Origin: Patescibacteria group bacterium
Lineage (GTDB): Bacteria > Patescibacteriota > Minisyncoccia > UBA6257 > JACRHW01
DNA: 53,376 bases
Direction: 5' to 3'
NCBI GenBank assembly: GCA_028865725.1
Contig: JAGWJP010000001.1
Location: 1-53,376 of the forward strand
Shown here piece after piece: positions 1-53,376 of the stretch (the stretch's first letter is position 1; the number at the start of each line of letters is the position of its first letter). Both the position numbers and the translations under genes were made by a program. The notes below the pieces were generated by a model. The model did no database searches. It saw only the letters and a list, made by a program, of their open reading frames with translations, and had not been told where the DNA came from.

Positions 1-153
1 AAAGATGTTCCCGATCTCATCGAAAAAGCGCGTTATTATCTGACGCACGAGAGTGAACGCGCGCGTATTGCTCGTGCAGGATATGAACGAACCTTACGCG
101 AACATACGTATGAGAAGCGTTTTCAGGAGTTGTTTCGCGCGATGAAGCTATAG
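1..153 (+). CDS. 3' end of a glycosyltransferase-like gene (5' part outside window)
   Basis: The frame is open from nt 1 to TAG at 151-153. The tail ...ARIARAGYERTLREHTYEKRFQELF resembles C-termini of GT1/CgeB-like glycosyltransferases, and the gene lies in a glycan cluster. Confidence 0.45.
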   Translation, partial: KDVPDLIEKARYYLTHESERARIARAGYERTLREHTYEKRFQELFRAMKL

Positions 154-158
154 GTGTT

Positions 159-1283
159 ATGCGTATATTATTTACGGTTGAATTTTATGAACCCAAAAAG
201 GGAGGCGCAGAGGAGGTGGTGCGCCAGCTTAGCGAGCGTCTTGTGACACGAGGGCATGCTGTGACTGTTGCGACGACAAGAGTTCCCGAGCGTACCGAGA
301 AGACGATCCATGGTGTTGCTATTGAGGATTTTGCGCTTTCTGGAAACAGCGTGAAGGGTATTCGGGGGGCGGAGGAAGAGAAAAGACGTTACCAGCAGCT
401 TCTTATTGAGGGCGATTTTGATGTGATCGTGAATTATGCAGCGCAGATTTGGTGTACTGATTTGGCGTTCCTTGTACTCGCACGTATTGCGGCGAAGAAA
501 GTGTTCGTGCCGTGCGGGTATTCTCGTCTTCATCATTCCCAATATAAGGATTACTACGAGGCAATTATTCAGTACCTTGCGGAGTATGATGCGATTGTGT
601 ATATGTCTTCCGAGTATCAGGATTATAAATTTGGAGAGATTCATGGATTTCATAATAAGGCGGTTATTATTCCTAACGGCGCAGGGGATGAATTTCTTGC
701 TCCTTCTCTTGGATTTAAAAAGCGATACGGGATTACTACTTCTCGGATGGTGCTCACGGTAGCGAATCATTATTTTGCAAAGGGGCACTTATTTGTGATT
801 GGTGCGTTTCGAAAAATGAAGCGAGATAATACCACGCTTGTGATCATTGGTGAACGTCCTTCTGGGAGATCGTGGTATAGTTGTGATATGTTTTGTACCT
901 TATTTGCACGATATAATCCTCGCATCATATCTCTACACGATGTTCCGCGCGAATGGGTAGTGTCTGCGTATCAGGAAGCTGACCTTTTCTTATTTGGTTC
1001 TCATCTTGAATGCGCTCCGCTTGTGATGTATGAATCATTTGCCGCGCACACGCCTTTTATTACGACGGATGTGGGTAACGTTAAAGATCATGCGGCAGTA
1101 CTCACGATTATAAAAACGCCACAGGATATGGCGCGTGCCGCGAGTGAGTTATTGGATTCTGATGAAAAGCGAGTACGTCAGGCAAACACGGCCTATGAAT
1201 TATGGGCTACGCATCATACGTGGGAGCGTATCGCTCTCCAGTACGAAGAATTATTTAAGACGCTTGTGTATGCAAAAGAATAA
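159..1283 (+). CDS. Glycosyltransferase family 1 (GT4-like)
   Basis: 374-aa ORF. The N-terminus EPKKGGAEEVVRQLSERLVTRGHAVTV and the C-terminal E-x7-E-like region ECAPLVMYESFAAHTPFITTDVG are typical of GT-B retaining glycosyltransferases. Confidence 0.75.
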   Translation: MRILFTVEFYEPKKGGAEEVVRQLSERLVTRGHAVTVATTRVPERTEKTIHGVAIEDFALSGNSVKGIRGAEEEKRRYQQLLIEGDFDVIVNYAAQIWCTDLAFLVLARIAAKKVFVPCGYSRLHHSQYKDYYEAIIQYLAEYDAIVYMSSEYQDYKFGEIHGFHNKAVIIPNGAGDEFLAPSLGFKKRYGITTSRMVLTVANHYFAKGHLFVIGAFRKMKRDNTTLVIIGERPSGRSWYSCDMFCTLFARYNPRIISLHDVPREWVVSAYQEADLFLFGSHLECAPLVMYESFAAHTPFITTDVGNVKDHAAVLTIIKTPQDMARAASELLDSDEKRVRQANTAYELWATHHTWERIALQYEELFKTLVYAKE

Positions 1284-2112
1284 CAAAGTCCCAAAAGTTT
1301 CTATACTTTTACCTACCCACAACGGGGCGAAGTGGGTTCGTTCCGCAATCGAAAGTGTCCTTGTGCAGGACTATTCTGAGTTTGAGCTTATTGTCATCGA
1401 TGACGCGTCTACTGATAATGTGGCAGCGGTGGTGCGAGATCTTGCAAAGAATGATTCGCGTGTCCATTATATCAAAAACGAGGTAAATCTAGGGATTCAA
1501 AAAACATTGAATAAAGGAATTGCGCTTGCACGAGGCAAATACATCGCACGTATTGACGATGACGATATGTGGAGCGATATCCATAAATTAGGCGCACAAG
1601 TAGAGTTTCTTGAGACTCATCCTGACTATATGCTTGTAGGAACAGGGACCGTTATAGTGAACGAGGAGGGGAATGAACTCTTTCGTTTTTTGGCTCCCGA
1701 AACGGATAATGATATACGCAAGATTTTACTTTTCAGGAACTGTTTTACTCACTCAAGCGTGATGTTTCGAAGCGATATTGTGCGTGCTCTTCGTGGGTAT
1801 CGCGAGGATGAAGAAACGCGCCATATTGAGGATTATGAATTGTGGCTTCGCATGGGAACAAAAGGTAAATTACATAATTTACCCCTATTTAGCGTGCGGT
1901 TTATGATGCGCCGCGGTGCCATTAGTGCACGTTACAAACCAGTCCAGCTTTATCATGCGCTCCGTATCATTTCACGTTATCGGGTATACTATCGTTTTTA
2001 TCCGCTGGCGTGGTTATTTGCCCTAGTGCGCTATGTAGGCTATCGGATATTTTTATTCTTTCCTGGATTTATTCAACAACTTATTGTTCGCATATATAAA
2101 CAAGGCTGTTGA
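1270..2112 (+). CDS. Glycosyltransferase family 2
   Basis: VSILLPTHNGAKWVRSAIESVLVQDYSEFELIVIDDASTDN plus a DDDD motif. I prefer the start at ATG 1270 (MQKNNK) because it overlaps the upstream gene by only 14 nt; the track start at 1135 lies inside that gene. Confidence 0.85.
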   Translation: MQKNNKVPKVSILLPTHNGAKWVRSAIESVLVQDYSEFELIVIDDASTDNVAAVVRDLAKNDSRVHYIKNEVNLGIQKTLNKGIALARGKYIARIDDDDMWSDIHKLGAQVEFLETHPDYMLVGTGTVIVNEEGNELFRFLAPETDNDIRKILLFRNCFTHSSVMFRSDIVRALRGYREDEETRHIEDYELWLRMGTKGKLHNLPLFSVRFMMRRGAISARYKPVQLYHALRIISRYRVYYRFYPLAWLFALVRYVGYRIFLFFPGFIQQLIVRIYKQGC

Positions 2113-2146
2113 GTGATCTCATTGAGTATCCATGCGTGTTCTGCCA

Positions 2147-3061
2147 CTAGAGAGTACGCACTGTTTTTGCGACTCCCTTTTGGAAGGGTGTTTTTGGTTT
2201 CCATCCGATAGTCTCGGCTGCTTTTGCCGCATTAAGTGAGCAGCGAAAAACTTCGCCGTTTCGGTGGGGTGCATAGAGAGGTTGCTCCGTAAATTTGGTG
2301 TACATTGCAAGAGTGCGGAATACCTCGTTGTCCTGTGTTTCTTTTTCCCATCCCAAATTGAGTGTTGTATTAACGCCGCGTTTAAGTCCTATTACATTCG
2401 CAGCGACAATATCGTTTATGTACACATAGTCTCGAGTTTTTTTTCCATCACCGAAAATAGTAGGAGTCTCCCCGTGTTTCATGAGTGCTCCAAATATCGC
2501 AATAACTCCTGCTTCTCCTTTTGGATTCTGGCGCGGTCCGAAGACGTTGGCATAGCGGAAGATAAGGTATTCAAAACATGCTGTCCCCGCATAGTAGGCT
2601 ATTGTTTGTTCCGCAAGTTGTTTAGAGAGTCCATAGGGCGAAATCGGGTTTTCTGGCGTTTTTTCAGAAACTGGTTTTTTGAAAGGACCCATCCCGTACA
2701 TTGCGCCTCCTGTTGAGGCGAAGATGAATTTTTTTATTCCATATTCTCCCGCGAGAAGTGCTAAGTTTGCCGTGCCGAGTACGTTTACTTCAAGTGTAGG
2801 GATGGGATTTTTTATCGATTCCGTCACTGCTGCGCGCGCCGCGTGATGATTGATAATGTCAGGTTTTTCTCGTTTAATGACAGTACGAAGCGCTTCGTTA
2901 TCACGAATATCTATCTGATAGAATCTCGCTTTTTTGTTCACGTTCTTTCGAAATCCTGTGGTGAGATCGTCCACGACACTTACGCGATGTCCTTTTTTAA
3001 TGTACGCATCTGTGATATGGCTTCCGATAAACCCTGCCCCACCCGTGACGAGAATATTCAT
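2147..3061 (-). CDS. NAD-dependent sugar epimerase/dehydratase (GalE-like)
   Basis: MNILVTGGAGFIGSH Rossmann motif and the SPYGLSKQLAE (YxxxK) catalytic motif. The start is taken at MNILV. Confidence 0.85.
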   Translation of the reverse strand: MNILVTGGAGFIGSHITDAYIKKGHRVSVVDDLTTGFRKNVNKKARFYQIDIRDNEALRTVIKREKPDIINHHAARAAVTESIKNPIPTLEVNVLGTANLALLAGEYGIKKFIFASTGGAMYGMGPFKKPVSEKTPENPISPYGLSKQLAEQTIAYYAGTACFEYLIFRYANVFGPRQNPKGEAGVIAIFGALMKHGETPTIFGDGKKTRDYVYINDIVAANVIGLKRGVNTTLNLGWEKETQDNEVFRTLAMYTKFTEQPLYAPHRNGEVFRCSLNAAKAAETIGWKPKTPFQKGVAKTVRTL

Positions 3062-3151
3062 GTGTTTGCACACACTGCTTGCGGGCCACTGACAACAGCC
3101 TTTTATGGTCGATTCATGGGGCCGTGGTCGGTAGTCTTTTTGCGATGCGCA

Positions 3152-4471
3152 TTACTTAACCGTTGTAAAGAATAATTTAATTGTTTTAAGAATAATGAGA
3201 ATATCGAGAATAAGCGTTCTATTTTTGATATAAAAAAGGTCGTATTGCAGTTTGTGATAAGCATCCTCATTAGAGGCCCCATAGCGGTAGTTGATTTGTG
3301 CCCATCCGGTAATACCCGGTTTTATCGTATGGCGCACTTCATAATAGGGTATGGTTTGTTTGAGATCACTTACAAACTCCGGGCGTTCAGGGCGCGGTCC
3401 CACAAATGATACCTCCCTTTTTAGTACGTTCACAAGCTGGGGTAGTTCATCAAGATGCGATGCGCGGAGAATGGCTCCTATCGGAGTGATACGCGCATCA
3501 TGCGGCTGTGCCCACTGCGGTCCTGTTTCTTCTGCGGAGACGAACATGGTTCTAAACTTATAGATAGAAAATAATTTACCTTTGTATCCGACGCGCTGCT
3601 GGGAGTAGAGAACGGGTCCACGCGAAGTGACCGCGACGAAAATTCCGATAATGATCATCAAGGGAAGCAGAAGAACGAGGAGAATGAACGCTCCTATGTA
3701 CTCAAGGGGAGATTTTATCATGTCATATATGCGTGATCCGTGTGTAACGTTTGTCAGTACCCATAGCCGTTCCGTAGATTCAACGGGAAGTTTTTGAAGT
3801 ACGGATTCATAGAGATGAACGACCCCGAATGTTTCTATGCCTCGGAGCACATATTCATACATTACTCCCAAAAGGCTGTCATGATCTTCAATTGATTCCG
3901 AGATCACAAGAGTGTCGATACGGTGTTCCTGAATAAGTTCGGGCAGCGAAGGTGCGGTGTCCTCTGTGACGGATTCAATTCTTATGGGTATTTCATAGCC
4001 TAGTTGTGGATTTTCTGCGATGTAGTGGGATAATTCTTCTATATCATGCCCGCTTCCTATAAGAAGAAGTCTTTTTTCCGGCTTTTTCGTCCATGCAGTA
4101 AACAACCAACGCCACCATGTCTCAAGTAGGACAAAGAGTAACGAAAAGATAAGGAGGTTTGTCTTGGGGGAGATCTTGAAGTAGGGGATCAGATAAAATA
4201 ATGCAATGGCCACTCCTGCACCAATCCCTACGGTAACTAGTATTTGAGTGATAAGTTGAATCGTGTTTTTTAGATTTTTCAGATCATAAAGCCCCGCGAT
4301 GTAAAAGAGTACGATCCATACGAGAAAGATAATGGTAAATGGTCCCGCATGGGCATGCCAGAGATAAGCATTGACGGTATGATAGCGGAGAAGGAGAGTA
4401 ATCAAAAGCGAACCGTACAATGTTATGAGATCTCCTGCGACAAGGCTATATTGTTTCAGTGAAGTGGTCAT
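3152..4471 (-). CDS. Polyprenyl-phosphate sugar-phosphate transferase (bacterial sugar transferase, WbaP/EpsL-like)
   Basis: N-terminal TM helices plus the C-terminal domain SRGPVLYSQQRVGYKGKLFSIYKFRTM...LDELPQL...GPRPERPEF...PGITGWAQINYR. Confidence 0.85.
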   Translation of the reverse strand: MTTSLKQYSLVAGDLITLYGSLLITLLLRYHTVNAYLWHAHAGPFTIIFLVWIVLFYIAGLYDLKNLKNTIQLITQILVTVGIGAGVAIALFYLIPYFKISPKTNLLIFSLLFVLLETWWRWLFTAWTKKPEKRLLLIGSGHDIEELSHYIAENPQLGYEIPIRIESVTEDTAPSLPELIQEHRIDTLVISESIEDHDSLLGVMYEYVLRGIETFGVVHLYESVLQKLPVESTERLWVLTNVTHGSRIYDMIKSPLEYIGAFILLVLLLPLMIIIGIFVAVTSRGPVLYSQQRVGYKGKLFSIYKFRTMFVSAEETGPQWAQPHDARITPIGAILRASHLDELPQLVNVLKREVSFVGPRPERPEFVSDLKQTIPYYEVRHTIKPGITGWAQINYRYGASNEDAYHKLQYDLFYIKNRTLILDILIILKTIKLFFTTVK

Positions 4472-5693
4472 GCACGGGTTGATAGCGTCTGTATACGATT
4501 ATATATCCGAGCATATTTATGCTTTGGGCTAGTACATTTGCAATGGCAGCGCCTTCAATACCTAGCTTGCCAATAAAAATGACATTCAGCAAGAGGTTGG
4601 CTATGGTTCCCGCTAATAGAAAGGGGATAATTTTGTGTTGTTGGTGTAGCACTAAAATGAGATATCCGAGTATCGTTGAAAGGTATACGAACGGTACGCT
4701 TAAAAGCAGTAGGTGAAAGGTTGGTATTGACGAGACAAATGATGCGCCAAAGATGGTGCGAATCAGGATAGGTGCCGACACAAATGATACAAGCGCAATT
4801 CCACTTCCTGCATAAAAGCTTGTACGGAGTGAGGCCTGCGCAGTACGTTTAAATGTGAAATAGGACTCAGCGATGTGTTTAGAAAGAAGAGGAAGGTATG
4901 AAGTAGCGATAATGCCAGCTCCTACATAGATGAGTTGTATCATTTTTATGGGTGCCGCATAAAGTCCCACTGCAGCCGCATTAAGTTTCCATCCAATAAT
5001 AATTGTATCTGCATAGGTAAGGATTGTAAGACAAATAATAGAGAGCCCGAGGGGTATGCCTTCTTGGATTATGATCATAATGCTTGTCGGATCAATGCGT
5101 TGTTGCAGTCTCATGTAATAAGTACGCACGTCAAGATAGGTAAGGAGAAGGCCTGTGCTTGCTCCGATGGCATATGCATAAATCAGAGTCATTATAGAAT
5201 GAGTAATGAGAATTCCCGCTACCCCTATTATTACTGTGATACTGTTAACAACAATATTGTTTATCGCATCAATATGCATTTTATTTTGAGCTCGCACAAA
5301 TGAGAGATGAAAATTCCTCAGTCCATCGAGTAATACAGAAAATCCCACCCAAGGAAGAAGTGTTTTTGCAAGCCTGTCCGTGGTGAGGAGTGGGCCCACC
5401 ATGGTTATGATTATTCCACTTAGTACAAGTAAGACGAGTTTAATGGCAAAGAGCGCGGTGATATGGGATTCGTTTTTTTTATCTTCTTTAGCACATTCGC
5501 GTACCAGAAGCATATCAAGCCCCCAATCATTCAAGAACATAAAGGTGCCGGCGATACCAAAGGCGAGATTAAATGAACCGAACGAGGAAAGGCTCAAGGT
5601 ATGCGCTGCCACTACAATAAGCACACCTTTAATCGTACGGCTTATGAGTTGTCCAGTAACAAGCCACTGTATGTTATTCCAGATTGTTTTCAT
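4446..5693 (-). CDS. Polysaccharide flippase (Wzx/MOP superfamily-like)
   Basis: 415-aa polytopic membrane protein located between the glycan-cluster genes. Its 3' end overlaps the priming transferase start. Confidence 0.65.
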   Translation of the reverse strand: MKTIWNNIQWLVTGQLISRTIKGVLIVVAAHTLSLSSFGSFNLAFGIAGTFMFLNDWGLDMLLVRECAKEDKKNESHITALFAIKLVLLVLSGIIITMVGPLLTTDRLAKTLLPWVGFSVLLDGLRNFHLSFVRAQNKMHIDAINNIVVNSITVIIGVAGILITHSIMTLIYAYAIGASTGLLLTYLDVRTYYMRLQQRIDPTSIMIIIQEGIPLGLSIICLTILTYADTIIIGWKLNAAAVGLYAAPIKMIQLIYVGAGIIATSYLPLLSKHIAESYFTFKRTAQASLRTSFYAGSGIALVSFVSAPILIRTIFGASFVSSIPTFHLLLLSVPFVYLSTILGYLILVLHQQHKIIPFLLAGTIANLLLNVIFIGKLGIEGAAIANVLAQSINMLGYIIVYRRYQPVHDHFTETI

Positions 5694-6049
5694 TACGTTA
5701 ACTATGCATGTTCCTTGCTATTCTCGCAAAATCACATATTCTCTACTTTCTTATTGTAGCATTTTGTAGGGCACGTTATACTCTTCAGTAAGGGGGTATC
5801 TATGTCAGTTACTTATTACTATGAGGCGGTTGGTTATTAAGGAGTTCGTTATTTTTTCTCAGGGAGAGCACGTGCAGATATTACTACAACTGCTGGGATT
5901 TGAGTTGCGGCATCGCTTGGGAGGGTGGTAGGACTTAAAATGTACACACTGGCTTTTTGTCGCATTTATGTCGCTCGGGACTCTCGTTGTATTTTGGGTT
6001 ATTGAAGAGCATATCTTAAAGACAAGAAAGCCATGATGGCGCCATATTC

Positions 6050-7189
6050 ATGATCACTAAGTATATTATTGCGGGAACTATTCTTTCTGGTACGGTAATT
6101 GGGGCGGGAATGTTTGTATTGCCGCATATTTTTTTTTCTGCCGGTCTCCTGAAAGGATTTGCGTATCTATTATTATTTGGTGTTCTTACCACGCTTATTC
6201 ATTTGATGTATGCGGAAGTGGTGCTCCGTACTTCTGAGAAACACGAGCTTTCCGGATATACCAGGGTCTACCTTGGGTCTACAATGGGGAATATCACCAA
6301 GGTAACTCAGATTATAGGGATTACAGGCTCACTCGTTGCTTATCAGGTATTGGGCGCGGGTTTTGTACGTCTCATAATTCCGTCACTTTCGTTTCTCGAT
6401 GCTTCTTTTATTTTTTTTGTGTTGGCTAGTATCGGTGTTCTAGCAGAGACTTCGTGGTTGGCACAAGGAGAGTTAGTTTCAAACGGTCTCTTGTTTGTAT
6501 TGGTGGGTTATTTCTTTCTGGTAGGACTTCCTCATTGGCGGGTGCTTTCGTGGGACGTCAAAGGAAACATGTTTATGTCTACCTACGGTATCGTGTTATA
6601 TGCCCTTATAGGGTATCAGGCAGTGCGTGAGGTAATAGAGTATTTGCGCAAGGAACATGTTCCAATCACTCCGTTCCCTTTTGTGCTCGGATCATTCTTT
6701 TCCGTTGTATTGTCCGGATTCTTTGTTGTGGCACTCTTGTTGCTTTACCGTGGCACCGATCCTCCTCTTACCGTATTTACAGGACTTGGCGTCGGTTCAT
6801 TGATTCTTACTATTGGAGGCGTATTGGGTGGCATAAACATGCTTGATTCCTTTTGGACGGTGGGAACTTATTTACGCAACGTTTTTGTCAATGATATCGG
6901 TCTTTATCCGCGTGTGGGACTCGTGTTTACACTTGGCCTTCCATTGCTAGGAGGTGTACTCTTGCAGCAACGGCTCCTTGAGCTTTTGAGCGTGGTGGGG
7001 GGGGTGTTTTTTGGGTTCGAACTTCTTGTTATTCTTTTCTTGTGGCGTGCCGCACGGAATGGGGTGCGTGGCACGTTTGAGTCTCCCGCTTTTTCGCTCC
7101 CTATCTCCTCTTTTCTTTTTTGGTTTCTTGCGGCATTATTGAGTGGAGGGGTCCTCTATTCCCTTTGTTCATTATTTTCATTTTTATGA
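6050..7189 (+). CDS. Polytopic membrane transporter, amino-acid permease-like (Trp/Tyr permease-type N-terminus)
   Basis: 379 aa with about 11 hydrophobic segments. The N-terminus IIAGTILSGTVIGAGMFVLPHIFFSAGLL resembles aromatic amino-acid/aa_trans permeases. Confidence 0.5.
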   Translation: MITKYIIAGTILSGTVIGAGMFVLPHIFFSAGLLKGFAYLLLFGVLTTLIHLMYAEVVLRTSEKHELSGYTRVYLGSTMGNITKVTQIIGITGSLVAYQVLGAGFVRLIIPSLSFLDASFIFFVLASIGVLAETSWLAQGELVSNGLLFVLVGYFFLVGLPHWRVLSWDVKGNMFMSTYGIVLYALIGYQAVREVIEYLRKEHVPITPFPFVLGSFFSVVLSGFFVVALLLLYRGTDPPLTVFTGLGVGSLILTIGGVLGGINMLDSFWTVGTYLRNVFVNDIGLYPRVGLVFTLGLPLLGGVLLQQRLLELLSVVGGVFFGFELLVILFLWRAARNGVRGTFESPAFSLPISSFLFWFLAALLSGGVLYSLCSLFSFL

Positions 7190-7728
7190 ATTACAATAAC
7201 CGGAACCGGCGTCCTACAAAAACAAAAAATACTTCTCAATCTTACGCATCGCAGACAATCAAGAGTAGGCATGCTATGGAAGAGTTTCCCGCGCATGCCA
7301 ATATTGTTATTTGTCCGGACGACGGGCTTGTGTATTTTAAAAAGGCCTGGCACCACAGGTTGGATGACATTAAACACCTAAAAGAAGAGTACAAAATTTC
7401 GTTTGAGCGCTGTCCCGTGTGCCGTATGAAGCATGAGCATACGTATGAAGGGGAACTTGCTATTATGCATATTCCTCCGTTGTATGAACATGACTTGATA
7501 CGGTTGGTGCAGAATTTCGGAGCTTCTATTTTTTCTAAAGATCCTCTGGACCAAATTCTTCGCATGCGTCGCGATGGCAACGCGTTTTACATTGAATGTT
7601 CAAGAAATCAATCCATGCTTCGTCTTGCAAAAAAAATTTCGTCCGCGTTTAAGGCACGTCATCGTAAACAGATTTCCTTTTCACATGAACCAAGCGATGT
7701 GGTATGTAGCGTGATCGATTTTGGATAA
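7186..7728 (+). CDS. Hypothetical protein with split Cys pairs (possible zinc ribbon)
   Basis: The ATGA overlap with the upstream stop suggests translational coupling. CPDDG...CPVC cysteine pairs are present. No family recognised. Confidence 0.5.
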   Translation: MNYNNRNRRPTKTKNTSQSYASQTIKSRHAMEEFPAHANIVICPDDGLVYFKKAWHHRLDDIKHLKEEYKISFERCPVCRMKHEHTYEGELAIMHIPPLYEHDLIRLVQNFGASIFSKDPLDQILRMRRDGNAFYIECSRNQSMLRLAKKISSAFKARHRKQISFSHEPSDVVCSVIDFG

Positions 7729-7732
7729 GAAT

Positions 7733-9112
7733 ATGCCCTCATTTGTGCGCGTCTTCCGATCGTGTATTTCTAATTTGTACCACTCTCTGTCTTTGCGCAT
7801 AGGAGCGGGTGATGTCCGCTCTCACATCGAGTCACTCACACTCTTTTTGTTTTTTGTTTTTCTTCCGCTCGGAACCAAGAAGACGCTTGCGGTACTTGTT
7901 TATCCATTTGGAAGCAAGGCTTTTTTTCTCTACGCGTTTGATATCGCTCTTGTGATTCTTTTCGGGTGCTGGGTTCTGCGAAAAGGATGGTGCCATCGCA
8001 CACATGATATACCACACAAAATGCTAAGTTTGTTTGTGGGTGCAGTGGTACTTTCTTTTCTGCTTGCAGGACGTTTTCATCTCATTTCTTGGTATGCCCT
8101 TATACGTCTTTTTGAGGGGATGTTTTGTTACTATTATCTCGCATCACACCCCACTCTCACTCGCGAATATGCATTTCGAGCTCTCCTCGCCGGAGCGTTT
8201 TTTGAAATGTGGATCGGCATCGCACAATTTAAGTTGCAACACAACATTGGGCTTCATGCGCTTGGGGAGACATGGTTTGGTGATGGAATTTCGGGGACCG
8301 CCACATTTCATTTCGGTGTTGACAAGATAGTTCGGATCCCCGGTACATTTTTGCATCCCAATATTCTCGGCGCGTTCCTCTTTATGAGTTCGTGTATGGC
8401 GCTCTATTTTTTTGTGCACAGCGAGAAGCCATGGGCGGCAAGGGGATGGGTTGTATTCTATTATGGTGTTAATTTTTTGTTGCTCTGTACGCTTTCTCGA
8501 TCAAATATTGTTACAACACTTATCGTAACGGGCGGGTATCTCGGATCACTGTATGCGCACCACCGCATGAAGGTGATAACGATTGCAGTTGTGTGGATAT
8601 TAATTCTAGGGACATTATGGGGCATGTTTGGAAATATTCTTGATGCGCGGTTTGTACATTCGTTTGATGAGTTTTCTTACACCAATCGCGTTCTTTACAA
8701 TGAAGTTGGATTATCTGTCATTGCATCGCATCCGATTCTTGGCGTAGGAATTGGAAATTTTGTCGATTTTGCGTTTTCACACACGCTCTTTCAGGCGCAT
8801 GGATTGGATCTTCCCTATCTCTACCAGCCTGTACACAATCTTTATATCTTTATTGCCGCTGAAACGGGTGTCACAGGATTCTTGCTCTTTCTCGCATTTC
8901 TCGGTACGCTGATTGCTTCAGAGTGGCGGGCGGTGTGGCACGAACCTTCGCGACGTGTTGTACTATTTATCTTTGTCGGATTCTTGGCGCTTGCTATGAT
9001 TGATCATTATTTTTGGGATCTGGAACAGGGGATTGTTATGTTTTGGATGGTTCTTGGATTTTTGGTCCTGAAAGAAACGCCACAAAAGTCTCTCCATCGT
9101 CCTCGTAGTTGA
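7733..9112 (+). CDS. O-antigen ligase/polymerase-like membrane protein (Wzy_C-type)
   Basis: Polytopic protein with the motif HNLYIFIAAETGVTGFLLFLAF. ATG 7733 is preferred over the TTG at 7721. The last 14 nt overlap tRNA-Arg. Confidence 0.7.
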   Translation: MPSFVRVFRSCISNLYHSLSLRIGAGDVRSHIESLTLFLFFVFLPLGTKKTLAVLVYPFGSKAFFLYAFDIALVILFGCWVLRKGWCHRTHDIPHKMLSLFVGAVVLSFLLAGRFHLISWYALIRLFEGMFCYYYLASHPTLTREYAFRALLAGAFFEMWIGIAQFKLQHNIGLHALGETWFGDGISGTATFHFGVDKIVRIPGTFLHPNILGAFLFMSSCMALYFFVHSEKPWAARGWVVFYYGVNFLLLCTLSRSNIVTTLIVTGGYLGSLYAHHRMKVITIAVVWILILGTLWGMFGNILDARFVHSFDEFSYTNRVLYNEVGLSVIASHPILGVGIGNFVDFAFSHTLFQAHGLDLPYLYQPVHNLYIFIAAETGVTGFLLFLAFLGTLIASEWRAVWHEPSRRVVLFIFVGFLALAMIDHYFWDLEQGIVMFWMVLGFLVLKETPQKSLHRPRS

Positions 9113-9173
9113 ATGGATACAATGCCTCCCTCCGAAGGAGGCGGTACAGGTTCGATTCCTGTCGAGGACACCA
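9099..9173 (+). tRNA. tRNA-Arg (anticodon CCG), CCA encoded
   Basis: Hand-folded cloverleaf: acceptor GTCCTCG/CGAGGAC, D arm GTTG-AATGGATA-CAAT, anticodon arm CCTCC-CTCCGAA-GGAGG, T arm ACAGG-TTCGATT-CCTGT, then A-CCA. Total 75 nt. Confidence 0.9.
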
Positions 9174-9176
9174 AAT

Positions 9177-9205
9177 TTGACTTTTTATTCTTGATATGGT
9201 ATAGT
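9177..9205 (+). promoter_or_regulatory. Sigma70-type promoter (TTGACT - 17 nt - TATAGT)
   Basis: TTGACT lies at 9177-9182, a 17-nt spacer follows, and TATAGT lies at 9200-9205. The element sits directly after tRNA-Arg. Confidence 0.55.
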
Positions 9206-9288
9206 GTTTTTATCTTAGGGCTTGGTCACACCAGCAGAAATGGAGAATAGAAGTGGAGTTCGCTCATGGTCGTGTAAAAAGGGTAAAG

Positions 9289-9330
9289 AAAAATCCCCGG
9301 CACAACAATATCCGGGGATTTTTCTTTTTC
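9289..9330 (+). terminator. Intrinsic terminator-like hairpin
   Basis: Stem AAAAATCCCCGG / CCGGGGATTTTT with an 11-nt loop, followed by CTTTTTC. Confidence 0.6.
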
Positions 9331-9382
9331 GTCTTAGGTATTTTGTGGCGGTGCGGTCTTACTCCTGATATACTGAGAAGTA

Positions 9383-10096
9383 ATGAAACCGATGTGGAAG
9401 GACAGGTCAATATTGTATTGTTTTTCACCTCCCGTGATGCTTGTCACGATGCTTATCGAGGGTGTGTTATTCATATATACGATTCTTCGTTATCGGATGA
9501 CGCGTTTCGGCCGTGGTGCGGCGCTTACCCTGCTTTTATTGGCGGCGTTTCAACTTTCTGAATATCAGATTTGTGCGCGCAGTACGCACGCGCTTCTATG
9601 GGCTCGTGCAGGTTTTGTGGCGATTACGTTTTTGCCTGTATTGGGACTTTATCTCGTTTCGCTCGTAAATAAGAAGACGCACTTTCTGCGATTAGGGTAT
9701 GTGCTGCTTCTTTTTTACGTGCCCTATTTTCTGATCGCTCCCCGCGCGATTCAGGGAGCATACTGTGGAGGTAATTACGTTATCTTTAATACTGCGCAGG
9801 CGTGGTATGTGTTCTATGGATTTTATTATTTTGGGTTTCTTTTGCTGGCCATGTGGGACGCATCGGTGCAGATGTATAAGGATCGGTTGCGTTTCAAGAA
9901 CAAGAAGACGGTGCTGTTTTGGTTTTTGATCGGATATACGTCCTTTCTACTTCCTATGGGAATCGTTTTTCTTCTATCTCCTTCGATTCTTGGTGCCGTG
10001 CCTTCTGTAATGTGCGGCTTTGCCGTCTTCTTCGCTCTTATTTTAGTGCTGAAGGTTCTCCCTTCTTATGTGCGCGCTCACGAGGAAAACAGATGA
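9383..10096 (+). CDS. Hypothetical polytopic membrane protein (about 7 TM)
   Basis: 237-aa ORF with a strongly hydrophobic periodic sequence. No family recognised. Confidence 0.55.
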   Translation: MKPMWKDRSILYCFSPPVMLVTMLIEGVLFIYTILRYRMTRFGRGAALTLLLLAAFQLSEYQICARSTHALLWARAGFVAITFLPVLGLYLVSLVNKKTHFLRLGYVLLLFYVPYFLIAPRAIQGAYCGGNYVIFNTAQAWYVFYGFYYFGFLLLAMWDASVQMYKDRLRFKNKKTVLFWFLIGYTSFLLPMGIVFLLSPSILGAVPSVMCGFAVFFALILVLKVLPSYVRAHEENR

Positions 10097-10109
10097 GAAG
10101 AGACTATAA

Positions 10110-10138
10110 AATAACACGCACTTTGCTGGCGTGTTATT
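10110..10138. terminator. Bidirectional terminator hairpin between convergent genes
   Basis: AATAACACGC - 9 nt - GCGTGTTATT, flanked by A/T runs. Confidence 0.5.
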
Positions 10139-10144
10139 TATTCA

Positions 10145-11071
10145 TTATAATGGCGAGGCAAGAATCGGGCGTATAATCTCGAGTAGGTTAGATTCGTCCT
10201 TACGGTCTTCGCCCGTAATAAGGATCGTATAGTGTGGAACAGAGCTGGGGAGGAGAAAGTCTTCTATACGTTCGTGCGGATCTTCAATTCCACGCCGTTT
10301 TATGTGTGTTGCAAGTACTTCAGGAGAAGCGGGGAGTAGGGTAATGATCGTAAGATTGATATCATGATGCCGTTTCCAGATTGCATGTACTCCGCCTGGG
10401 GTCAGCGCATAGATGCCGTGGTGAGTAGAAAGTACTTCGCGAATATGGAGAAGCGTGGAACCGTAGGAAACGCCATGATAGGTATCATGCTCGACGAATT
10501 GCCCTTGTGCGAGTTTGGTGTTGAATTCACTTTGTGAAACAAAGGAATAATATTCATGATCTTTTTCGTTTCTAGGAGATCGCGTGGTAGTAGTTTTAAT
10601 GCGACGGAGCAGATCTGGAAATTTCTCTATGAATCTGTCCATATAAAACGTTTTTCCTACTGCACGCGGTCCTACGAACACAATGAGATGGTGAGTGCCG
10701 CGGACATGGGAAAGTGGGTCGCCGTATGTATGTTTGAGGTTTTCATAGGCTGCATTCCACTGAGGATCAAAGTCGGGATAGAGGAGTACTGTCTTTCCGA
10801 GTGCAATTGCACGGTTGAGTTCAATCATTGTTCCTTCTGATATGCCAAAGAGGCCCACGACATCGCAAAATGAAAGGACGTGAAGCATGAATTGAAGCGT
10901 ACGTTCTCTACCGATTGTGCCACCTTCAAAATCTTCGAATTCGCCAATATCAAAAGGAATAGTGGGGGCATAGCCATCTGCCCTGCTTAGTGTCCGTGCG
11001 CGTTCTCGCTCTCCGCGAAGTCGTGTCGGAATCATGCAGTACATAATGAGTCCTTGTGGAGGCTCTCTCAT
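10145..11071 (-). CDS. gmk: Guanylate kinase fused to an N-terminal domain of about 115 aa
   Basis: The C-terminal half has the P-loop VGPRAVGKT and TTTRSPRNEKDHEYYSFVSQSEF...GQFVEHDTYHGVSYGST, typical of Gmk. The N-terminal half (…GISEGTMIELNRAIALGKTVLLY) resembles nucleoside 2-deoxyribosyltransferase-like folds; that part is inference. Confidence 0.7.
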   Translation of the reverse strand: MREPPQGLIMYCMIPTRLRGERERARTLSRADGYAPTIPFDIGEFEDFEGGTIGRERTLQFMLHVLSFCDVVGLFGISEGTMIELNRAIALGKTVLLYPDFDPQWNAAYENLKHTYGDPLSHVRGTHHLIVFVGPRAVGKTFYMDRFIEKFPDLLRRIKTTTTRSPRNEKDHEYYSFVSQSEFNTKLAQGQFVEHDTYHGVSYGSTLLHIREVLSTHHGIYALTPGGVHAIWKRHHDINLTIITLLPASPEVLATHIKRRGIEDPHERIEDFLLPSSVPHYTILITGEDRKDESNLLEIIRPILASPL

Positions 11072-11217
11072 GTGTTATACTCCTTGTTTTGTGTCAATAA
11101 TACTAAATATTGCTATAACAAATGAGTCTGGAAAAAGCAAATATACGGCGGCTTGCTCGTTTTTCTTATTACATTTTTTGTTTTCTTTTGTTACAGTAGA
11201 ATTATACTACTCATATC

Positions 11218-11799
11218 ATGAATAATGATCAAGCTCTCTATGCGCTTCAACAAGAAATGGAACATGATGAGTCATTGCCTTTGCGCGAGTCGAATTTAGT
11301 GTTTGGCGAGGGTGATTCGCATGCCGAGGTGGTGTGCATTGGGGAGGCGCCGGGGGCCGAGGAGGATCGCTTACAACGTCCTTTTGTGGGGCGTTCGGGA
11401 AAGCTGCTTACCGCGTGCTTACTTGAAATAGGATGGTCTCGTGACCGCGTATACATTACGAATATTGTCAAACGAAGACCGCCGCAGAATCGAGACCCGT
11501 TTCCTGAGGAGATACAGGCCTACGCTCCTTATTTGTCTCGTCAGCTTGCGATTATTCACCCTAAGGTGATTGTGACACTGGGCAGGTTTTCCATGAACTA
11601 TTTTATTCCTTACGGGAAAATTACGCGCGATCAGGGTAAGATATTTCGTGTGCGAGGTATGTTAGTCGTACCGCTCTTTCATCCTGCTGCTGCACTGCGC
11701 TCTACTACCACACTTGAAGCATTTAAAAAAAGCATAAAAATTTTACCTCGTGTTGTCGCACAGGCAGATACATTATCTCTGGGCTCCCCTATCTCATAG
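11218..11799 (+). CDS. Uracil-DNA glycosylase, family 4
   Basis: Motif GEAPGAEEDRLQRPFVGRSGKLL plus the C-terminal HPAAALR. Confidence 0.85.
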   Translation: MNNDQALYALQQEMEHDESLPLRESNLVFGEGDSHAEVVCIGEAPGAEEDRLQRPFVGRSGKLLTACLLEIGWSRDRVYITNIVKRRPPQNRDPFPEEIQAYAPYLSRQLAIIHPKVIVTLGRFSMNYFIPYGKITRDQGKIFRVRGMLVVPLFHPAAALRSTTTLEAFKKSIKILPRVVAQADTLSLGSPIS

Positions 11800-11835
11800 G
11801 GATTGGTTATTCATATCTCTCGGCATATACTAAAG

Positions 11836-12183
11836 ATGATGAATATTCATGTTTTCTCGTTTGTTGCGATAAGAGGCATTACCGCTCTACGACGTTTTTT
11901 CTATCATTGGTATATTCTCGCATGGCATTATTACTGGGGTTCTGTTGCCGGCTTTATCGCGGTATTTGACCGCACTATCGCATTGCGAGTGACCGCGCGG
12001 TATTTGTTTAGGCCGCTTTATCAAGACTATTCATTGTTTGGGTATTTGTTTGGAGTGTGTGCAAGAATGATCCGTCTTTTGATTGGTCTTGTGGTGTATG
12101 GCGTGATTATGGTAAGCGCAATTGTGCTTTACAGTCTTTGGTTTTTTCTTCCTCTTTATTGCATAATGCGGATTATAGTATGA
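11836..12183 (+). CDS. Small hypothetical membrane protein
   Basis: ORF with hydrophobic segments. Its stop overlaps the next start as ATGA. The start is uncertain (ATG 11836, or TTG 11803). Confidence 0.45.
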   Translation: MMNIHVFSFVAIRGITALRRFFYHWYILAWHYYWGSVAGFIAVFDRTIALRVTARYLFRPLYQDYSLFGYLFGVCARMIRLLIGLVVYGVIMVSAIVLYSLWFFLPLYCIMRIIV

Positions 12184-14708
12184 GTACCCACACTCCGATA
12201 ACCCCTTCGTGGTATTATGATGATCTTCGATTTCATTTTTCGGTGTTCACGCGCGGCATATTGCGCGTGATGCCTCCCGTTCTGTATTGCATAGGCACCT
12301 TATTTGCATTATTGGCGTGGTTTGACACGGGTAATATCCGGCTCCACTATGCAGGAGTTTTGGTGGGGCTTTTTCTCCTTGATTCTTTTTTTTCACATAA
12401 CAAAGCAGATCGTGCCATTTCTGAACTGCCGCACAATACTGGTGCACGCGTGAATATTGCACCTTCCGTTACCCCTCGTTGTTTTAGGATTGTAGAACAG
12501 AGTATGGATCGCGCTCGCGTATTGCATAGTCCTTTCTCTCTTACGTTATGTGAGGAGCTTGTGCGTCGCTTTTCTTATGCACTAGAACTCCTTGAACTTA
12601 ATGCGTCTGATCTTCAAGTACACCTCGAGACACTTTATCAGGATATATCCGGCGAATCCAATGAACATATATTGCAGGAAATACAGACTCTTTTTCTTGC
12701 CGGGTTTGAAAGTGCAGATAAAGAACACAAACAATATCTTGATGAATCTGATCTATTTGTCGCACTTCTCGAAAACCAGATTACGCCTCTTGCGCGATTT
12801 TTCTCCGCGTTTGATATTTCCGGACTTGATTTACGCTTTGCATTGTCAGCAGCTCGCTATAGGGGGGGGTGGGGAAGAAAATTTACGATGCGTACGATTA
12901 TTTTGCATCGTGTACGTGGAAGTGGTATGAGTTCACGGCGACGGATGAATCGTGCGTGGACTTCGCGCACTACCCCATTTTTAGACACAATCTCGCAAGA
13001 TATCTCTTATCTCGCACTACGTGATGAAGTTGGATTTTTGGTGGGACACGAACATGAGTATAGGAGAATTATAAAAACATTAACACGTCCCGCAATGAAC
13101 AATGTTCTCCTTGTCGGAGATCCCGGCGCAGGAAAGGAGACTTTGGTACATCGTCTGGCATATCAAATTGCACATGATTCCGTCCCGCGGCCTCTTTTTG
13201 ATAAACGTGTCGTTGAGATTTCCGTACACACTCTGCTTGCGGGTACGAAGACGGAGGGGGACATGATGAAGGAGGTGGTACACATGCTTGACGAGATACG
13301 GGCTGCAGGCAATGTAGTGCTTTACATCCCAGATATTCATCTTGTCGTGAAGTCTTCATTACGCCAAATTACTGCAGCTGATGCTCTTCTTTCTTCGTTT
13401 AGGGGGGGTGGTTTTCAGGTGATTGCTACGACGTACACGGAAGACTATACGCGTTATATAGAATCTCAATCTTCATTTAGGGATACGTTTGAAATGGTAC
13501 ACGTCGAGGAAATTAGCGAGGTCGAAGCGCTGCGAGTACTGATATATATCAGTCGGATTCTTCAAACTCAGTTTCATGTCACGATTGGATATAAGGCACT
13601 GCGTACTGCAGTACGTCTTGCTCATCGTTATTTGCACGATAAAATGTTGCCCTCATCCGCCGAGGAGCTTTTGAAAGAGGCGGCAATGCTGGTGTGTGAC
13701 CGAGGTGGGATATTTGTGAAAGAGGGGGATGTAATCGATTTGGTTGAGGCAAAGACGCATATTCCACTGAAAAAAGCGAGTGGAAGTGAAGCCGAGCTTT
13801 TACTTCATTTAGAACAGGAAATGAAAAAATCGATCGTGGGACAGGATCGCGCGGTTATTGCAATTGCAAAAAGTTTACGTGCCTATCGAAGCGGTCTTCT
13901 GCGATCGCGCGGTCCTATCGCCGCGTTTCTTTTTGTAGGACCGACCGGGGTGGGGAAGACGGAGGTGGCAAAAGCAATTACGCGTCTCATGTTTGGCGAT
14001 GAAACACACATGATTCGTCTTGATATGGCAGAATTTGCGGAACAGAAATCTATTGCGCGCCTGCTGGGTTCTTTAGAAAATGAGACAAAGGGATTTTTAG
14101 GACATGTTCTTCGTGAGAAGCCTTATGGTGTCGTCCTGCTTGATGAGTTTGAAAAAGCCCACCCTGATGTACTGCATCTTTTTCTTTCTGTATTTGATGA
14201 AGGCGTACTTACGGATGTGTGGGGAAGAAGCATCGATTTCTCGCATACGATTATTATTGCTACTTCAAATGCGCATTCTCAATTCATTTATGATATGGTA
14301 GAACAGGACACAAATTTGCATGTCATAGAAAAAGAACTGAAACATAAATTACTCTCTTATTTTAAGCCAGAGCTTTTGAACAGGTTTAGCGATATTATTG
14401 TGTTCGAACCGCTTCAAAAAGAGAGCCTTGCGCGCATCGCCGAACTTCAATTGGGTAAATTTATTGAAGAAGTGCGCCAGGGTCATGGTATCGAGCTTGC
14501 GTGCAGTGAGCGTGCGTTTGCTGCGATCGTAGCACAAGGGTTTGACCCCGTGTTTGGGGCCCGCCCCCTTCGTCATCTTATCGAAGGGACTATTAAGCCG
14601 TTGATTGCGGAACGGATTCTTGCAAAGGCGTTGTCCCGCCGCGGTTATGCTATTATAGATTATAGTGATGCCACATTTTTCTGCGTGGAGCGTGAAACAT
14701 TGTTATAG
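12180..14708 (+). CDS. Clp/Hsp100-family AAA+ ATPase with N-terminal TM segment and degenerate first ATPase module
   Basis: D2 is canonical (FVGPTGVGKTEVAKAI, VVLLDEFEKAHPDV, IIIATSN, GARPLRHLIE). D1 has GDPGAGKE and VLYIPDIH in place of the GKT and DE motifs. The N-terminus is hydrophobic. Confidence 0.8.
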   Translation: MSTHTPITPSWYYDDLRFHFSVFTRGILRVMPPVLYCIGTLFALLAWFDTGNIRLHYAGVLVGLFLLDSFFSHNKADRAISELPHNTGARVNIAPSVTPRCFRIVEQSMDRARVLHSPFSLTLCEELVRRFSYALELLELNASDLQVHLETLYQDISGESNEHILQEIQTLFLAGFESADKEHKQYLDESDLFVALLENQITPLARFFSAFDISGLDLRFALSAARYRGGWGRKFTMRTIILHRVRGSGMSSRRRMNRAWTSRTTPFLDTISQDISYLALRDEVGFLVGHEHEYRRIIKTLTRPAMNNVLLVGDPGAGKETLVHRLAYQIAHDSVPRPLFDKRVVEISVHTLLAGTKTEGDMMKEVVHMLDEIRAAGNVVLYIPDIHLVVKSSLRQITAADALLSSFRGGGFQVIATTYTEDYTRYIESQSSFRDTFEMVHVEEISEVEALRVLIYISRILQTQFHVTIGYKALRTAVRLAHRYLHDKMLPSSAEELLKEAAMLVCDRGGIFVKEGDVIDLVEAKTHIPLKKASGSEAELLLHLEQEMKKSIVGQDRAVIAIAKSLRAYRSGLLRSRGPIAAFLFVGPTGVGKTEVAKAITRLMFGDETHMIRLDMAEFAEQKSIARLLGSLENETKGFLGHVLREKPYGVVLLDEFEKAHPDVLHLFLSVFDEGVLTDVWGRSIDFSHTIIIATSNAHSQFIYDMVEQDTNLHVIEKELKHKLLSYFKPELLNRFSDIIVFEPLQKESLARIAELQLGKFIEEVRQGHGIELACSERAFAAIVAQGFDPVFGARPLRHLIEGTIKPLIAERILAKALSRRGYAIIDYSDATFFCVERETLL

Positions 14709-14726
14709 GTATGTTACACATTTAAT

Positions 14727-15386
14727 ATGGAACCATTTAAATTAAGTAATGTAATGAAGATAAATAAGCTAGTTCGTTTTTTTGTGTTAAGCGATCTCTT
14801 TCTTCTTATGGGATGGGGATTTGTCGAACCTGTGTTTGCATTGTTTGTGGTACAGCGCATTGTCGGCGCTACACTTATTACTGTGGGATGGGCAGCCGCT
14901 ATTTATTTAATTGTACGTGCACTATTGCAGACTCCTATTGCACTTATTCTTGATAGACTAGACGGAGAATCTGATGATTTTTATACCCTCGTGATGGGGC
15001 TTTTATTGCTGGGAGTCACTGCTTTTTTATATACAAGTATTTCTGGTATTTGGGAATTTTATTTTGTGCAGGGCGTAAGGGCGATTGCAATGGCCTGTTA
15101 CGGCGCAACGTGGCCTGCGATATTTGGAAGGCATCTTGATGCGAATCGCCATGCCTTTGAGTGGTCGCTTGACAGTACTATTGTAGGAATTGGTGCTGGG
15201 ATTTCCGGAGTTCTTGGGAGCGCGATTGCGAATGCATTTGGATTTTCCATCCTGTTTTTTATAGTTGGTATTATGTCTCTTTTGAGCGCAGCGATTATTA
15301 TGCTTGTACCCCATATTACCTTACCACGCAAATCATTACAGGAGTCATTTTTTCTGCAAAAAGATCATTCTACCCTTACCCACTAG
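14727..15386 (+). CDS. Hypothetical 6-TM membrane protein (MFS half-like)
   Basis: 219-aa ORF with six hydrophobic segments. Confidence 0.5.
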   Translation: MEPFKLSNVMKINKLVRFFVLSDLFLLMGWGFVEPVFALFVVQRIVGATLITVGWAAAIYLIVRALLQTPIALILDRLDGESDDFYTLVMGLLLLGVTAFLYTSISGIWEFYFVQGVRAIAMACYGATWPAIFGRHLDANRHAFEWSLDSTIVGIGAGISGVLGSAIANAFGFSILFFIVGIMSLLSAAIIMLVPHITLPRKSLQESFFLQKDHSTLTH

Positions 15387-15398
15387 ACGAAAAATCCT

Positions 15399-17114
15399 AT
15401 GGACAATGCGAAGGTGGCGGCAATTTTAACAGAAATAGCAGAGTACCTTGAAATGCAGGGTATTCATTTTAAGCCACGCGCCTACGAGCGTGCGGCCCAA
15501 TCTGTCTCTAGTCTCCCTGACGATATTGGCACACGGTATGCACAAGGAGGGAAAAAGGCGTTAGATGATATTCCTGGAGTAGGAGCTTCAATTGCAAAAA
15601 AGATTGCTGAGTTGCTAGATACCGGCCACATGAAGTACTATGAACGACTTAAAGCAAAAATACCTGTTCGCCTCGCAGAGCTTGAATCTATTGAAGGGCT
15701 TGGTCCGCGGCATATCAGAACACTGTTTGAAAAGCTTCATATTACGACATTGAAAAGCCTTGAACGTGCAGCACGCGCGGGGAAGATTGCGGATCTTCCT
15801 GGGTTTGGGAAAAAAGCTGAAGAAAATATTTTGAAAGGAATCGCGTTTGTACATGCGTTTCAAGGGCGATTTCCGCTTGGCGCCGTGCTCCCCGAGATAC
15901 GTAGGCTTGCGGAACATCTTCGTGCGTTACCCGGGGTGGAGCGACTCGAAATTGCCGGATCTATACGGAGATGGAAGGAAACGGTGGGTGACGCTGACCT
16001 TGTGGTTGTGTCTTCGCACCCTAAGCCTATCATGGCGCATTTTGTTACCATGCCTGAGGTGGGCCACGTGTATGCGCATGGAGAGACAAAATCGGCGATT
16101 AAATTAAAGAATGGGCTTGATGTGGATTTACGAATAGTGTCTCCGCGTTCATTCGGTGCCGCGCTTAACTATTTTACGGGATCGAAGGAGCATAATATCA
16201 CGTTGCGGGAGATCGCTCTGAAAAAAGGATACAAGCTTAATGAATACGGGTTGTTCGAAGGAAAGCGCTATATTGCGGGCGCATCCGAAGGGGAGTTGTA
16301 TCGCGCGCTTGGAATGTCTTACGTAGAGCCTGAAATGCGCGAGAATACCGGAGAGATTGAATGCGCGAAACGTCACACGCTCCCGCACCTTATTGGATAT
16401 GCTGACTTGCAGGGCGATCTCCAGGTACAAACCGATTGGACTGATGGCGCACACTCCCTTGAAGAAATGGCACAGGCAGCGATAACGCGCGGTCTTTCCT
16501 ATATTGCAATTACGGATCATACAAAAAGTCTCGCAATGACGGGGGGGGCAGATGAAAAGAAGTTGTTGCGTCAAATGGATGCTATCGACGCGCTTAACAA
16601 AAAATTTAAAGGAAAAATCACGCTTTTAAAAGGCGCGGAGGTAAATATTTTAAAAGATGGTTCGCTTGATATTGCGGATGAAGTGCTTGCAAAACTTGAT
16701 GTAGTGGGTGTTGCTGTTCATTCCCATTTTAATTTGTCACGAAAAGATCAAACACAACGCATTATTCGAGCCATGGAAAATAGGCATGTTGATATTGTGT
16801 TTCATCTTACAGGAAGAATTATCCATAAACGTCCCCCTATCAGTTTAGATATTGATGCCGTGCTCCGGGCCGCGAAACGCACTCATACGGTATTGGAAAT
16901 TAATGCGTTTCCTGAACGCCTTGATATTCGCGATGAAGTTGTGCGCGCAGCCCTTCAACATGGAATTGTATTTTCGGTTGATTCAGACGCGCATGCGATT
17001 GATCATTTTCAGTATCTTGAGTATGGTATTGCTACCGCTCGACGTGGGTGGGCTGAAAAAAAAGACGTGGTGAATGCATGGCCTCTTCCCGTGATGAAGA
17101 AGAAACTGAAATGA
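15399..17114 (+). CDS. polX: DNA polymerase X family protein with C-terminal PHP domain
   Basis: HhH repeats, the nucleotidyltransferase motif GSIRRWKETVGDADLVV, then a PHP domain (ITDHTKS..., VHSHFN, DSDAH). Confidence 0.9.
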   Translation: MDNAKVAAILTEIAEYLEMQGIHFKPRAYERAAQSVSSLPDDIGTRYAQGGKKALDDIPGVGASIAKKIAELLDTGHMKYYERLKAKIPVRLAELESIEGLGPRHIRTLFEKLHITTLKSLERAARAGKIADLPGFGKKAEENILKGIAFVHAFQGRFPLGAVLPEIRRLAEHLRALPGVERLEIAGSIRRWKETVGDADLVVVSSHPKPIMAHFVTMPEVGHVYAHGETKSAIKLKNGLDVDLRIVSPRSFGAALNYFTGSKEHNITLREIALKKGYKLNEYGLFEGKRYIAGASEGELYRALGMSYVEPEMRENTGEIECAKRHTLPHLIGYADLQGDLQVQTDWTDGAHSLEEMAQAAITRGLSYIAITDHTKSLAMTGGADEKKLLRQMDAIDALNKKFKGKITLLKGAEVNILKDGSLDIADEVLAKLDVVGVAVHSHFNLSRKDQTQRIIRAMENRHVDIVFHLTGRIIHKRPPISLDIDAVLRAAKRTHTVLEINAFPERLDIRDEVVRAALQHGIVFSVDSDAHAIDHFQYLEYGIATARRGWAEKKDVVNAWPLPVMKKKLK

Positions 17115-17548
17115 AAAAAGAGGAAGTAGCAGCGGGTATTATCGTGGTATACGAATGCGAGAAAGGGCGTGAGTATCTTTTGCTTAAGAACAGAAAAGGA
17201 CAATGGGGTTTTTCGAAAGGCCATGTGGAAACGGGGGAGGATATGAAACAAGCGGCTCTACGCGAAGTGGGCGAGGAGACAGGATTGACTGCCCAAGACC
17301 TTGTTTTTATACCTTCTTTTGAACGCAGGGTGACTTATTCATTTTCTTCTCGTGCAATTCAGGGTGGATCCGCAGACAAGGAGGTGTTTTATTTTCTCGC
17401 TCGCGTTTTACGCCGTGCGATTACTCTTTCTCCTGAACATGAAGAGTACGGATGGTATTCCTGTGAGGAGGCACTCCATTTGATTTCATTTAGGAATATG
17501 CGCGCACTCGTTAAAGACGCAGAAACATTTCTTCGTGAGATGAAATAA
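17111..17548 (+). CDS. Nudix hydrolase
   Basis: Nudix box GHVETGEDMKQAALREVGEETGL. The ATG overlaps the polX stop as ATGA. Confidence 0.8.
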   Translation: MKKEEVAAGIIVVYECEKGREYLLLKNRKGQWGFSKGHVETGEDMKQAALREVGEETGLTAQDLVFIPSFERRVTYSFSSRAIQGGSADKEVFYFLARVLRRAITLSPEHEEYGWYSCEEALHLISFRNMRALVKDAETFLREMK

Positions 17549-17551
17549 ATT

Positions 17552-17580
17552 ACCACGGTCTCACGGCTGTGGTTTTTATT
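17552..17580 (+). terminator. Intrinsic terminator after the Nudix gene
   Basis: ACCACGG - 8 nt - CTGTGGT followed by TTTTATT. Confidence 0.55.
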
Positions 17581-17594
17581 CGGTAATTTGGCTT

Positions 17595-17633
17595 ATAAAA
17601 AACCGCCCTTCAGTAGCGGAGAGCGGTTTTTTT
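17595..17633 (-). terminator. Terminator-like hairpin downstream of rplT
   Basis: AAAAAACCGC...GCGGTTTTTTT. This reads as a hairpin plus U-run on the minus strand, and on the plus strand too. Confidence 0.45.
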
Positions 17634-17645
17634 AACCGTTGCGCC

Positions 17646-17990
17646 CTATTGTACCGCCGCAACTATTTTTTTAAATGTTTCGGGTTGTTTTTCGGCCAAC
17701 GTTGCGAGAATCTTTCTGTCGATTTCGATTTGTTTGAGTTTTAAGGCATGAATAAATGCGCTATAACTTATTCCTTCGTTGCGTACCGCCGCATTGATTT
17801 TTACTTGCCACAATGCGCGGTAGTCTCGCTTCTTCTGTTTTCTGCCCTGAAAGGCATGAGTCCATGCATGAAGCAGTGCTTCTTTCGCAGCACGTTCTTT
17901 GGTTTTTCTGCCCCACTTAAATCCTTTTGTATAACGAAGGATTTTTTCGCGTTTTTTATGGGCTATGGTTCCTCGTTTCACTCTTGTCAT
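17646..17990 (-). CDS. rplT: 50S ribosomal protein L20
   Basis: MTRVKRGTIAHKKREKILRYTKGFKWGRK... is a typical L20 sequence. Confidence 0.95.
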   Translation of the reverse strand: MTRVKRGTIAHKKREKILRYTKGFKWGRKTKERAAKEALLHAWTHAFQGRKQKKRDYRALWQVKINAAVRNEGISYSAFIHALKLKQIEIDRKILATLAEKQPETFKKIVAAVQ

Positions 17991-18048
17991 ATCGCTATGG
18001 TAACGTATTAATGATTATCGTAAACACTACTATATCTAAGTTTAATAA

Positions 18049-18231
18049 TTAAAGCAAGGCGCGTACGGTTTTTTCCGTGGTTGAGGATACGGCGAGCGTA
18101 TTCTTTTTCCTGCGTAATGCGTTTTGCGATTTTTTCGCGCGAAAATGGCTTTGCCCTGATTTTCTGCGAAGAAGTTTTCCGGTTCTAGTTACCTTGATTC
18201 TTTTATTAGCGAGTTTAACGTGTTGTTTCAT
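18049..18231 (-). CDS. rpmI: 50S ribosomal protein L35
   Basis: 60-aa basic protein (...KVTRTGKLLRRKSGQSHFRAKKS) located between infC and rplT. Confidence 0.9.
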   Translation of the reverse strand: MKQHVKLANKRIKVTRTGKLLRRKSGQSHFRAKKSQNALRRKKNTLAVSSTTEKTVRALL

Positions 18232-18371
18232 ATCCGGTGGTGCAAATTCTATTTTTCGCCGAAAGCGAAAGAGCGAACTTTGTTAATAATAATTTTATAA
18301 ATTTTTTATATGGCTCTTCTATGTCATTTACCCAAGTAAGAATCTATCGAATTTTCACTATACGGGCATAA

Positions 18372-18890
18372 TTATTGAATTTGTACGATAAAGCTTTTGG
18401 GTGCCGGTTTAATGTCCTGTGTAATTTTGTACGGATGCGCGATGAGTCCTAAAAATTCTTGAAGTTTCTGTTTTGCGAGATCTTTGAAGCGCATTTCTCG
18501 TCCCCGCAGGCGCAGGATGATTTGGACTTTATGTCCCTTGCCGAGGAATTTTTTTATCTGCGTGGCTTTTGTTTCAAGATCGTGCGCTGCGGCGCCAAAT
18601 GTGATACGCACCACCTTGAGATCTCCCGCCTCAAGAGATGCTTTGGTTTTCTTGAGCTGCTTCTCCTTCTCGTAACGGTACTTATCAAAATTGATGATTT
18701 TGGCAACAGGGGGTTTGGCAAGCGGAGCGATTTCCACAAGGTCCATCCCATTTTCCCGGGCTTTCTTAAGCGCATCAGTACGGGAGAGCACACCAAGATT
18801 TTCTCCTTTGTCGGTGACCACGCGGAGCGTTTCTGCGGTGATCATTTCGTTAATTTTTGCTTGTACGCTATGAACGCGATTGAACTTCAA
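18372..18890 (-). CDS. infC: Translation initiation factor IF-3
   Basis: INEMITAETLRVVTDKGENLGVLSRTDALKKARENGMDLVEI... and the conserved infC-rpmI-rplT order. The exact start is uncertain because infC often uses non-ATG starts. Confidence 0.9.
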   Translation of the reverse strand: MKFNRVHSVQAKINEMITAETLRVVTDKGENLGVLSRTDALKKARENGMDLVEIAPLAKPPVAKIINFDKYRYEKEKQLKKTKASLEAGDLKVVRITFGAAAHDLETKATQIKKFLGKGHKVQIILRLRGREMRFKDLAKQKLQEFLGLIAHPYKITQDIKPAPKSFIVQIQ

Positions 18891-18971
18891 GTTGGTAGGA
18901 GTTAATGAATAATTAAAGCAGAGTAATCTACAAATTTATCATACTCGCTCTTTTTACAAGTGACAAGAGAA

Positions 18972-19000
18972 ATACTACAGATTTCCCTAGATTTTGTCAA
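18972..19000 (-). promoter_or_regulatory. Sigma70-type promoter for infC operon (TTGACA - 17 nt - TAGTAT, minus strand)
   Basis: On the minus strand TTGACA lies at 19000-18995 and TAGTAT at 18977-18972, with a 17-nt spacer. Confidence 0.5.
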
Positions 19001-19001
19001 C

Positions 19002-19025
19002 AAAAAACCGCCCTTCCGAGCGGAT
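19002..19025 (-). terminator. Intrinsic terminator after the 19045 gene (minus strand)
   Basis: Minus-strand CCGCTC-GGAA-GGGCGG followed by TTTTTT. Confidence 0.55.
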
Positions 19026-19044
19026 ATAATAATGCCTCCAATTT

Positions 19045-19470
19045 CTAGTCTTTTCTTGGCCTCACGAACACGGAATTGATTTCTTTTTCAACCCGACGTC
19101 CTACTAAAAAAGGTTCCACTTGTCGCCATGTCCCGTCGGAGCAGTCGCGCACATCGTCACTACGGATGGTCTCACCCGGATCGAGACGTCTTCCTGTGAC
19201 AATGGCATAAGGATTGCGAGGATGTATGATCTGTTTCTTCGTTTCGTCTCCTTTTGTGCCTTCCGGTTCCTTTCGTACCCATATCACACTGGGATTTGAT
19301 CCACGAAGTGTAAGGCCCGTCATCAGACCTGCCGTTTCCCATGTGCCGTTAGAGGAGTTGTAAAGATCATTAGGCTGAAGCGTGTCTCCTGCTTTTAGGA
19401 GCCGAAGCTTTCCCCGCAGCGTCATTCCGGACTGCGGGTGATCAATTGATGAAAGAAATTCAGCGCTCAT
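19045..19470 (-). CDS. Hypothetical protein with two copies of a repeat domain of about 45 aa
   Basis: Two internal repeats (…AGDTLQPNDLYNSSNGTWETAG… and …PGETIRSDDVRDCSDGTWRQVE…). Its start overlaps the upstream stop by 4 nt. Confidence 0.6.
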   Translation of the reverse strand: MSAEFLSSIDHPQSGMTLRGKLRLLKAGDTLQPNDLYNSSNGTWETAGLMTGLTLRGSNPSVIWVRKEPEGTKGDETKKQIIHPRNPYAIVTGRRLDPGETIRSDDVRDCSDGTWRQVEPFLVGRRVEKEINSVFVRPRKD

Positions 19471-19739
19471 TGTTTTCTACCTCCTTTCTTTTTGTTGGAT
19501 GATATCCAGCATTCTTTTTTACCCTTTTTCGGCCTGACCCATAGCCACACGCCTTTATGACCTGATTGAACGATCGAACCCGTTAAAAACGTGCCGGCCT
19601 TTTTCCAGGTGTCATCGGATGAGTCATACACATCATCAGCTCGAATTGTTTCTCCAGGCATTAAGATTCTTCCATAGATAGGCGGGGCTGAAGCGTTTCG
19701 TGGGTGCCTGATCCACGCAAACTCTTTTTTGCGGCCCAT
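19467..19739 (-). CDS. Hypothetical protein with one copy of the same repeat domain
   Basis: HPRN...GRILMPGETIRADDVYDSSDDTWKKAG...WVRP is paralogous to the repeats in the downstream ORF. Confidence 0.6.
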   Translation of the reverse strand: MGRKKEFAWIRHPRNASAPPIYGRILMPGETIRADDVYDSSDDTWKKAGTFLTGSIVQSGHKGVWLWVRPKKGKKECWISSNKKKGGRKQ

Positions 19740-19829
19740 GGGTTACTACCCCGTCCTTTGAGGAAATGAACTAGGAGTAGTGTATCATAGTACGTTTTCT
19801 CTGTAAAGTTTTTTGCCCTAGCCCACAGC

Positions 19830-20432
19830 CTATAAACGGCCTTCTTTTTTACCAATGTAATATGCGCGAGTGAGCCATCTTTTTTTACGTGCGTCCGAAG
19901 AAAGGACCACAGAGCCGAAATAATATTTTCCGATGAGCTTGATTCCCGTGAAACGAAGCGTGTCACGCATCATGATGCCGCCGGGATCGCGATCATGAAG
20001 TTCCATAAAGAGCGGCGGAGCATCCATGGTAGAAAGAATAGAGGCGGTGCGCCCTTTAAGGAGTTTGTGCCACCGAGGAATGAAACCAAAAAGCGGCGCA
20101 TAATATTTAAATGCAAATCCTGAGACAACAATCATTTCAATAAACAGTTTGAGGAGCGCAGGAGGAGTTGTCCAGTAGGTGGGGTAGGCGAATACAATGT
20201 GATCGCTCCACACGATGAGTTTTTTTGCGCGCTCAATGTCGGGCGATGTGGGTACCGAATGGTGGTTGCGGCCCCAATCATACATAAGCCACGGCTGCAG
20301 CTTAAGGGCATTGAGCGTAAGCACTTTTAACTCCACATGGTTGTTTTTTACTCCCGCGATATATCTGTCCACGAGTGCATTGCAAAAACTTATTTCTCGT
20401 GGGTGTGCTTTAATGACAAGAATTCTTTTCAT
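19830..20432 (-). CDS. Flavodoxin-fold NAD(P)H dehydrogenase (quinone)-like protein
   Basis: MKRILVIKAHPREISFCNAL...SDHIVFAYPTYWTTPPALLK matches the Flavodoxin_2/NQO-like pattern. The start is taken at MKRILV. Confidence 0.7.
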   Translation of the reverse strand: MKRILVIKAHPREISFCNALVDRYIAGVKNNHVELKVLTLNALKLQPWLMYDWGRNHHSVPTSPDIERAKKLIVWSDHIVFAYPTYWTTPPALLKLFIEMIVVSGFAFKYYAPLFGFIPRWHKLLKGRTASILSTMDAPPLFMELHDRDPGGIMMRDTLRFTGIKLIGKYYFGSVVLSSDARKKRWLTRAYYIGKKEGRL

Positions 20433-20504
20433 CCGATACATAGATACTTTTTCAGTATAACACAAACCCTTGTGTCAAGCAGGTTTCTTCTTTTTACTTA
20501 TTAC

Positions 20505-20538
20505 TTAAAAAAAAGAAAAAAGCCGAGAACTTTCGGCT
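20505..20538 (-). terminator. Intrinsic terminator after the 20552 gene (minus strand)
   Basis: AGCCGA - 6 nt - TCGGCT, preceded on the plus strand by a long A-run (a U-run on the minus strand). Confidence 0.6.
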
Positions 20539-20551
20539 TTGCACAATTTTG

Positions 20552-20935
20552 TCATGGCGTTTTTTTTGATTTTTTTATGAGTGTTGCGCGCAAAGAAGGC
20601 TTTCCTTCGTCTTGCATGAAGAGTGTTGCCCAATCGTCAGGCTGCCATCCTTGCTGCGTCCAATGAATCCAGCAACCCAATGCCGCAGGTTGTCCACGAC
20701 CAGGATAGCCGGGATATTCCGCATACCCTATTTTATGGTCGGGCATGATGGTGCCTTCGAATATAATGGAACTGTCTTCGCGATAAATGATGAGCTTGTC
20801 CCCCTCTTCAATGAAATGCAGACCGTTATACCCGCGTTTTCCATCCTCGATAAGGGTCCACATTAGTCCTTCACATCCTGTTTCAAAAAACGCATGGAGA
20901 ATTCCATTGAGCTCCGGAGATTTTTGCTCGTCCAT
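20552..20935 (-). CDS. Hypothetical protein
   Basis: 127-aa ORF with a downstream terminator. No family recognised. Confidence 0.55.
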   Translation of the reverse strand: MDEQKSPELNGILHAFFETGCEGLMWTLIEDGKRGYNGLHFIEEGDKLIIYREDSSIIFEGTIMPDHKIGYAEYPGYPGRGQPAALGCWIHWTQQGWQPDDWATLFMQDEGKPSLRATLIKKSKKTP

Positions 20936-21044
20936 CGGCGATACCTTTCTTCAAAGTTTAGAGCTACTAGATTCAGTCTAGCGTGCGTCCATGCATGATG
21001 TCAACGAATAACGATTTCTTGACATTCTAATTTAAATCAGACTA

Positions 21045-21182
21045 ATGATTCTCCGCGACCCTGACGGCTTTCGCTGCATTCTCTCTCTGTGCTGGGATGA
21101 CGGCGAGTGGTGCTGGGACTACCGCTGGCTCGGCATTGGCTGGAACGCCATCGATCCGTCTGCGCTGCTCGCAAGTTCGTAG
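21045..21182 (+). CDS. Trp-rich 45-aa micro-ORF (hypothetical)
   Basis: The ORF runs from ATG 21045 to TAG 21180-21182 and encodes MILRDPDGFRCILSLCWDDGEWCWDYRWLGIGWNAIDPSALLASS. It lies in a visibly GC-richer patch and is below the ORF-track length cutoff. Confidence 0.35.
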   Translation: MILRDPDGFRCILSLCWDDGEWCWDYRWLGIGWNAIDPSALLASS

Positions 21183-21275
21183 CTCTCAGGACTTGGATCT
21201 TTGGTTCTTGTGACCTTCGATCCTTAGTCCTTAGAACGTCGCAAAAAATAAAACAGGGGGCCTTTTAGCTTCAAG

Positions 21276-21306
21276 CCTCGTATAAAGAAATACGGGGCGT
21301 TTTTTT
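21276..21306 (+). terminator. Intrinsic terminator-like hairpin
   Basis: CCTCGTAT - 6 nt - ATACGGGG followed by CGTTTTTTT. Confidence 0.5.
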
Positions 21307-21380
21307 GGCCGAAAATTTTAATCCGTAGATTACACCAGCTGCGAGCAGAACGCGCGGTTTTAGAGTAGTTCCGCACACCG

Positions 21381-21406
21381 TTGACAGAATTTTTCTGTGT
21401 TATACT
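21381..21406 (+). promoter_or_regulatory. Possible promoter for the HAD gene (TTGACA ... extended -10 TGTTATACT)
   Basis: TTGACA at 21381-21386 and TGT-TATACT at 21398-21406. The -35/-10 spacing is only 14 nt, so the call rests mainly on the extended -10 element. Confidence 0.35.
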
Positions 21407-21439
21407 GATAACATCGTTGATGGGCTCACACGCAAACAC

Positions 21440-22189
21440 ATGGATCCTAAGGTAATACTTTTTGATTTGGACGGAACACTTACACCGAGTAAATCATATT
21501 TGCGTGCGGATATGGCTGTATTAATATGCAAACTTTTGCATATTAAAAAGGTGGTCGTCATAGGAGGAGGTTCTCATGTGCAGTTTCAGAAACAATTTAT
21601 TGAGCATATCAATTGTAATAATGCAGAACTTGATCATTTATACATTATGCCCACAAGCGGCGCGGCTCTTTATCGGCATACGAAAGGCGCATGGAACAAG
21701 GTTTATATTCATGCATTAACAGCGATAGAAAAGAAAAAGATTTTGTATGCGTTATCAAAGACAATGAGCGACCTTCATTACCATCCTCCAGAAAAGATAT
21801 ACGGCGAAACCATTGAAGACAGGGGGGCTCAGGTTTCTTTTTCGGCAAACGGTCAGGATGCTCCGCTGTCTGTAAAGTCAAAATGGGATCCTGATCAAGC
21901 AAAGAGAACGCCTATCGTAATGCGGCTCAAAACCTATCTTCCTGAGTTTGATATTAAAATAGGCGGTACGAATACAATTGATATTACGAAACATGGCATC
22001 AATAAGGCGTATGGTGTTCGCCGCGTGGTAGCGTATCTTGGATTTCGCATACACGATGCTGTGTATGTGGGAGATGCGCTCTATGAAAATGGCAATGATG
22101 CGATTGTGAAAGAGACAGGTATTTCTGTTGTTTCAGTAGGAGGACCCAAAGAAACGATGCGTTATATCAATGCCGTTCTAGCAAGATGA
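21440..22189 (+). CDS. HAD-IIB family hydrolase (phosphomannomutase/sugar-phosphatase-like)
   Basis: ILFDLDGTLTPS motif I and the C-terminal GDALYENGNDAIV. Confidence 0.8.
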   Translation: MDPKVILFDLDGTLTPSKSYLRADMAVLICKLLHIKKVVVIGGGSHVQFQKQFIEHINCNNAELDHLYIMPTSGAALYRHTKGAWNKVYIHALTAIEKKKILYALSKTMSDLHYHPPEKIYGETIEDRGAQVSFSANGQDAPLSVKSKWDPDQAKRTPIVMRLKTYLPEFDIKIGGTNTIDITKHGINKAYGVRRVVAYLGFRIHDAVYVGDALYENGNDAIVKETGISVVSVGGPKETMRYINAVLAR

Positions 22190-22253
22190 ATCCATCTTTT
22201 TCAGCCCCGCTTTTCTTCGTTCAGACAATATATTACATAACTGTAACAAAGTA

Positions 22254-23312
22254 ATGCCAATACAAAAAACCATTCGTGGTACATCAAAGAAAAAGAAAAG
22301 ACAACATACTTCTAAAAGAAAACTTTCTTTCGTCAAAAAACATGAATATAATCCTATTCTTACGTCGAATTCCGAACATTATTGGGAGCTTTCACAAACA
22401 TTTAATCCATCCTCCATTCTTTTAGGTGATAAAATCCATTTTTTGTATCGTGCTGTCGGCGCAGATGGAATTTCCCGTTTAGGGTATGCAGTTTCAAACG
22501 ATGGGGTTACGATAGAAGATCGGCAATTGCATCCCGTGTACGAACACGGATCCAACCGGTATTTATTAAGTAGTATCTCTTATCCGTCCGGTGGAAGTTC
22601 TGGAGGGGCCGAGGATCCTCGTATCGTTCGGGTGGGAAAAGAAAATAAACTTTATATGACGTATACTGCTTGTGACGATAGCGGACTGCGGGTCGGCCTT
22701 ACTTCGATATCGTTAGATGATTTTTTGTGCAAAGATTGGAAATGGAATGCTCCCGCTCTGATTTCACCTGTGGGAGAGGTTCATAAAAATTGGGTGCTTT
22801 TTCCCGAAAAAATAGGAGGACAATATGCGATTTTGCACAGCATACGTCCAAAGATTGCCATTGCATACGTTGATAGTCTGGAATCCCTCTTGCCTATTGA
22901 AAGTTCATATAGCGCCGTTCCGGAGCTTCACACATGGGAAAAAAGAATACGCGGGGCAGGTCCGCCTCCCATTAAAACGAAAGGAGGATGGCTTTTGTTT
23001 TATCACGCAATGGATAGCGACACGGGTAAGTATAAAGTAGGCGCAATGCTGCTTGACCTATTGGATCCTACAATCATACGGCACCGTTCTCGTGGTCCCG
23101 TTTTAGAACCAGATCAATCCTATGAAAACAATGGCTTCAAGGGTGGTGTTGTGTATGTTTCGGGAGCTGTCGTAAAAGATGGCACGATTTTCCTCTATTA
23201 TGGAGGCGCTGATAGCTGTGTGTGTGTTGCGTATAGCAATCTCGAATCTTTTTTGGAAAAGCTTATTGAAGGAAAGGGGCCGAAGTTAAAAAAATTGAAA
23301 CGCAAACTATGA
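22254..23312 (+). CDS. GH130-family glycoside phosphorylase/hydrolase-like protein (paralog 1)
   Basis: NPIL..., FNPSSIL, YRAVG, GAEDPRIV, GWLLFYHAM and YYGGADS motifs. Confidence 0.75.
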   Translation: MPIQKTIRGTSKKKKRQHTSKRKLSFVKKHEYNPILTSNSEHYWELSQTFNPSSILLGDKIHFLYRAVGADGISRLGYAVSNDGVTIEDRQLHPVYEHGSNRYLLSSISYPSGGSSGGAEDPRIVRVGKENKLYMTYTACDDSGLRVGLTSISLDDFLCKDWKWNAPALISPVGEVHKNWVLFPEKIGGQYAILHSIRPKIAIAYVDSLESLLPIESSYSAVPELHTWEKRIRGAGPPPIKTKGGWLLFYHAMDSDTGKYKVGAMLLDLLDPTIIRHRSRGPVLEPDQSYENNGFKGGVVYVSGAVVKDGTIFLYYGGADSCVCVAYSNLESFLEKLIEGKGPKLKKLKRKL

Positions 23313-24292
23313 TTATAAGACGTTCGGAGGAAAATCCGATATTGAAACCTGTACGTGAACATTCGTGGGAAGCGGAGGCTGTCTTTAATGGATGTCCGGT
23401 TCAGAAGGGAAAAGAAGTTTATTTATTGTATCGTGCCTTGTCGCTTCCTCATTATCATACTTCAGCGCATACTACTATGATGATTTCTGATATCGGTATT
23501 GCAAAAAGTCGCGACGGGATACGTTTTGGAAAGAGGCATCGTTTCGTAGTGCCGGAATATTCGTGGGAACAATACGGCTGCGAGGATCCTCGGGTTACGA
23601 AGTTCAGCGATTCATATTATATTTTTTATACGGCGCTTTCCGAACACCCGTTTCGCGCAGAAGGAATAAAAGTTGGATTGGCGATCAGCGATGATTTGAA
23701 AACAATTCGTGAAAAACACCTCATTACGCCTTTTAATGCGAAAGCCATGGCGCTTTTTCCGGAGCGCATACAGGGAAAACTTTGGACCATTTTTACGCTT
23801 CATACCGATCAGCCTCCGGCGAGTATTTGCCTCGCGCCATTTGAAAAAGAAAACGATCTTTGGTCGGAACGCTATTGGAAAAAATGGTATAGCAACGCCG
23901 GTGCGTATGCATTGCCTCTTGCGCGCAACCCACAAGATCAAATTGAGGTGGGCGCTCCGCCGCTTAAGACGGCATATGGCTGGCTTTTGATCTATTCCTA
24001 CATTCGCAATTATTCATCTCCACACGATAAACAGTTTGGCGTTGAAGCGCTCCTTCTTGATCTTAAAAATCCGCTTGCTATCGTGGCGAGAACCGATTTT
24101 CCGTTGCTTGTTCCAGAGGAATATTATGAACGGATTGGTCTGGTTTCGCATGTTGTTTTTCCGTCGGGCGCTCTTATTAAAAAAAATTGGATTTATCTTT
24201 ATTATGGGGCTGCCGATACGACCTGCTGTCTTGCGACCATAGAACTTCATTCTCTCCTGCGCGGAATGTTAAAAAAAATGAACATACCATAG
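23309..24292 (+). CDS. GH130-family protein (paralog 2)
   Basis: ENPILKP, YRALS, GCEDPRVT, GWLLIYSY and YYGAADT motifs. Overlaps paralog 1 by 4 nt. Confidence 0.75.
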   Translation: MIIRRSEENPILKPVREHSWEAEAVFNGCPVQKGKEVYLLYRALSLPHYHTSAHTTMMISDIGIAKSRDGIRFGKRHRFVVPEYSWEQYGCEDPRVTKFSDSYYIFYTALSEHPFRAEGIKVGLAISDDLKTIREKHLITPFNAKAMALFPERIQGKLWTIFTLHTDQPPASICLAPFEKENDLWSERYWKKWYSNAGAYALPLARNPQDQIEVGAPPLKTAYGWLLIYSYIRNYSSPHDKQFGVEALLLDLKNPLAIVARTDFPLLVPEEYYERIGLVSHVVFPSGALIKKNWIYLYYGAADTTCCLATIELHSLLRGMLKKMNIP

Positions 24293-24297
24293 GGCTC

Positions 24298-25227
24298 TTG
24301 CGTGCGAAAGAAAATCCGATTATTGTTCCCGAGAAAAAATATGCGTGGGAAAGCAGATCTACATTTAATCCTGGTGCACTTTATGTGAACGACCGATTTC
24401 ATTTTCTGTATCGGGCAATGTCGGATGATTATACTTCGGTTTTCGGATATGCATCAAGTAAGGACGGTATCCATATCGATGAACGTTTGCCAGATCCTGT
24501 GTATGTTCCTCGAGCGTCTTTTGAACAAAAATTAGTACCAGGAAATTCCGGTTGCGAAGATCCGCGTCTCACCCTCATCGGGAAGAAAATTTACATGTGT
24601 TATACCGCATTCGACGGAAAAAATGCTCCGCGTGTGGCATTAAGTTCAATCGCGGTGAAAGATTTCTTGAAGAAAAAATGGAATTGGTCGGAACCTGTTC
24701 TTCTTTCTCCGCCTGACATCAGCGATAAAGATGCGTTTATTTTTCCTCAGAAGGTTGCGGGAAACTACATGATTGTACATCGCATCGGAGACAGTATCGA
24801 TTATTCGTTCCTTCAAAACTTTGATATCAAGAATAATGAGTGGATTGAAGAATACCGTTAGATTACTCCAAGAAAAGGATGGTGGGATAGTCAGAAAGTT
24901 GGCACTGCTGCTCCTGCGCTGCGTACGAAGGAAGGATGGGTGATGTTGTATCATGGCGTTTCCGACGAGGGAATCTATCGGGTCGGTGCCGTATTGCTCG
25001 ATCTCAAAAATCCGACGAATATTATTGGACGTACCGATAACCCCATTTTCGAACCAGAGGCCGATTACGAAAAAAACGGATATGTATCTCATGTCGTATT
25101 CCCATGTGGCGCCGTGCTTTTGGACAAAACTCTCTTTGTTTACTATGGCGGCGGTGATCGTGTCTCTGGTGTCGCTACGATAAACATAGAGTATCTTTTA
25201 AAAGTGCTCACGCAGTGTAAGTGTTGA
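24298..25227 (+). pseudogene. GH130-family paralog 3 interrupted by one in-frame TAG (24859-24861)
   Basis: Track ORFs 24187-24861 and 24940-25227 are in the same frame. Family motifs continue across the TAG (GCEDPRLT before it; GWVMLYHGV and YYGGGD after it). The start is probably TTG 24298, just after the paralog 2 stop. Confidence 0.65.
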
Positions 25228-25238
25228 AGAATAAACCC

Positions 25239-25260
25239 AAAAACGCCGGAAGGCGTTTTT
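25239..25260. terminator. Hairpin terminator (bidirectional)
   Basis: AAAAACGCC-GGAA-GGCGTTTTT. Confidence 0.6.
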
Positions 25261-25374
25261 GGTGCGGAAATCAGCGAAAATCAGTGGACTACGATGGAAT
25301 TCGAAGAATACGTGCGAAATTATCGTACCTTCGCAAATCTGTTGCCTGTGGGGGTTCTGGATTCGAATTTTTAA
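25260..25374 (+). repeat. attL-like junction copy 1: degenerate tmRNA-3'-end-like TGGTGCGGAAA plus a conserved tail-coding arm
   Basis: Related to 25877-25972. The frame reads ...WTTMEFEEYVRNYRTFANLLPVGVLDSNF* with its stop at 25372-25374. Confidence 0.6.
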
Positions 25375-25397
25375 ATTAAGTATGGTTAAATTGAATT

Positions 25398-25829
25398 ATG
25401 AATTTTGAGACATTGAAGCAAGAAAATTTGGAAGGAGAACAGATACAAGAAATCGAGCTTGGTTACGATGATATCGTAAAGATGATCCCCGTGTTTAAGA
25501 AATATGGAATTTTGTATCATGGAACTTCGTCATCCATGATCGAAAGAGAAGTGCTTTCTCCCGATACTACATATGTGATAAGTGAAAAGGGGAGGAAAAA
25601 GAATCTCGATAAAGTTTTTCTTACTAAAGATAAAGGTTCGGCGTGGATTTATGCAAAACGTGCGGCTAATTCCTACGGTGGTGTTCCAAGAGTTTTGGAT
25701 GTGGTGCCACAAGGATCAGTAGACGTAATCAATGATGGGAAGGGAACATCAGTTTTTGCTGCACCTCGCGGTATCGTGTTGAGTAAACGTCTTGAACGGA
25801 TATTGGAAGATTTATCGGCAAAAGAATAA
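25398..25829 (+). CDS. Hypothetical protein (possible minimal ADP-ribosyltransferase/Tpt1-like fold)
   Basis: 143-aa ORF. ILYHGTSSS...KVFLTKDKGSAWIYAKRA...PRVLDVV loosely parallels the LYHGT...VHLS...A..VG.R...V.L.V pattern of Tpt1/KptA. The similarity is weak. Confidence 0.5.
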   Translation: MNFETLKQENLEGEQIQEIELGYDDIVKMIPVFKKYGILYHGTSSSMIEREVLSPDTTYVISEKGRKKNLDKVFLTKDKGSAWIYAKRAANSYGGVPRVLDVVPQGSVDVINDGKGTSVFAAPRGIVLSKRLERILEDLSAKE

Positions 25830-25876
25830 ACTTTCGACATATCAAAAAACCCCTCGCGTGTGGGGAGTTTTTTGTA

Positions 25877-25972
25877 ACTGGTGGAAATCCGTGGACTACA
25901 ATGGAACTCGAAGAATACCTAAGAAACTACGCAAAATTCGCAAGTCCGTTGCCTCATGGGCTCATGGCATGA
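25877..25972 (+). repeat. attL: 11-bp core ACTGGTGGAAA plus P' arm
   Basis: The core is identical to 38091-38101. It is preceded by a hairpin and U-run (minus sense) that looks like a displaced tmRNA terminator. The arm contains TGGAACTC, inverted relative to GAGTTCCA at 38073-38080. Confidence 0.7.
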
Positions 25973-25989
25973 CCTTCTTACCGTTAGTT

Positions 25990-26604
25990 TCAGGAAGGGA
26001 AATCGTACTTGTTTCTAAGAAAGTCACCGATTATATCAATCGACGCATCTATTTCTTTACTGAAATCATCTATTTCTTTGTCGGTTCTAAGTTCGTAAAT
26101 AATCTCAAAAATTTCTTTATGTCCTCTAATTCGTTTATCCACTGGTCGCAAATGATCAGAAACAGCCAGATTGAGCCTTGTTACACATGTTCGTAGAGGT
26201 TTTATTTTTTCTACAACATCTTTTCCCCATAATATTTCTCCCTCAAGTTGCTCTGCTTGTAAGTCAGACAATGCTTCAACCATCTTTTCCCAACGCATGC
26301 GATAGACAGCGTTTGTTGTACCTACGCTTTCTTCAAAGTATTTGCGTTGCGCTTCTTCGGACTCTGAAGGGAAAATTGCTGGGTTCCTAACATAACCCAC
26401 CGCATCTCTCAATTTTAGAACGGCTCTATAGAGTCGGCGAGCTGTGTCATATTCAACATGTCCTTTAATTTGTTTTTTCCATGTAGAAAGTCCTTGGTTA
26501 GCAACCCAAAGACCGCCTCCTGCAATTCCTAGGTAAACGATATCTTTTAAGAAAAGATAGTTTGAGCTATTTATTAAATTTGTGATCCATGTATTTGGAT
26601 TCAT
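25990..26604 (-). CDS. Hypothetical N-terminally TM-anchored helical protein (operon gene 4)
   Basis: 204 aa with TM segment IVYLGIAGGGLWVANQGL. Its start lies 5 nt after the upstream stop. Confidence 0.6.
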   Translation of the reverse strand: MNPNTWITNLINSSNYLFLKDIVYLGIAGGGLWVANQGLSTWKKQIKGHVEYDTARRLYRAVLKLRDAVGYVRNPAIFPSESEEAQRKYFEESVGTTNAVYRMRWEKMVEALSDLQAEQLEGEILWGKDVVEKIKPLRTCVTRLNLAVSDHLRPVDKRIRGHKEIFEIIYELRTDKEIDDFSKEIDASIDIIGDFLRNKYDFPS

Positions 26605-26609
26605 ATTTG

Positions 26610-27269
26610 CTAACGTTGCATTAAATTGATGATTTCTTTTATTGCCAGCTTTTTAATTTTTTCTTTAGTATCGTTTTTTAATTCAAGCGTTTTCCAATGA
26701 TCATACCGACATCCGATTTCTCCGTTGACATTTTTATTGAGTTTATACATCTGTTCACAGACTTTTAGTGTATCTTTGTAAAATTGCTTTACGCTGAACT
26801 GTATGTGAATTATGTATGGTTCTCCTGTTTTTTCAATCCCACCTTTTACGAAACGAAGACGATTGTGCGATGTACCTGTAAGTTCAAGATGACCTTTTGT
26901 AAGCCAATTGGGTGTAAGGCTCCAAGAAATTTTTATGTCTTCAAAATAGATTTCCCTCAATGTATCTGTATGAATTAACGAATGTCTGTAAATACAAATA
27001 AGCAATGCGGCTACTTCTTTATAAGTCTCATTACAGGTTACATAGTTCTCGCTCAGTATTCTGTATAAGTTGGTGGATGAATCTTCACCGTAGATTAGAT
27101 CTCCAAGGGATTCGGCTATAGGAAAAAGCATACGCAAGAATGCTGAATAAATATGGAGAGGTTCTTTCCTTTTTTCTACATACTTAAGAAATGCTCCAAC
27201 CTCTCTATGTAGGTTTTCTCCTACATTATAAAAAGCTTGGGCATCGGTAGTGGATTTGTATGTTGTCAT
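26610..27269 (-). CDS. Hypothetical protein with Rx4H (HEPN-like) motif (operon gene 3)
   Basis: 219 aa with a helical N-terminal half ending in YRHSLIH (codons at 26987-26970). The family assignment is inference. Confidence 0.55.
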   Translation of the reverse strand: MTTYKSTTDAQAFYNVGENLHREVGAFLKYVEKRKEPLHIYSAFLRMLFPIAESLGDLIYGEDSSTNLYRILSENYVTCNETYKEVAALLICIYRHSLIHTDTLREIYFEDIKISWSLTPNWLTKGHLELTGTSHNRLRFVKGGIEKTGEPYIIHIQFSVKQFYKDTLKVCEQMYKLNKNVNGEIGCRYDHWKTLELKNDTKEKIKKLAIKEIINLMQR

Positions 27270-27277
27270 TTTTTTTC

Positions 27278-27643
27278 TTATTTATGTCTACGGGTATTGA
27301 ACATAAACCCGCACATTACTAATATTCCTGTGATTAAAATAAGTTCTATGGAGTTAATAAATAATGCTAGTAAAGCAGTACTTGTCGCAAAGATAGGGAA
27401 AATCATTGTATTTTCATGAAAATCTTTCATCGTTTGGAAAATATAGCCTACTATCAAGAGACTAATTCCTGTTATAAATAAATGATGATTGACACCAGCT
27501 ATTGCGTACTCAATTTTATTCGAATCGGTAAAATAACCGCTGTTACTTTCTTTAATAGAAAAGGCAAGAAAAATAGAACCTAGGAAAGAGGATGCAGTGT
27601 TTAAAATACTATAGATTTCTTCCTTGGTAAGATCAATTCTCAT
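27278..27643 (-). CDS. Small 3-TM membrane protein (operon gene 2)
   Basis: 121 aa with three hydrophobic segments. The gap to the next gene is 8 nt. Confidence 0.55.
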   Translation of the reverse strand: MRIDLTKEEIYSILNTASSFLGSIFLAFSIKESNSGYFTDSNKIEYAIAGVNHHLFITGISLLIVGYIFQTMKDFHENTMIFPIFATSTALLALFINSIELILITGILVMCGFMFNTRRHK

Positions 27644-27663
27644 AAGTTCGTCAGAAAAGATTT

Positions 27664-28278
27664 TTAAGAATTAGGTAGTGTTGCTAAATATTGGTCTGTT
27701 AAATATAAAACGCCAGTATCTGGCAATTTGGGTAGTTCTATTTTATCTATAAAACCATATTTCTGAGCTTCGGTTGCCGTATAAGTCGTAGTTTTTAAAA
27801 AAGCTTGTTTAATAGTCGCAAGAGATAATGGTTTTTTGCTTCTGGATGATGTCTCCTTATGAATTATGTTTTGCGTTTTTTCATCTATAGCGGATAAACT
27901 TGCTCTTTGAGTATCAATATCAAAAACATTAAATTGTTCTGGAAGAACATCTCTCGATAATGTTGTTTGATGAATCATAAAATCACAGTTAGGAACTCCT
28001 ATTCTATTCTGAAATCCTAAAAAGAATGGAACGCCAGCAGATGATACGTTACCCATGTTATATACCGTTGTCTTTTGAGGTATTGATTTAATAAAATTGT
28101 ACAGATTAACTGCATAAAATGGATTTCCTCCGAGCGTTGAAAGGTAGATGATATACTCTGAAATCTTTTGCTTTGGATCTTGCGCTTGGTTACAAATGAA
28201 TCCGATTAAAACGTCTTCCATTTTTTTAGTAATCAAAGCGCTACACCATATATGTTGAATTTTAAGTTCGTCGTTCAT
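27664..28278 (-). CDS. ClpP-fold serine peptidase-like protein (operon gene 1)
   Basis: IIYLSTLGGNPFYAVNLYNFIKSI...TTVYNMGNVSSAGVPFFLGF...DFMIHQTT...EAQKYGFIDKI parallels ClpP LYINSPGG...G.AASMG...IMIHQP...EA.EYGLID. The Ser and His positions are retained. Confidence 0.7.
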   Translation of the reverse strand: MNDELKIQHIWCSALITKKMEDVLIGFICNQAQDPKQKISEYIIYLSTLGGNPFYAVNLYNFIKSIPQKTTVYNMGNVSSAGVPFFLGFQNRIGVPNCDFMIHQTTLSRDVLPEQFNVFDIDTQRASLSAIDEKTQNIIHKETSSRSKKPLSLATIKQAFLKTTTYTATEAQKYGFIDKIELPKLPDTGVLYLTDQYLATLPNS

Positions 28279-28375
28279 ATTGTGAGATATTATCTTACAT
28301 TTTTATAAGTTAGGCAATGATAATTTGTCGGTTTGAAAATAATAATTTTTTATGGCAACATAAGGTCAATAAAAT

Positions 28376-29353
28376 ATGGCTAGGATTATTTCGAATAACA
28401 AGGAATACTCGCTCTACGACTTCGATAACGAAGCTGAATTTGAAAAGGCAGTTATCGAAAATCAGAAGTATCTTTTTGGGAAGGATTCCGTCTATATTGA
28501 TGTAAAGCGAAGAATCGGACGTGACAGTCATCGTGGCATACCTGATGCTTTTTTGATTGATTTTTATGATACGAAAAAACCACAACTGTATATTGTGGAA
28601 AACGAATTGGCATCGCATGACGTGTATTCGCATATTTCTGAACAAATTGCTCGGTTTAGCGCAAGCGCTTTGACGTCCCCAAATCAGATACGCGATATGC
28701 TTATCAAGGCAGTAGAGAATGAACCAGAAGTAAAAGGGGAAATAGAAAAGCATCTTTCTCAAACTATTTTCAAAACAATTACAGAATTAATGCTTCAGCT
28801 TACCGAAAAGGAGGATATTAAAATTGTTGTTGCAATAAACGATGATACAGAATTAGATCTTGCTTTTAGGGTTTTTAAGAATCCTCCCGATACGGTTATC
28901 TTGCAACGCTATATGTGCGGGGATGATATTTCCTACTATTATGAACCGATGCGAGAGGAGATTGAAGATATTGAAATTGGAAAAAAGAAAACTGGTGAAG
29001 CGGTAGATTTTGATACGGTTGTTTGTGCAGCTTTCGAAGATGGGTTTAAACATGCATACATGGAAAATAATGCATGGTGGGCGATCAGATTATCTCAAAA
29101 AGCTCGGGAGCAGTTAAAATATTTGGCTATCTACGAAAAAGCCCCGATTGCGCATATTAGTCATTATGCTGAAATTGAGCGCATAGAACCATACAAAGAT
29201 ACGGGTAAGTTCATTTTGTATTTAAAGAACAAGAAAACTGTTAAACCAATTAAACTTGGTACAGGTAAAAAGGGGGAGGCACCACAAGCTCCTCGTTACA
29301 CAACGCTTGGTAAATTATTAAATGCTGAATCGGTCAGTGAGCTTTGGGGTTAG
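28376..29353 (+). CDS. PD-(D/E)xK-like nuclease-fold protein with C-terminal beta-rich (PUA/EVE-like?) domain
   Basis: N-terminal GIPDAFLIDFYDTKKPQLYIVENELASHD resembles NucS/Shedu-type cores (G.iD...vvE.K) but has E-N-E in place of E-x-K. The C-terminal LKYLAIYEKAPIAHISHYAEIERIEP...PIKL resembles PUA-like readers. Both assignments are inference. Confidence 0.5.
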   Translation: MARIISNNKEYSLYDFDNEAEFEKAVIENQKYLFGKDSVYIDVKRRIGRDSHRGIPDAFLIDFYDTKKPQLYIVENELASHDVYSHISEQIARFSASALTSPNQIRDMLIKAVENEPEVKGEIEKHLSQTIFKTITELMLQLTEKEDIKIVVAINDDTELDLAFRVFKNPPDTVILQRYMCGDDISYYYEPMREEIEDIEIGKKKTGEAVDFDTVVCAAFEDGFKHAYMENNAWWAIRLSQKAREQLKYLAIYEKAPIAHISHYAEIERIEPYKDTGKFILYLKNKKTVKPIKLGTGKKGEAPQAPRYTTLGKLLNAESVSELWG

Positions 29354-29387
29354 AAAACAGGTATAAATTGAATTACTTAGAATAATT

Positions 29388-29415
29388 AAAAGAGACACTA
29401 TTAGATGTCTCTTTT
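29388..29415. terminator. Bidirectional terminator hairpin
   Basis: AAAAGAGACA - 8 nt - TGTCTCTTTT between convergent genes. Confidence 0.55.
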
Positions 29416-29429
29416 AATGCAGTAGGTTG

Positions 29430-29957
29430 TTATTTGTCTGCTGAAACAGGAAGACCTAATTTTTGTAATGGAAGATAGTTGAAATAATATTGACATCCGA
29501 CAGAGATAACATAATCGAGCGTATCTTTATATTCAGGCTTTTTAAACCAATCATTCAAAATATAAACATATTCAATCTCGATATTTAAGGGCGCAAATAA
29601 TTTCTTATATTGTTTTTTCTTGAAATCACAGGTTTGCAATTTTTCGTCTACGGAACCAGCAACTTTCTGGAATTTCATTTCAATAATAAAGAGGGTATTG
29701 TTTACAATTACATACAGGGCTTCATCTGGAAAAAGACGTTTTGAAATAAGTTTTTTCCAGTCGACATTCTTTTCATTTAATATTTTGTATAACCCCTGTT
29801 TGCGATAACTTCGGGCGACTTCTTTTCCTTGATAGTAGATAATACTGCTTTTGACAGAGTAATCTTTTGCTTTTTTCAGAATCTCTAAAATATCACGTTC
29901 TTTTTCAAAGTTAAGACCCGTTATTGTATTACCTCCGCCAGTTCCTTTTATTTTCAT
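29430..29957 (-). CDS. Type II restriction endonuclease candidate (PD...ExK)
   Basis: 175 aa with FPDEALYV...LFIIEMKFQ (PD-x(n)-E-x-K). It starts 8 nt downstream of the methyltransferase on the same strand. Confidence 0.6.
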   Translation of the reverse strand: MKIKGTGGGNTITGLNFEKERDILEILKKAKDYSVKSSIIYYQGKEVARSYRKQGLYKILNEKNVDWKKLISKRLFPDEALYVIVNNTLFIIEMKFQKVAGSVDEKLQTCDFKKKQYKKLFAPLNIEIEYVYILNDWFKKPEYKDTLDYVISVGCQYYFNYLPLQKLGLPVSADK

Positions 29958-29965
29958 ATAAGTTA

Positions 29966-30775
29966 TTATTTACTGTGTTTTGCAGATAAATTACGGTCTA
30001 ACTCCTCAAATCGTTTTATGGATAGATCTAAGAATTTTGACTCGGTATCAATGCCAATGAAACGACGCCCTAAAAGGTATGCGGCCATTCCTGTAGTTGA
30101 GCTTCCCGTAAAAGGATCAACAACGAGGTCGCCTTTATTTGTTGAGGCAAGTACTATTCGTTTTAACAAATCCTCTGGTTTTTGTGTAGGATGTTTTCCG
30201 AATTTCTTTTCTATGGGTTTTGGTGTTCCCATTGCCCAAACAGAGCGCATTTGTAACCCCGGCTTTTTTAATTGATCCTCCGGCCAGTTACCGTTCTTCA
30301 TTAAATCGTAATTGAAAATATGCTTTGCTTTTTTGTCTTTCCGTGCCCAAATTAAGGTTTCATGACTGGCAGTAAAGAAACGACAGCTTAAGTTTGGTGA
30401 AGCATTCGGCTTAAACCATGCAATATCATTAAGAATATGATATCCGAGCGATTGTAGTGCGTGTCCGCATTGGTAAATTGAATGATAGGTACCGCTAACC
30501 CAGAGCGTACCATGAGGTTTTAAAACTCTACGGCAAGCCTCCATCCATTTATGATGAAAATCATAATCATCCTCGAAACCTTTGCTTTTGTCCCAGTCGC
30601 CTTTATTAACGCTTACCATTCGCCCTGCATGAACAGTCATGCCCCCATTTGAAAGGTTATATGGTGGATCAGCAAAAACCATGTCCACTGAACTTTCAGG
30701 GAGTTCCGCTAATAGATTTAAGCAATCTGATTTATAAAGTTCAAATTTATGTTTTTTATAATACGGTGTTTGCAT
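29966..30775 (-). CDS. DNA methyltransferase, beta-class (N6-adenine or N4-cytosine)
   Basis: Motif IV (VFADPPYN) precedes motif I (VVDPFTGSSTTGMAA). Confidence 0.85.
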   Translation of the reverse strand: MQTPYYKKHKFELYKSDCLNLLAELPESSVDMVFADPPYNLSNGGMTVHAGRMVSVNKGDWDKSKGFEDDYDFHHKWMEACRRVLKPHGTLWVSGTYHSIYQCGHALQSLGYHILNDIAWFKPNASPNLSCRFFTASHETLIWARKDKKAKHIFNYDLMKNGNWPEDQLKKPGLQMRSVWAMGTPKPIEKKFGKHPTQKPEDLLKRIVLASTNKGDLVVDPFTGSSTTGMAAYLLGRRFIGIDTESKFLDLSIKRFEELDRNLSAKHSK

Positions 30776-30931
30776 GATTGTTTTAAAAACGATTTTGAAG
30801 CAGAATTACGATGAATTCATAATATACTTTCTCGTGTTTTTTTAAAACCCTTTTAGCTTTCTTGGTTTCATTGCAAAAGAATTCTACGTATTTTAAAATT
30901 CAAAATTGGAAAACTAAAACAAGAGATTTAT

Positions 30932-31102
30932 GTGAAAAAACAAGAACTCAAGGTTGTATATGAACAAGTAAAAGATGTTTCAGAAGAGGAGACTCGAAGA
31001 AGATTGGATCGAGTTTTTGATATTCTTTTTAATGCGGTATTAGAGCAAGACCAAAAGAAAAATTTGCATCGCAGTCAATCTAGGAAAAATCATAAAAAAT
31101 AA
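30932..31102 (+). CDS. Possible 56-aa ORF (GTG start), hypothetical
   Basis: Encodes VKKQELKVVYEQVKDVSEEETRRRLDRVFDILFNAVLEQDQKKNLHRSQSRKNHKK*. Its 3' end coincides with the first copy of a 23-bp repeat, so it could be a gene remnant. Confidence 0.25.
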   Translation: MKKQELKVVYEQVKDVSEEETRRRLDRVFDILFNAVLEQDQKKNLHRSQSRKNHKK

Positions 31103-31417
31103 GGCAGTTTGCATACAAATACGAACGTGTCTTTTTGCAACACAATAAATCTGGTAAATTCTAGTTTTTAGTTTCTTTGCGTATATAGAGGTATAAAAAC
31201 CAAGAAACTAAACCTGCACTGCGACCATGCAAAGAAAAATCATCAAAAAGAAGGCACTTCGCAATACAATAAAGAGGCATCTTTTTGTCTAAAAAAGTTG
31301 AACAATTGTATAGCGTCCGTTGTAGGAAAAATCATCAAAAAGAAGGTAAAGAGCTATACAATTCTAGTTTTTTAGTTTCTTGGTATATATAGGGATGAAA
31401 AAACTAAGAAACTAACC
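31082..31417. repeat. Repeat cluster: three 23-bp direct repeats and two hairpin units of about 57 bp
   Basis: A(G/A)GAAAAATCAT(A/C)AAAAA(T/G)AAGG occurs at 31082, 31232 and 31324. AATTCTAGTTTTTAGTTTCTT(T/G)G...C(C/T)AAGAAACTAA(A)CC hairpin units lie at 31158-31215 and 31360-31417. Confidence 0.7.
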
Positions 31418-31648
31418 TCTTGGTAAAGAAATCTTCGTAATCTGTTGTCCATCCTGTCCTCCTGACCTAATCTGGCCAAGAGGACAGTAAAGACAGTATT
31501 TTTACAGGTTTACTTCTTACAACGTAGATTTTGCGCTGTAGAAGCGGTGCATACGCGCTTGAATGAATAAACCTTCATTCAAGCAGAGAAGTGCGGCTCT
31601 AATACCTCTCTAGACCCTAGAAAACGCATTTCTAAGTCTTTCGTTAGG

Positions 31649-32587
31649 TTAATAGTAATCTTCTACTGTTATGGTGTAGGAGGTATTCAGGCTATTTAAA
31701 TCAAGATAATATTGGCCTGGTGGTAAAGAATATTGATAGGTACTGTTACTTGCAGGACAAGTAACATCGTTTGCAATTATACCCATTTGGTAACTTGAAA
31801 CTGATCGGATTACGCCGGTAAAACTATTCACCGAATAACTACTATCAGGCACAGAACAAGTATAGTCTATTCGTTGTTTCTCCCCCTGAAGAGCAAAAGG
31901 AGGTGTATTAACGGTTGTTGCACTTCCGTAGGTGTAAGTAACATGCCAGCTTTTTGGTGCTTCAGAAACAGGTTGCTGTGTAGGGGTTGAAGGTTGCGTA
32001 GTTGTTTGCGTTGTCTGGGGTTCGGGTGCTGTTGTTTGCGAAGTAGATGAAACTGATTTTCCTGCTCCTTTTTGGATGATACAGCCTGTCATGCTAGGAA
32101 TCGTAATGGTGAAATTTGCTTGAGATGTATATGTTTTGGAACCAGTGAGCGGTCCGTAGATAGTGACTACGTCATCTTTTACTGCGCTTGTCGTTGTTGC
32201 GTATTCTACATACACGACATCGCTACTACTCCATCCATATGAATCTTTGGTAACCGCAAGACGTATTACTCCTTGCCCGCCCGACTCTTCGATTTGAAGA
32301 ATTTGTCCGGTGAATTTCGCGATCTTACCAGTGAAGGAATCAGAATTCTTATCAAGCTGTTTGAAATCTACCGCTTGCACTTCTGATTTGATATTGCCTG
32401 AACACTGGGAATTTTGGGTAGATTCGGTTGTACTTACTGGTTCCGTGTTTAGATTTGTTTTACTTGCTATACCAACAAGGGCAATAAACATGATGAAAAC
32501 GAAGAATGCGAATAGCACGACCAAGACTGGATTTTGGTTAACCCAGCTTCTCGCACCTGTTTTATGAGAATCGTTTTTTTCTTCCAT
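31649..32587 (-). CDS. Membrane-anchored extracytoplasmic protein with Thr/Gln/Pro-rich linker
   Basis: 312 aa with an N-terminal TM segment (VLVVLFAFFVFIMFIALVGI), a linker TSQTTAPEPQTTQTTTQPSTPTQQP, and two beta-rich domains. Confidence 0.6.
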   Translation of the reverse strand: MEEKNDSHKTGARSWVNQNPVLVVLFAFFVFIMFIALVGIASKTNLNTEPVSTTESTQNSQCSGNIKSEVQAVDFKQLDKNSDSFTGKIAKFTGQILQIEESGGQGVIRLAVTKDSYGWSSSDVVYVEYATTTSAVKDDVVTIYGPLTGSKTYTSQANFTITIPSMTGCIIQKGAGKSVSSTSQTTAPEPQTTQTTTQPSTPTQQPVSEAPKSWHVTYTYGSATTVNTPPFALQGEKQRIDYTCSVPDSSYSVNSFTGVIRSVSSYQMGIIANDVTCPASNSTYQYSLPPGQYYLDLNSLNTSYTITVEDYY

Positions 32588-32697
32588 ATGATATTGAAAT
32601 TAATTTTTTAAACGCGTGTTTTAGCGTTGCTGGGAGTTGTAGGAGCGTACTTCTTTACGAGAATGAGTATCTTATCATTCCGCGATTATACTACTCT

Positions 32698-33204
32698 CTA
32701 AGACCCTCTAAGACTGATAGTTATGGTATTGATGGGTTCTTCACAGAGAATTGAGAGATGACAGGCAGTCTGTATTGCTTTCTCTACGCTTGCACCAAGG
32801 TAGAGGGCAGACAACGCATAATCTTTGCCTGCACCGATCGAGTAGTAGTCCTTAATTTCTCGTATGAAGTACCCCGAAATGAAGAAAACTTTGCCATGAT
32901 ATACGACTAAGAACTCCGCCGTATCAATCGAGGGGGCATTCTTTGCGTTGCTCAAGTAGTCTACGAACTCGCGTATGAGCATCATCCATTCGTATTCAGA
33001 ATTCTGCTTAGGCAGATGGTTCTCTAAGAATTCTTTGAACAAAAACCCTAGTGCACAAGATCCAACTGTTCCTAGCACCATATCGGTGCTGATGCGAGAA
33101 AGCTTCGCGAGTTTATCTTTCTCTTGCGAGAGTCCGCTGATACGGATACTATCTGCTCCAATTACGATTTCTTTTTTCTGGATGCGTACCGCAACAACAC
33201 TCAT
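32698..33204 (-). CDS. HslV/proteasome-like Ntn-hydrolase-fold protein
   Basis: MSVVAVRIQKKEIVIGADS...MVLGTVGSCALGFLFKEF...YYSIGAGKDYALSALYLG parallels HslV TTIVSVRR...VIAGDG...AGFAGGTADAF...AIGSGGPYA. Ser follows the initiator Met where the catalytic Thr normally sits. Confidence 0.6.
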   Translation of the reverse strand: MSVVAVRIQKKEIVIGADSIRISGLSQEKDKLAKLSRISTDMVLGTVGSCALGFLFKEFLENHLPKQNSEYEWMMLIREFVDYLSNAKNAPSIDTAEFLVVYHGKVFFISGYFIREIKDYYSIGAGKDYALSALYLGASVEKAIQTACHLSILCEEPINTITISLRGS

Positions 33205-33339
33205 GAGTTTGTAGTTTAAAAATCTGTTGCTCGACCTTTAGATTTCTAAACTGCAGGATGAGAAAGTAAATAGCGAGTATGTTAATACGATGATTTTTTC
33301 AAGGTTTTTGAAAACACAAAACCTGCTACCAGGAAGGCC

Positions 33340-33417
33340 TTGCGACCCCTGCACAAGTTTCCTTGTGCAACGTGCGATACGCCCTGATAACGGGGTTAAT
33401 ATATCGCACGATTTTTT
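33340..33417 (+). ncRNA. Candidate structured RNA or leader ending in an intrinsic terminator
   Basis: TGCACAAG-TTTC-CTTGTGCA (33350-33369), then CGTGCGATA...TATCGCACG (33371-33410) followed by ATTTTTT. There is no plus-strand gene upstream. Confidence 0.35.
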
Positions 33418-33588
33418 GCCATGCCTCACAAAGAAACGTGAAAAATCTTGCGGGGTTTAGGCAGTACCGTATTCAGTTGTTAGGTTTACGTTAGCATAAT
33501 TTCAGAGAAAATGGAAATAGAAAAAGAGTTGCGCAGATTGTAGAAAATTGGTACATTGCATGCGATATTAAAACATTATTATAAAAAT

Positions 33589-34413
33589 ATGGTATCAAAA
33601 AACAAAGTTTTGCTTGATGACAAATCGAGATTCGTCGAAGTAATAAAGTTATTGCCTGAAAAGTTTGTGAACGATCTCAGAGACTACCTATTTGAAGCTC
33701 ATTTTCCTGTAAGGTATAACGAGGTGTTTTCGAAATATTTCAATAGGTCTGATGAGTTTTTGCTGACGTTTTCAACTTCGAAAATAAACAAAGCGTATCA
33801 AAAAGTAGAGACGTTTTTTTCTAATCTTATAGACTTTTTGAATTCAAATTTTGATATCCCTAAGGGGTACCACCTTAATCCGTTGTATCGTGAGTTGCGT
33901 CCTGAAATAAGTCACAGATTTGGAAAACATGACGCAGAATCTCAGAAGAAATGGGACAAATATAAAAGAGACCTTGATGTTTTGGTAGAAACGTTCGTGG
34001 ACGCATACGGTGATTTTATTCATATTGCGAGAAAGGAAGTTGAGCGCGAAAATGCGATAGCGGAGCCATCGACAAAAAAGGATTCAAAGACCATTCCCGT
34101 AACATTATATCTTAATACTACTGGGGACTTATGGCGGGAACCAAAGGAAAAGTTTTGTTATCCTATAAAGGAAAAAAGCGATAGGCATAAAATCGTCCGT
34201 TACCTCGCAACCCATAAAGGTATTCAGCAAACGCTGGACATGTCCAACGAGTTTGAAGGTAAACCATTGCAGTCAATACGGACTGAGATAGGGAAGATAA
34301 GAGGCGAAATAAAGAAATTCTTAAAAATTGATGGGAAGCGTGTAATTGAAGAAGGTAAAACCGGTAGCGGTTATATGATAGGTCGAGGATGTAAAATTAA
34401 AATAGTAAGATAA
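33589..34413 (+). CDS. Hypothetical protein with C-terminal winged-helix (OmpR/CadC-like) DNA-binding-type tail
   Basis: C-terminal QSIRTEIGKIRGEIKKFL...IEEGKTGSGYMIG resembles the L..LRkKl....I.tvrG.GY wing. ATG 33589 is preferred over TTG 33556. Confidence 0.55.
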   Translation: MVSKNKVLLDDKSRFVEVIKLLPEKFVNDLRDYLFEAHFPVRYNEVFSKYFNRSDEFLLTFSTSKINKAYQKVETFFSNLIDFLNSNFDIPKGYHLNPLYRELRPEISHRFGKHDAESQKKWDKYKRDLDVLVETFVDAYGDFIHIARKEVERENAIAEPSTKKDSKTIPVTLYLNTTGDLWREPKEKFCYPIKEKSDRHKIVRYLATHKGIQQTLDMSNEFEGKPLQSIRTEIGKIRGEIKKFLKIDGKRVIEEGKTGSGYMIGRGCKIKIVR

Positions 34414-34451
34414 TCGTTTGCTATTCCTCTCATATCGTTAATAAGTTTTCG

Positions 34452-34480
34452 AAAAACGGCTGGAAATCAGCTGTTTTTTG
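34452..34480 (+). terminator. Intrinsic terminator
   Basis: ACGGCTG-GAAAT-CAGCTGT followed by TTTTTT. Confidence 0.55.
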
Positions 34481-34585
34481 TTTGCAAAAAGTATCAAGCG
34501 ATTATGTAAAGCGTAGGACTTCGTTTGCTAGAAATAAAGCAGAGTTTAATGGTCGTTATGCATTAACTAATAAATAATAATTAAT

Positions 34586-36262
34586 ATGTCAGATAGTGAA
34601 AAAGAAGGTGGGGCAGTCGCTGAGATTATTGAGGCAGTCGTAGAAAAAGTCGAACTTTTTCATGACCAAGACAGCAATGGCTACGCATTAGTTATTGGAG
34701 ATGGGAACGTTATGAGGATCGGGTCTTCCGAATTTTCAAATTATGTTTCCTATATAGCATGGGAATGTGTCAATAAAGCTCTTACAACATATGCACGCGA
34801 TGCGGTGATAGCTACTCTCGAAGCAAAAGCGCGTTATGAGGGTGATTCATATAACCTTTCTATTAGGACAGCATGGCATGAAAATGCACTTTGGTATGAC
34901 CTTGGAAAAAAGGCAGTACGAATTGATGAAACGGGATGGAAAATTATTGATGAGCCACCCATCTTATTCAAAAGGTTTTCGCATCAGTTACCGCAAACAG
35001 AACCTGTTTCAGGTGGTGTTATGAATGATGTTTTAAGATTTCTAAACATTCCGCTTGTGGGCGAGGAGAGAGATGAAATGTCGATATTAATTTTAACCTA
35101 TCTTGTTTCTGTACTTATTCCTGACGTTCCTAGACCAGTACTTGTGATACATGGTCTTCCTGGTGCGGCGAAATCGACATTTTTCAAGGTTATTAAGAGT
35201 CTTATTGATCCTTCACAGCTTGAAACAATGACGTATCCGAGGGATTCTGTTCAATTGATACAAATTCTTTCGCATCACTTTTCTATTTTTTTCGACAATA
35301 TTTCCGAGCTTGATGATTGGCAGTCCGATGAACTTTGCAAGGCCGTTACCGGACATGCATTTAGTAAACGAAAACTTTTTACGGACGATGATGACATTAT
35401 GTATAGATATAAGCGCGCTCTCGGGCTTAACGGAATCAACCTTGTTACTACGAGGTCTGATTTGCTGGATCGTTCGCTTATCTTCGAACTTCAACCGATT
35501 TCAGGAGGAAAACGTCTTATTGAGGAAGCGTTTTGGAACGAGTTTGTCGAGGAGAGACCGAAATTGCTAGGTGCTTTATTTTCAACGGTTTCTCTGGCGA
35601 TGAAATTCAAAAAAGAAGGAAAGGTTGTTTTAAGGAAAAAACCGAGGCTTGCAGACTATGCATTGTGGGCAGGGGCTGCTTCGTTAGCGCTTGGTTACAC
35701 CGTTGAATATTACGAAAATGCGCTCGCAAAAAATATAGATAAACAGAACGAAGAAGCGATTGATTCAAGTCCTATTGCACTCGTGGTGCTGGATTACATG
35801 GAAAGGCACAAGGTAGGAGTAGAAGTTAAGATGAGTTCAAAACAATGGTTCGATGTGCTGTTGGAAAGGGCGAAGGATCTTGGGTTTGAGAAAGATAAAG
35901 AATTTCCAAAGACACAAGGATGGCTTTGGCGCAAAATAAAACCCGTTAAAGCAAACCTCAAGAATATTGGTATAGATACAGAATATTTCAGTAAAGAGCG
36001 TCCGCGACAAATTGCCATAAAAAAGAACGCGAAGATTTCTAGTGGCAATACTGTCATAAATAGTACGAATCAATTTGGCATTGATATGACAGTAAGGACA
36101 GTAGAGACACCAATTTCTACGGAACCACCTAAAGGAGTAATTACTGTTGTTGAATATGAATCTGGCGAAGAACCGGAGGATGTAGGGAATGATAATAACT
36201 ATGATGATAAAAGTACGGAAGATTACGATTTGGATTCATACGATGAGGGTCAGTATATATAA
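34586..36262 (+). CDS. P-loop NTPase of the phage/plasmid primase-helicase (SF3/D5-like) kind; probable element replication protein
   Basis: Walker A VIHGLPGAAKST and Walker B-like SIFFDNISELD. The size and the acidic C-terminal tail are typical of integrative-element replication proteins. The family assignment is inference. Confidence 0.55.
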   Translation: MSDSEKEGGAVAEIIEAVVEKVELFHDQDSNGYALVIGDGNVMRIGSSEFSNYVSYIAWECVNKALTTYARDAVIATLEAKARYEGDSYNLSIRTAWHENALWYDLGKKAVRIDETGWKIIDEPPILFKRFSHQLPQTEPVSGGVMNDVLRFLNIPLVGEERDEMSILILTYLVSVLIPDVPRPVLVIHGLPGAAKSTFFKVIKSLIDPSQLETMTYPRDSVQLIQILSHHFSIFFDNISELDDWQSDELCKAVTGHAFSKRKLFTDDDDIMYRYKRALGLNGINLVTTRSDLLDRSLIFELQPISGGKRLIEEAFWNEFVEERPKLLGALFSTVSLAMKFKKEGKVVLRKKPRLADYALWAGAASLALGYTVEYYENALAKNIDKQNEEAIDSSPIALVVLDYMERHKVGVEVKMSSKQWFDVLLERAKDLGFEKDKEFPKTQGWLWRKIKPVKANLKNIGIDTEYFSKERPRQIAIKKNAKISSGNTVINSTNQFGIDMTVRTVETPISTEPPKGVITVVEYESGEEPEDVGNDNNYDDKSTEDYDLDSYDEGQYI

Positions 36263-36421
36263 ATTGAAAAGGCGCTTGTAATTGACAATCTGCTGTTTAC
36301 GTTTTCTGGTAAGTATGGAAGATTAAGAAAAACACCATGTTATATCAGATAAAAAGATATTGCGTTCACGCGTTACCTTCCGTAATTTGTGGATTCTGCG
36401 AGAAAGAGCGTCAAAAAAACT

Positions 36422-36559
36422 ATGGAAGACAGTATTCTCATAGAACGAGAAAAAAGAGAGGACGACATGCTCGAAAAAATCGCGCGCGTCATGCTTCTCA
36501 TAGCGGAGTTTCAAAGAAAGAAGGAAGAAGAAATTAACAATAACGATAACAATTTATAA
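36422..36559 (+). CDS. Possible 45-aa ORF abutting the recombinase start (accessory/RDF candidate)
   Basis: Encodes MEDSILIEREKREDDMLEKIARVMLLIAEFQRKKEEEINNNDNNL*. The stop lies 1 nt before the recombinase ATG. Its composition looks more protein-like than the two overlapping track ORFs. Confidence 0.3.
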   Translation: MEDSILIEREKREDDMLEKIARVMLLIAEFQRKKEEEINNNDNNL

Positions 36560-36560
36560 T

Positions 36561-38114
36561 ATGCGCGCATTAATTTATTTGAGAGTTTCAAGTGAAGGGC
36601 AGGCGAGAAAGGAAAATCCTATTTCTACTCAAAAGAACGCTTGTTTGGAATTTGCGCGCAGGAATGGATATGACGTTGATGAGGCACAGGACATATATAT
36701 AGATGCGGGCATTAGCGGACGATCGACAAAAAGTAGAATTGCATATCAAGCGATTATGGAACGGATGAAAACAGACAAAAATGTTGTCGGCATCGTTGCA
36801 TACGATACGAGTCGTATTTCAAGAAATCTAATGGTCTATCTGCAATTTAAGGAACAGTTGAATAAATACGGCAAGAAATTTTTTTCCATTACGGAACCTC
36901 ACTTTAATGACGATAATCCAGTATCAAAACTTATGGAAAATATGTTGGCGAGTTTTGCCGAATTTCGTTCTGGACAGGATGGAGAAAAAATTAGTGCGGC
37001 GATGAAACAAAAAGCGGAGTCAGGTCTTTATGTCGGCCTGGCTCCTTATGGGTACAAGAATGTAAGGGGACAAGACTATGGAGGAAAGGAAAAACGATGG
37101 ATTGAAACAAACCCTATAACCGCACCAATCGTTAAAGAAATCTTTGCAATGTATACGACGGGACGTTATTCGTTGCAACAGGTAGCGGATGAATTAAATA
37201 GGAAAGGATACGCTACCTCGAACAAAAAACCATGGGTTACAAGTTCTGTGGAGAAGATTCTTAAAAACAAGGCGTATATAGGTCATATCATTTGGGGCGG
37301 CGTAACCAACCCTCATGGCCAGCACGAGAAATTTGTAGACGAGGAAACCTTCTATAAAGTACAGGCATTAATGAGAGCTCGCAATTTTGGAGCAAACAAG
37401 ATGAGAAAGCATACCTTTATTCTTCGAGGGTTTTCCTCTTGCGGGGAATGCGGAAGCAGAATCACGGGAGCATATCATACGAAACCAAATGGAATGAAGT
37501 ATTCATATTATCAATGTCAACGAAGACAGCATGCGAAACCTGTTTCATGCAAGCAATCTGTTGTCGCTATCGAAGAATTAGAAAAACAGTTGCTTAAACT
37601 GATTAAGACCATTCAAATACCCCATTCAACCGCATTGCGTTTGGAGGAGAAGATAAAACAGGTGGTTCAAAAAGACAAAGGACCCACCGATGACATGAGA
37701 AAATCGTTGGTCATTCAGTTAGAAAATATTGCAGGAAAAAAGAAATCTTCCCTTGAAAAATATGTGGAGGGGAATATCAGCGATGATGCCTACCGTACCT
37801 TCAAACTGGATTTAGAAGCAAGGGAGCTTCAATTGAAGGCTCAATTAGAAAAAGTAGACGACACCATTTCAGGCATTGTAGCGCAAATAGAAACCGCAAT
37901 TGGACTCGCGAGAAACTGCTATAAAACGTATAAAACTGCCTCCTATGAACAAAAAATTCTGCTTGCGCAGACATTCTTTGAGAAGGTTATCATTAAGGAT
38001 CGTACCATCCAAAATGCCTTTCTAAATCACCCATTTGCCTATATTTGCCAAGAGAAGGCGAAGGCGAAAAGGGAGTTCCAATATCAGTATACTGGTGGAA
38101 ACGGCGGGAGTTGA
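36561..38114 (+). CDS. Large serine recombinase (integrase)
   Basis: MRALIYLRVSSEGQ catalytic-Ser resolvase domain, a recombinase domain, the zinc ribbon CGECGSRITG...YYQCQRRQH...C, and a coiled-coil region. The last 22 nt overlap the tmRNA 3' end on the opposite strand. Confidence 0.9.
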   Translation: MRALIYLRVSSEGQARKENPISTQKNACLEFARRNGYDVDEAQDIYIDAGISGRSTKSRIAYQAIMERMKTDKNVVGIVAYDTSRISRNLMVYLQFKEQLNKYGKKFFSITEPHFNDDNPVSKLMENMLASFAEFRSGQDGEKISAAMKQKAESGLYVGLAPYGYKNVRGQDYGGKEKRWIETNPITAPIVKEIFAMYTTGRYSLQQVADELNRKGYATSNKKPWVTSSVEKILKNKAYIGHIIWGGVTNPHGQHEKFVDEETFYKVQALMRARNFGANKMRKHTFILRGFSSCGECGSRITGAYHTKPNGMKYSYYQCQRRQHAKPVSCKQSVVAIEELEKQLLKLIKTIQIPHSTALRLEEKIKQVVQKDKGPTDDMRKSLVIQLENIAGKKKSSLEKYVEGNISDDAYRTFKLDLEARELQLKAQLEKVDDTISGIVAQIETAIGLARNCYKTYKTASYEQKILLAQTFFEKVIIKDRTIQNAFLNHPFAYICQEKAKAKREFQYQYTGGNGGS

Positions 38115-38451
38115 ACCCGCATCCAAGTAGGTTGACTCATTACTTCTACAGAATCCTAGTTAATTTAGTAGTACACGTTATGCTTGAAAATTAACAAAAC
38201 ACAAAACGCACGCGCTTCGTTAGTGTCGTGGTGTGCGGTGAAGCTCAAGTCCTCACACCATCTATCTCGATGTATGAAGCCCCTGTCTCGTATCGAGCGT
38301 AAGAGAAGGGACTACCCGACATTAAGCAAATGCCAATGCGGGTTGCCTATTAGATAAGTTGGCAGTTATGACTTTGCCTGTTGTTCGAAGGTGCAAGCAA
38401 ACCCTATTCAGCGTAATGATTCGCGAATACTTGTCGAAGCCCAGCGTTCCC
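38093..38451 (-). ncRNA. ssrA: tmRNA (SsrA), one-piece
   Basis: 5' GGGAACGCUGGGCUUCGAC and 3' GGAUGCGGGUUCAACUCCCGCCGUUUCCACCA. The acceptor stem has G3:U70. The tag reading frame GCC AAC ... GCU UAA (38363-38322) encodes ANLSNRQPALAFA*. smpB is adjacent. Confidence 0.9.
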
Positions 38452-38592
38452 ATTGGAAACCTTCTGTTTGGCGAGCTTCTTTATCGCTAAACTCTGATAC
38501 TCCTTCACCGTATTTTGAATACGGCTCAGTCCGTTTCTCGTTTGCTTCGTATATTTCGTGCAAACAAGAATCTTTCAAATTTGTATAGTAAT

Positions 38593-39027
38593 TTATAATT
38601 TTCGAAGATCGCGACGAACCTGTTCTTTTTCTATTTTTTCGCGCTTGTCATACTTCTTTTTGCCCCGCGCGAGCGCGAATTCAAGCTTGATGCGCGGTCC
38701 TTTAGTATAAACACGGAGCGGTACTAATGTCAATCCTTTCTCCTGTGTTTTGCCAAAAAGATGGAGCAGTTCTTTTTTATTGATCAAGAGTTTCCGCGTC
38801 TGCGTTGGGTCGTAGTCTTTCGGTGTGTTCGCGGGCTGGAAGGCGCCGATGTGCGCGTTTATGAGATACAGCTCTCCACCAAGGATTTTGACGTAGCTTC
38901 CTTTGAGGCTCATCATATGCTCGTGGATTGCTTTTACTTCAAACCCCTGCAATACCAAACCCGCCTCATATTTTTCAATGAGTTCATAATCGTAGAAAGC
39001 TTTTGGGTTTTCTGCTAGACTTGGCAT
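38593..39027 (-). CDS. smpB: SsrA-binding protein SmpB
   Basis: ENPKAFYDYELIEKYEAGLVLQGFEVKAI...RKLLINKKEL...PLRVY. The start is taken at MPSLAEN. Confidence 0.9.
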   Translation of the reverse strand: MPSLAENPKAFYDYELIEKYEAGLVLQGFEVKAIHEHMMSLKGSYVKILGGELYLINAHIGAFQPANTPKDYDPTQTRKLLINKKELLHLFGKTQEKGLTLVPLRVYTKGPRIKLEFALARGKKKYDKREKIEKEQVRRDLRKL

Positions 39028-39075
39028 ATAGGCAGTGTATACTCTATACCACACCTTTTATTGTATTGTAATCCA

Positions 39076-40821
39076 ATGAAAACCCCAAAAGAAATAATCC
39101 ATACGCTTCTGGTCCAGGCTTTTGAATTTAAAAATCGTGAGGAAAATCAAACCTGGAGACCAGAAAATATGAATATTAAAATTATGCCTACGGATAGGCG
39201 TTTTGGGGATTATTCAGCTTCGTTTTTGAAAGGTATCGCGCACGGTACGGAAACCGAAGAAGAGATCTTTCGTGGATTTATTGAGGATGGATGGAATAAG
39301 ATGGATTCTGATGAGAAAAAGTACGTAGAGCCTCTTTCTGCGGAATCATTTAAATCAGGCTTCATCAACTTCAGAATGAGCGATCGTTTCTATGAGGATG
39401 CGTTCAAGGAATCAGATACGTGGAGCAAGGGGAATGAAGGAGCGGGAAAAACGGTTATCCTTGATTATTTTCAATTGAATATCGCGAAAGAGCCTCACGT
39501 GGGTCACTTACGTTCTGCGGTGATTGGAGACGCGTTAAAGCGTGTTCTTTTGGCGCGAGGGTATCGCACGATTGCTGACACGCACGTAGGGGATTGGGGC
39601 ACACAGTTTGGTATTTTGCTCTATGCCTACAAAAAAGCGATTGCAGGAAAGAGCAAAAAGATCGACGAAATAAAAGACAATCCTTTTGTTGCTTTGCAGG
39701 AACTTTATGTATTGGCCAACGAAGAGGAGGACGTGCACGAAAAAGGAAAAGCGGAGTTTGCGAAATTGGAACAAGGGGATTCAGAGAACCGCGCTATTTG
39801 GGAGTGGATGGTGGATATTTCTATGAAGAAGCTGGGGGACAATGCCGCGCGCTTGGACCTCTTGCCGTTTGAAGAGCATCGAGGGGAGAGTGTCTATGAG
39901 AGTGCCATGCCTCCGATTGTAGAAGAGGCACTTAGAACGGGAATTGCAAAAAAAACGGACGACGGAGCTGTGGTGGTGGATTTAAGCGAAGAAGGCTTAG
40001 ATGAAGCGGTGCTCGTAAAGTCTGATGGTGCGACTACTTACCTTCTGCGTGATCTCGCGACGATCAAATATCGTGTGAGTGCATATCATTTTTGGAAAAA
40101 CTTGTATGTGGTAGACAATCGTCAATCACATCATTTTCGCCAAGTATTCCGAGTTGCGGAGCTTTTAGGGTTTGAGGGCGTGGGTGCAAGCGAACACATC
40201 GAATTTGGATTTATGAAGTTGCCAGAAGGCGCTATGAGCACACGCAAGGGGACCGTGGTGTTGCTCGAGGCGGTGCTCGATGAAGCGGAGCGACGCGCAC
40301 GTGCGGTAATTCAAGAAAAAAATCCCGGGCTCCATAATAAGGAAGCGGTTGCAAGGTCGGTTGGCCTCGGCGCAATTAAGTTCTTTGATCTTTCGCATAA
40401 CCGCAAGTCAGATATTGTATTCCGTTTTGAGGACGCACTTTCTTTTGAAGGGAGAACCGGCCCTTATATTCAATACACTCACGCGCGCCTGAAGAGTATC
40501 TTGCGTAAGAGTACCGACGAAATTCTCGACCACTTTAGCGTGCATGCTGCACTTGATACTAAAGAGCGTGAGTTGTTGCTCCACTCGGTACAGCTCGCTG
40601 AAGTATTACAACGCGTAATTGAAGGCTGGTTTCCTCACTTGCTTGCCGACTATCTTTTTGAACTCGCACAAGCTGCAAACGAGTTTTATCATTCGCACCC
40701 CATTCTCACAGAGAAGGATACAGAAAAACGAACCACACTTTTGATGATTGTGCGTGTGGTGGCAAAAACACTTGCAACAGGGCTCGATCTCTTAGGCATT
40801 GAAGCCCCCGATGAGATGTAA
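39076..40821 (+). CDS. argS: Arginyl-tRNA synthetase
   Basis: NIAKEPHVGHLRSAVIGDAL (HIGH region), the YVVDNRQSHHF motif, and a C-terminal anticodon-binding domain ending ...GIEAPDEM. ATG 39076 is preferred over TTG 39061. Confidence 0.9.
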   Translation: MKTPKEIIHTLLVQAFEFKNREENQTWRPENMNIKIMPTDRRFGDYSASFLKGIAHGTETEEEIFRGFIEDGWNKMDSDEKKYVEPLSAESFKSGFINFRMSDRFYEDAFKESDTWSKGNEGAGKTVILDYFQLNIAKEPHVGHLRSAVIGDALKRVLLARGYRTIADTHVGDWGTQFGILLYAYKKAIAGKSKKIDEIKDNPFVALQELYVLANEEEDVHEKGKAEFAKLEQGDSENRAIWEWMVDISMKKLGDNAARLDLLPFEEHRGESVYESAMPPIVEEALRTGIAKKTDDGAVVVDLSEEGLDEAVLVKSDGATTYLLRDLATIKYRVSAYHFWKNLYVVDNRQSHHFRQVFRVAELLGFEGVGASEHIEFGFMKLPEGAMSTRKGTVVLLEAVLDEAERRARAVIQEKNPGLHNKEAVARSVGLGAIKFFDLSHNRKSDIVFRFEDALSFEGRTGPYIQYTHARLKSILRKSTDEILDHFSVHAALDTKERELLLHSVQLAEVLQRVIEGWFPHLLADYLFELAQAANEFYHSHPILTEKDTEKRTTLLMIVRVVAKTLATGLDLLGIEAPDEM

Positions 40822-41077
40822 GTCGAGCTTGTTAGTTTATTAGTGTGTTAAGAATTAGGACGAACTAGTATTCGAACTTGTCCTGAGCTTGCCGAAGGGT
40901 TTCTTTTTGAGGATATATCGATGTAGAGCTTTCAATAAACTTAGGCAATATTTGTGTTTTTGACTCAAGGTTGTGAGGAGATACTTACGCGAATATTGAC
41001 TTCCTAATTGATATGTGATAGTATTTTTTCAGCATCCAAAGGCTACTCTTTGGAGCTTGAAAAGGAGGAGAGTAGTA

Positions 41078-41632
41078 ATGATGAAGTTTATCAAGTTTTT
41101 CGCGCAGCACTGGATTGTTACTGCGGTGTGTGTTTCTCTTGGTATTATTACGATTACTTTTCACAATCCGTTTGCAAAACAGAACGGACAACAGGAAACG
41201 TTTGTTTCTAAATTTAGTGTTCCTGATCGCGCTCCTGATTTTGTGGCCCATTGGATTACACAAGATACGGATGATTCTTTTTGTAATGACGACGTCACTG
41301 TTGTTCTGTGGCATATTTCTTTGCATAACGTGAGTGCAGATGATGCGGTGGCTGATATTCGTACGCATTCCCCTTGGGTGGTGAAGGAAATCTATATGAA
41401 TCAGGATGATTCATGTCACTCGCATGGAAATGTTCTCTTGATGCCGTATCGTGACTGTAATGGAAAAGACGCGGAAGTATTGTTGATCAAGGTAGTTAGT
41501 TATAGTTCTTCCAAAAATTGGCCTCAAGCATGGAATCAGTTTTCAAGACTTGCAAAGGGTAAAAAGGTCATCTTCACGCTTGATTCTGTTGATGATAATA
41601 TTTATCGAATACTGCCGCTTCAATTGCCGTAA
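41078..41632 (+). CDS. Hypothetical N-terminally anchored protein
   Basis: A GGAGG lies upstream of ATGATG at 41078, and an N-terminal hydrophobic segment (WIVTAVCVSLGIITITF) is present. Confidence 0.55.
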   Translation: MMKFIKFFAQHWIVTAVCVSLGIITITFHNPFAKQNGQQETFVSKFSVPDRAPDFVAHWITQDTDDSFCNDDVTVVLWHISLHNVSADDAVADIRTHSPWVVKEIYMNQDDSCHSHGNVLLMPYRDCNGKDAEVLLIKVVSYSSSKNWPQAWNQFSRLAKGKKVIFTLDSVDDNIYRILPLQLP

Positions 41633-41654
41633 GAAATCAATCTTTCATGAATAT

Positions 41655-41676
41655 ACCGAGGAAGCTCGGTTTTTTG
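41655..41676 (+). terminator. Intrinsic terminator
   Basis: ACCGAG-GAAG-CTCGGT followed by TTTTT. Confidence 0.6.
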
Positions 41677-41877
41677 TTTTGCCGCTCGGGGTTGGAGTTT
41701 TCGGGTTTTGGCGTGGAGCAGAAAATGAACTCCCTTTTGGCATATACTTTTGGTTTCTTCGCGTGTTTTTTGATGAGAGCCCAAGAAATCCATCGCGCAA
41801 AGTTGTTTAGCCTCTATGAAATGCTTGTTGAAAGTACGTTAGAACTACTACTTCGACCCCATCTCGTACCAGGTAAA

Positions 41878-41913
41878 TTATCCCCTATCTGACGATCGTC
41901 AGATAGGGGATAA
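41878..41913. repeat. Perfect 36-bp palindrome
   Basis: TTATCCCCTATCTGACGA|TCGTCAGATAGGGGATAA with no spacer; the centre reads CGATCG. Confidence 0.8.
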
Positions 41914-42001
41914 TGATAAATACAATACAATAACGATACGATACAAAACACGCATCAAGTTCTTTTTATTATTCACTTGAATGACCTATGGGTCTGGATT
42001 C

Positions 42002-42025
42002 ATCCCTGATCTTTCGATCAGGGAT
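42002..42025. repeat. 10-bp-stem hairpin/palindrome
   Basis: ATCCCTGATC-TTTC-GATCAGGGAT. The arm sequence resembles the 41878 palindrome (ATCCC..ATC). Confidence 0.75.
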
Positions 42026-42263
42026 TTCTCTCTGAGTTTAATAAAAAGTAGCAAATAGAAAAAATTTGTCCTTGTTATTCCGAATGGCATTGTGAATTTT
42101 TGATTCCCTTATTTATTTTAGAATGCTCCATCACTCATGTGTGATGTGATTGATTGATTTTATGGGCGTTTTTGGCTACTATGTAGTAGCTGTTGGTGTT
42201 TAGAGTTTGTTACAATTATGCCATCAGTGAGAAGCTAATTCTCTAAAAGCTAGCAGTTATTAT

Positions 42264-45200
42264 ATGGATCCGCTGAATTTAGCACAACTTGAGGAGCGTA
42301 TTCTCGCATTTTGGAAGGAACGCGGCATTTTCGAAAAAACGCTTAAGAAGACTGCGCGAAAAAAACCTTTTGTGTTTTTTGAGGGACCTCCTACTGCAAA
42401 TGGACGTCCTGGTATTCATCATTTTTTAGGGCGTGCGTTTAAGGATATCATTTGTCGTTATCAGACGATGCGTGGCAGGTATGTGACGCGCAAGGCGGGG
42501 TGGGATACCCATGGGCTTCCTGTTGAATTAGGGGTAGAAAAAGCGCTTGGTATTCATAACAAAAAAGAAATTGAAGAGTATGGCGTGGCTGCTTTTAATG
42601 CGAAGGCACGGGAATCGGTGTGGCAGTATAAGGATGAGTGGGAAAAGTTTACTGAACGCATGGGGTTTTGGCTCGACATGAGCAACCCATATGTTACGTA
42701 CGATAATCGCTACATTGAGAATGTGTGGGGGGTGCTGAAACGTATTCACAAAAATTATGCATTAGAAAAAGATTTTCGCGTGTCGCCCTACTGCGTGCGA
42801 TGCGGTACGGTACTCTCTTCGCATGAGCTTGGCCAGCCAGGGGCCTATCGTCTGACGCGTGATCCATCGCTTTATTTTAAGCTTGAACTGAAAGGCGGGT
42901 CAAAACAGAAAAAGGAATTTCTACTTGTGTGGACCACCACACCATGGACGCTTCCCGCAAATGTTGCGGTGGCAGTGCATCCTGCGCTTACTTATACGCG
43001 CTATGATATTCAAGGAGAATTTTTGTGGGCAGCAAAGCTTCCCGAAAAGCTTGCCGCAAAGGTGCAGGCGCAAGAGGGATATGCGGTAACATCAGTAAAG
43101 GGAAAGGCGTTGGTAGGAAAAAAATATGTTCCTCTGTATCCCCACAAACTAAAAGATGCCTATCGCGTGGTTTCTGCTGATTTTGTTTCTGCAGAGGAGG
43201 GTACAGGACTTGTTCACATCGCTCCCGCCTTTGGCGAAGACGATATGATAGTGGCGCGAAAAGAAAAATTACCTGTGTTGATTACGCTCGACAACCAGGG
43301 CCATATGAAACCCGGTGAACCTGGGGAGGGGCTGTTTGCAAAAGATGCCGATCGAGTAGTCTTTGAACATTTGCGCGATCGAGGTCTTGTGATCGACGAT
43401 ATTCTTGGCGCGATTGAACACGAATATCCGTTCTGTTGGCGCTGTGATACGCCACTCCTTTATATGGCCCGCGAATCGTGGTTTATTCGCATGAGTAAAC
43501 TTCGCAAGGAGATGATGCGTAATAACGAAACGATTAATTGGATACCTTCTCATGTACGCGAAGGGCGTTTTGGAGAATGGCTCAAAGAGCTTAAAGATTG
43601 GGCAATTTCGCGCGAACGGTATTGGGGTACTCCGTTGCCCATGTGGCAGTGTGAAAAGAAAGGGCACCGTGTATGTATCGGGTCGCTTGAAGAGTTAAAT
43701 GATCGTGCGTATTACCGCAATACGTGGTATGTGATGCGTCACGGTCAGGCGACACATAACGTAGAGGGCACGCTTGCGTCGGGTGCTTTTCTTGATTCTT
43801 CTACGCTCACCGAACAAGGTAAGGCCTCAGTGCGTGCTGCCGCGAAACGGCTCAAGAAAGTAAAGATCGATCTTATTATTGCTTCTCCTGCAGAACGTGT
43901 AAAAGAGACGGTTGCCCTTCTTCATGAATATTTGAAGGTTCCTGTACATTACGATGAACGCCTTGTGGAAATTAGAACTGGGGTGTTTGACGGAAAGTCC
44001 GTCGCAGAGCACAAGGCATTCTTTTCAGGACCCATTGAGGAGTTTTCAAAACCATCTCCTGGAGGCGAAAGTTTACACGATGTCGCAAAAAGAATGATGA
44101 GTGCCGTACTCGAGTTTAATAGGAAATATACAGGGAAACGCATTTTGCTTATAGGCCACGGTGATCCTTTGTGGATGCTTGAGAATACATTACTGCAGCA
44201 TACTCCCGAAGAGACGCTCGCATCTGATTATCCCGAGTGCGGCGATTATAAAAAGATAGAAGTGTTTAACTATCCTTACAATAAGGATGGTCAGATTGAT
44301 ATACACAAGCCATATATTGATGAGATTGCGATAAAGTGTCCTACGTGTAAGGCGATATGTAATCGCACTCCAGAAGTGATGGATGTATGGTTTGATTCGG
44401 GGGCGATGCCATTTGCGCAGACTGGGCGACTTGTAGACTGTGATCCCAAGAAAGGACTTTTACAGTGTATTGAACAGTACCCCGCTGATTACATTGTGGA
44501 AGGGGTGGACCAAACGCGCGGATGGTTTTACACGCTTCTTGCGGTTTCGACACTTCTGAAGATGCCGCCAAGCTATAAAAACGTATCTGTGTTGGGACTT
44601 GTGCTTGATGAGCACGGAAAAAAGATGTCAAAGTCGCGCGGCAATATCACGAATCCATGGGATATTATGAACACGGTGGGCAGTGACGCGGCCCGGTGGT
44701 ATTTTTATACATTGAATCAGCCCTATGAGTCTAAAAAATTTTCTCATGCAGATCTTGAGAAATCGAAACGAAAGTTTTTTATGACGTTTTGGAATGTGTT
44801 TCAATTTTATCGTACGTATGTAGGGGGTGTGCAGAGGAGTGTGCGTTCGACTTCTCAACATACCCCATCTGTTCTTGATCGTTGGATACGTGCAAAGACC
44901 GCTCTTCTTGTGAAAGACGTGGGGGCTGCATTAGATCATTTTGATGTGATGAATGCGGCGCGCATGATAGAACAATTTGTGGTGGAAGATTATTCTCGTT
45001 GGTGGTTGCGCCGTTCGCGCAGGAGATTTCAGCGTCCGGAGTCAGACGAAGAGTTTTGCGGTGCGGCGAATGTATTCTATGAGGTGATGAAGACACTCGT
45101 TCTGTGTGTGGCGCCTCTTGCCCCCTTTTTTGCAGAAGAGCTTTATCAGGAAATGAAGCATTACGATTCTTCGCTTCTGGAGAGTGTCCACCTTGAGAAT

Positions 45201-45764
45201 TATCCGCAGATGAAACAGCGCGGCATAATGAAAGAGCATGAAGAACTGTTTGAGCAGATGGAACTTGTGCGCAACGTATGTGCTGTCGCCCTACGCCTTC
45301 GCGCAGAGAAGGATATTAAGGTGCGCCAGCCGCTCATGGCACTTGAGATTAAGACAGAAATCTTTCTCGATAAGGAACTCCTTGAACTTGTGCGCGATGA
45401 GGTGAATGTAAAGTCTGCGCGGCGCGTGAAAGTGCTTTCTCACGATGCGATTGCTAACGAATCTGATTTGGCAGTAGCGCTTGATACTACCATTACTCAC
45501 GAGCTTCGTGAAGAAGGCCTCGTGCGTGATTTTATTCGATCGTTACAGGAGCTGCGCGCGGATGCCGGGTTTCAAATGGGGCAGATGGTTGATTGTTTTG
45601 TAGCGGCATCTGACAGATTATTACCTGTGTTTCAGCGTTTTGAGGAGCAGATTAAAAAAGACGCGTCGCTTGCGCATTTTGAATACGCACGCAGCGCTAC
45701 GTTTGATTGCGAAAAGACATTTGACATGGAAGGTGAGGTTACGGTACAACTTAAAAAATGTTAG
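42264..45764 (+). CDS. ileS: Isoleucyl-tRNA synthetase with inserted histidine-phosphatase (PGAM-like) domain
   Basis: PPTANGRPGIHHFLGR (HIGH), KKMSKSRGN (KMSKS), and the editing domain TTTPWTLPAN. Residues from about 489 to 670 (YVMRHGQATHN...SPAERVKET...GGESL...LIGHGD) form an extra domain. Confidence 0.9.
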   Translation: MDPLNLAQLEERILAFWKERGIFEKTLKKTARKKPFVFFEGPPTANGRPGIHHFLGRAFKDIICRYQTMRGRYVTRKAGWDTHGLPVELGVEKALGIHNKKEIEEYGVAAFNAKARESVWQYKDEWEKFTERMGFWLDMSNPYVTYDNRYIENVWGVLKRIHKNYALEKDFRVSPYCVRCGTVLSSHELGQPGAYRLTRDPSLYFKLELKGGSKQKKEFLLVWTTTPWTLPANVAVAVHPALTYTRYDIQGEFLWAAKLPEKLAAKVQAQEGYAVTSVKGKALVGKKYVPLYPHKLKDAYRVVSADFVSAEEGTGLVHIAPAFGEDDMIVARKEKLPVLITLDNQGHMKPGEPGEGLFAKDADRVVFEHLRDRGLVIDDILGAIEHEYPFCWRCDTPLLYMARESWFIRMSKLRKEMMRNNETINWIPSHVREGRFGEWLKELKDWAISRERYWGTPLPMWQCEKKGHRVCIGSLEELNDRAYYRNTWYVMRHGQATHNVEGTLASGAFLDSSTLTEQGKASVRAAAKRLKKVKIDLIIASPAERVKETVALLHEYLKVPVHYDERLVEIRTGVFDGKSVAEHKAFFSGPIEEFSKPSPGGESLHDVAKRMMSAVLEFNRKYTGKRILLIGHGDPLWMLENTLLQHTPEETLASDYPECGDYKKIEVFNYPYNKDGQIDIHKPYIDEIAIKCPTCKAICNRTPEVMDVWFDSGAMPFAQTGRLVDCDPKKGLLQCIEQYPADYIVEGVDQTRGWFYTLLAVSTLLKMPPSYKNVSVLGLVLDEHGKKMSKSRGNITNPWDIMNTVGSDAARWYFYTLNQPYESKKFSHADLEKSKRKFFMTFWNVFQFYRTYVGGVQRSVRSTSQHTPSVLDRWIRAKTALLVKDVGAALDHFDVMNAARMIEQFVVEDYSRWWLRRSRRRFQRPESDEEFCGAANVFYEVMKTLVLCVAPLAPFFAEELYQEMKHYDSSLLESVHLENYPQMKQRGIMKEHEELFEQMELVRNVCAVALRLRAEKDIKVRQPLMALEIKTEIFLDKELLELVRDEVNVKSARRVKVLSHDAIANESDLAVALDTTITHELREEGLVRDFIRSLQELRADAGFQMGQMVDCFVAASDRLLPVFQRFEEQIKKDASLAHFEYARSATFDCEKTFDMEGEVTVQLKKC

Positions 45765-46018
45765 AGAAAGAGAAAAAACATAAAATGGAGCAGCCCCCTT
45801 TTTCTTCGGGCAGGCGTGATATTCTGCTCGATCCTCTTTCCTTATCTGATCTTGAAAATTATAGGGAAATCCTCAAAAAGTCCATTGCGGCCATAGAGCA
45901 TATTCTTGAGGGCATGGAATCCGATACACAGGGTGCTGAGTATTATCGGCGTCTTCGAGAAGATGAGAAGCATGAAATAGCGAATGTACAGCGCGAGATT
46001 TTAAAAAGAAAGATCTAG
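45758..46018 (+). CDS. Hypothetical small protein
   Basis: 86-aa ORF overlapping the ileS stop by 7 nt, with a helical charged sequence. Confidence 0.45.
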   Translation: MLEKEKKHKMEQPPFSSGRRDILLDPLSLSDLENYREILKKSIAAIEHILEGMESDTQGAEYYRRLREDEKHEIANVQREILKRKI

Positions 46019-46045
46019 CATTATTTTCACGAAGAAGGGGGGTGG

Positions 46046-46294
46046 ATGACATTGTATATTCGGCATGTCGACGATGAAAAGCAGAAGATTGAGCTGTGGC
46101 TATGCACTGATCCAACGAAAGAAGTAGAGGGACAGATCTGTCATATCCTTCTAGGAATTTTCATTCTGATTAAGAATATAATCAGAATGCCCAAACGTGA
46201 GGCAAGGCATGAACTGAGTCGTCTTGCGCGATATCTCGTTGCCTATGTTAAAGAGCGATCTCCAGATGAGCATAACCCAAACTCTTTAAATTAA
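46046..46294 (+). CDS. Hypothetical small protein
   Basis: 82-aa ORF followed directly by a strong terminator. Confidence 0.45.
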   Translation: MTLYIRHVDDEKQKIELWLCTDPTKEVEGQICHILLGIFILIKNIIRMPKREARHELSRLARYLVAYVKERSPDEHNPNSLN

Positions 46295-46297
46295 TTT

Positions 46298-46320
46298 AAA
46301 CAGCGTATACGCTGTTTTTT
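46298..46320 (+). terminator. Intrinsic terminator
   Basis: AAACAGCGTA|TACGCTGTTT followed by TTT. Confidence 0.65.
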
Positions 46321-46469
46321 AATGTACACATGCGTTGAGCCAGAGCAGGTAATTGCCAGTTTCAGAGAAGGTTAGTTTTTATTATTCTAGAGAAACTAAG
46401 ATAAAAGTCCGTCTGATTAATCACTGAACAAGAATAGATATGAGACAACTATGCTGCATATCAAGCAGA

Positions 46470-47480
46470 CTAATCAAAATAATTGATTTTTACTGCCTTG
46501 CGGACCTTGCGCATGGTTTCTTGTGCGATAACACGGGTTTTTTTTGTTCCTGATTTCAAAATGTCCATCACGGTGTCGGGATCGCGTTCCAATTCTCGGC
46601 GTCGTGTGCGAATAGGTGCGATGATATGTTCCAAAACATCAATAAGTCGTTTTTTGATTTCCACATCACCGAGCCCCCCGCGCGTGTAGTGCTCTTTCAG
46701 GAGCCGCACCTCATTTTTTTTAGGGTCAAAAATGTCGAGGTAGGTGAACACCACGTTATTCCCTACATTTCCCGAATCGCTTGCATGGATATGTTCTGGA
46801 TCAGTATACATCATCATTACCTTTTTTTGTATTTCTTCAAAGGAATCGTTAAGAAATATTGTATTGTTGAGTGATTTGCTTGCCTTTGCATTGCCATCAA
46901 TTCCCACGAGACGTGGAGTAGTGGAGAGTACGGGTGTAATTTTTTGAAATGTTTCTCCGTAGAGGGCATTGAATTTGAGCACGATTTCGTTCGCTTGTTC
47001 AATGACAGGGAGCTGGTCTTCTCCGACCGGAACAAGATTAGCGCCGCAAAACAAAATATCCGCGGCTTGGCTTACAGGATAGGCAAGAAATCCTGCGGGC
47101 ACGTCTTCTCCGAATCCTTTTTGTTTCATCTCGTCTTTTACCGTTGGATTTCTCTTCAGGCGAGCAAGGGTGACTAGATTCAAAAGGAGAACTGTAAGTT
47201 CGGCAATTTCAGGAACTTGTGATTGAATGAAGAAGGTTGTTTTTTGAGGCGACACGCCCGCCGCAAGATTATCAAGTGTTACTTCAAAGACATTATTGCG
47301 CACTTTTTCCGGATTATCGGCATTATCAGTCAGTGCCTGAATATCGGCGACCATGTAAAAACACCGATCATATTGATCTTGAAGCGCAATTCTGTTTTGT
47401 ATCGAACCTACTAAATGGCCGAGGTGAAGCGTTCCCGTCGGCCGATCGCCTGTGAGCACAGCACTATTCTTATTTTTCAT
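46470..47480 (-). CDS. trpS: Tryptophanyl-tRNA synthetase
   Basis: TGDRPTGTLHLGHLVG (HIGH-type) and KASKSLNN (KMSKS-type). 336 aa. Confidence 0.9.
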   Translation of the reverse strand: MKNKNSAVLTGDRPTGTLHLGHLVGSIQNRIALQDQYDRCFYMVADIQALTDNADNPEKVRNNVFEVTLDNLAAGVSPQKTTFFIQSQVPEIAELTVLLLNLVTLARLKRNPTVKDEMKQKGFGEDVPAGFLAYPVSQAADILFCGANLVPVGEDQLPVIEQANEIVLKFNALYGETFQKITPVLSTTPRLVGIDGNAKASKSLNNTIFLNDSFEEIQKKVMMMYTDPEHIHASDSGNVGNNVVFTYLDIFDPKKNEVRLLKEHYTRGGLGDVEIKKRLIDVLEHIIAPIRTRRRELERDPDTVMDILKSGTKKTRVIAQETMRKVRKAVKINYFD

Positions 47481-47559
47481 GATTCAAGTTTACGCTAAAA
47501 CCTTCGCCTTTACAATCACCGAAAAATTTCTTGGAAATAAGAAGTTGACTGTTTGAGAA

Positions 47560-47683
47560 TAGAACGTACACATTTGAATGAAGTTCAAGGAAAAACCGAG
47601 CACCGTAGTGGAGTTTACTATGGAGTAAATGGAGCGAGGAGCGGAGATTTTGACGCAGAAATTCGTCGAATGTGTACGTTCTA
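47560..47683. repeat. 15-bp perfect inverted repeat enclosing about 94 nt (long stem-loop between rnj and trpS)
   Basis: TAGAACGTACACATT at 47560-47574 and AATGTGTACGTTCTA at 47669-47683. Confidence 0.75.
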
Positions 47684-47687
47684 GAAA

Positions 47688-49454
47688 TTACACTTCAACG
47701 ATGGCGGGGAGTACCATGGGGCGCCGTTTCAGTTTTTTCCAAAGGAATGATCCCACCTGTTCTCGAATATTATCTTTTACATGAGCCCAATTACTCATGT
47801 ATCCAGGAGTGGCGGTGCGTTCCACAATTCTTTTGATGAGTCCGCGCATCTCATCAAGAAGTTCTTTCGATTCGCGAAGGTGGATTGAGCCACGTGAGAT
47901 AATATTGGGCACTCCTTTTAATTTTCCTGTTTTCGCGTCGATGGCAGCGATAATGACGAACATCCCGTCTTTTGATAACAGTTCTCGGTCGCGGAGAACT
48001 ACTTCATTGACATCGCCAATACCAAGACCATCTACCATAATGTAATTTGCTGGCACCTCTCCTATAATTTTGCCCTCTTCTGGAGTAAATTCTACAATAT
48101 CGCCATTTGATGCAATGACGATATTTTCTTTCTGTACGCCTACTAATTGAGCGATTTCTTCATGTGCTCTCAACATAGAAAATTGTCCGTGAATAGGCAT
48201 CAGGAATTTCGGCTTTACAATATTTAAGAGCAATTTGAGATCTTCTCGGTAGGCATGTCCACTGACATGGATATCCATCATGCGATAATTAAATATTTTA
48301 GCGCCTTGTCGGGCAAGGGAGTCGGTTAGATATTGTACCGAACGTTCATTTCCTGGTACCACGGACGATGAGAAGATAATCGTATCACCTTGCTCTACTT
48401 TAAAGTAGCGATGTTCTCCATTCGTGATGCGCATGAGCGCAGCGCGGTCTTCTCCTTGGGCTCCCGTACACATAATGACGAGTTTTTCTGGCGGTAACAT
48501 CAGTGCTTCCTCTGGAAGAATAATAGTTCCTTTTTTTATCTTAAGGTATCCTAGCGATCGGCAGATTTCTACATTATTTTTCATGCTGTATCCTTCAATC
48601 ACAAGTTTACGATCAAATCGTTCTGCAAGGTAGATAATTTGTTGCACGCGCTCAATAAGAGAAGAGAAGGTTGCAGCAATAATGCGCCCTTCTGCGTGTT
48701 CGAAGATTGTTCCCAGATTGTCAAAGATTTCTTTTTCTGAGGGAGCTTGGCCAGGTTTTTCCGAACCGGTAGAATCCGAAAGGAGTAAAAATACGCCTTG
48801 CGAAGTAAGTGTGACAATACGACCGAGGTCTGCAGGTTCGTCTGCAATTGGGGAGAAATCGAATTTGAAGTCGCAGGTGTGCACGACTAAGCCAAGTGGC
48901 GTTTGAATGGCGAGGCCGATTGAATCGGGGATATTGTGATTTACGTGAAATGGAGTGACCTTGAAGTGACCAAGTACAATGGTTTCCTCCTTATCTTTGT
49001 GTACCGTTTCAATATTCAATTTCGGTTGATGAGGAAAATCATCTTGGCGTTTTAAAATGATGCCGCGGGTGAGCGGAGTGGCATAAATTGTCGGATTTCC
49101 TATTTCATGGATGACATAAGGAATTGCACCGATGTGATCGTAGTGACCGTGTGTAATAAATACTCCAACGATCTTGTGCTTATTCTCTTTGAGGTACTGA
49201 AAATTAGGAATTGTATAATCAATTCCCGGCATGTCTTCGTCCGGAAATCCGAACCCCATATCGACAACAAGGATCTGATCGTCGTATTCAAGTGCGAGCA
49301 TATTGCGCCCCACCTCCTCGAGTCCTCCAAAAGGAATAACTTTCAGACCTTGTTTTTCCTGTTTTTGCGTAGATGCCGCGTGCGATGAGCGGCGATGAGC
49401 CCATGCGTTACGCGACGCCGGTTTTGCGGGCTGTTTTTTTATGTTTTTTATCAT
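47688..49454 (-). CDS. rnj: Ribonuclease J
   Basis: Metallo-beta-lactamase motif VFITHGHYDHIGAIPY, a beta-CASP region, and a C-terminal domain. 588 aa. Confidence 0.9.
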   Translation of the reverse strand: MIKNIKKQPAKPASRNAWAHRRSSHAASTQKQEKQGLKVIPFGGLEEVGRNMLALEYDDQILVVDMGFGFPDEDMPGIDYTIPNFQYLKENKHKIVGVFITHGHYDHIGAIPYVIHEIGNPTIYATPLTRGIILKRQDDFPHQPKLNIETVHKDKEETIVLGHFKVTPFHVNHNIPDSIGLAIQTPLGLVVHTCDFKFDFSPIADEPADLGRIVTLTSQGVFLLLSDSTGSEKPGQAPSEKEIFDNLGTIFEHAEGRIIAATFSSLIERVQQIIYLAERFDRKLVIEGYSMKNNVEICRSLGYLKIKKGTIILPEEALMLPPEKLVIMCTGAQGEDRAALMRITNGEHRYFKVEQGDTIIFSSSVVPGNERSVQYLTDSLARQGAKIFNYRMMDIHVSGHAYREDLKLLLNIVKPKFLMPIHGQFSMLRAHEEIAQLVGVQKENIVIASNGDIVEFTPEEGKIIGEVPANYIMVDGLGIGDVNEVVLRDRELLSKDGMFVIIAAIDAKTGKLKGVPNIISRGSIHLRESKELLDEMRGLIKRIVERTATPGYMSNWAHVKDNIREQVGSFLWKKLKRRPMVLPAIVEV

Positions 49455-49596
49455 GATTATTATGTACCGCGTAGAGTAATAAAAGCGATACGTGTTTTTA
49501 ATTTATTTTATCAATAAAATGATGGTAGTGTGCAGAGCTTGTTAAGAAAATATATTGCGCGCACGCTTACAGTTTGTGTGTTTTTTGGTTTCGTAG

Positions 49597-49680
49597 TGGG
49601 GATGGGGAGATTCGAACTCCCAGGAGGTTGCTCTCACACGCTCCTGAAGCGTGCGCGTCTACCAGTTCCGCCACATCCCC
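49597..49680 (-). tRNA. tRNA-Leu (anticodon CAG), CCA not encoded
   Basis: Minus strand GGGGATG TG GCG GAACTGGTAGA CGC G CACGC TTCAGGA GCGTG, a long variable arm, then GGGAG TTCGAAT CTCCC CATCCCC A. Confidence 0.9.
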
Positions 49681-49785
49681 AATCTGAAATTAAAATAAGA
49701 AAACGGTGTGTACTATTCTATTTACCCGTCTCACATCATAACAAGGTTGTACGCGATAGTTGATTTGTTGTTTTTCGCACTATCA

Positions 49786-51486
49786 TTATAAGCTGCGCAA
49801 AGAGGTAATATACCAATCGGCAAGAGAAGCAAAACGATCACTTTGGTTCGTCACTACATGTTCTGTCACGTTTTTTACGCGTTTTGAAACGGCATAGAGA
49901 AAGTCAGGATCATAAAGAAAGATAACCGGATTATCGTTTTGAATGATTTCCGCAAATTGCGTGTAGAGATTGTTCCGCGTTACAGGATCCATCGTTTCAC
50001 GTATCGTTTCCGTGAGCGTATCTACTTTTTTGTTTTGATAAAGGCTTAGATTTCTTCCTGGATTGAATTTTTGAGATGAATGCCAGAATGAAAATGGATC
50101 TGCCTGCAGGTCGAGTATGTTGCCAAACAGAAGAACGTCATATTTTCGTGGTTCGATATAGTTCGTCTCAAGATCGGTAAGCGGAACAATCTCCACTTTT
50201 GTGTCTATTCCTATCTCTCTCCACGATTTTGCAAGAATGCTCGCAGTTTCAATAAGAAATGAGTTCTGTGGCGTAACGATCGTAAGAGTAATTGGTTCAT
50301 TGGGCTTATTTTTTTTGATAAGCAGGCCATTTGCATTGAGTACCCATCCGTCTTTTGTAAGCAGTTCTTTCGCGCGCTGTGGGTTATATTCTGACGCGAC
50401 TCCGGGGATAATAGGCGGCGGCAAGGGAGAGCTGAGCGGGCTTGCATAGCCCAAAAATACCGTATTGATCAGCTCTTGTTGCGGGGTACTAAGTTTGAGA
50501 CTTTCGCGTACGACATCGTCCCCTAAGACGGGGTTGTTTTGCGCATTTAAAAATGCAGCATAATAGAGTGGACGTGCAATGTGAAGTATTTGATAGGATG
50601 CGGAAAGAGATTTCGCTTGTTGCGGATCTATATTAGCGAGTGCATCAATGCGGTGCAGAGTTAGTGCTTCTAATGCATCTGTTTTTGTCTCGTAGAATGA
50701 AAAGGTGATGCGGTCGATATAAGGGCTTTTTTCGGCATACGAAGGAGAACGTACAAGGGAATAGCTGCTTATGTGTCCGTCATCTTTTGTGGTTACCGTA
50801 TCGACCATGTAAGGACCATCACCGATGGGTTTTACGTTATAAGGAGACAATGCAAGATTGTCAACTGGTACATGTTCAAAAATATGTTTTGGAATAATCT
50901 TGAGTTCTAGGTTGGTGAGGAAAAAGGCATACGGATTCGGAATACTAAACTTGATTTTCCTGTCGGAAATTTTTTCTACCATTACGCCTTGCCAGCCATA
51001 TTGAAGCGGCGTTTTATTTTCAAGCGTATGAATAAGGTTGACTGTAAATACGACGTCATCTGCGGTGAGAGGCGTTCCATCCTGCCACGTCAGATTATTT
51101 TTCAATGTAATAATCCATACTGCGCCATTGTTTTGTGTTTCATATGAAGCCGCGAGGTCGGGGACGATCGTTCCCGCGCTATCTACCTTAAAGAGACCTC
51201 GATACACGAGACTTATAAGGTCATTTTCATTTTCGCTTGTGGCGAGAAGAGGGTTGAGCTTAAGAAGCGAAGTCCCTACTAATCCTTCTTTGAACTCACC
51301 GCCATGAGTAGGATGAACTGTACCAATGAAAAACGAGACAAGAATGAGAATTACAAACGATACCGCTGCAAGAAGCGCACCGGCTTGTGCGATGTGTTTG
51401 TCTCTGGTTTCTAAACGTTGGTAGTACTGTTTCCAGTAGTGCAGAGAAAAATATTTATGATGTTTCATTGCAGAATAAGAAAGCAC
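49786..51486 (-). CDS. ABC transporter substrate-binding protein, family 5 (peptide/nickel, OppA/DppA-like)
   Basis: 566 aa with an N-terminal anchor. The sequence pattern is typical of SBP_bac_5 (…LTWQDGTPLTADDVVFT…). Confidence 0.8.
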   Translation of the reverse strand: MLSYSAMKHHKYFSLHYWKQYYQRLETRDKHIAQAGALLAAVSFVILILVSFFIGTVHPTHGGEFKEGLVGTSLLKLNPLLATSENENDLISLVYRGLFKVDSAGTIVPDLAASYETQNNGAVWIITLKNNLTWQDGTPLTADDVVFTVNLIHTLENKTPLQYGWQGVMVEKISDRKIKFSIPNPYAFFLTNLELKIIPKHIFEHVPVDNLALSPYNVKPIGDGPYMVDTVTTKDDGHISSYSLVRSPSYAEKSPYIDRITFSFYETKTDALEALTLHRIDALANIDPQQAKSLSASYQILHIARPLYYAAFLNAQNNPVLGDDVVRESLKLSTPQQELINTVFLGYASPLSSPLPPPIIPGVASEYNPQRAKELLTKDGWVLNANGLLIKKNKPNEPITLTIVTPQNSFLIETASILAKSWREIGIDTKVEIVPLTDLETNYIEPRKYDVLLFGNILDLQADPFSFWHSSQKFNPGRNLSLYQNKKVDTLTETIRETMDPVTRNNLYTQFAEIIQNDNPVIFLYDPDFLYAVSKRVKNVTEHVVTNQSDRFASLADWYITSLRSL

Positions 51487-51531
51487 GATTTATGGGATAT
51501 ACCACAGTAACGTGTGGTATATCATTGCGCG

Positions 51532-51747
51532 CTATGAGAATCTCAGTCCGATAAGAGAAAGGATTCCAAACAAGACGATGAGAACAATGGTTGCGAGATA
51601 GAGTACGCGCTCCAGCCCACGTCGTGTGTAGTAGAGCGTTGAATCACCTCCAAATGCTGACCCAAGACCCATTCCTCGTGGCTGGAGCAAAATTGCAGTT
51701 ACAATAAGTACCGAAAGTATAATTTGAGTTATGGTAATCCAAGACAT
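51532..51747 (-). CDS. secG: Preprotein translocase subunit SecG
   Basis: MSWITITQIILSVLIVTAILLQPRGMGLGSAFGG... The start at MSW avoids overlap with the upstream gene. Confidence 0.75.
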   Translation of the reverse strand: MSWITITQIILSVLIVTAILLQPRGMGLGSAFGGDSTLYYTRRGLERVLYLATIVLIVLFGILSLIGLRFS

Positions 51748-51766
51748 GGTTTTTTTATTCAGAATA

Positions 51767-52117
51767 TTACTCGGCCCCTCCTCCATGGATGTGTAACAAA
51801 AGATTCAATGCGCCAAAGAGGATAGTGGCTAACACGAGGGCGTTTAAGGTCTGTATATGTATTCCGAGAGGAGCGAATGTGATTAACCACAAGATTAACA
51901 TATTGACGACAAAAGTAAAGAGTCCCAGGGTAAGCAGGATAAGGGGAAGAAATACGAGCTTGAGAATCGGACGCAAGGTGAAATTGAGTACTGTCAAAAT
52001 GGCCGTGGTTTCGAGAAGAAGGATCACATCACCCTGGAACATAAATCCGGGGATTATTGCCCGTGCAATAAGAATTCCCAGTAGATTTACAAAAAAATTG
52101 CGAATAAGTTTGTTCAT
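51767..52117 (-). CDS. DUF360/holin-4-like small membrane protein
   Basis: 116 aa with four hydrophobic segments (…LNFTLRPILKLVFLPLILLTLGLFTFVVN…). Confidence 0.6.
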   Translation of the reverse strand: MNKLIRNFFVNLLGILIARAIIPGFMFQGDVILLLETTAILTVLNFTLRPILKLVFLPLILLTLGLFTFVVNMLILWLITFAPLGIHIQTLNALVLATILFGALNLLLHIHGGGAE

Positions 52118-53376
52118 GGAAGGATGGCGGTAAGGAGATTTTTCCCCGTCATTTCTTTGGGGATAGGGATCGCAAGGATGGAAAGAAGAGTCGGGGCGAC
52201 GTCACTTAATATGCCGGTTCCGAGTTGGGCGGGAGTACCGGCAAACGCCATGTTTACGATATAGATAGGCACAGGATTAGGGTCGTGTTTAGTTTTTGGT
52301 TCACCCGTATAGGCGTCGCGTACGTTTTCAACATTGCCATGATCTGCAGTGATAATGAGATAGGTATCGGGGCGTTTTTCGACCGCAGCGACAAGTTGCT
52401 GCAGTTGAGCATCGAGTACTTCTGCTGACTGTCGTGCAAGGTCAAACTCTCCTGCATGCGCAATGAGATCAGCATTGGCATAGTTGATGACAATGAGATC
52501 ATACTGTGATTCCTGTAATGCGGCCAAACAGCGTTCCGTAATTTCCGGTGCTTTAAAATTGGGTGCAGATTCTTTTGCGGTGAGATTGTTGGAGGGGACT
52601 AATATTCTGTCTTCATGAGGAAATGGCGTATCTCGAAATCCGTTAAAGAAGTATGTCACGTGGGCATACTTATCGGTTTCCGCGATTTTCAGTTGCGTTT
52701 TTCCCGCGTCTGATACCGCCTTACTCACCGAAGTGGTGATGAGTTCTGTGGGAAATGCGACGTGGGCAGTAAACGTTTTTTTGTATTCTGTAAACGTTGC
52801 GACGTAACAATTGGTAGGGATATGAGCATTGAATTCATGGAATTCTGGTAACGCGAAAGGTGTCGCAATTTGGCGAATGGAATCCTCCCTAAAGTCTGTA
52901 AAGATAACCGCATCGTTATCTTCTATAATGCCATGCTCTTCAGGGGGAAGGAATGTGTAGGGTGGCACGAATTCATCGGTGAGGTGTTGCGCATACGTAG
53001 AGCGAAAGGCATCATCTAGCGTGGGTGCGTAGGTTCCTTTCCCTGTGGTAAGCAGTTCATAGGCTTGTTGTGTACGATCCCAGTGTCCGTCTCGGTCCAT
53101 ACCGTAATATCTTCCGCATGTTGTTGCGATTTTTCCCACCCCTATCTCATTCAGCCGTTCTTGCAGCTGTTTCATTAAATCGAGTCCGCCTTCTGGGGGG
53201 CCATCGCGTCCATCGCCAAATGGATGAAAATAGACACGCGTGATGCCGTGCTGTTTGGCAAGCATAGCCAGTGCAACAATATGTTCGAATGCACCATGTA
53301 CTGTTCCGCTTGTGAGAATACCTACCACATGGAGTTTGGATTGGTATTGAGAGACATGATTAATAGCGCCAAGAAG
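52114..53376 (-). CDS. gpmI: 2,3-bisphosphoglycerate-independent phosphoglycerate mutase (N-terminus outside window)
   Basis: ITADHGNVENV, YANADLIAHAG and FHPFGDGRD motifs. The frame stays open to the window edge. Confidence 0.85.
   Translation of the reverse strand, partial: LLGAINHVSQYQSKLHVVGILTSGTVHGAFEHIVALAMLAKQHGITRVYFHPFGDGRDGPPEGGLDLMKQLQERLNEIGVGKIATTCGRYYGMDRDGHWDRTQQAYELLTTGKGTYAPTLDDAFRSTYAQHLTDEFVPPYTFLPPEEHGIIEDNDAVIFTDFREDSIRQIATPFALPEFHEFNAHIPTNCYVATFTEYKKTFTAHVAFPTELITTSVSKAVSDAGKTQLKIAETDKYAHVTYFFNGFRDTPFPHEDRILVPSNNLTAKESAPNFKAPEITERCLAALQESQYDLIVINYANADLIAHAGEFDLARQSAEVLDAQLQQLVAAVEKRPDTYLIITADHGNVENVRDAYTGEPKTKHDPNPVPIYIVNMAFAGTPAQLGTGILSDVAPTLLSILAIPIPKEMTGKNLLTAILP

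Follow-up and report, generated by a model that had tools for sequence, protein, structure and literature searches.

Myxococcus phage Mx8 has its attP within the coding sequence of its integrase; integration provides the gene with a new 3' end, and the enzyme is not inactivated (Tojo et al. 1996 and Magrini et al. 1999, through the summary in PMC6070905). Within the account of PMC6070905, a change in activity is shown between the two forms, IntP and IntX. In mycobacteriophage BPs and its relatives, attP lies instead inside the repressor gene. Integration deprives the repressor of a C-terminal peptide that in BPs is an ssrA-like degron; a proteolysis signal is likewise found at the C-terminus of the BPs integrase (PMC4557955). 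Archaeal integrases of the SSV1 type again have attP within their own gene, which integration partitions (PMC8371274). Finally, the islands found at tmRNA and tRNA genes classically depend on tyrosine integrases, and the part of the gene's 3' end that they duplicate is longer (Williams 2002, cited in PMC12884075).

The window analysed here, a stretch of 53,376 nucleotides from a Patescibacteria group bacterium (GCA_028865725.1, JAGWJP010000001.1:1-53376), holds an integrative element in which the reconstructed attP overlies the end of a gene for a large serine recombinase (LSR). Integration by LSRs is unidirectional and excision requires a recombination directionality factor (RDF); their simplicity and unidirectionality make these enzymes prized tools of genome engineering, and the control of their direction is an active question. 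An earlier reading of this DNA, made from the sequence only, had proposed that the integrase ORF spans the att core and that integration swaps a 27-aa C-terminal tail for three codons read antisense to the tmRNA gene, a proposal with which the sequence agrees throughout.

Results

The element and its integrase

The element body is flanked by the two core copies and sits at the 3' end of ssrA, the gene for tmRNA, next to which lies the SmpB gene (Table 1). In the integrated state the integrase ORF ends in ...FQYQYTGGNGGS, that is ...YTGGN-GGS. The protein matches PF00239 (Resolvase) over residues 3-155 (E = 3e-26), PF07508 (Recombinase) over residues 185-274 and PF13408 (Zn_ribbon_recom) over residues 288-348; only serine recombinase domains were found in it, and none of the tyrosine type. 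R8 and the nucleophilic S10 are invariant in alignments of 32 and 46 homologues, and the zinc-ribbon cysteines C294, C297, C319 and C330 are all invariant among the aligned homologues. AlphaFold2 predicts long helices at residues 355-402 and 408-451 and gives the body of the protein a mean pLDDT of 86. Judged by its catalytic, Recombinase and zinc-ribbon/coiled-coil regions and by the attP described below, the integrase is a phage-type LSR.

The other genes assigned in the element include a protease and a DNA methylase (Table 1). No capsid or terminase gene was detected in the 12.2 kb, and no RDF was identified in the element, most ORFs of which have no family match. Rather than being a complete prophage, it may belong among satellite-like or plasmid-like integrative elements.

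Table 1. Positions of the element, its attachment sites and the neighbouring features, numbered from the first letter of the window
Feature	Position	Strand	Basis or remark
Bidirectional terminator adjoining the decayed attL	25237-25262	-	
Remains of an older related element: decayed attL and P' arm	25261-25374	+	repeats; position
143-aa ORF between the old and the current attL	25398-25829	+	no Pfam match
Terminator hairpin and T-run, immediately left of the attL core; B arm	25852-25876	+	
Core copy, attL	25877-25887	+	exact repeat ACTGGTGGAAA
Integrative element, body (12.2 kb)	25888-38090	.	flanked by 11-bp core copies
P' half-site of attP, ending in TGGAACTC	25888-25909	+	inverted repeat of the P-arm GAGTTCCA
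Detached integrase 3' end, 27 codons PWTTMELEEYLRNYAKFASPLPHGLMA and TGA	25889-25972	+	in frame only in the excised attP form
ClpP-like protease	27664-28278		homology match
PD-(D/E)XK nuclease, possible	29430-29957		weak match
N6/N4 DNA methylase	29966-30775		homology match
Proteasome/HslV-like protein	32698-33204		weak match
LOOT RNA	33334-33463		homology match
Large serine recombinase, prophage form, 517 aa	36561-38114	+	PF00239, PF07508, PF13408
P half-site of attP, GAGTTCCAATATCAGTAT	38073-38090	+	encodes integrase residues EFQYQY
Core copy, attR	38091-38101	+	exact repeat ACTGGTGGAAA; encodes T-G-G-N
tmRNA gene (ssrA), intact, CCA end kept by the core	38093-38451	-	ARAGORN; Rfam RF00023

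The attachment sites

The 11-bp core occurs exactly twice in the window, where 0.03 matches would be expected by chance and where two copies were obtained in none of 100 shuffles. Read on the minus strand, it is the 3' end of the tmRNA (...UUUCCACCA) with two further nucleotides (GU), in other words the CCA end together with the 3' half of the tmRNA acceptor stem. The insertion leaves ssrA intact: it lies at the 3' end of the gene, the tmRNA matches the full Rfam model (positions 1-374 of 374, 99.5 bits) and the CCA is contained in the core. On the other side, in the empty site, the minus strand of the hairpin and T-run next to the attL core would come right after the tmRNA, and this order of terminator and core recurs at the attL of three relatives (L004, L014 and L036). 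The empty attB would then be made up of the 3' end of the tmRNA and the terminator behind it.

Joining 38073-38101 to 25888-25909 yields a reconstructed attP of 51 bp, GAGTTCCAATATCAGTAT-ACTGGTGGAAA-TCCGTGGACTACAATGGAACTC, whose outer arms GAGTTCCA and TGGAACTC (GTTCCA/TGGAAC) are perfect inverted repeats and in whose crossover region, GGTGGA, the tmRNA acceptor and CCA end are read antisense. The attP sites of LSRs such as phiC31, Bxb1 and A118 are about 50 bp long with imperfect inverted repeats, and the size and shape of the reconstructed site are those expected of an LSR attP. The site is moreover dual-coded, the P arm supplying the codons E-F-Q-Y-Q-Y, GGTGGA the codons G-G, and the P' arm codons 1-8 of the tail. 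At attR, the end of the ORF (GGC GGG AGT TGA at 38103-38114, three codons and a stop) overlaps the tmRNA gene on the opposite strand, and the last integrase codons are therefore antisense tmRNA.

The tail of the excised form

Because attP overlies the 3' end of the integrase gene, recombination with attB cuts that gene after codon 514: the prophage gene stops after its three tmRNA-antisense codons, and the excised circle would restore the longer protein. From the core at 25880, the integrase frame reads GGNPWTTMELEEYLRNYAKFASPLPHGLMA* up to a stop at 25970-25972, and the attP form rebuilt by joining the ends of the element is predicted to have 541 aa, against 517 aa in the prophage form.

AlphaFold2 gave the tail no confident placement: residues 512-541 have pLDDT values below 50, with a helix drawn at 518-531. 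The amphipathic-helix potential of the window tail is strong (p = 0.003 against shuffles). With moderate support, we picture the tail as a flexible appendage that lies outside the folded zinc-ribbon/coiled-coil body. In prophage forms its place is taken by arbitrary sequence of 3-33 aa; the C-terminus is therefore permissive. Both the low pLDDT and the junk tails of the prophage forms would fit a tail that is a neutral by-product, namely whatever sits between the core and the next in-frame stop, under no selection beyond that on the DNA half-site. The overlap of attP with the integrase end would then exist because the P arm and the core must match the tmRNA end. We return to this explanation with the evidence from relatives.

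The same layout in relatives

Searching with the 541-aa protein returned 273 relatives at E <= 1e-10, the named ones belonging to Patescibacteria (Taylorbacteria, Colwellbacteria, Paceibacterota). Around 30 homologues from bacteria of the candidate phyla radiation (CPR), with 36-67% identity, terminate in peptides read antisense to a tmRNA or tRNA gene. In nearly all of the 32 closest relatives (35-67% identity), the C-terminus is ...FQ(Y/L)xxxGG followed by D-G-G-(N/S)-(R-T...), the latter being the antisense translation of a tmRNA/tRNA acceptor and T-arm; other relatives have C-termini of the G[FIL]EP- or xRT-type, which are T-arm peptides. In L001, L002, L004, L006, L007, L008, L014 and L036, ARAGORN places a tmRNA directly against the integrase, and more distant relatives abut tRNA-Ala(tgc) (L039) and tRNA-Val(gac) (L040). 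The P-arm motif GTTCCA keeps a constant spacing to the core GGTGGA in 12 related loci, and the attP geometry GTTCC-N14-6 nt-N17-GGAAC is common to L004, L014, L034, L035, L036 and L041.

Both ends could be reached in three other integrated elements, L004, L014 and L036. At the attL of each we find the terminator, the core and a P' arm with GGAAC at the same spacing, and in each rebuilt attP, of identical geometry, the tail is open and in frame: it reads CGN-PWIKMELDEYIKVFSVQSL* in L004 (integrase P0009, 55% identical to that of the window), GG-PRKTIQEHIEEWLKEDIIGQKVALQQLARLV* with 31 aa in L014 (P0021, 40%) and SG-RPLTLLELVKNMQSQVRAQKFQLIERAYSVLQPSFQ* with 36 aa in L036 (P0014, 47%). The attP form is also found as such, in three metagenome contigs. 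Each combines the inverted repeat with a long ORF, and none has a tRNA or tmRNA in the vicinity. Their integrases are P0025 (L034; 547 aa, tail ...GGS-RRTLLEYLVRLPQEITQKQMVLLERVYGQVLAMV*), P0028 (L035, the same as L003; 599 aa, with 83 aa after GG) and P0125 (L041; 553 aa, tail ...CG-VTRSLLEHLLMQVTPAFVDLIERAHAAAIGSDALL*).

The sequence-only reading had suggested checking whether free forms encode the longer tail. They do so in P0025, P0028 and P0125, and the L004, L014 and L036 rebuilds are open. Since free forms do not end at or before YTGG, the structural claim of the sequence-only reading is favoured. At least one relative, L002, does stop short of the core (VFI*); it has a degenerate P arm and so looks like a decaying copy. 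The attL of L002, L007, L012, L038, L039 and L040 was not located within 10 kb of upstream sequence. With a narrower alignment of relatives as the query, 3 loci were found in GTDB genomes and 12 in metagenomes, and no relatives in IMG/VR; a degenerate pattern for GGNPWxxME gave 14 chance matches, none of them an integrase, and the C-terminus with its tail (85 aa) returned one prophage-form fragment from a set of 5.8 billion proteins. By these comparisons, the layout of attP over the integrase end is a family trait, ancestral to the LSR clade that targets the 3' ends of tmRNA, tRNA-Ala and tRNA-Val genes.

A decayed older copy in the window

A second tail copy in the window (25285-25374) reads WTTMEFEEYVRNYRTFANLLPVGVLDSNF*, with 16 of 24 residues identical to the first. 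It follows a decayed attL, made of a mutated core GGTGCGGAAATC, a 10-nt tandem duplication and then the tail copy WTTMEFEEYVRNY.... The terminator on its other side is probably the original tmRNA-proximal host flank, and the 143-aa ORF between the old and the current attL is, from its position, presumably leftover cargo. The arrangement of these features points to the remnant of an earlier element, displaced from ssrA by the newer insertion.

The sequence-only reading had taken the synonymous codons of the two copies as a signature of selection on the peptide. The 16 identities and the four synonymous differences are all present as it described, but they do not amount to a significant signal: the copies, 75% identical over 83 nt in a repeat search, differ at codon positions 1, 2 and 3 by 7, 7 and 10 changes, and their similarity is about equal in all three reading frames. 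This near-even distribution is what a neutral tail would give.

Is the tail a selected peptide?

Two types of tail can be told apart: type A, NPWxxME[LF][ED]EY[LIV][RK], to which L004 and both copies of the window belong, and type B, [ST]LLExL...L[IL]ER[AV][YH], represented by L034, L036 and P0125. They have no significant similarity to one another, nor to the tails of L014 or L035, and tail length across the family ranges from 20 to 83 aa. Such variation in length and sequence between subfamilies speaks for a neutral by-product, as does a phmmer search with the 541-aa protein against 1.84 billion representatives, in which none of the best 150 aligns past residue 520 (the match list of this search yielded P0125, the third type-B attP form). 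The frame beyond the half-site stays open for 11-27 codons, and for 74 in one case, against a chance expectation of about 16. Being so close to chance, these lengths are also compatible with neutrality, and ORF length was for that reason dropped as evidence of coding. Set against this, 7 of 7 independent attP reconstructions and attP-form ORFs are open for at least 20 codons.

Within types, the comparison of diverged elements is more telling about what is conserved. The first ~22 nt after the core are the half-site, in which TGGAAC mirrors GTTCCA at a spacing equal in all relatives, and the similarity of the first 8-9 tail codons is largely due to it. This could invite the view that the whole conserved stretch is a DNA element, either an extended attP arm or an accessory site, for example for an RDF or a regulator. 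Past the half-site, however, nucleotide identity drops to about the random level (0.38 for the window against L004, 0.33 for L034 against L036) and the in-frame similarity remains: BLOSUM62 sums for the integrase frame are +17 and +19 in these two diverged pairs, where the other two frames score -11 to -24. The integrase frame alone has no stop codon in either sequence of a pair. Double nucleotide changes yield conservative replacements (AGA to AAG, R to K; CTA to ATT, L to I), and the ~50 bp of an LSR attP are already covered by the reconstructed 51-bp site, all of which makes a DNA element very improbable as the cause of the similarity.

Where the DNA has become random, the amino-acid sequences stay similar in no frame but that of the integrase, and this too counts against a neutral tail. 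For the window and L004, the observed score of the whole tail was reached in 0 of 2000 shuffles (p = 0.026 beyond the half-site); the corresponding values for L034 and L036 are p = 0.0015 and p = 0.026, and P0125 against L036 gives p = 0.0012 beyond the half-site. The BLASTP alignment of P0125 with P0025, 31% identical overall, continues across the tail, and L[IL]ER[AV][YH] stands 60-75 nt past the core in three type-B integrases that are only 31-38% identical. Free-form tails are in addition enriched for non-polar ends (6 of 7 free forms and 7 of 26 prophage forms; Fisher p = 0.008, in a post hoc comparison with n = 7). Weighing both sides, we regard a purely neutral tail, the main rival of our own reading, as possible without being likely.

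The peptide could also belong to a micro-ORF of its own (MELEEY... from the ATG at 25901; MEFEEY... from that at 25294), expressed alone in the prophage. All three type-A copies do have the ATG, and a weak GTGGA lies 5 nt upstream. This ATG, however, is part of the TGGAAC half-site and is replaced by CAG in L014, by TTG in L034 and L036 and by AGG in L035, frame continuity with the integrase being preserved in all of these relatives; in the window, a terminator immediately precedes the stretch, and the + strand yielded no promoter-like site. We therefore hold a separate micro-ORF to be scarcely credible, the least probable of the explanations considered.

The claim that the peptide is under selection is thus retained in part: the argument from the in-window pair falls, and diverged elements lend moderate support to conservation that is confined to subfamilies. 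With the same moderate support, we propose that the tail is coding, translated and under weak, subfamily-specific purifying selection.

Discussion

The account that we prefer, and that we consider rather probable, is that attP lies over the 3' end of the integrase gene, that the tail is swapped at each integration and excision, that it is weakly constrained and that its role is to tune the free-form enzyme. The native tail would be present only on the excised form, prophage forms carrying junk in its place. Prophage tails are arbitrary, yet excision is still required of the prophage forms; the native tail should therefore matter only in the free state, where it would tune the integration-competent enzyme. 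This might be achieved in two ways. In the first, the tail would be a C-terminal degron and the free-form integrase short-lived, an option suggested by the non-polar residues in which free-form tails end. The non-polar ends recall BPs, whose repressor and integrase have degrons at their C-termini (PMC4557955), and the element also encodes a ClpP-like protease. In the second, the tail helix would favour attP x attB synapsis: an amphipathic helix could modulate synapsis in a manner comparable to the activity change between Mx8 IntP and IntX (PMC6070905). Under either option, the tail-less prophage form would stay competent for RDF-dependent excision.

A bolder proposal, which we offer tentatively and think doubtful as it stands, is that this LSR clade uses the overlap of attP with the stop region as a sensor of integration state, the tail acting as a degron or an auto-regulatory helix when the element is free. 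If this were true, the sensor would be a layer of directionality control alongside a separate RDF, or instead of one. A C-terminus rewritten at each integration and excision would in itself be a new, self-contained coupling of enzyme properties to integration state.

There are also practical consequences. LSR sequences of this family that are derived from prophages carry a false C-terminus in annotation, and the native one is recovered only by rebuilding attP. The target range of LSRs would widen to the 3' ends of tmRNA and tRNA genes. The CPR/Patescibacteria, for which to our knowledge there are almost no genetic tools, gain a defined integrative element with its attB and attP sites.

How, then, does the locus compare with known systems? 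With phiC31, Bxb1, A118 and TP901-1 it shares the domain architecture, an attP of ~50 bp with imperfect inverted repeats and a small identity with attB; in these four, as far as we know, attP lies outside the integrase ORF and the targets are protein-coding or intergenic. With tmRNA islands it shares insertion at the 3' end of ssrA, preservation of the gene and a decayed older element in tandem distally, but its identity block of 11 bp and its LSR set it apart from the classical ones. Our literature search returned no LSR whose ORF crosses attP and none inserted at ssrA or tRNA 3' ends, an absence from that search rather than proof, and a large LSR survey (PMC10083194) makes no mention of tRNA/tmRNA targets or of an attP overlapping LSR coding sequence.

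Among systems with attP inside a gene, the SSV-type gene splitting chosen as an analogy by the sequence-only reading proves the wrong comparison because the catalytic and DNA-binding domains are all intact here: SSV1-type integrases are tyrosine enzymes of archaeal hosts whose gene ends up in two parts, whereas residues 1-514, with all domains, stay contiguous in this element. Mx8 IntP/IntX is the closer precedent, since there too attP lies within the integrase ORF and the prophage C-terminus differs, as it does here between 517 and 541 aa. The Mx8 enzyme is in contrast a tyrosine recombinase and the present one an LSR, with the tmRNA 3' end as its target; the C-terminal segment replaced in Mx8 is reportedly much longer, and the part swapped here would be a 27-aa appendage outside the folded body. 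Like BPs, the element has attP in a coding gene and loses a C-terminal peptide on integration, but the split gene is that of the integrase and not of a repressor, and no repressor spans the att site here. The Mx8 IntP/IntX pair and the repressor switch of mycobacteriophage BPs, both of them tyrosine-integrase systems, are the closest precedents. A switch of C-terminus by an attP inside a gene is thus established for systems of the Mx8, SSV and BPs types, and the serine-integrase case is, as far as we have found, a new one.

Altered att sites and attP-form integrases

At L002 / L011 (11480-11530), a 46% identical integrase adjoins a tmRNA gene, with its stop (VFI*) shortly upstream of the core and a degenerate P arm, the attP half-site upstream of that core; this integrase is probably an immobilised, decaying copy. 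At L037 (9330-11532), the locus of integrase P0013, an opposite-strand 563-aa ORF separates the integrase 3' end from the tmRNA gene and the integrase C-terminus is an unrelated peptide; this att site looks like the outcome of a secondary insertion or rearrangement. The window holds a decayed attL of its own (25262-25284), where the core has one inserted C and a 10-nt tandem duplication is present (GGAAATCAG / CGAAAATCAG). The right boundary of this remnant of an older element is again a terminator, immediately adjoining the active core; the older element would have been trimmed in a way that left a usable B arm.

The attP-form integrases of L003, a 251-kb contig of an Acidobacteriota MAG, and L041, a 24-kb contig, have long tails and a site whose inverted repeat is intact, and the genes around them look ordinary. 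They may be carried on a plasmid or episome; alternatively, the element may have reached these large contigs by some other route.

Targets and relatives of the integrase

More distant members of the window integrase's clade, at L039 and L040 (36-38% identity), have their sites at the 3' ends of two tRNA genes (see table), their ORFs extending into antisense tRNA; the clade therefore targets tRNA-like 3' ends generally. Beyond them, a more distant subfamily of large serine recombinases (P0037-P0045, ~580 aa) has in common a well-conserved C-terminal extension of ~70 aa, ...LSLSxIKxDLLRLQELLTPEEEAEIESCYYELRGRGLLP, which may be either an attP-form tail or an ordinary C-terminus.

Suppressor tRNAs, RNA elements and cargo

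Suppressor tRNAs are encoded in related elements (see table), and at one of these loci, L004, the integrase tail itself terminates at TAA. The UUA anticodons hint that some members of the element family reassign or suppress a stop codon.

Features of the element (window coordinates) and of related loci (locus coordinates)
Feature	Location	Strand	Remarks
ClpP-family protease	window 27664-28278	(-)	PF00574, E = 6e-17
Direct repeats, 50 nt, three copies	window 31071, 31221, 31313		iteron-like
Direct repeats, 47 nt, two copies	window 31165, 31369		iteron-like
Proteasome/HslV-like protein	window 32698-33204	(-)	weak match
LOOT RNA (RF03000)	window 33334-33463	(-)	Rfam match, 75 bits, over gathering score
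Suppressor tRNA	L004 2777-2858	(-)	anticodon UUA, reads UAA
Suppressor tRNA	L012 and L013 6472-6548	(+)	anticodon UUA, reads UAA
tRNA-Ala(tgc)	L039 11548-11623		3' end is integrase site; more distant clade member
tRNA-Val(gac)	L040 11550-11624		3' end is integrase site; more distant clade member

Within the element, the LOOT RNA occupies the divergent intergenic region, with the leftward gene block on one side and the rightward block on the other. The iteron-like repeats span 31071-31415, inside a gap without genes (30775-31649), and may mark an origin of replication or else make up a regulatory array. The ClpP-family protease and the weakly matched proteasome/HslV-like protein complete the features tabulated for the element, the former also matching the PHROG head-maturation protease family. 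It is notable that an element inserted in ssrA, the gene underlying the proteolysis-tagging system, carries protease genes.

What the first reader, a model, noticed from the sequence alone, without database searches (positions are those of the whole stretch)
43725..44270. Histidine-phosphatase (phosphoglycerate-mutase-like) domain inserted inside isoleucyl-tRNA synthetase
The IleRS sequence is interrupted between ...CIGSLEELNDRAYYRNTW and ...DIHKPYIDEIAIKCPTCK..., a connection that I recall is short in other IleRS. An insertion of about 180 aa carries the full HP-superfamily signature: VMRHGQATHN (RHG), IASPAERVKETV (SPxxRxxxT), PGGESLHDV and LLIGHGD (second His). The protein is 1166 aa. The catalytic residues look intact, so a functional phosphatase or mutase module embedded in an aaRS seems likely. 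I am not aware of such an insertion being described.
Basis: partly seen in the sequence, partly recalled or inferred. Interest (0 to 1): 0.68.

Follow-up and report, generated by a model that had tools for sequence, protein, structure and literature searches.

The report
Phosphatase domain nested inside isoleucyl-tRNA synthetase
The isoleucyl-tRNA synthetase of this Parcubacteria (CPR) genome carries a complete, apparently active histidine-phosphatase domain inside its catalytic core; hundreds of related species have the same phosphatase either embedded in this enzyme or encoded as a separate gene just upstream of it, an enzyme partnership I could not find described in the literature.

Summary
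ORF 42264-45764 (+) is a 1166-aa type-2 IleRS. About 190 aa (residues 484-673, nt 43713-44282) replace a 3-residue turn in the CP3 Zn-knuckle. The insert is a branch-1 histidine phosphatase: Pfam E=1e-32, AF2 pLDDT 96, TM 0.81 to PhoE.

It is neither a chimera nor a one-off. At least 380 GTDB species representatives encode the module, and 78 of the 80 loci checked show it in frame inside IleRS. The catalytic residues R492, H493, R545, E569 and H632 are invariant.

New findings:
- In other Parcubacteria the same module is a standalone ~190-aa gene in an argS-hp-ileS operon, with ileS just downstream in 32 of 35 assessable loci.
- In Gracilibacteria-type IleRS it sits at three different sites in 1-3 copies. 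It occurs there alongside embedded GNAT, P-loop kinase or hydrolase domains, and in one protein (P0458) a HAD phosphatase takes its place.
- Rare relatives are fused to ArgRS, Sua5/TsaC and ATP sulfurylase.

The window also encodes its own iPGM, so the insert is not the glycolytic mutase. Best reading: an active phosphohydrolase that partners aminoacylation. The substrate is unresolved; the leading candidates are PPi or a 3'-phosphate on tRNA or a nucleotide. Five literature searches found no description.

The parts
42264..45764 (+). ileS: 1166-aa type-2 isoleucyl-tRNA synthetase with a nested phosphatase domain
   Evidence: ORF. TIGR00392 scores 844.7 bits against a cutoff of 621.4. Pfam finds tRNA-synt_1, Anticodon_1 and DUF5915. 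Best PDB matches are 8c8w and 1ile. AF2 full-length model: mean pLDDT 92.2, pTM 0.86.
42411..42422 (+). G50-I51-H52-H53, the variant of the class-I HIGH signature
   Evidence: Sequence TANGRPGIHHF is conserved in the family. It aligns to GVHH of P. megaterium IleRS2. The link between GXHH and mupirocin hyper-resistance rests on my own knowledge.
42858..43403 (+). CP1 editing domain (about aa 199-380), with the TTTPWTLPAN and GTGLVHIAPAFGEDD motifs intact
   Evidence: Matches isolated IleRS editing-domain structures 1wk8, 1wny and 1ue0 at aa 195-379. The motifs are conserved in the family.
43641..43712 (+). N-terminal half of the CP3 Zn-knuckle (aa 460-483). It holds C463; the family's second Cys at position 466 is Lys in this protein.
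   Evidence: Column counts: C463 in 117/120 and C466 in 99/120. CP3 naming follows PMC7191050.
43713..44282 (+). Inserted histidine-phosphatase (HP, branch 1) domain, aa 484-673
   Evidence: Pfam PF00300 at aa 489-651, E=1e-32. Boundaries come from the PDB alignment. Insert length is 193-209 aa in all 120 relatives. AF2 insert-only model has pLDDT 95.9. Foldseek matches PhoE 1h2e/1ebb at TM 0.81-0.82 and rmsd 2.2-2.3 A.
43737..43742 (+). R492-H493 of the RHG motif; H493 is the predicted phospho-acceptor nucleophile
   Evidence: Present in 120/120 relatives and in all 156 complete copies across contexts. Aligns to the RHG of PhoE and PspA.
43896..43898 (+). R545, the second phosphate-binding Arg (SPxxR motif)
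   Evidence: 120/120; 164/164.
43968..43970 (+). E569, the predicted general acid
   Evidence: 116 E plus 4 D out of 120; E or D in 164/165 copies.
44157..44159 (+). H632, the second catalytic His, within the clade signature HGDPLW
   Evidence: 120/120. The pattern [SG]H[GA][DY]PLW retrieved 380 confirmed relatives among GTDB species genomes.
44283..44366 (+). C-terminal half of CP3 (aa 674-701), with DIHKPYID and C692-x2-C695
   Evidence: D679, H681, P683, D686, C692 and C695 are invariant or nearly so.
44622..44636 (+). KMSKS loop (K787-S791)
   Evidence: Sequence and family conservation.
39061..40821 (+). argS (ArgRS), the upstream syntenic neighbour. In relatives the standalone HP gene lies between argS and ileS.
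   Evidence: Pfam tRNA-synt_1d plus DALR_1. The argS-hp-ileS operon is seen in L081, L087 and L090 and in 24 of 30 metagenomic loci assessable on both sides.
38593..39054 (-). SmpB-like ORF, part of the shared synteny tmRNA-SmpB-ArgRS-(HP)-IleRS
   Evidence: I read the translation as SmpB-like by eye; no family model was run on this ORF. SmpB occupies the same position in L081, L085 and L090.

Best explanation
The segment is a catalytically competent branch-1 histidine phosphatase of the compact PhoE/PspA type. It is nested in the CP3 Zn-knuckle of an otherwise complete, functional-looking type-2 IleRS.

It descends from a standalone ~190-aa phosphatase gene. In related Parcubacteria that gene sits in a tight argS-hp-ileS operon. 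In this lineage it has been moved into ileS, so the two activities are made as one polypeptide.

Shown here: the fold, the intact and invariant catalytic residues, lineage-wide conservation, the operon form, recurrent insertion at three IleRS sites in 1-4 copies, and a non-homologous HAD phosphatase occupying one of those sites.

Inferred: the domain works as a phosphohydrolase that serves the aminoacylation reaction. It would remove a phosphate-bearing product or block, using H493 as a phospho-enzyme nucleophile and E569 as the acid.

My leading substrate candidate is inorganic pyrophosphate, the one product shared by every enzyme this module is found fused to (IleRS, ArgRS, Sua5/TsaC, ATP sulfurylase); I put this at about 0.3. 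Close behind, at about 0.25, is a 2'/3'-(pyro)phosphate on the tRNA acceptor end or on an adenosine nucleotide such as pAp. The 0.6 confidence below applies to 'an active phosphatase functionally coupled to aminoacylation', not to a specific substrate.
For: Identity and fold.

Constraint: R492, H493, R545 and H632 are 120/120 and E569 is E or D in 120/120; insert length is fixed at 193-209 aa; the insert evolves at about the rate of the anticodon domain (43% vs 42% identity). The catalytic set is intact in every complete copy in every context and in 123 of 126 Gracilibacteria-type copies.

Breadth: 380 confirmed GTDB species genomes from one peptide pattern; 78 of 80 loci checked are in frame.

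Operon form: P0138, P0136 and P0170 lie between argS and an insert-less ileS with 1-10 nt spacing or overlap. In metagenomes ileS is immediately downstream in 31/35 loci, or 32/35 counting L142, and argS is upstream in 33/38.

Recurrent linkage: sites A, B and C are mapped; copy numbers and sites are counted; tandem and quadruple copies appear.

Non-homologous replacement: a HAD phosphatase sits at site B in P0458.

Other PPi-releasing hosts: ArgRS, Sua5 and ATP sulfurylase.

Host integrity: the HIGH-like, KMSKS and editing motifs are conserved.

Not a glycolytic PGM: an iPGM is encoded at 52114-53328.
Against: No activity has been measured. No HP-superfamily enzyme is known to me as an inorganic pyrophosphatase.

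The strictly conserved general acid and the Asp next to H632 (HGD) fit a phosphomonoester better than PPi.

Tethering gives little kinetic benefit for a freely diffusing small molecule.

The ArgRS, Sua5 and ATP-sulfurylase fusions are rare: 1-3 sequence clusters each, and the Sua5 case rests on one 3.7-kb contig.

The kinases co-embedded in Gracilibacteria-type IleRS resemble RNA- or tRNA-directed kinases (Pnkp1 at E=1.6e-5, PSTK at E=4e-10). They do not resemble adenylate kinase. This points toward an RNA substrate instead.

I could not test whether these genomes lack a canonical pyrophosphatase; one search was uninformative.
Confidence: 0.6

Rival explanations
1. A tRNA or nucleotide 3'-end phosphatase. 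The module removes a 2'/3'-phosphate or pyrophosphate from A76 of tRNA docked on the synthetase, or from pAp-like adenosine 3'-phosphates, and so restores a chargeable 3'-OH. In some Gracilibacteria-type IleRSs it would work with a co-embedded polynucleotide-kinase-like domain as a Pnkp-style end-healing unit.
For: Embedded P-loop kinases sit next to or alongside the HP (P0459, P0475). Their best matches are Pnkp1 of the bacterial RNA-repair system (4xrp, E=1.6e-5) and L-seryl-tRNA(Sec) kinase (E=4e-10). A HAD phosphatase can take the HP's place, as in T4 and mammalian PNKP (own knowledge). Tethering to an aaRS gives a real proximity advantage only for a macromolecular substrate. The ATP-sulfurylase fusion lies next to a sulfotransferase, whose by-product pAp is an adenosine 3'-phosphate. 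The second-best NCBIfam hit for the insert is the bifunctional RNase H/acid phosphatase family.
Against: The search found no HP-family RNA 3'-phosphatase. The kinase similarities are weak. The module is not consistently basic: pI ranges 5-10, and the window copy is 6.7. Three unrelated insertion sites plus a free-standing form argue against a precise hand-off geometry. Near-universal conservation in two CPR classes looks more like housekeeping than repair. Sua5 does not bind tRNA ends.
Confidence: 0.25
2. A target-tethered detoxification or resistance module. The HP, together with the GNAT, kinase and serine-hydrolase domains embedded in related IleRSs, inactivates a natural inhibitor aimed at IleRS, for example a phosphorylated Ile-AMP mimic.
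For: The set of domains embedded in Gracilibacteria-type IleRS (GNAT, P-loop kinase, Ser hydrolase, phosphatases) matches the classic classes of antibiotic-modifying enzymes. This reading explains why IleRS in particular is decorated. GNAT (MccE/RimL) and hydrolase (MccF) enzymes detoxify aminoacyl-adenylate mimics (own knowledge). A Parcubacteria HIT phosphoramidase confers microcin C resistance (PMC7157772). NCBIfam files ileS_w_GNAT among 'exception' models alongside MupA and MupB.
Against: HP enzymes transfer a terminal phosphoryl group and are not expected to cleave the diester-like phosphorus of adenylate mimics. No phosphorylated IleRS inhibitor is known to me. Resistance genes are usually patchy, whereas this module is lineage-wide and sits in a core translation operon. 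The ArgRS, Sua5 and ATP-sulfurylase fusions are not explained.
Confidence: 0.1
3. An unrelated metabolic phosphatase, such as a phosphoserine, sugar-phosphate or alpha-ribazole phosphatase, or a phosphoglycerate mutase. It would ride on ileS only for co-expression in a streamlined genome, with no functional link to aminoacylation.
For: The best sequence and fold matches are metabolic phosphatases: PspA at 2.4e-29, PhoE, CobC and GpgP. Operon neighbours fuse easily, and CPR genomes are reduced. Jaffe et al. [quoted passage not shown]
Against: The window has its own iPGM. All equivalog models for dPGM, CobC and PspA score far below their cutoffs, and the dPGM tail is absent. Independent insertions at three sites in two divergent IleRS lineages, tandem amplification, an 89-91% adjacency to ileS when free-standing, and replacement by a HAD phosphatase are all hard to explain without a functional link.
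Confidence: 0.1
4. A structural or tRNA-binding insertion that has lost catalysis, or an assembly or gene-calling artefact.
For: CP3 is a structurally variable subdomain that tolerates different topologies (PMC7191050). CPR proteins often carry lineage-specific insertions.
Against: The catalytic residues are invariant in more than 400 copies. The same in-frame architecture appears in 78 of 80 independent assemblies. Model confidence is high.
Confidence: 0.03

Closest known systems
PhoE (Geobacillus stearothermophilus YhfR, 1ebb/1h2e) and PspA (Hydrogenobacter thermophilus metal-independent phosphoserine phosphatase, 4ij5): compact branch-1 histidine phosphatases
   Same: Same fold (TM 0.80-0.82, rmsd 2.2-2.4 A), same size (~200 aa), the same RHG/R/E/H catalytic set aligned column for column, and no dPGM C-terminal tail.
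   Different: Only 21-28% identity. Those enzymes are free-standing and metabolic. This module is nested in an aaRS or encoded in an aaRS operon, carries its own HGDPLW signature, and has an unknown substrate.
IleRS type 2 (Priestia megaterium IleRS2, 8c8w; Thermus thermophilus IleRS, 1ile)
   Same: The host protein aligns end to end outside the insert. It shares the HIGH-variant (GxHH), KMSKS, the CP1 editing domain, the Zn-type CP3 and the C-terminal DUF5915.
   Different: In those enzymes CP3 closes with a short turn where this protein has ~190 extra residues.
NCBIfam NF040702 'isoleucine--tRNA ligase, N-acetyltransferase domain-containing' (ileS_w_GNAT)
   Same: Another IleRS with an enzyme domain embedded in its body. 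Many Gracilibacteria and Peregrinibacteria members carry GNAT and HP together.
   Different: The window protein has no GNAT and scores 290 bits against a cutoff of 1999. It belongs to a different IleRS lineage (35-39% core identity).
Bifunctional RNase H/acid phosphatase (Mycobacterium Rv2228c/RnhC type; NCBIfam NF005567)
   Same: A CobC/PhoE-like HP domain covalently joined to a nucleic-acid enzyme. It is the second-best NCBIfam hit for the insert (E=7e-21).
   Different: That is an end-to-end fusion, not a nested one. The score is below cutoff (75 vs 326) and the partner enzyme is different.
Dedicated pyrophosphatases encoded with or fused to PPi-producing enzymes (B. subtilis PpaX in the hprK operon; eukaryotic ATP sulfurylase-pyrophosphatase fusions), from my own knowledge
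   Same: The logic proposed here: a phosphohydrolase genetically linked to an enzyme that releases PPi. The HAD insert of P0458 hits the PpaX model at 1.4e-9.
   Different: Those enzymes are HAD or family-I PPases. PPase activity of this HP module is purely hypothetical.
Polynucleotide kinase-phosphatase (T4 Pnkp; bacterial Pnkp1-Rnl-Hen1)
   Same: The kinase-plus-phosphatase pairing seen in some related IleRSs. The embedded kinase's best PDB hit is Pnkp1.
   Different: The window protein has no kinase. Pnkp phosphatases are HAD or metallophosphoesterase enzymes, not HP.

Membership tests
Histidine phosphatase superfamily, branch 1 (Pfam PF00300) | Profile match above the curated gathering score | tested here: met
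   113.7 bits in the whole protein and 118.4 bits for the insert alone, against a cutoff of 21.7.
Histidine phosphatase superfamily, branch 1 (Pfam PF00300) | RHG motif with the nucleophilic His, a second Arg, a second His and an acidic proton donor | tested here: met
   R492, H493, R545, E569 and H632 are present, invariant in the family, and aligned to the same motifs in PhoE and PspA.
Histidine phosphatase superfamily, branch 1 (Pfam PF00300) | alpha/beta/alpha fold of the dPGM/PhoE type | tested here: met
   AF2 model with pLDDT 95.9 and pTM 0.90. Foldseek top hits are all HP enzymes; PhoE matches at TM 0.81-0.82.
Histidine phosphatase superfamily, branch 1 (Pfam PF00300) | Phosphoryl transfer through a phospho-histidine intermediate | not testable with these tools
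   Requires an enzyme assay or trapping of the phospho-enzyme.
Cofactor-dependent phosphoglycerate mutase (dPGM) | Scores above the equivalog cutoffs (TIGR01258, NF038349 and others) | tested here: not met
   dPGM_arch scores 74.9 against 225, pgm_1 scores 25.7 against 81.7, and GpmB scores 54 against 261.
Cofactor-dependent phosphoglycerate mutase (dPGM) | The C-terminal tail and extended lid that retain the bisphosphoglycerate intermediate | tested here: not met
   The Pfam match covers profile positions 2-166 of 194. dPGM structures align with low target-normalised TM (0.60-0.66) and extra length.
alpha-Ribazole phosphatase CobC (TIGR03162) | Score above the equivalog cutoff | tested here: not met
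   77.6 bits against a cutoff of 162.9.
Isoleucyl-tRNA synthetase (TIGR00392) | Equivalog score above cutoff; class-I signature motifs; CP1 editing motifs; anticodon-binding domain | tested here: met
   844.7 bits against 621.4. GIHH, KMSKS, TTTPWTLPAN and GTGLVHIAPAFGEDD are present and conserved. Anticodon_1 and DUF5915 are found.
Mupirocin-resistance IleRS MupA/MupB (NF000257, NF000258) | Score above the exception-model cutoff | tested here: not met
   704 and 717 bits against a cutoff of 1900. It is a related type-2 IleRS but not a member.
ileS_w_GNAT (NF040702) | IleRS containing a GNAT domain; score above cutoff | tested here: not met
   290 bits against 1999. Pfam finds no GNAT in the window protein.
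Inorganic pyrophosphatase (functional class; proposed activity only) | Homology to family I, family II or HAD-type PPases, or demonstrated PPi hydrolysis | not tested
   No homology is expected, since the fold is HP. Activity was not assayed. The proposal rests only on the shared chemistry of the fusion partners.

The most novel reading that the evidence does not exclude
In Patescibacteria a dedicated histidine phosphatase is an integral, previously unrecognised component of the aminoacylation machinery. It would be either the cell's housekeeping pyrophosphatase, physically wired to PPi-producing adenylate-forming enzymes in ultra-small cells, or a proofreading or healing phosphatase for the tRNA 3' end built into the synthetase. 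More broadly, IleRS in these bacteria would serve as a scaffold that repeatedly captures accessory enzymes (phosphatase, kinase, acetyltransferase, hydrolase) at three permissive sites.
Probability: 0.3. Interest if true: 0.85.

Novelty: new variant of a known kind. Interest (0 to 1): 0.72.

Why it matters
Aminoacyl-tRNA synthetases are among the most conserved and best-studied enzymes. Bacterial aaRSs with an extra, catalytically intact enzyme nested inside the catalytic core are very unusual.

Here the linkage between IleRS and one phosphatase clade shows up in four independent ways:
- a conserved operon
- nesting at three different sites
- tandem amplification
- replacement by a non-homologous phosphatase

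These signals span two large CPR classes and hundreds of species. Together they point to an unrecognised requirement of aminoacylation in ultra-small, metabolically reduced bacteria.

Identifying the substrate could reveal how these cells handle PPi, or damaged or blocked tRNA ends. It would also explain a widespread "class I tRNA ligase family protein" annotation, and it would warn against metabolic reconstructions that count this domain as a gpmB/PGM.

The three permissive insertion sites (CP3, the post-WFDSG loop, and the SC-fold/anticodon-domain junction) are also of practical interest for engineering IleRS fusions.

Tried and rejected
Assembly chimera or frameshift. Rejected: the architecture is in frame in 78 of 80 independent assemblies.

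Recent horizontal insertion. There is no compositional anomaly, and the insert diverges in step with its host.

Glycolytic dPGM substitute, prompted by Jaffe 2020. Rejected for this genome because an iPGM is encoded in the window, and because the dPGM criteria fail.

Remnant of a standalone hp gene between argS and ileS in the window. None was found: a six-frame HMM scan detects only the embedded copy. The 205-aa ORF at that position has no Pfam or PHROG match.

Tree of HP modules, to count insertion events. It is too poorly resolved (distances around 1) to interpret beyond standalone copies grouping together and the ArgRS-fused copy nesting among them.

IleRS tree. It supports a common Parcubacteria clade (100/100) with mostly basal insert-less forms, but one insert-less sequence nests among the embedded ones. 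A single insertion versus multiple insertions at site A therefore remains unresolved.

Electrostatics as a test for RNA binding. Not discriminating.

Canonical PPase search in the fetched DNA, using E. coli Ppa recalled from memory. No hits, but the sample is not random, so the result is uninformative.

Literature on pyrophosphatase in Patescibacteria or Parcubacteria and on HP enzymes in RNA repair. Nothing relevant.

Orientation of the HP active site relative to the tRNA or the synthetic site. This could not be determined because model coordinates are not exposed by the tools.
Full report
**1. The observation**

The window contains a 3501-nt ORF (42264-45764, + strand) encoding 1166 aa. It is an isoleucyl-tRNA synthetase: TIGR00392 scores 844.7 bits against a cutoff of 621.4. 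Pfam finds tRNA-synt_1, Anticodon_1 and DUF5915.

The tRNA-synt_1 match is split by a His_Phos_1 (PF00300) match at aa 489-651 (E=1.1e-32).

Alignment to solved IleRS structures defines the insertion exactly. Against P. megaterium IleRS2 (8c8w), query 8-482 pairs with chain 12-478, and query 674 onward pairs with chain 482 onward. About 190 residues therefore replace a three-residue turn. I place the insert at aa 484-673 (nt 43713-44282). GC content is unremarkable across the insert.

**2. Where it sits**

The flanks form a Cys4 knuckle: C463-x2-C466 ... [insert] ... C692-x2-C695. The second pair is invariant in 120 relatives. The first pair is present in 117 and 99 of 120, and the window protein has Lys at position 466.

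This is the CP3 subdomain. Chung et al. 2020 (PMC7191050) describe CP3 as structurally variable between IleRSs and as Zn-binding only in the T. thermophilus type.

The host enzyme looks fully functional. The HIGH-variant (GIHH), KMSKS and the CP1 editing motifs (TTTPWTLPAN, GTGLVHIAPAFGEDD) are conserved. An AlphaFold2 model of the whole protein is confident (mean pLDDT 92.2, pTM 0.86), with the insert at a pLDDT of about 91-97.

**3. What the insert is**

Folded alone, the insert gives pLDDT 95.9 and pTM 0.90. Foldseek against the PDB returns only histidine-phosphatase-superfamily enzymes. The best matches are:
- PhoE (1h2e/1ebb, TM 0.81-0.82, rmsd 2.2-2.3 A)
- mycobacterial glucosyl-3-phosphoglycerate phosphatase
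- Hydrogenobacter PspA phosphoserine phosphatase

A family profile ranks PspA (2.4e-29), PhoE (2e-28) and CobC (3e-20) first, with the catalytic motifs aligned column for column.

All NCBIfam equivalog models (CobC, dPGM, GpmB, PspA) score far below their cutoffs. The dPGM C-terminal tail is absent, since the Pfam match covers profile positions 2-166 of 194. The module is therefore a compact phosphatase-type HP of unassigned specificity, not a mutase.

The window also encodes a cofactor-independent PGM at 52114-53328 (-). This removes the idea that the insert supplies glycolytic PGM. That idea had been prompted by Jaffe et al. 2020, who report PGM missing from some Parcubacteria clades.

**4. 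It is lineage-wide and under catalytic constraint**

All 120 best homologues of the full protein (45-68% identity, 1049-1219 aa) have PF00300 together with PF00133. Where named, they come from Parcubacteria, Harrisonbacteria, Minisyncoccota, Paceibacterota or Patescibacteria, annotated only as 'class I tRNA ligase family protein' or IleRS.

Across them R492, H493, R545 and H632 are 120/120, and E569 is E (116) or D (4). The insert is always 193-209 aa. It evolves at about the rate of the anticodon-binding domain (43% vs 42% mean identity to the query).

A scan of GTDB species-representative genomes with a single peptide pattern from the module found 380 confirmed relatives. Of the 80 loci retrieved, 78 have the pre-insert, HP and post-insert segments in one frame. 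The other two are cut by contig ends. Named lineages include Colwell-, Lipton-, Harrison-, Jorgensen-, Brenner-, Yanofsky-, Ryan-, Sung-, Azam- and Wolfebacteria, plus Spechtbacterales and Paceibacter.

**5. The module also exists free-standing, in an operon with ileS**

An exhaustive profile search of 1.84 billion representative proteins gave 488 hits at E<=1e-30. Of the best 150:
- 72 are full IleRSs with the domain embedded
- 27 are truncated IleRSs
- about 50 contain only the HP domain, mostly ~190 aa and matching profile positions 2-184, which means they lack the IleRS junction

Three such genes from different 50%-identity clusters were examined in context. Each lies between argS and an insert-less ileS (931-955 aa), separated from ileS by 1-8 nt or overlapping it by 10 nt. 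The surrounding synteny is SmpB/IF3/L35/L20 ... ArgRS-HP-IleRS-RecO.

In 80 further metagenomic loci, 47 HP genes are standalone. The ileS N-terminus is immediately downstream in 31 of 35 assessable cases. A 32nd locus (L142) has one intervening ORF. argS is upstream in 33 of 38, and the full argS-hp-ileS arrangement holds in 24 of 30.

The window shows the same synteny: tmRNA, a SmpB-like ORF, ArgRS, then ileS. It has no standalone hp and no remnant of one.

The standalone proteins are annotated 'histidine phosphatase family protein' or 'broad specificity phosphatase PhoE', from Patescibacteria including Staskawiczbacteria.

With the HP masked, the embedded and standalone-associated Parcubacteria IleRSs form one clade (100/100 bootstraps in a simple NJ analysis). 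The insert-less forms are mostly basal, which suggests the operon is ancestral and the embedding derived. One insert-less sequence nests among embedded ones, so the number of insertion events is unresolved.

**6. Recurrent, geometry-independent linkage**

A second, divergent IleRS lineage has 35-39% core identity to the window protein. It comes from Gracilibacteria, Peregrinibacteria and Peribacteria, and it carries the same module at three distinct sites:

| Site | Position | Copies |
|---|---|---|
| A | CP3 | 46 |
| B | after the WFESG motif | 16 |
| C | between the stem-contact helix and the anticodon-binding domain | 59 |

Of 120 proteins, 90 have one copy, 15 have two and 2 have three. 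Tandem doublets at one site (P0163) and a fragment with four copies (P0121) also occur. The R-H-R-(E/D)-H set is intact in every complete copy among the 150 representatives, apart from a Q at the acid position in the ATP-sulfurylase fusion, and in 123 of 126 Gracilibacteria-type copies.

The same sites also accept other enzymes: GNAT (the architecture NCBIfam calls ileS_w_GNAT), P-loop kinases, a serine hydrolase and DUF559 endonuclease-like domains. In P0458 a tandem HAD-superfamily phosphatase sits at site B in place of the HP. A non-homologous phosphatase in the same position argues that phosphatase activity itself is what selection retains.

**7. Other hosts of the module**

Members of the same HP clade (E<=1e-50 to the insert profile) are fused to:
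- the C-terminus of ArgRS, in a genome where ileS has left the locus
- Sua5/TsaC, the threonylcarbamoyl-AMP synthase
- ATP sulfurylase, in a glycan-sulfation cluster next to a sulfotransferase

These fusions are rare, at 1-3 sequence clusters each. All four host enzymes attack the alpha-phosphate of ATP and release PPi.

**8. Mechanism: what is shown and what is inferred**

Shown:
- a complete HP fold with an invariant catalytic apparatus
- an intact host synthetase
- four independent kinds of genetic linkage between this HP clade and IleRS: operon, nesting at three sites, amplification, and analogous replacement

Inferred: the domain is an active phosphohydrolase whose job is tied to aminoacylation. 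Because three unrelated insertion points and a trans-acting form all occur, a precise active-site-to-active-site hand-off seems unlikely. Co-presence or stoichiometry with the synthetase appears to be what matters, perhaps especially in ultra-small cells with few protein copies.

The substrate is not determined.
- PPi is the only product common to all host enzymes. The HAD replacement hits PpaX- and phosphoglycolate-phosphatase-type models, all below cutoff. I rank PPi first at about 0.3. Against it: HP enzymes are not known pyrophosphatases, the conserved general acid and the HGD motif suit monoesters, and tethering does not help with a diffusible ligand.
- A 2'/3'-(pyro)phosphate on the tRNA acceptor end or on adenosine nucleotides such as pAp is a close second at about 0.25. 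It is supported by the co-embedded kinases, whose weak best matches are Pnkp1 (E=1.6e-5) and PSTK (E=4e-10), by the HAD/HP interchange reminiscent of PNKP enzymes, and by the sulfotransferase neighbour of the ATP-sulfurylase fusion.
- Detoxification of an IleRS-directed inhibitor, and an unrelated metabolic role, remain possible at about 0.1 each.
- Charge analysis and a crude PPase search did not discriminate between these.

**9. Comparison with what is known, and novelty**

The parts are known families. The window protein passes membership tests for IleRS and for HP branch 1. It fails those for dPGM, CobC, MupA/MupB and ileS_w_GNAT.

The closest precedents for the architecture are IleRS-with-GNAT (an NCBIfam model without literature that I could find), the mycobacterial RNase H/HP fusion, and PFK-2/FBPase-2 as a classic HP fusion.

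Five full-text searches found no description of an HP domain in or next to an aaRS. Annotation pipelines have noticed it in passing, as in the JGI product name.

I rate it a new variant of a known kind: an aaRS with an accessory catalytic domain. The evidence of functional coupling is unusually strong, the phylogenetic footprint is large, and the biochemical question is open and directly testable.

**10. Verdict**

Interest is 0.72.

Noticed in passing
window 36561-38114 (+) and 38093-38451 (-): A large serine recombinase gene (Resolvase + Recombinase + Zn_ribbon_recom, 517 aa) ends 21 nt inside the 3' end of the tmRNA gene. This is the classic arrangement of an element integrated into ssrA. 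The two ORFs upstream (33556-34413 and 34586-36262) have no Pfam or PHROG match. No duplicated tmRNA 3' end was found in 20000-38500, so the far boundary is undefined.
   Followed up: partly
window 33334-33463 (-): A full-length match to the Rfam LOOT RNA motif (RF03000, 75.2 bits against a gathering score of 46.4), a structured RNA of unknown function.
   Followed up: no
window 52114-53328 (-): A cofactor-independent phosphoglycerate mutase (iPGM_N + Metalloenzyme). The ORF as listed starts at profile position 33, so the true start may lie upstream or use another start codon. It is relevant because it shows the organism does not need the IleRS insert as a PGM.
   Followed up: partly
window 42411-42422 (+): The IleRS carries GIHH in place of the canonical HxGH class-I signature, as does P. 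megaterium IleRS2 (GVHH). From my own knowledge, this GXHH variant has been linked to mupirocin hyper-resistance in type-2 IleRS.
   Followed up: no
window 41015-41632 (+) and 41633-42263: A 205-aa ORF with no Pfam or PHROG match occupies the position where relatives have the standalone hp gene; its sequence looks to have a hydrophobic N-terminal segment, judged by eye only. It is followed by a ~630-nt AT-rich gap (GC 0.34-0.36) before ileS. No Rfam family (for example a T-box) was detected there at gathering thresholds.
   Followed up: partly
window 45758-46018 (+): An 86-aa ORF overlaps the ileS stop codon by 7 nt. It has no Pfam or PHROG match and may be a small co-translated gene or may be spurious.
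   Followed up: no
window 39061-40821, 42264-45764, 46470-47480: Three class-I aaRS genes (ArgRS, IleRS, TrpRS) cluster within 8.5 kb, next to RNase J (47688-49454, -) and tRNA-Leu(CAG).
   Followed up: no
window 31071-31415: An intergenic array of degenerate ~50-nt direct repeats (3 local copies) interleaved with two copies of a 47-nt unit (TTTTTAGTTTCTT...AAGAAACTAA) whose ends are inverted repeats of each other. Function unknown.
   Followed up: no
window 29966-30775 (-) and 32698-33204 (-): A DNA methyltransferase (phrog_67, E=1e-68) and an HslV-family peptidase-like ORF lie in the region upstream of the recombinase.
   Followed up: no
L173 (P0224), and proteins P0398, P0410, P0448, P0458, P0459, P0475: Gracilibacteria- and Peregrinibacteria-type IleRSs act as scaffolds for many embedded domains at the same three sites: GNAT, AAA_33/Zeta-like kinases, a Ser hydrolase, tandem HAD phosphatases and DUF559 endonuclease-like modules. 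They reach 1860 aa. The DUF559 and Y1-transposase hits suggest that some of these insertions are selfish.
   Followed up: partly
L066, L073, L037 (record titles): Three GTDB representative genomes that carry the Parcubacteria-type IleRS::HP are labelled 'Gammaproteobacteria' or 'Acutalibacteraceae'. Many others carry a generic 'uncultured Candidatus Saccharibacteria' label. These are probably mis-binned or mislabelled MAG records.
   Followed up: no
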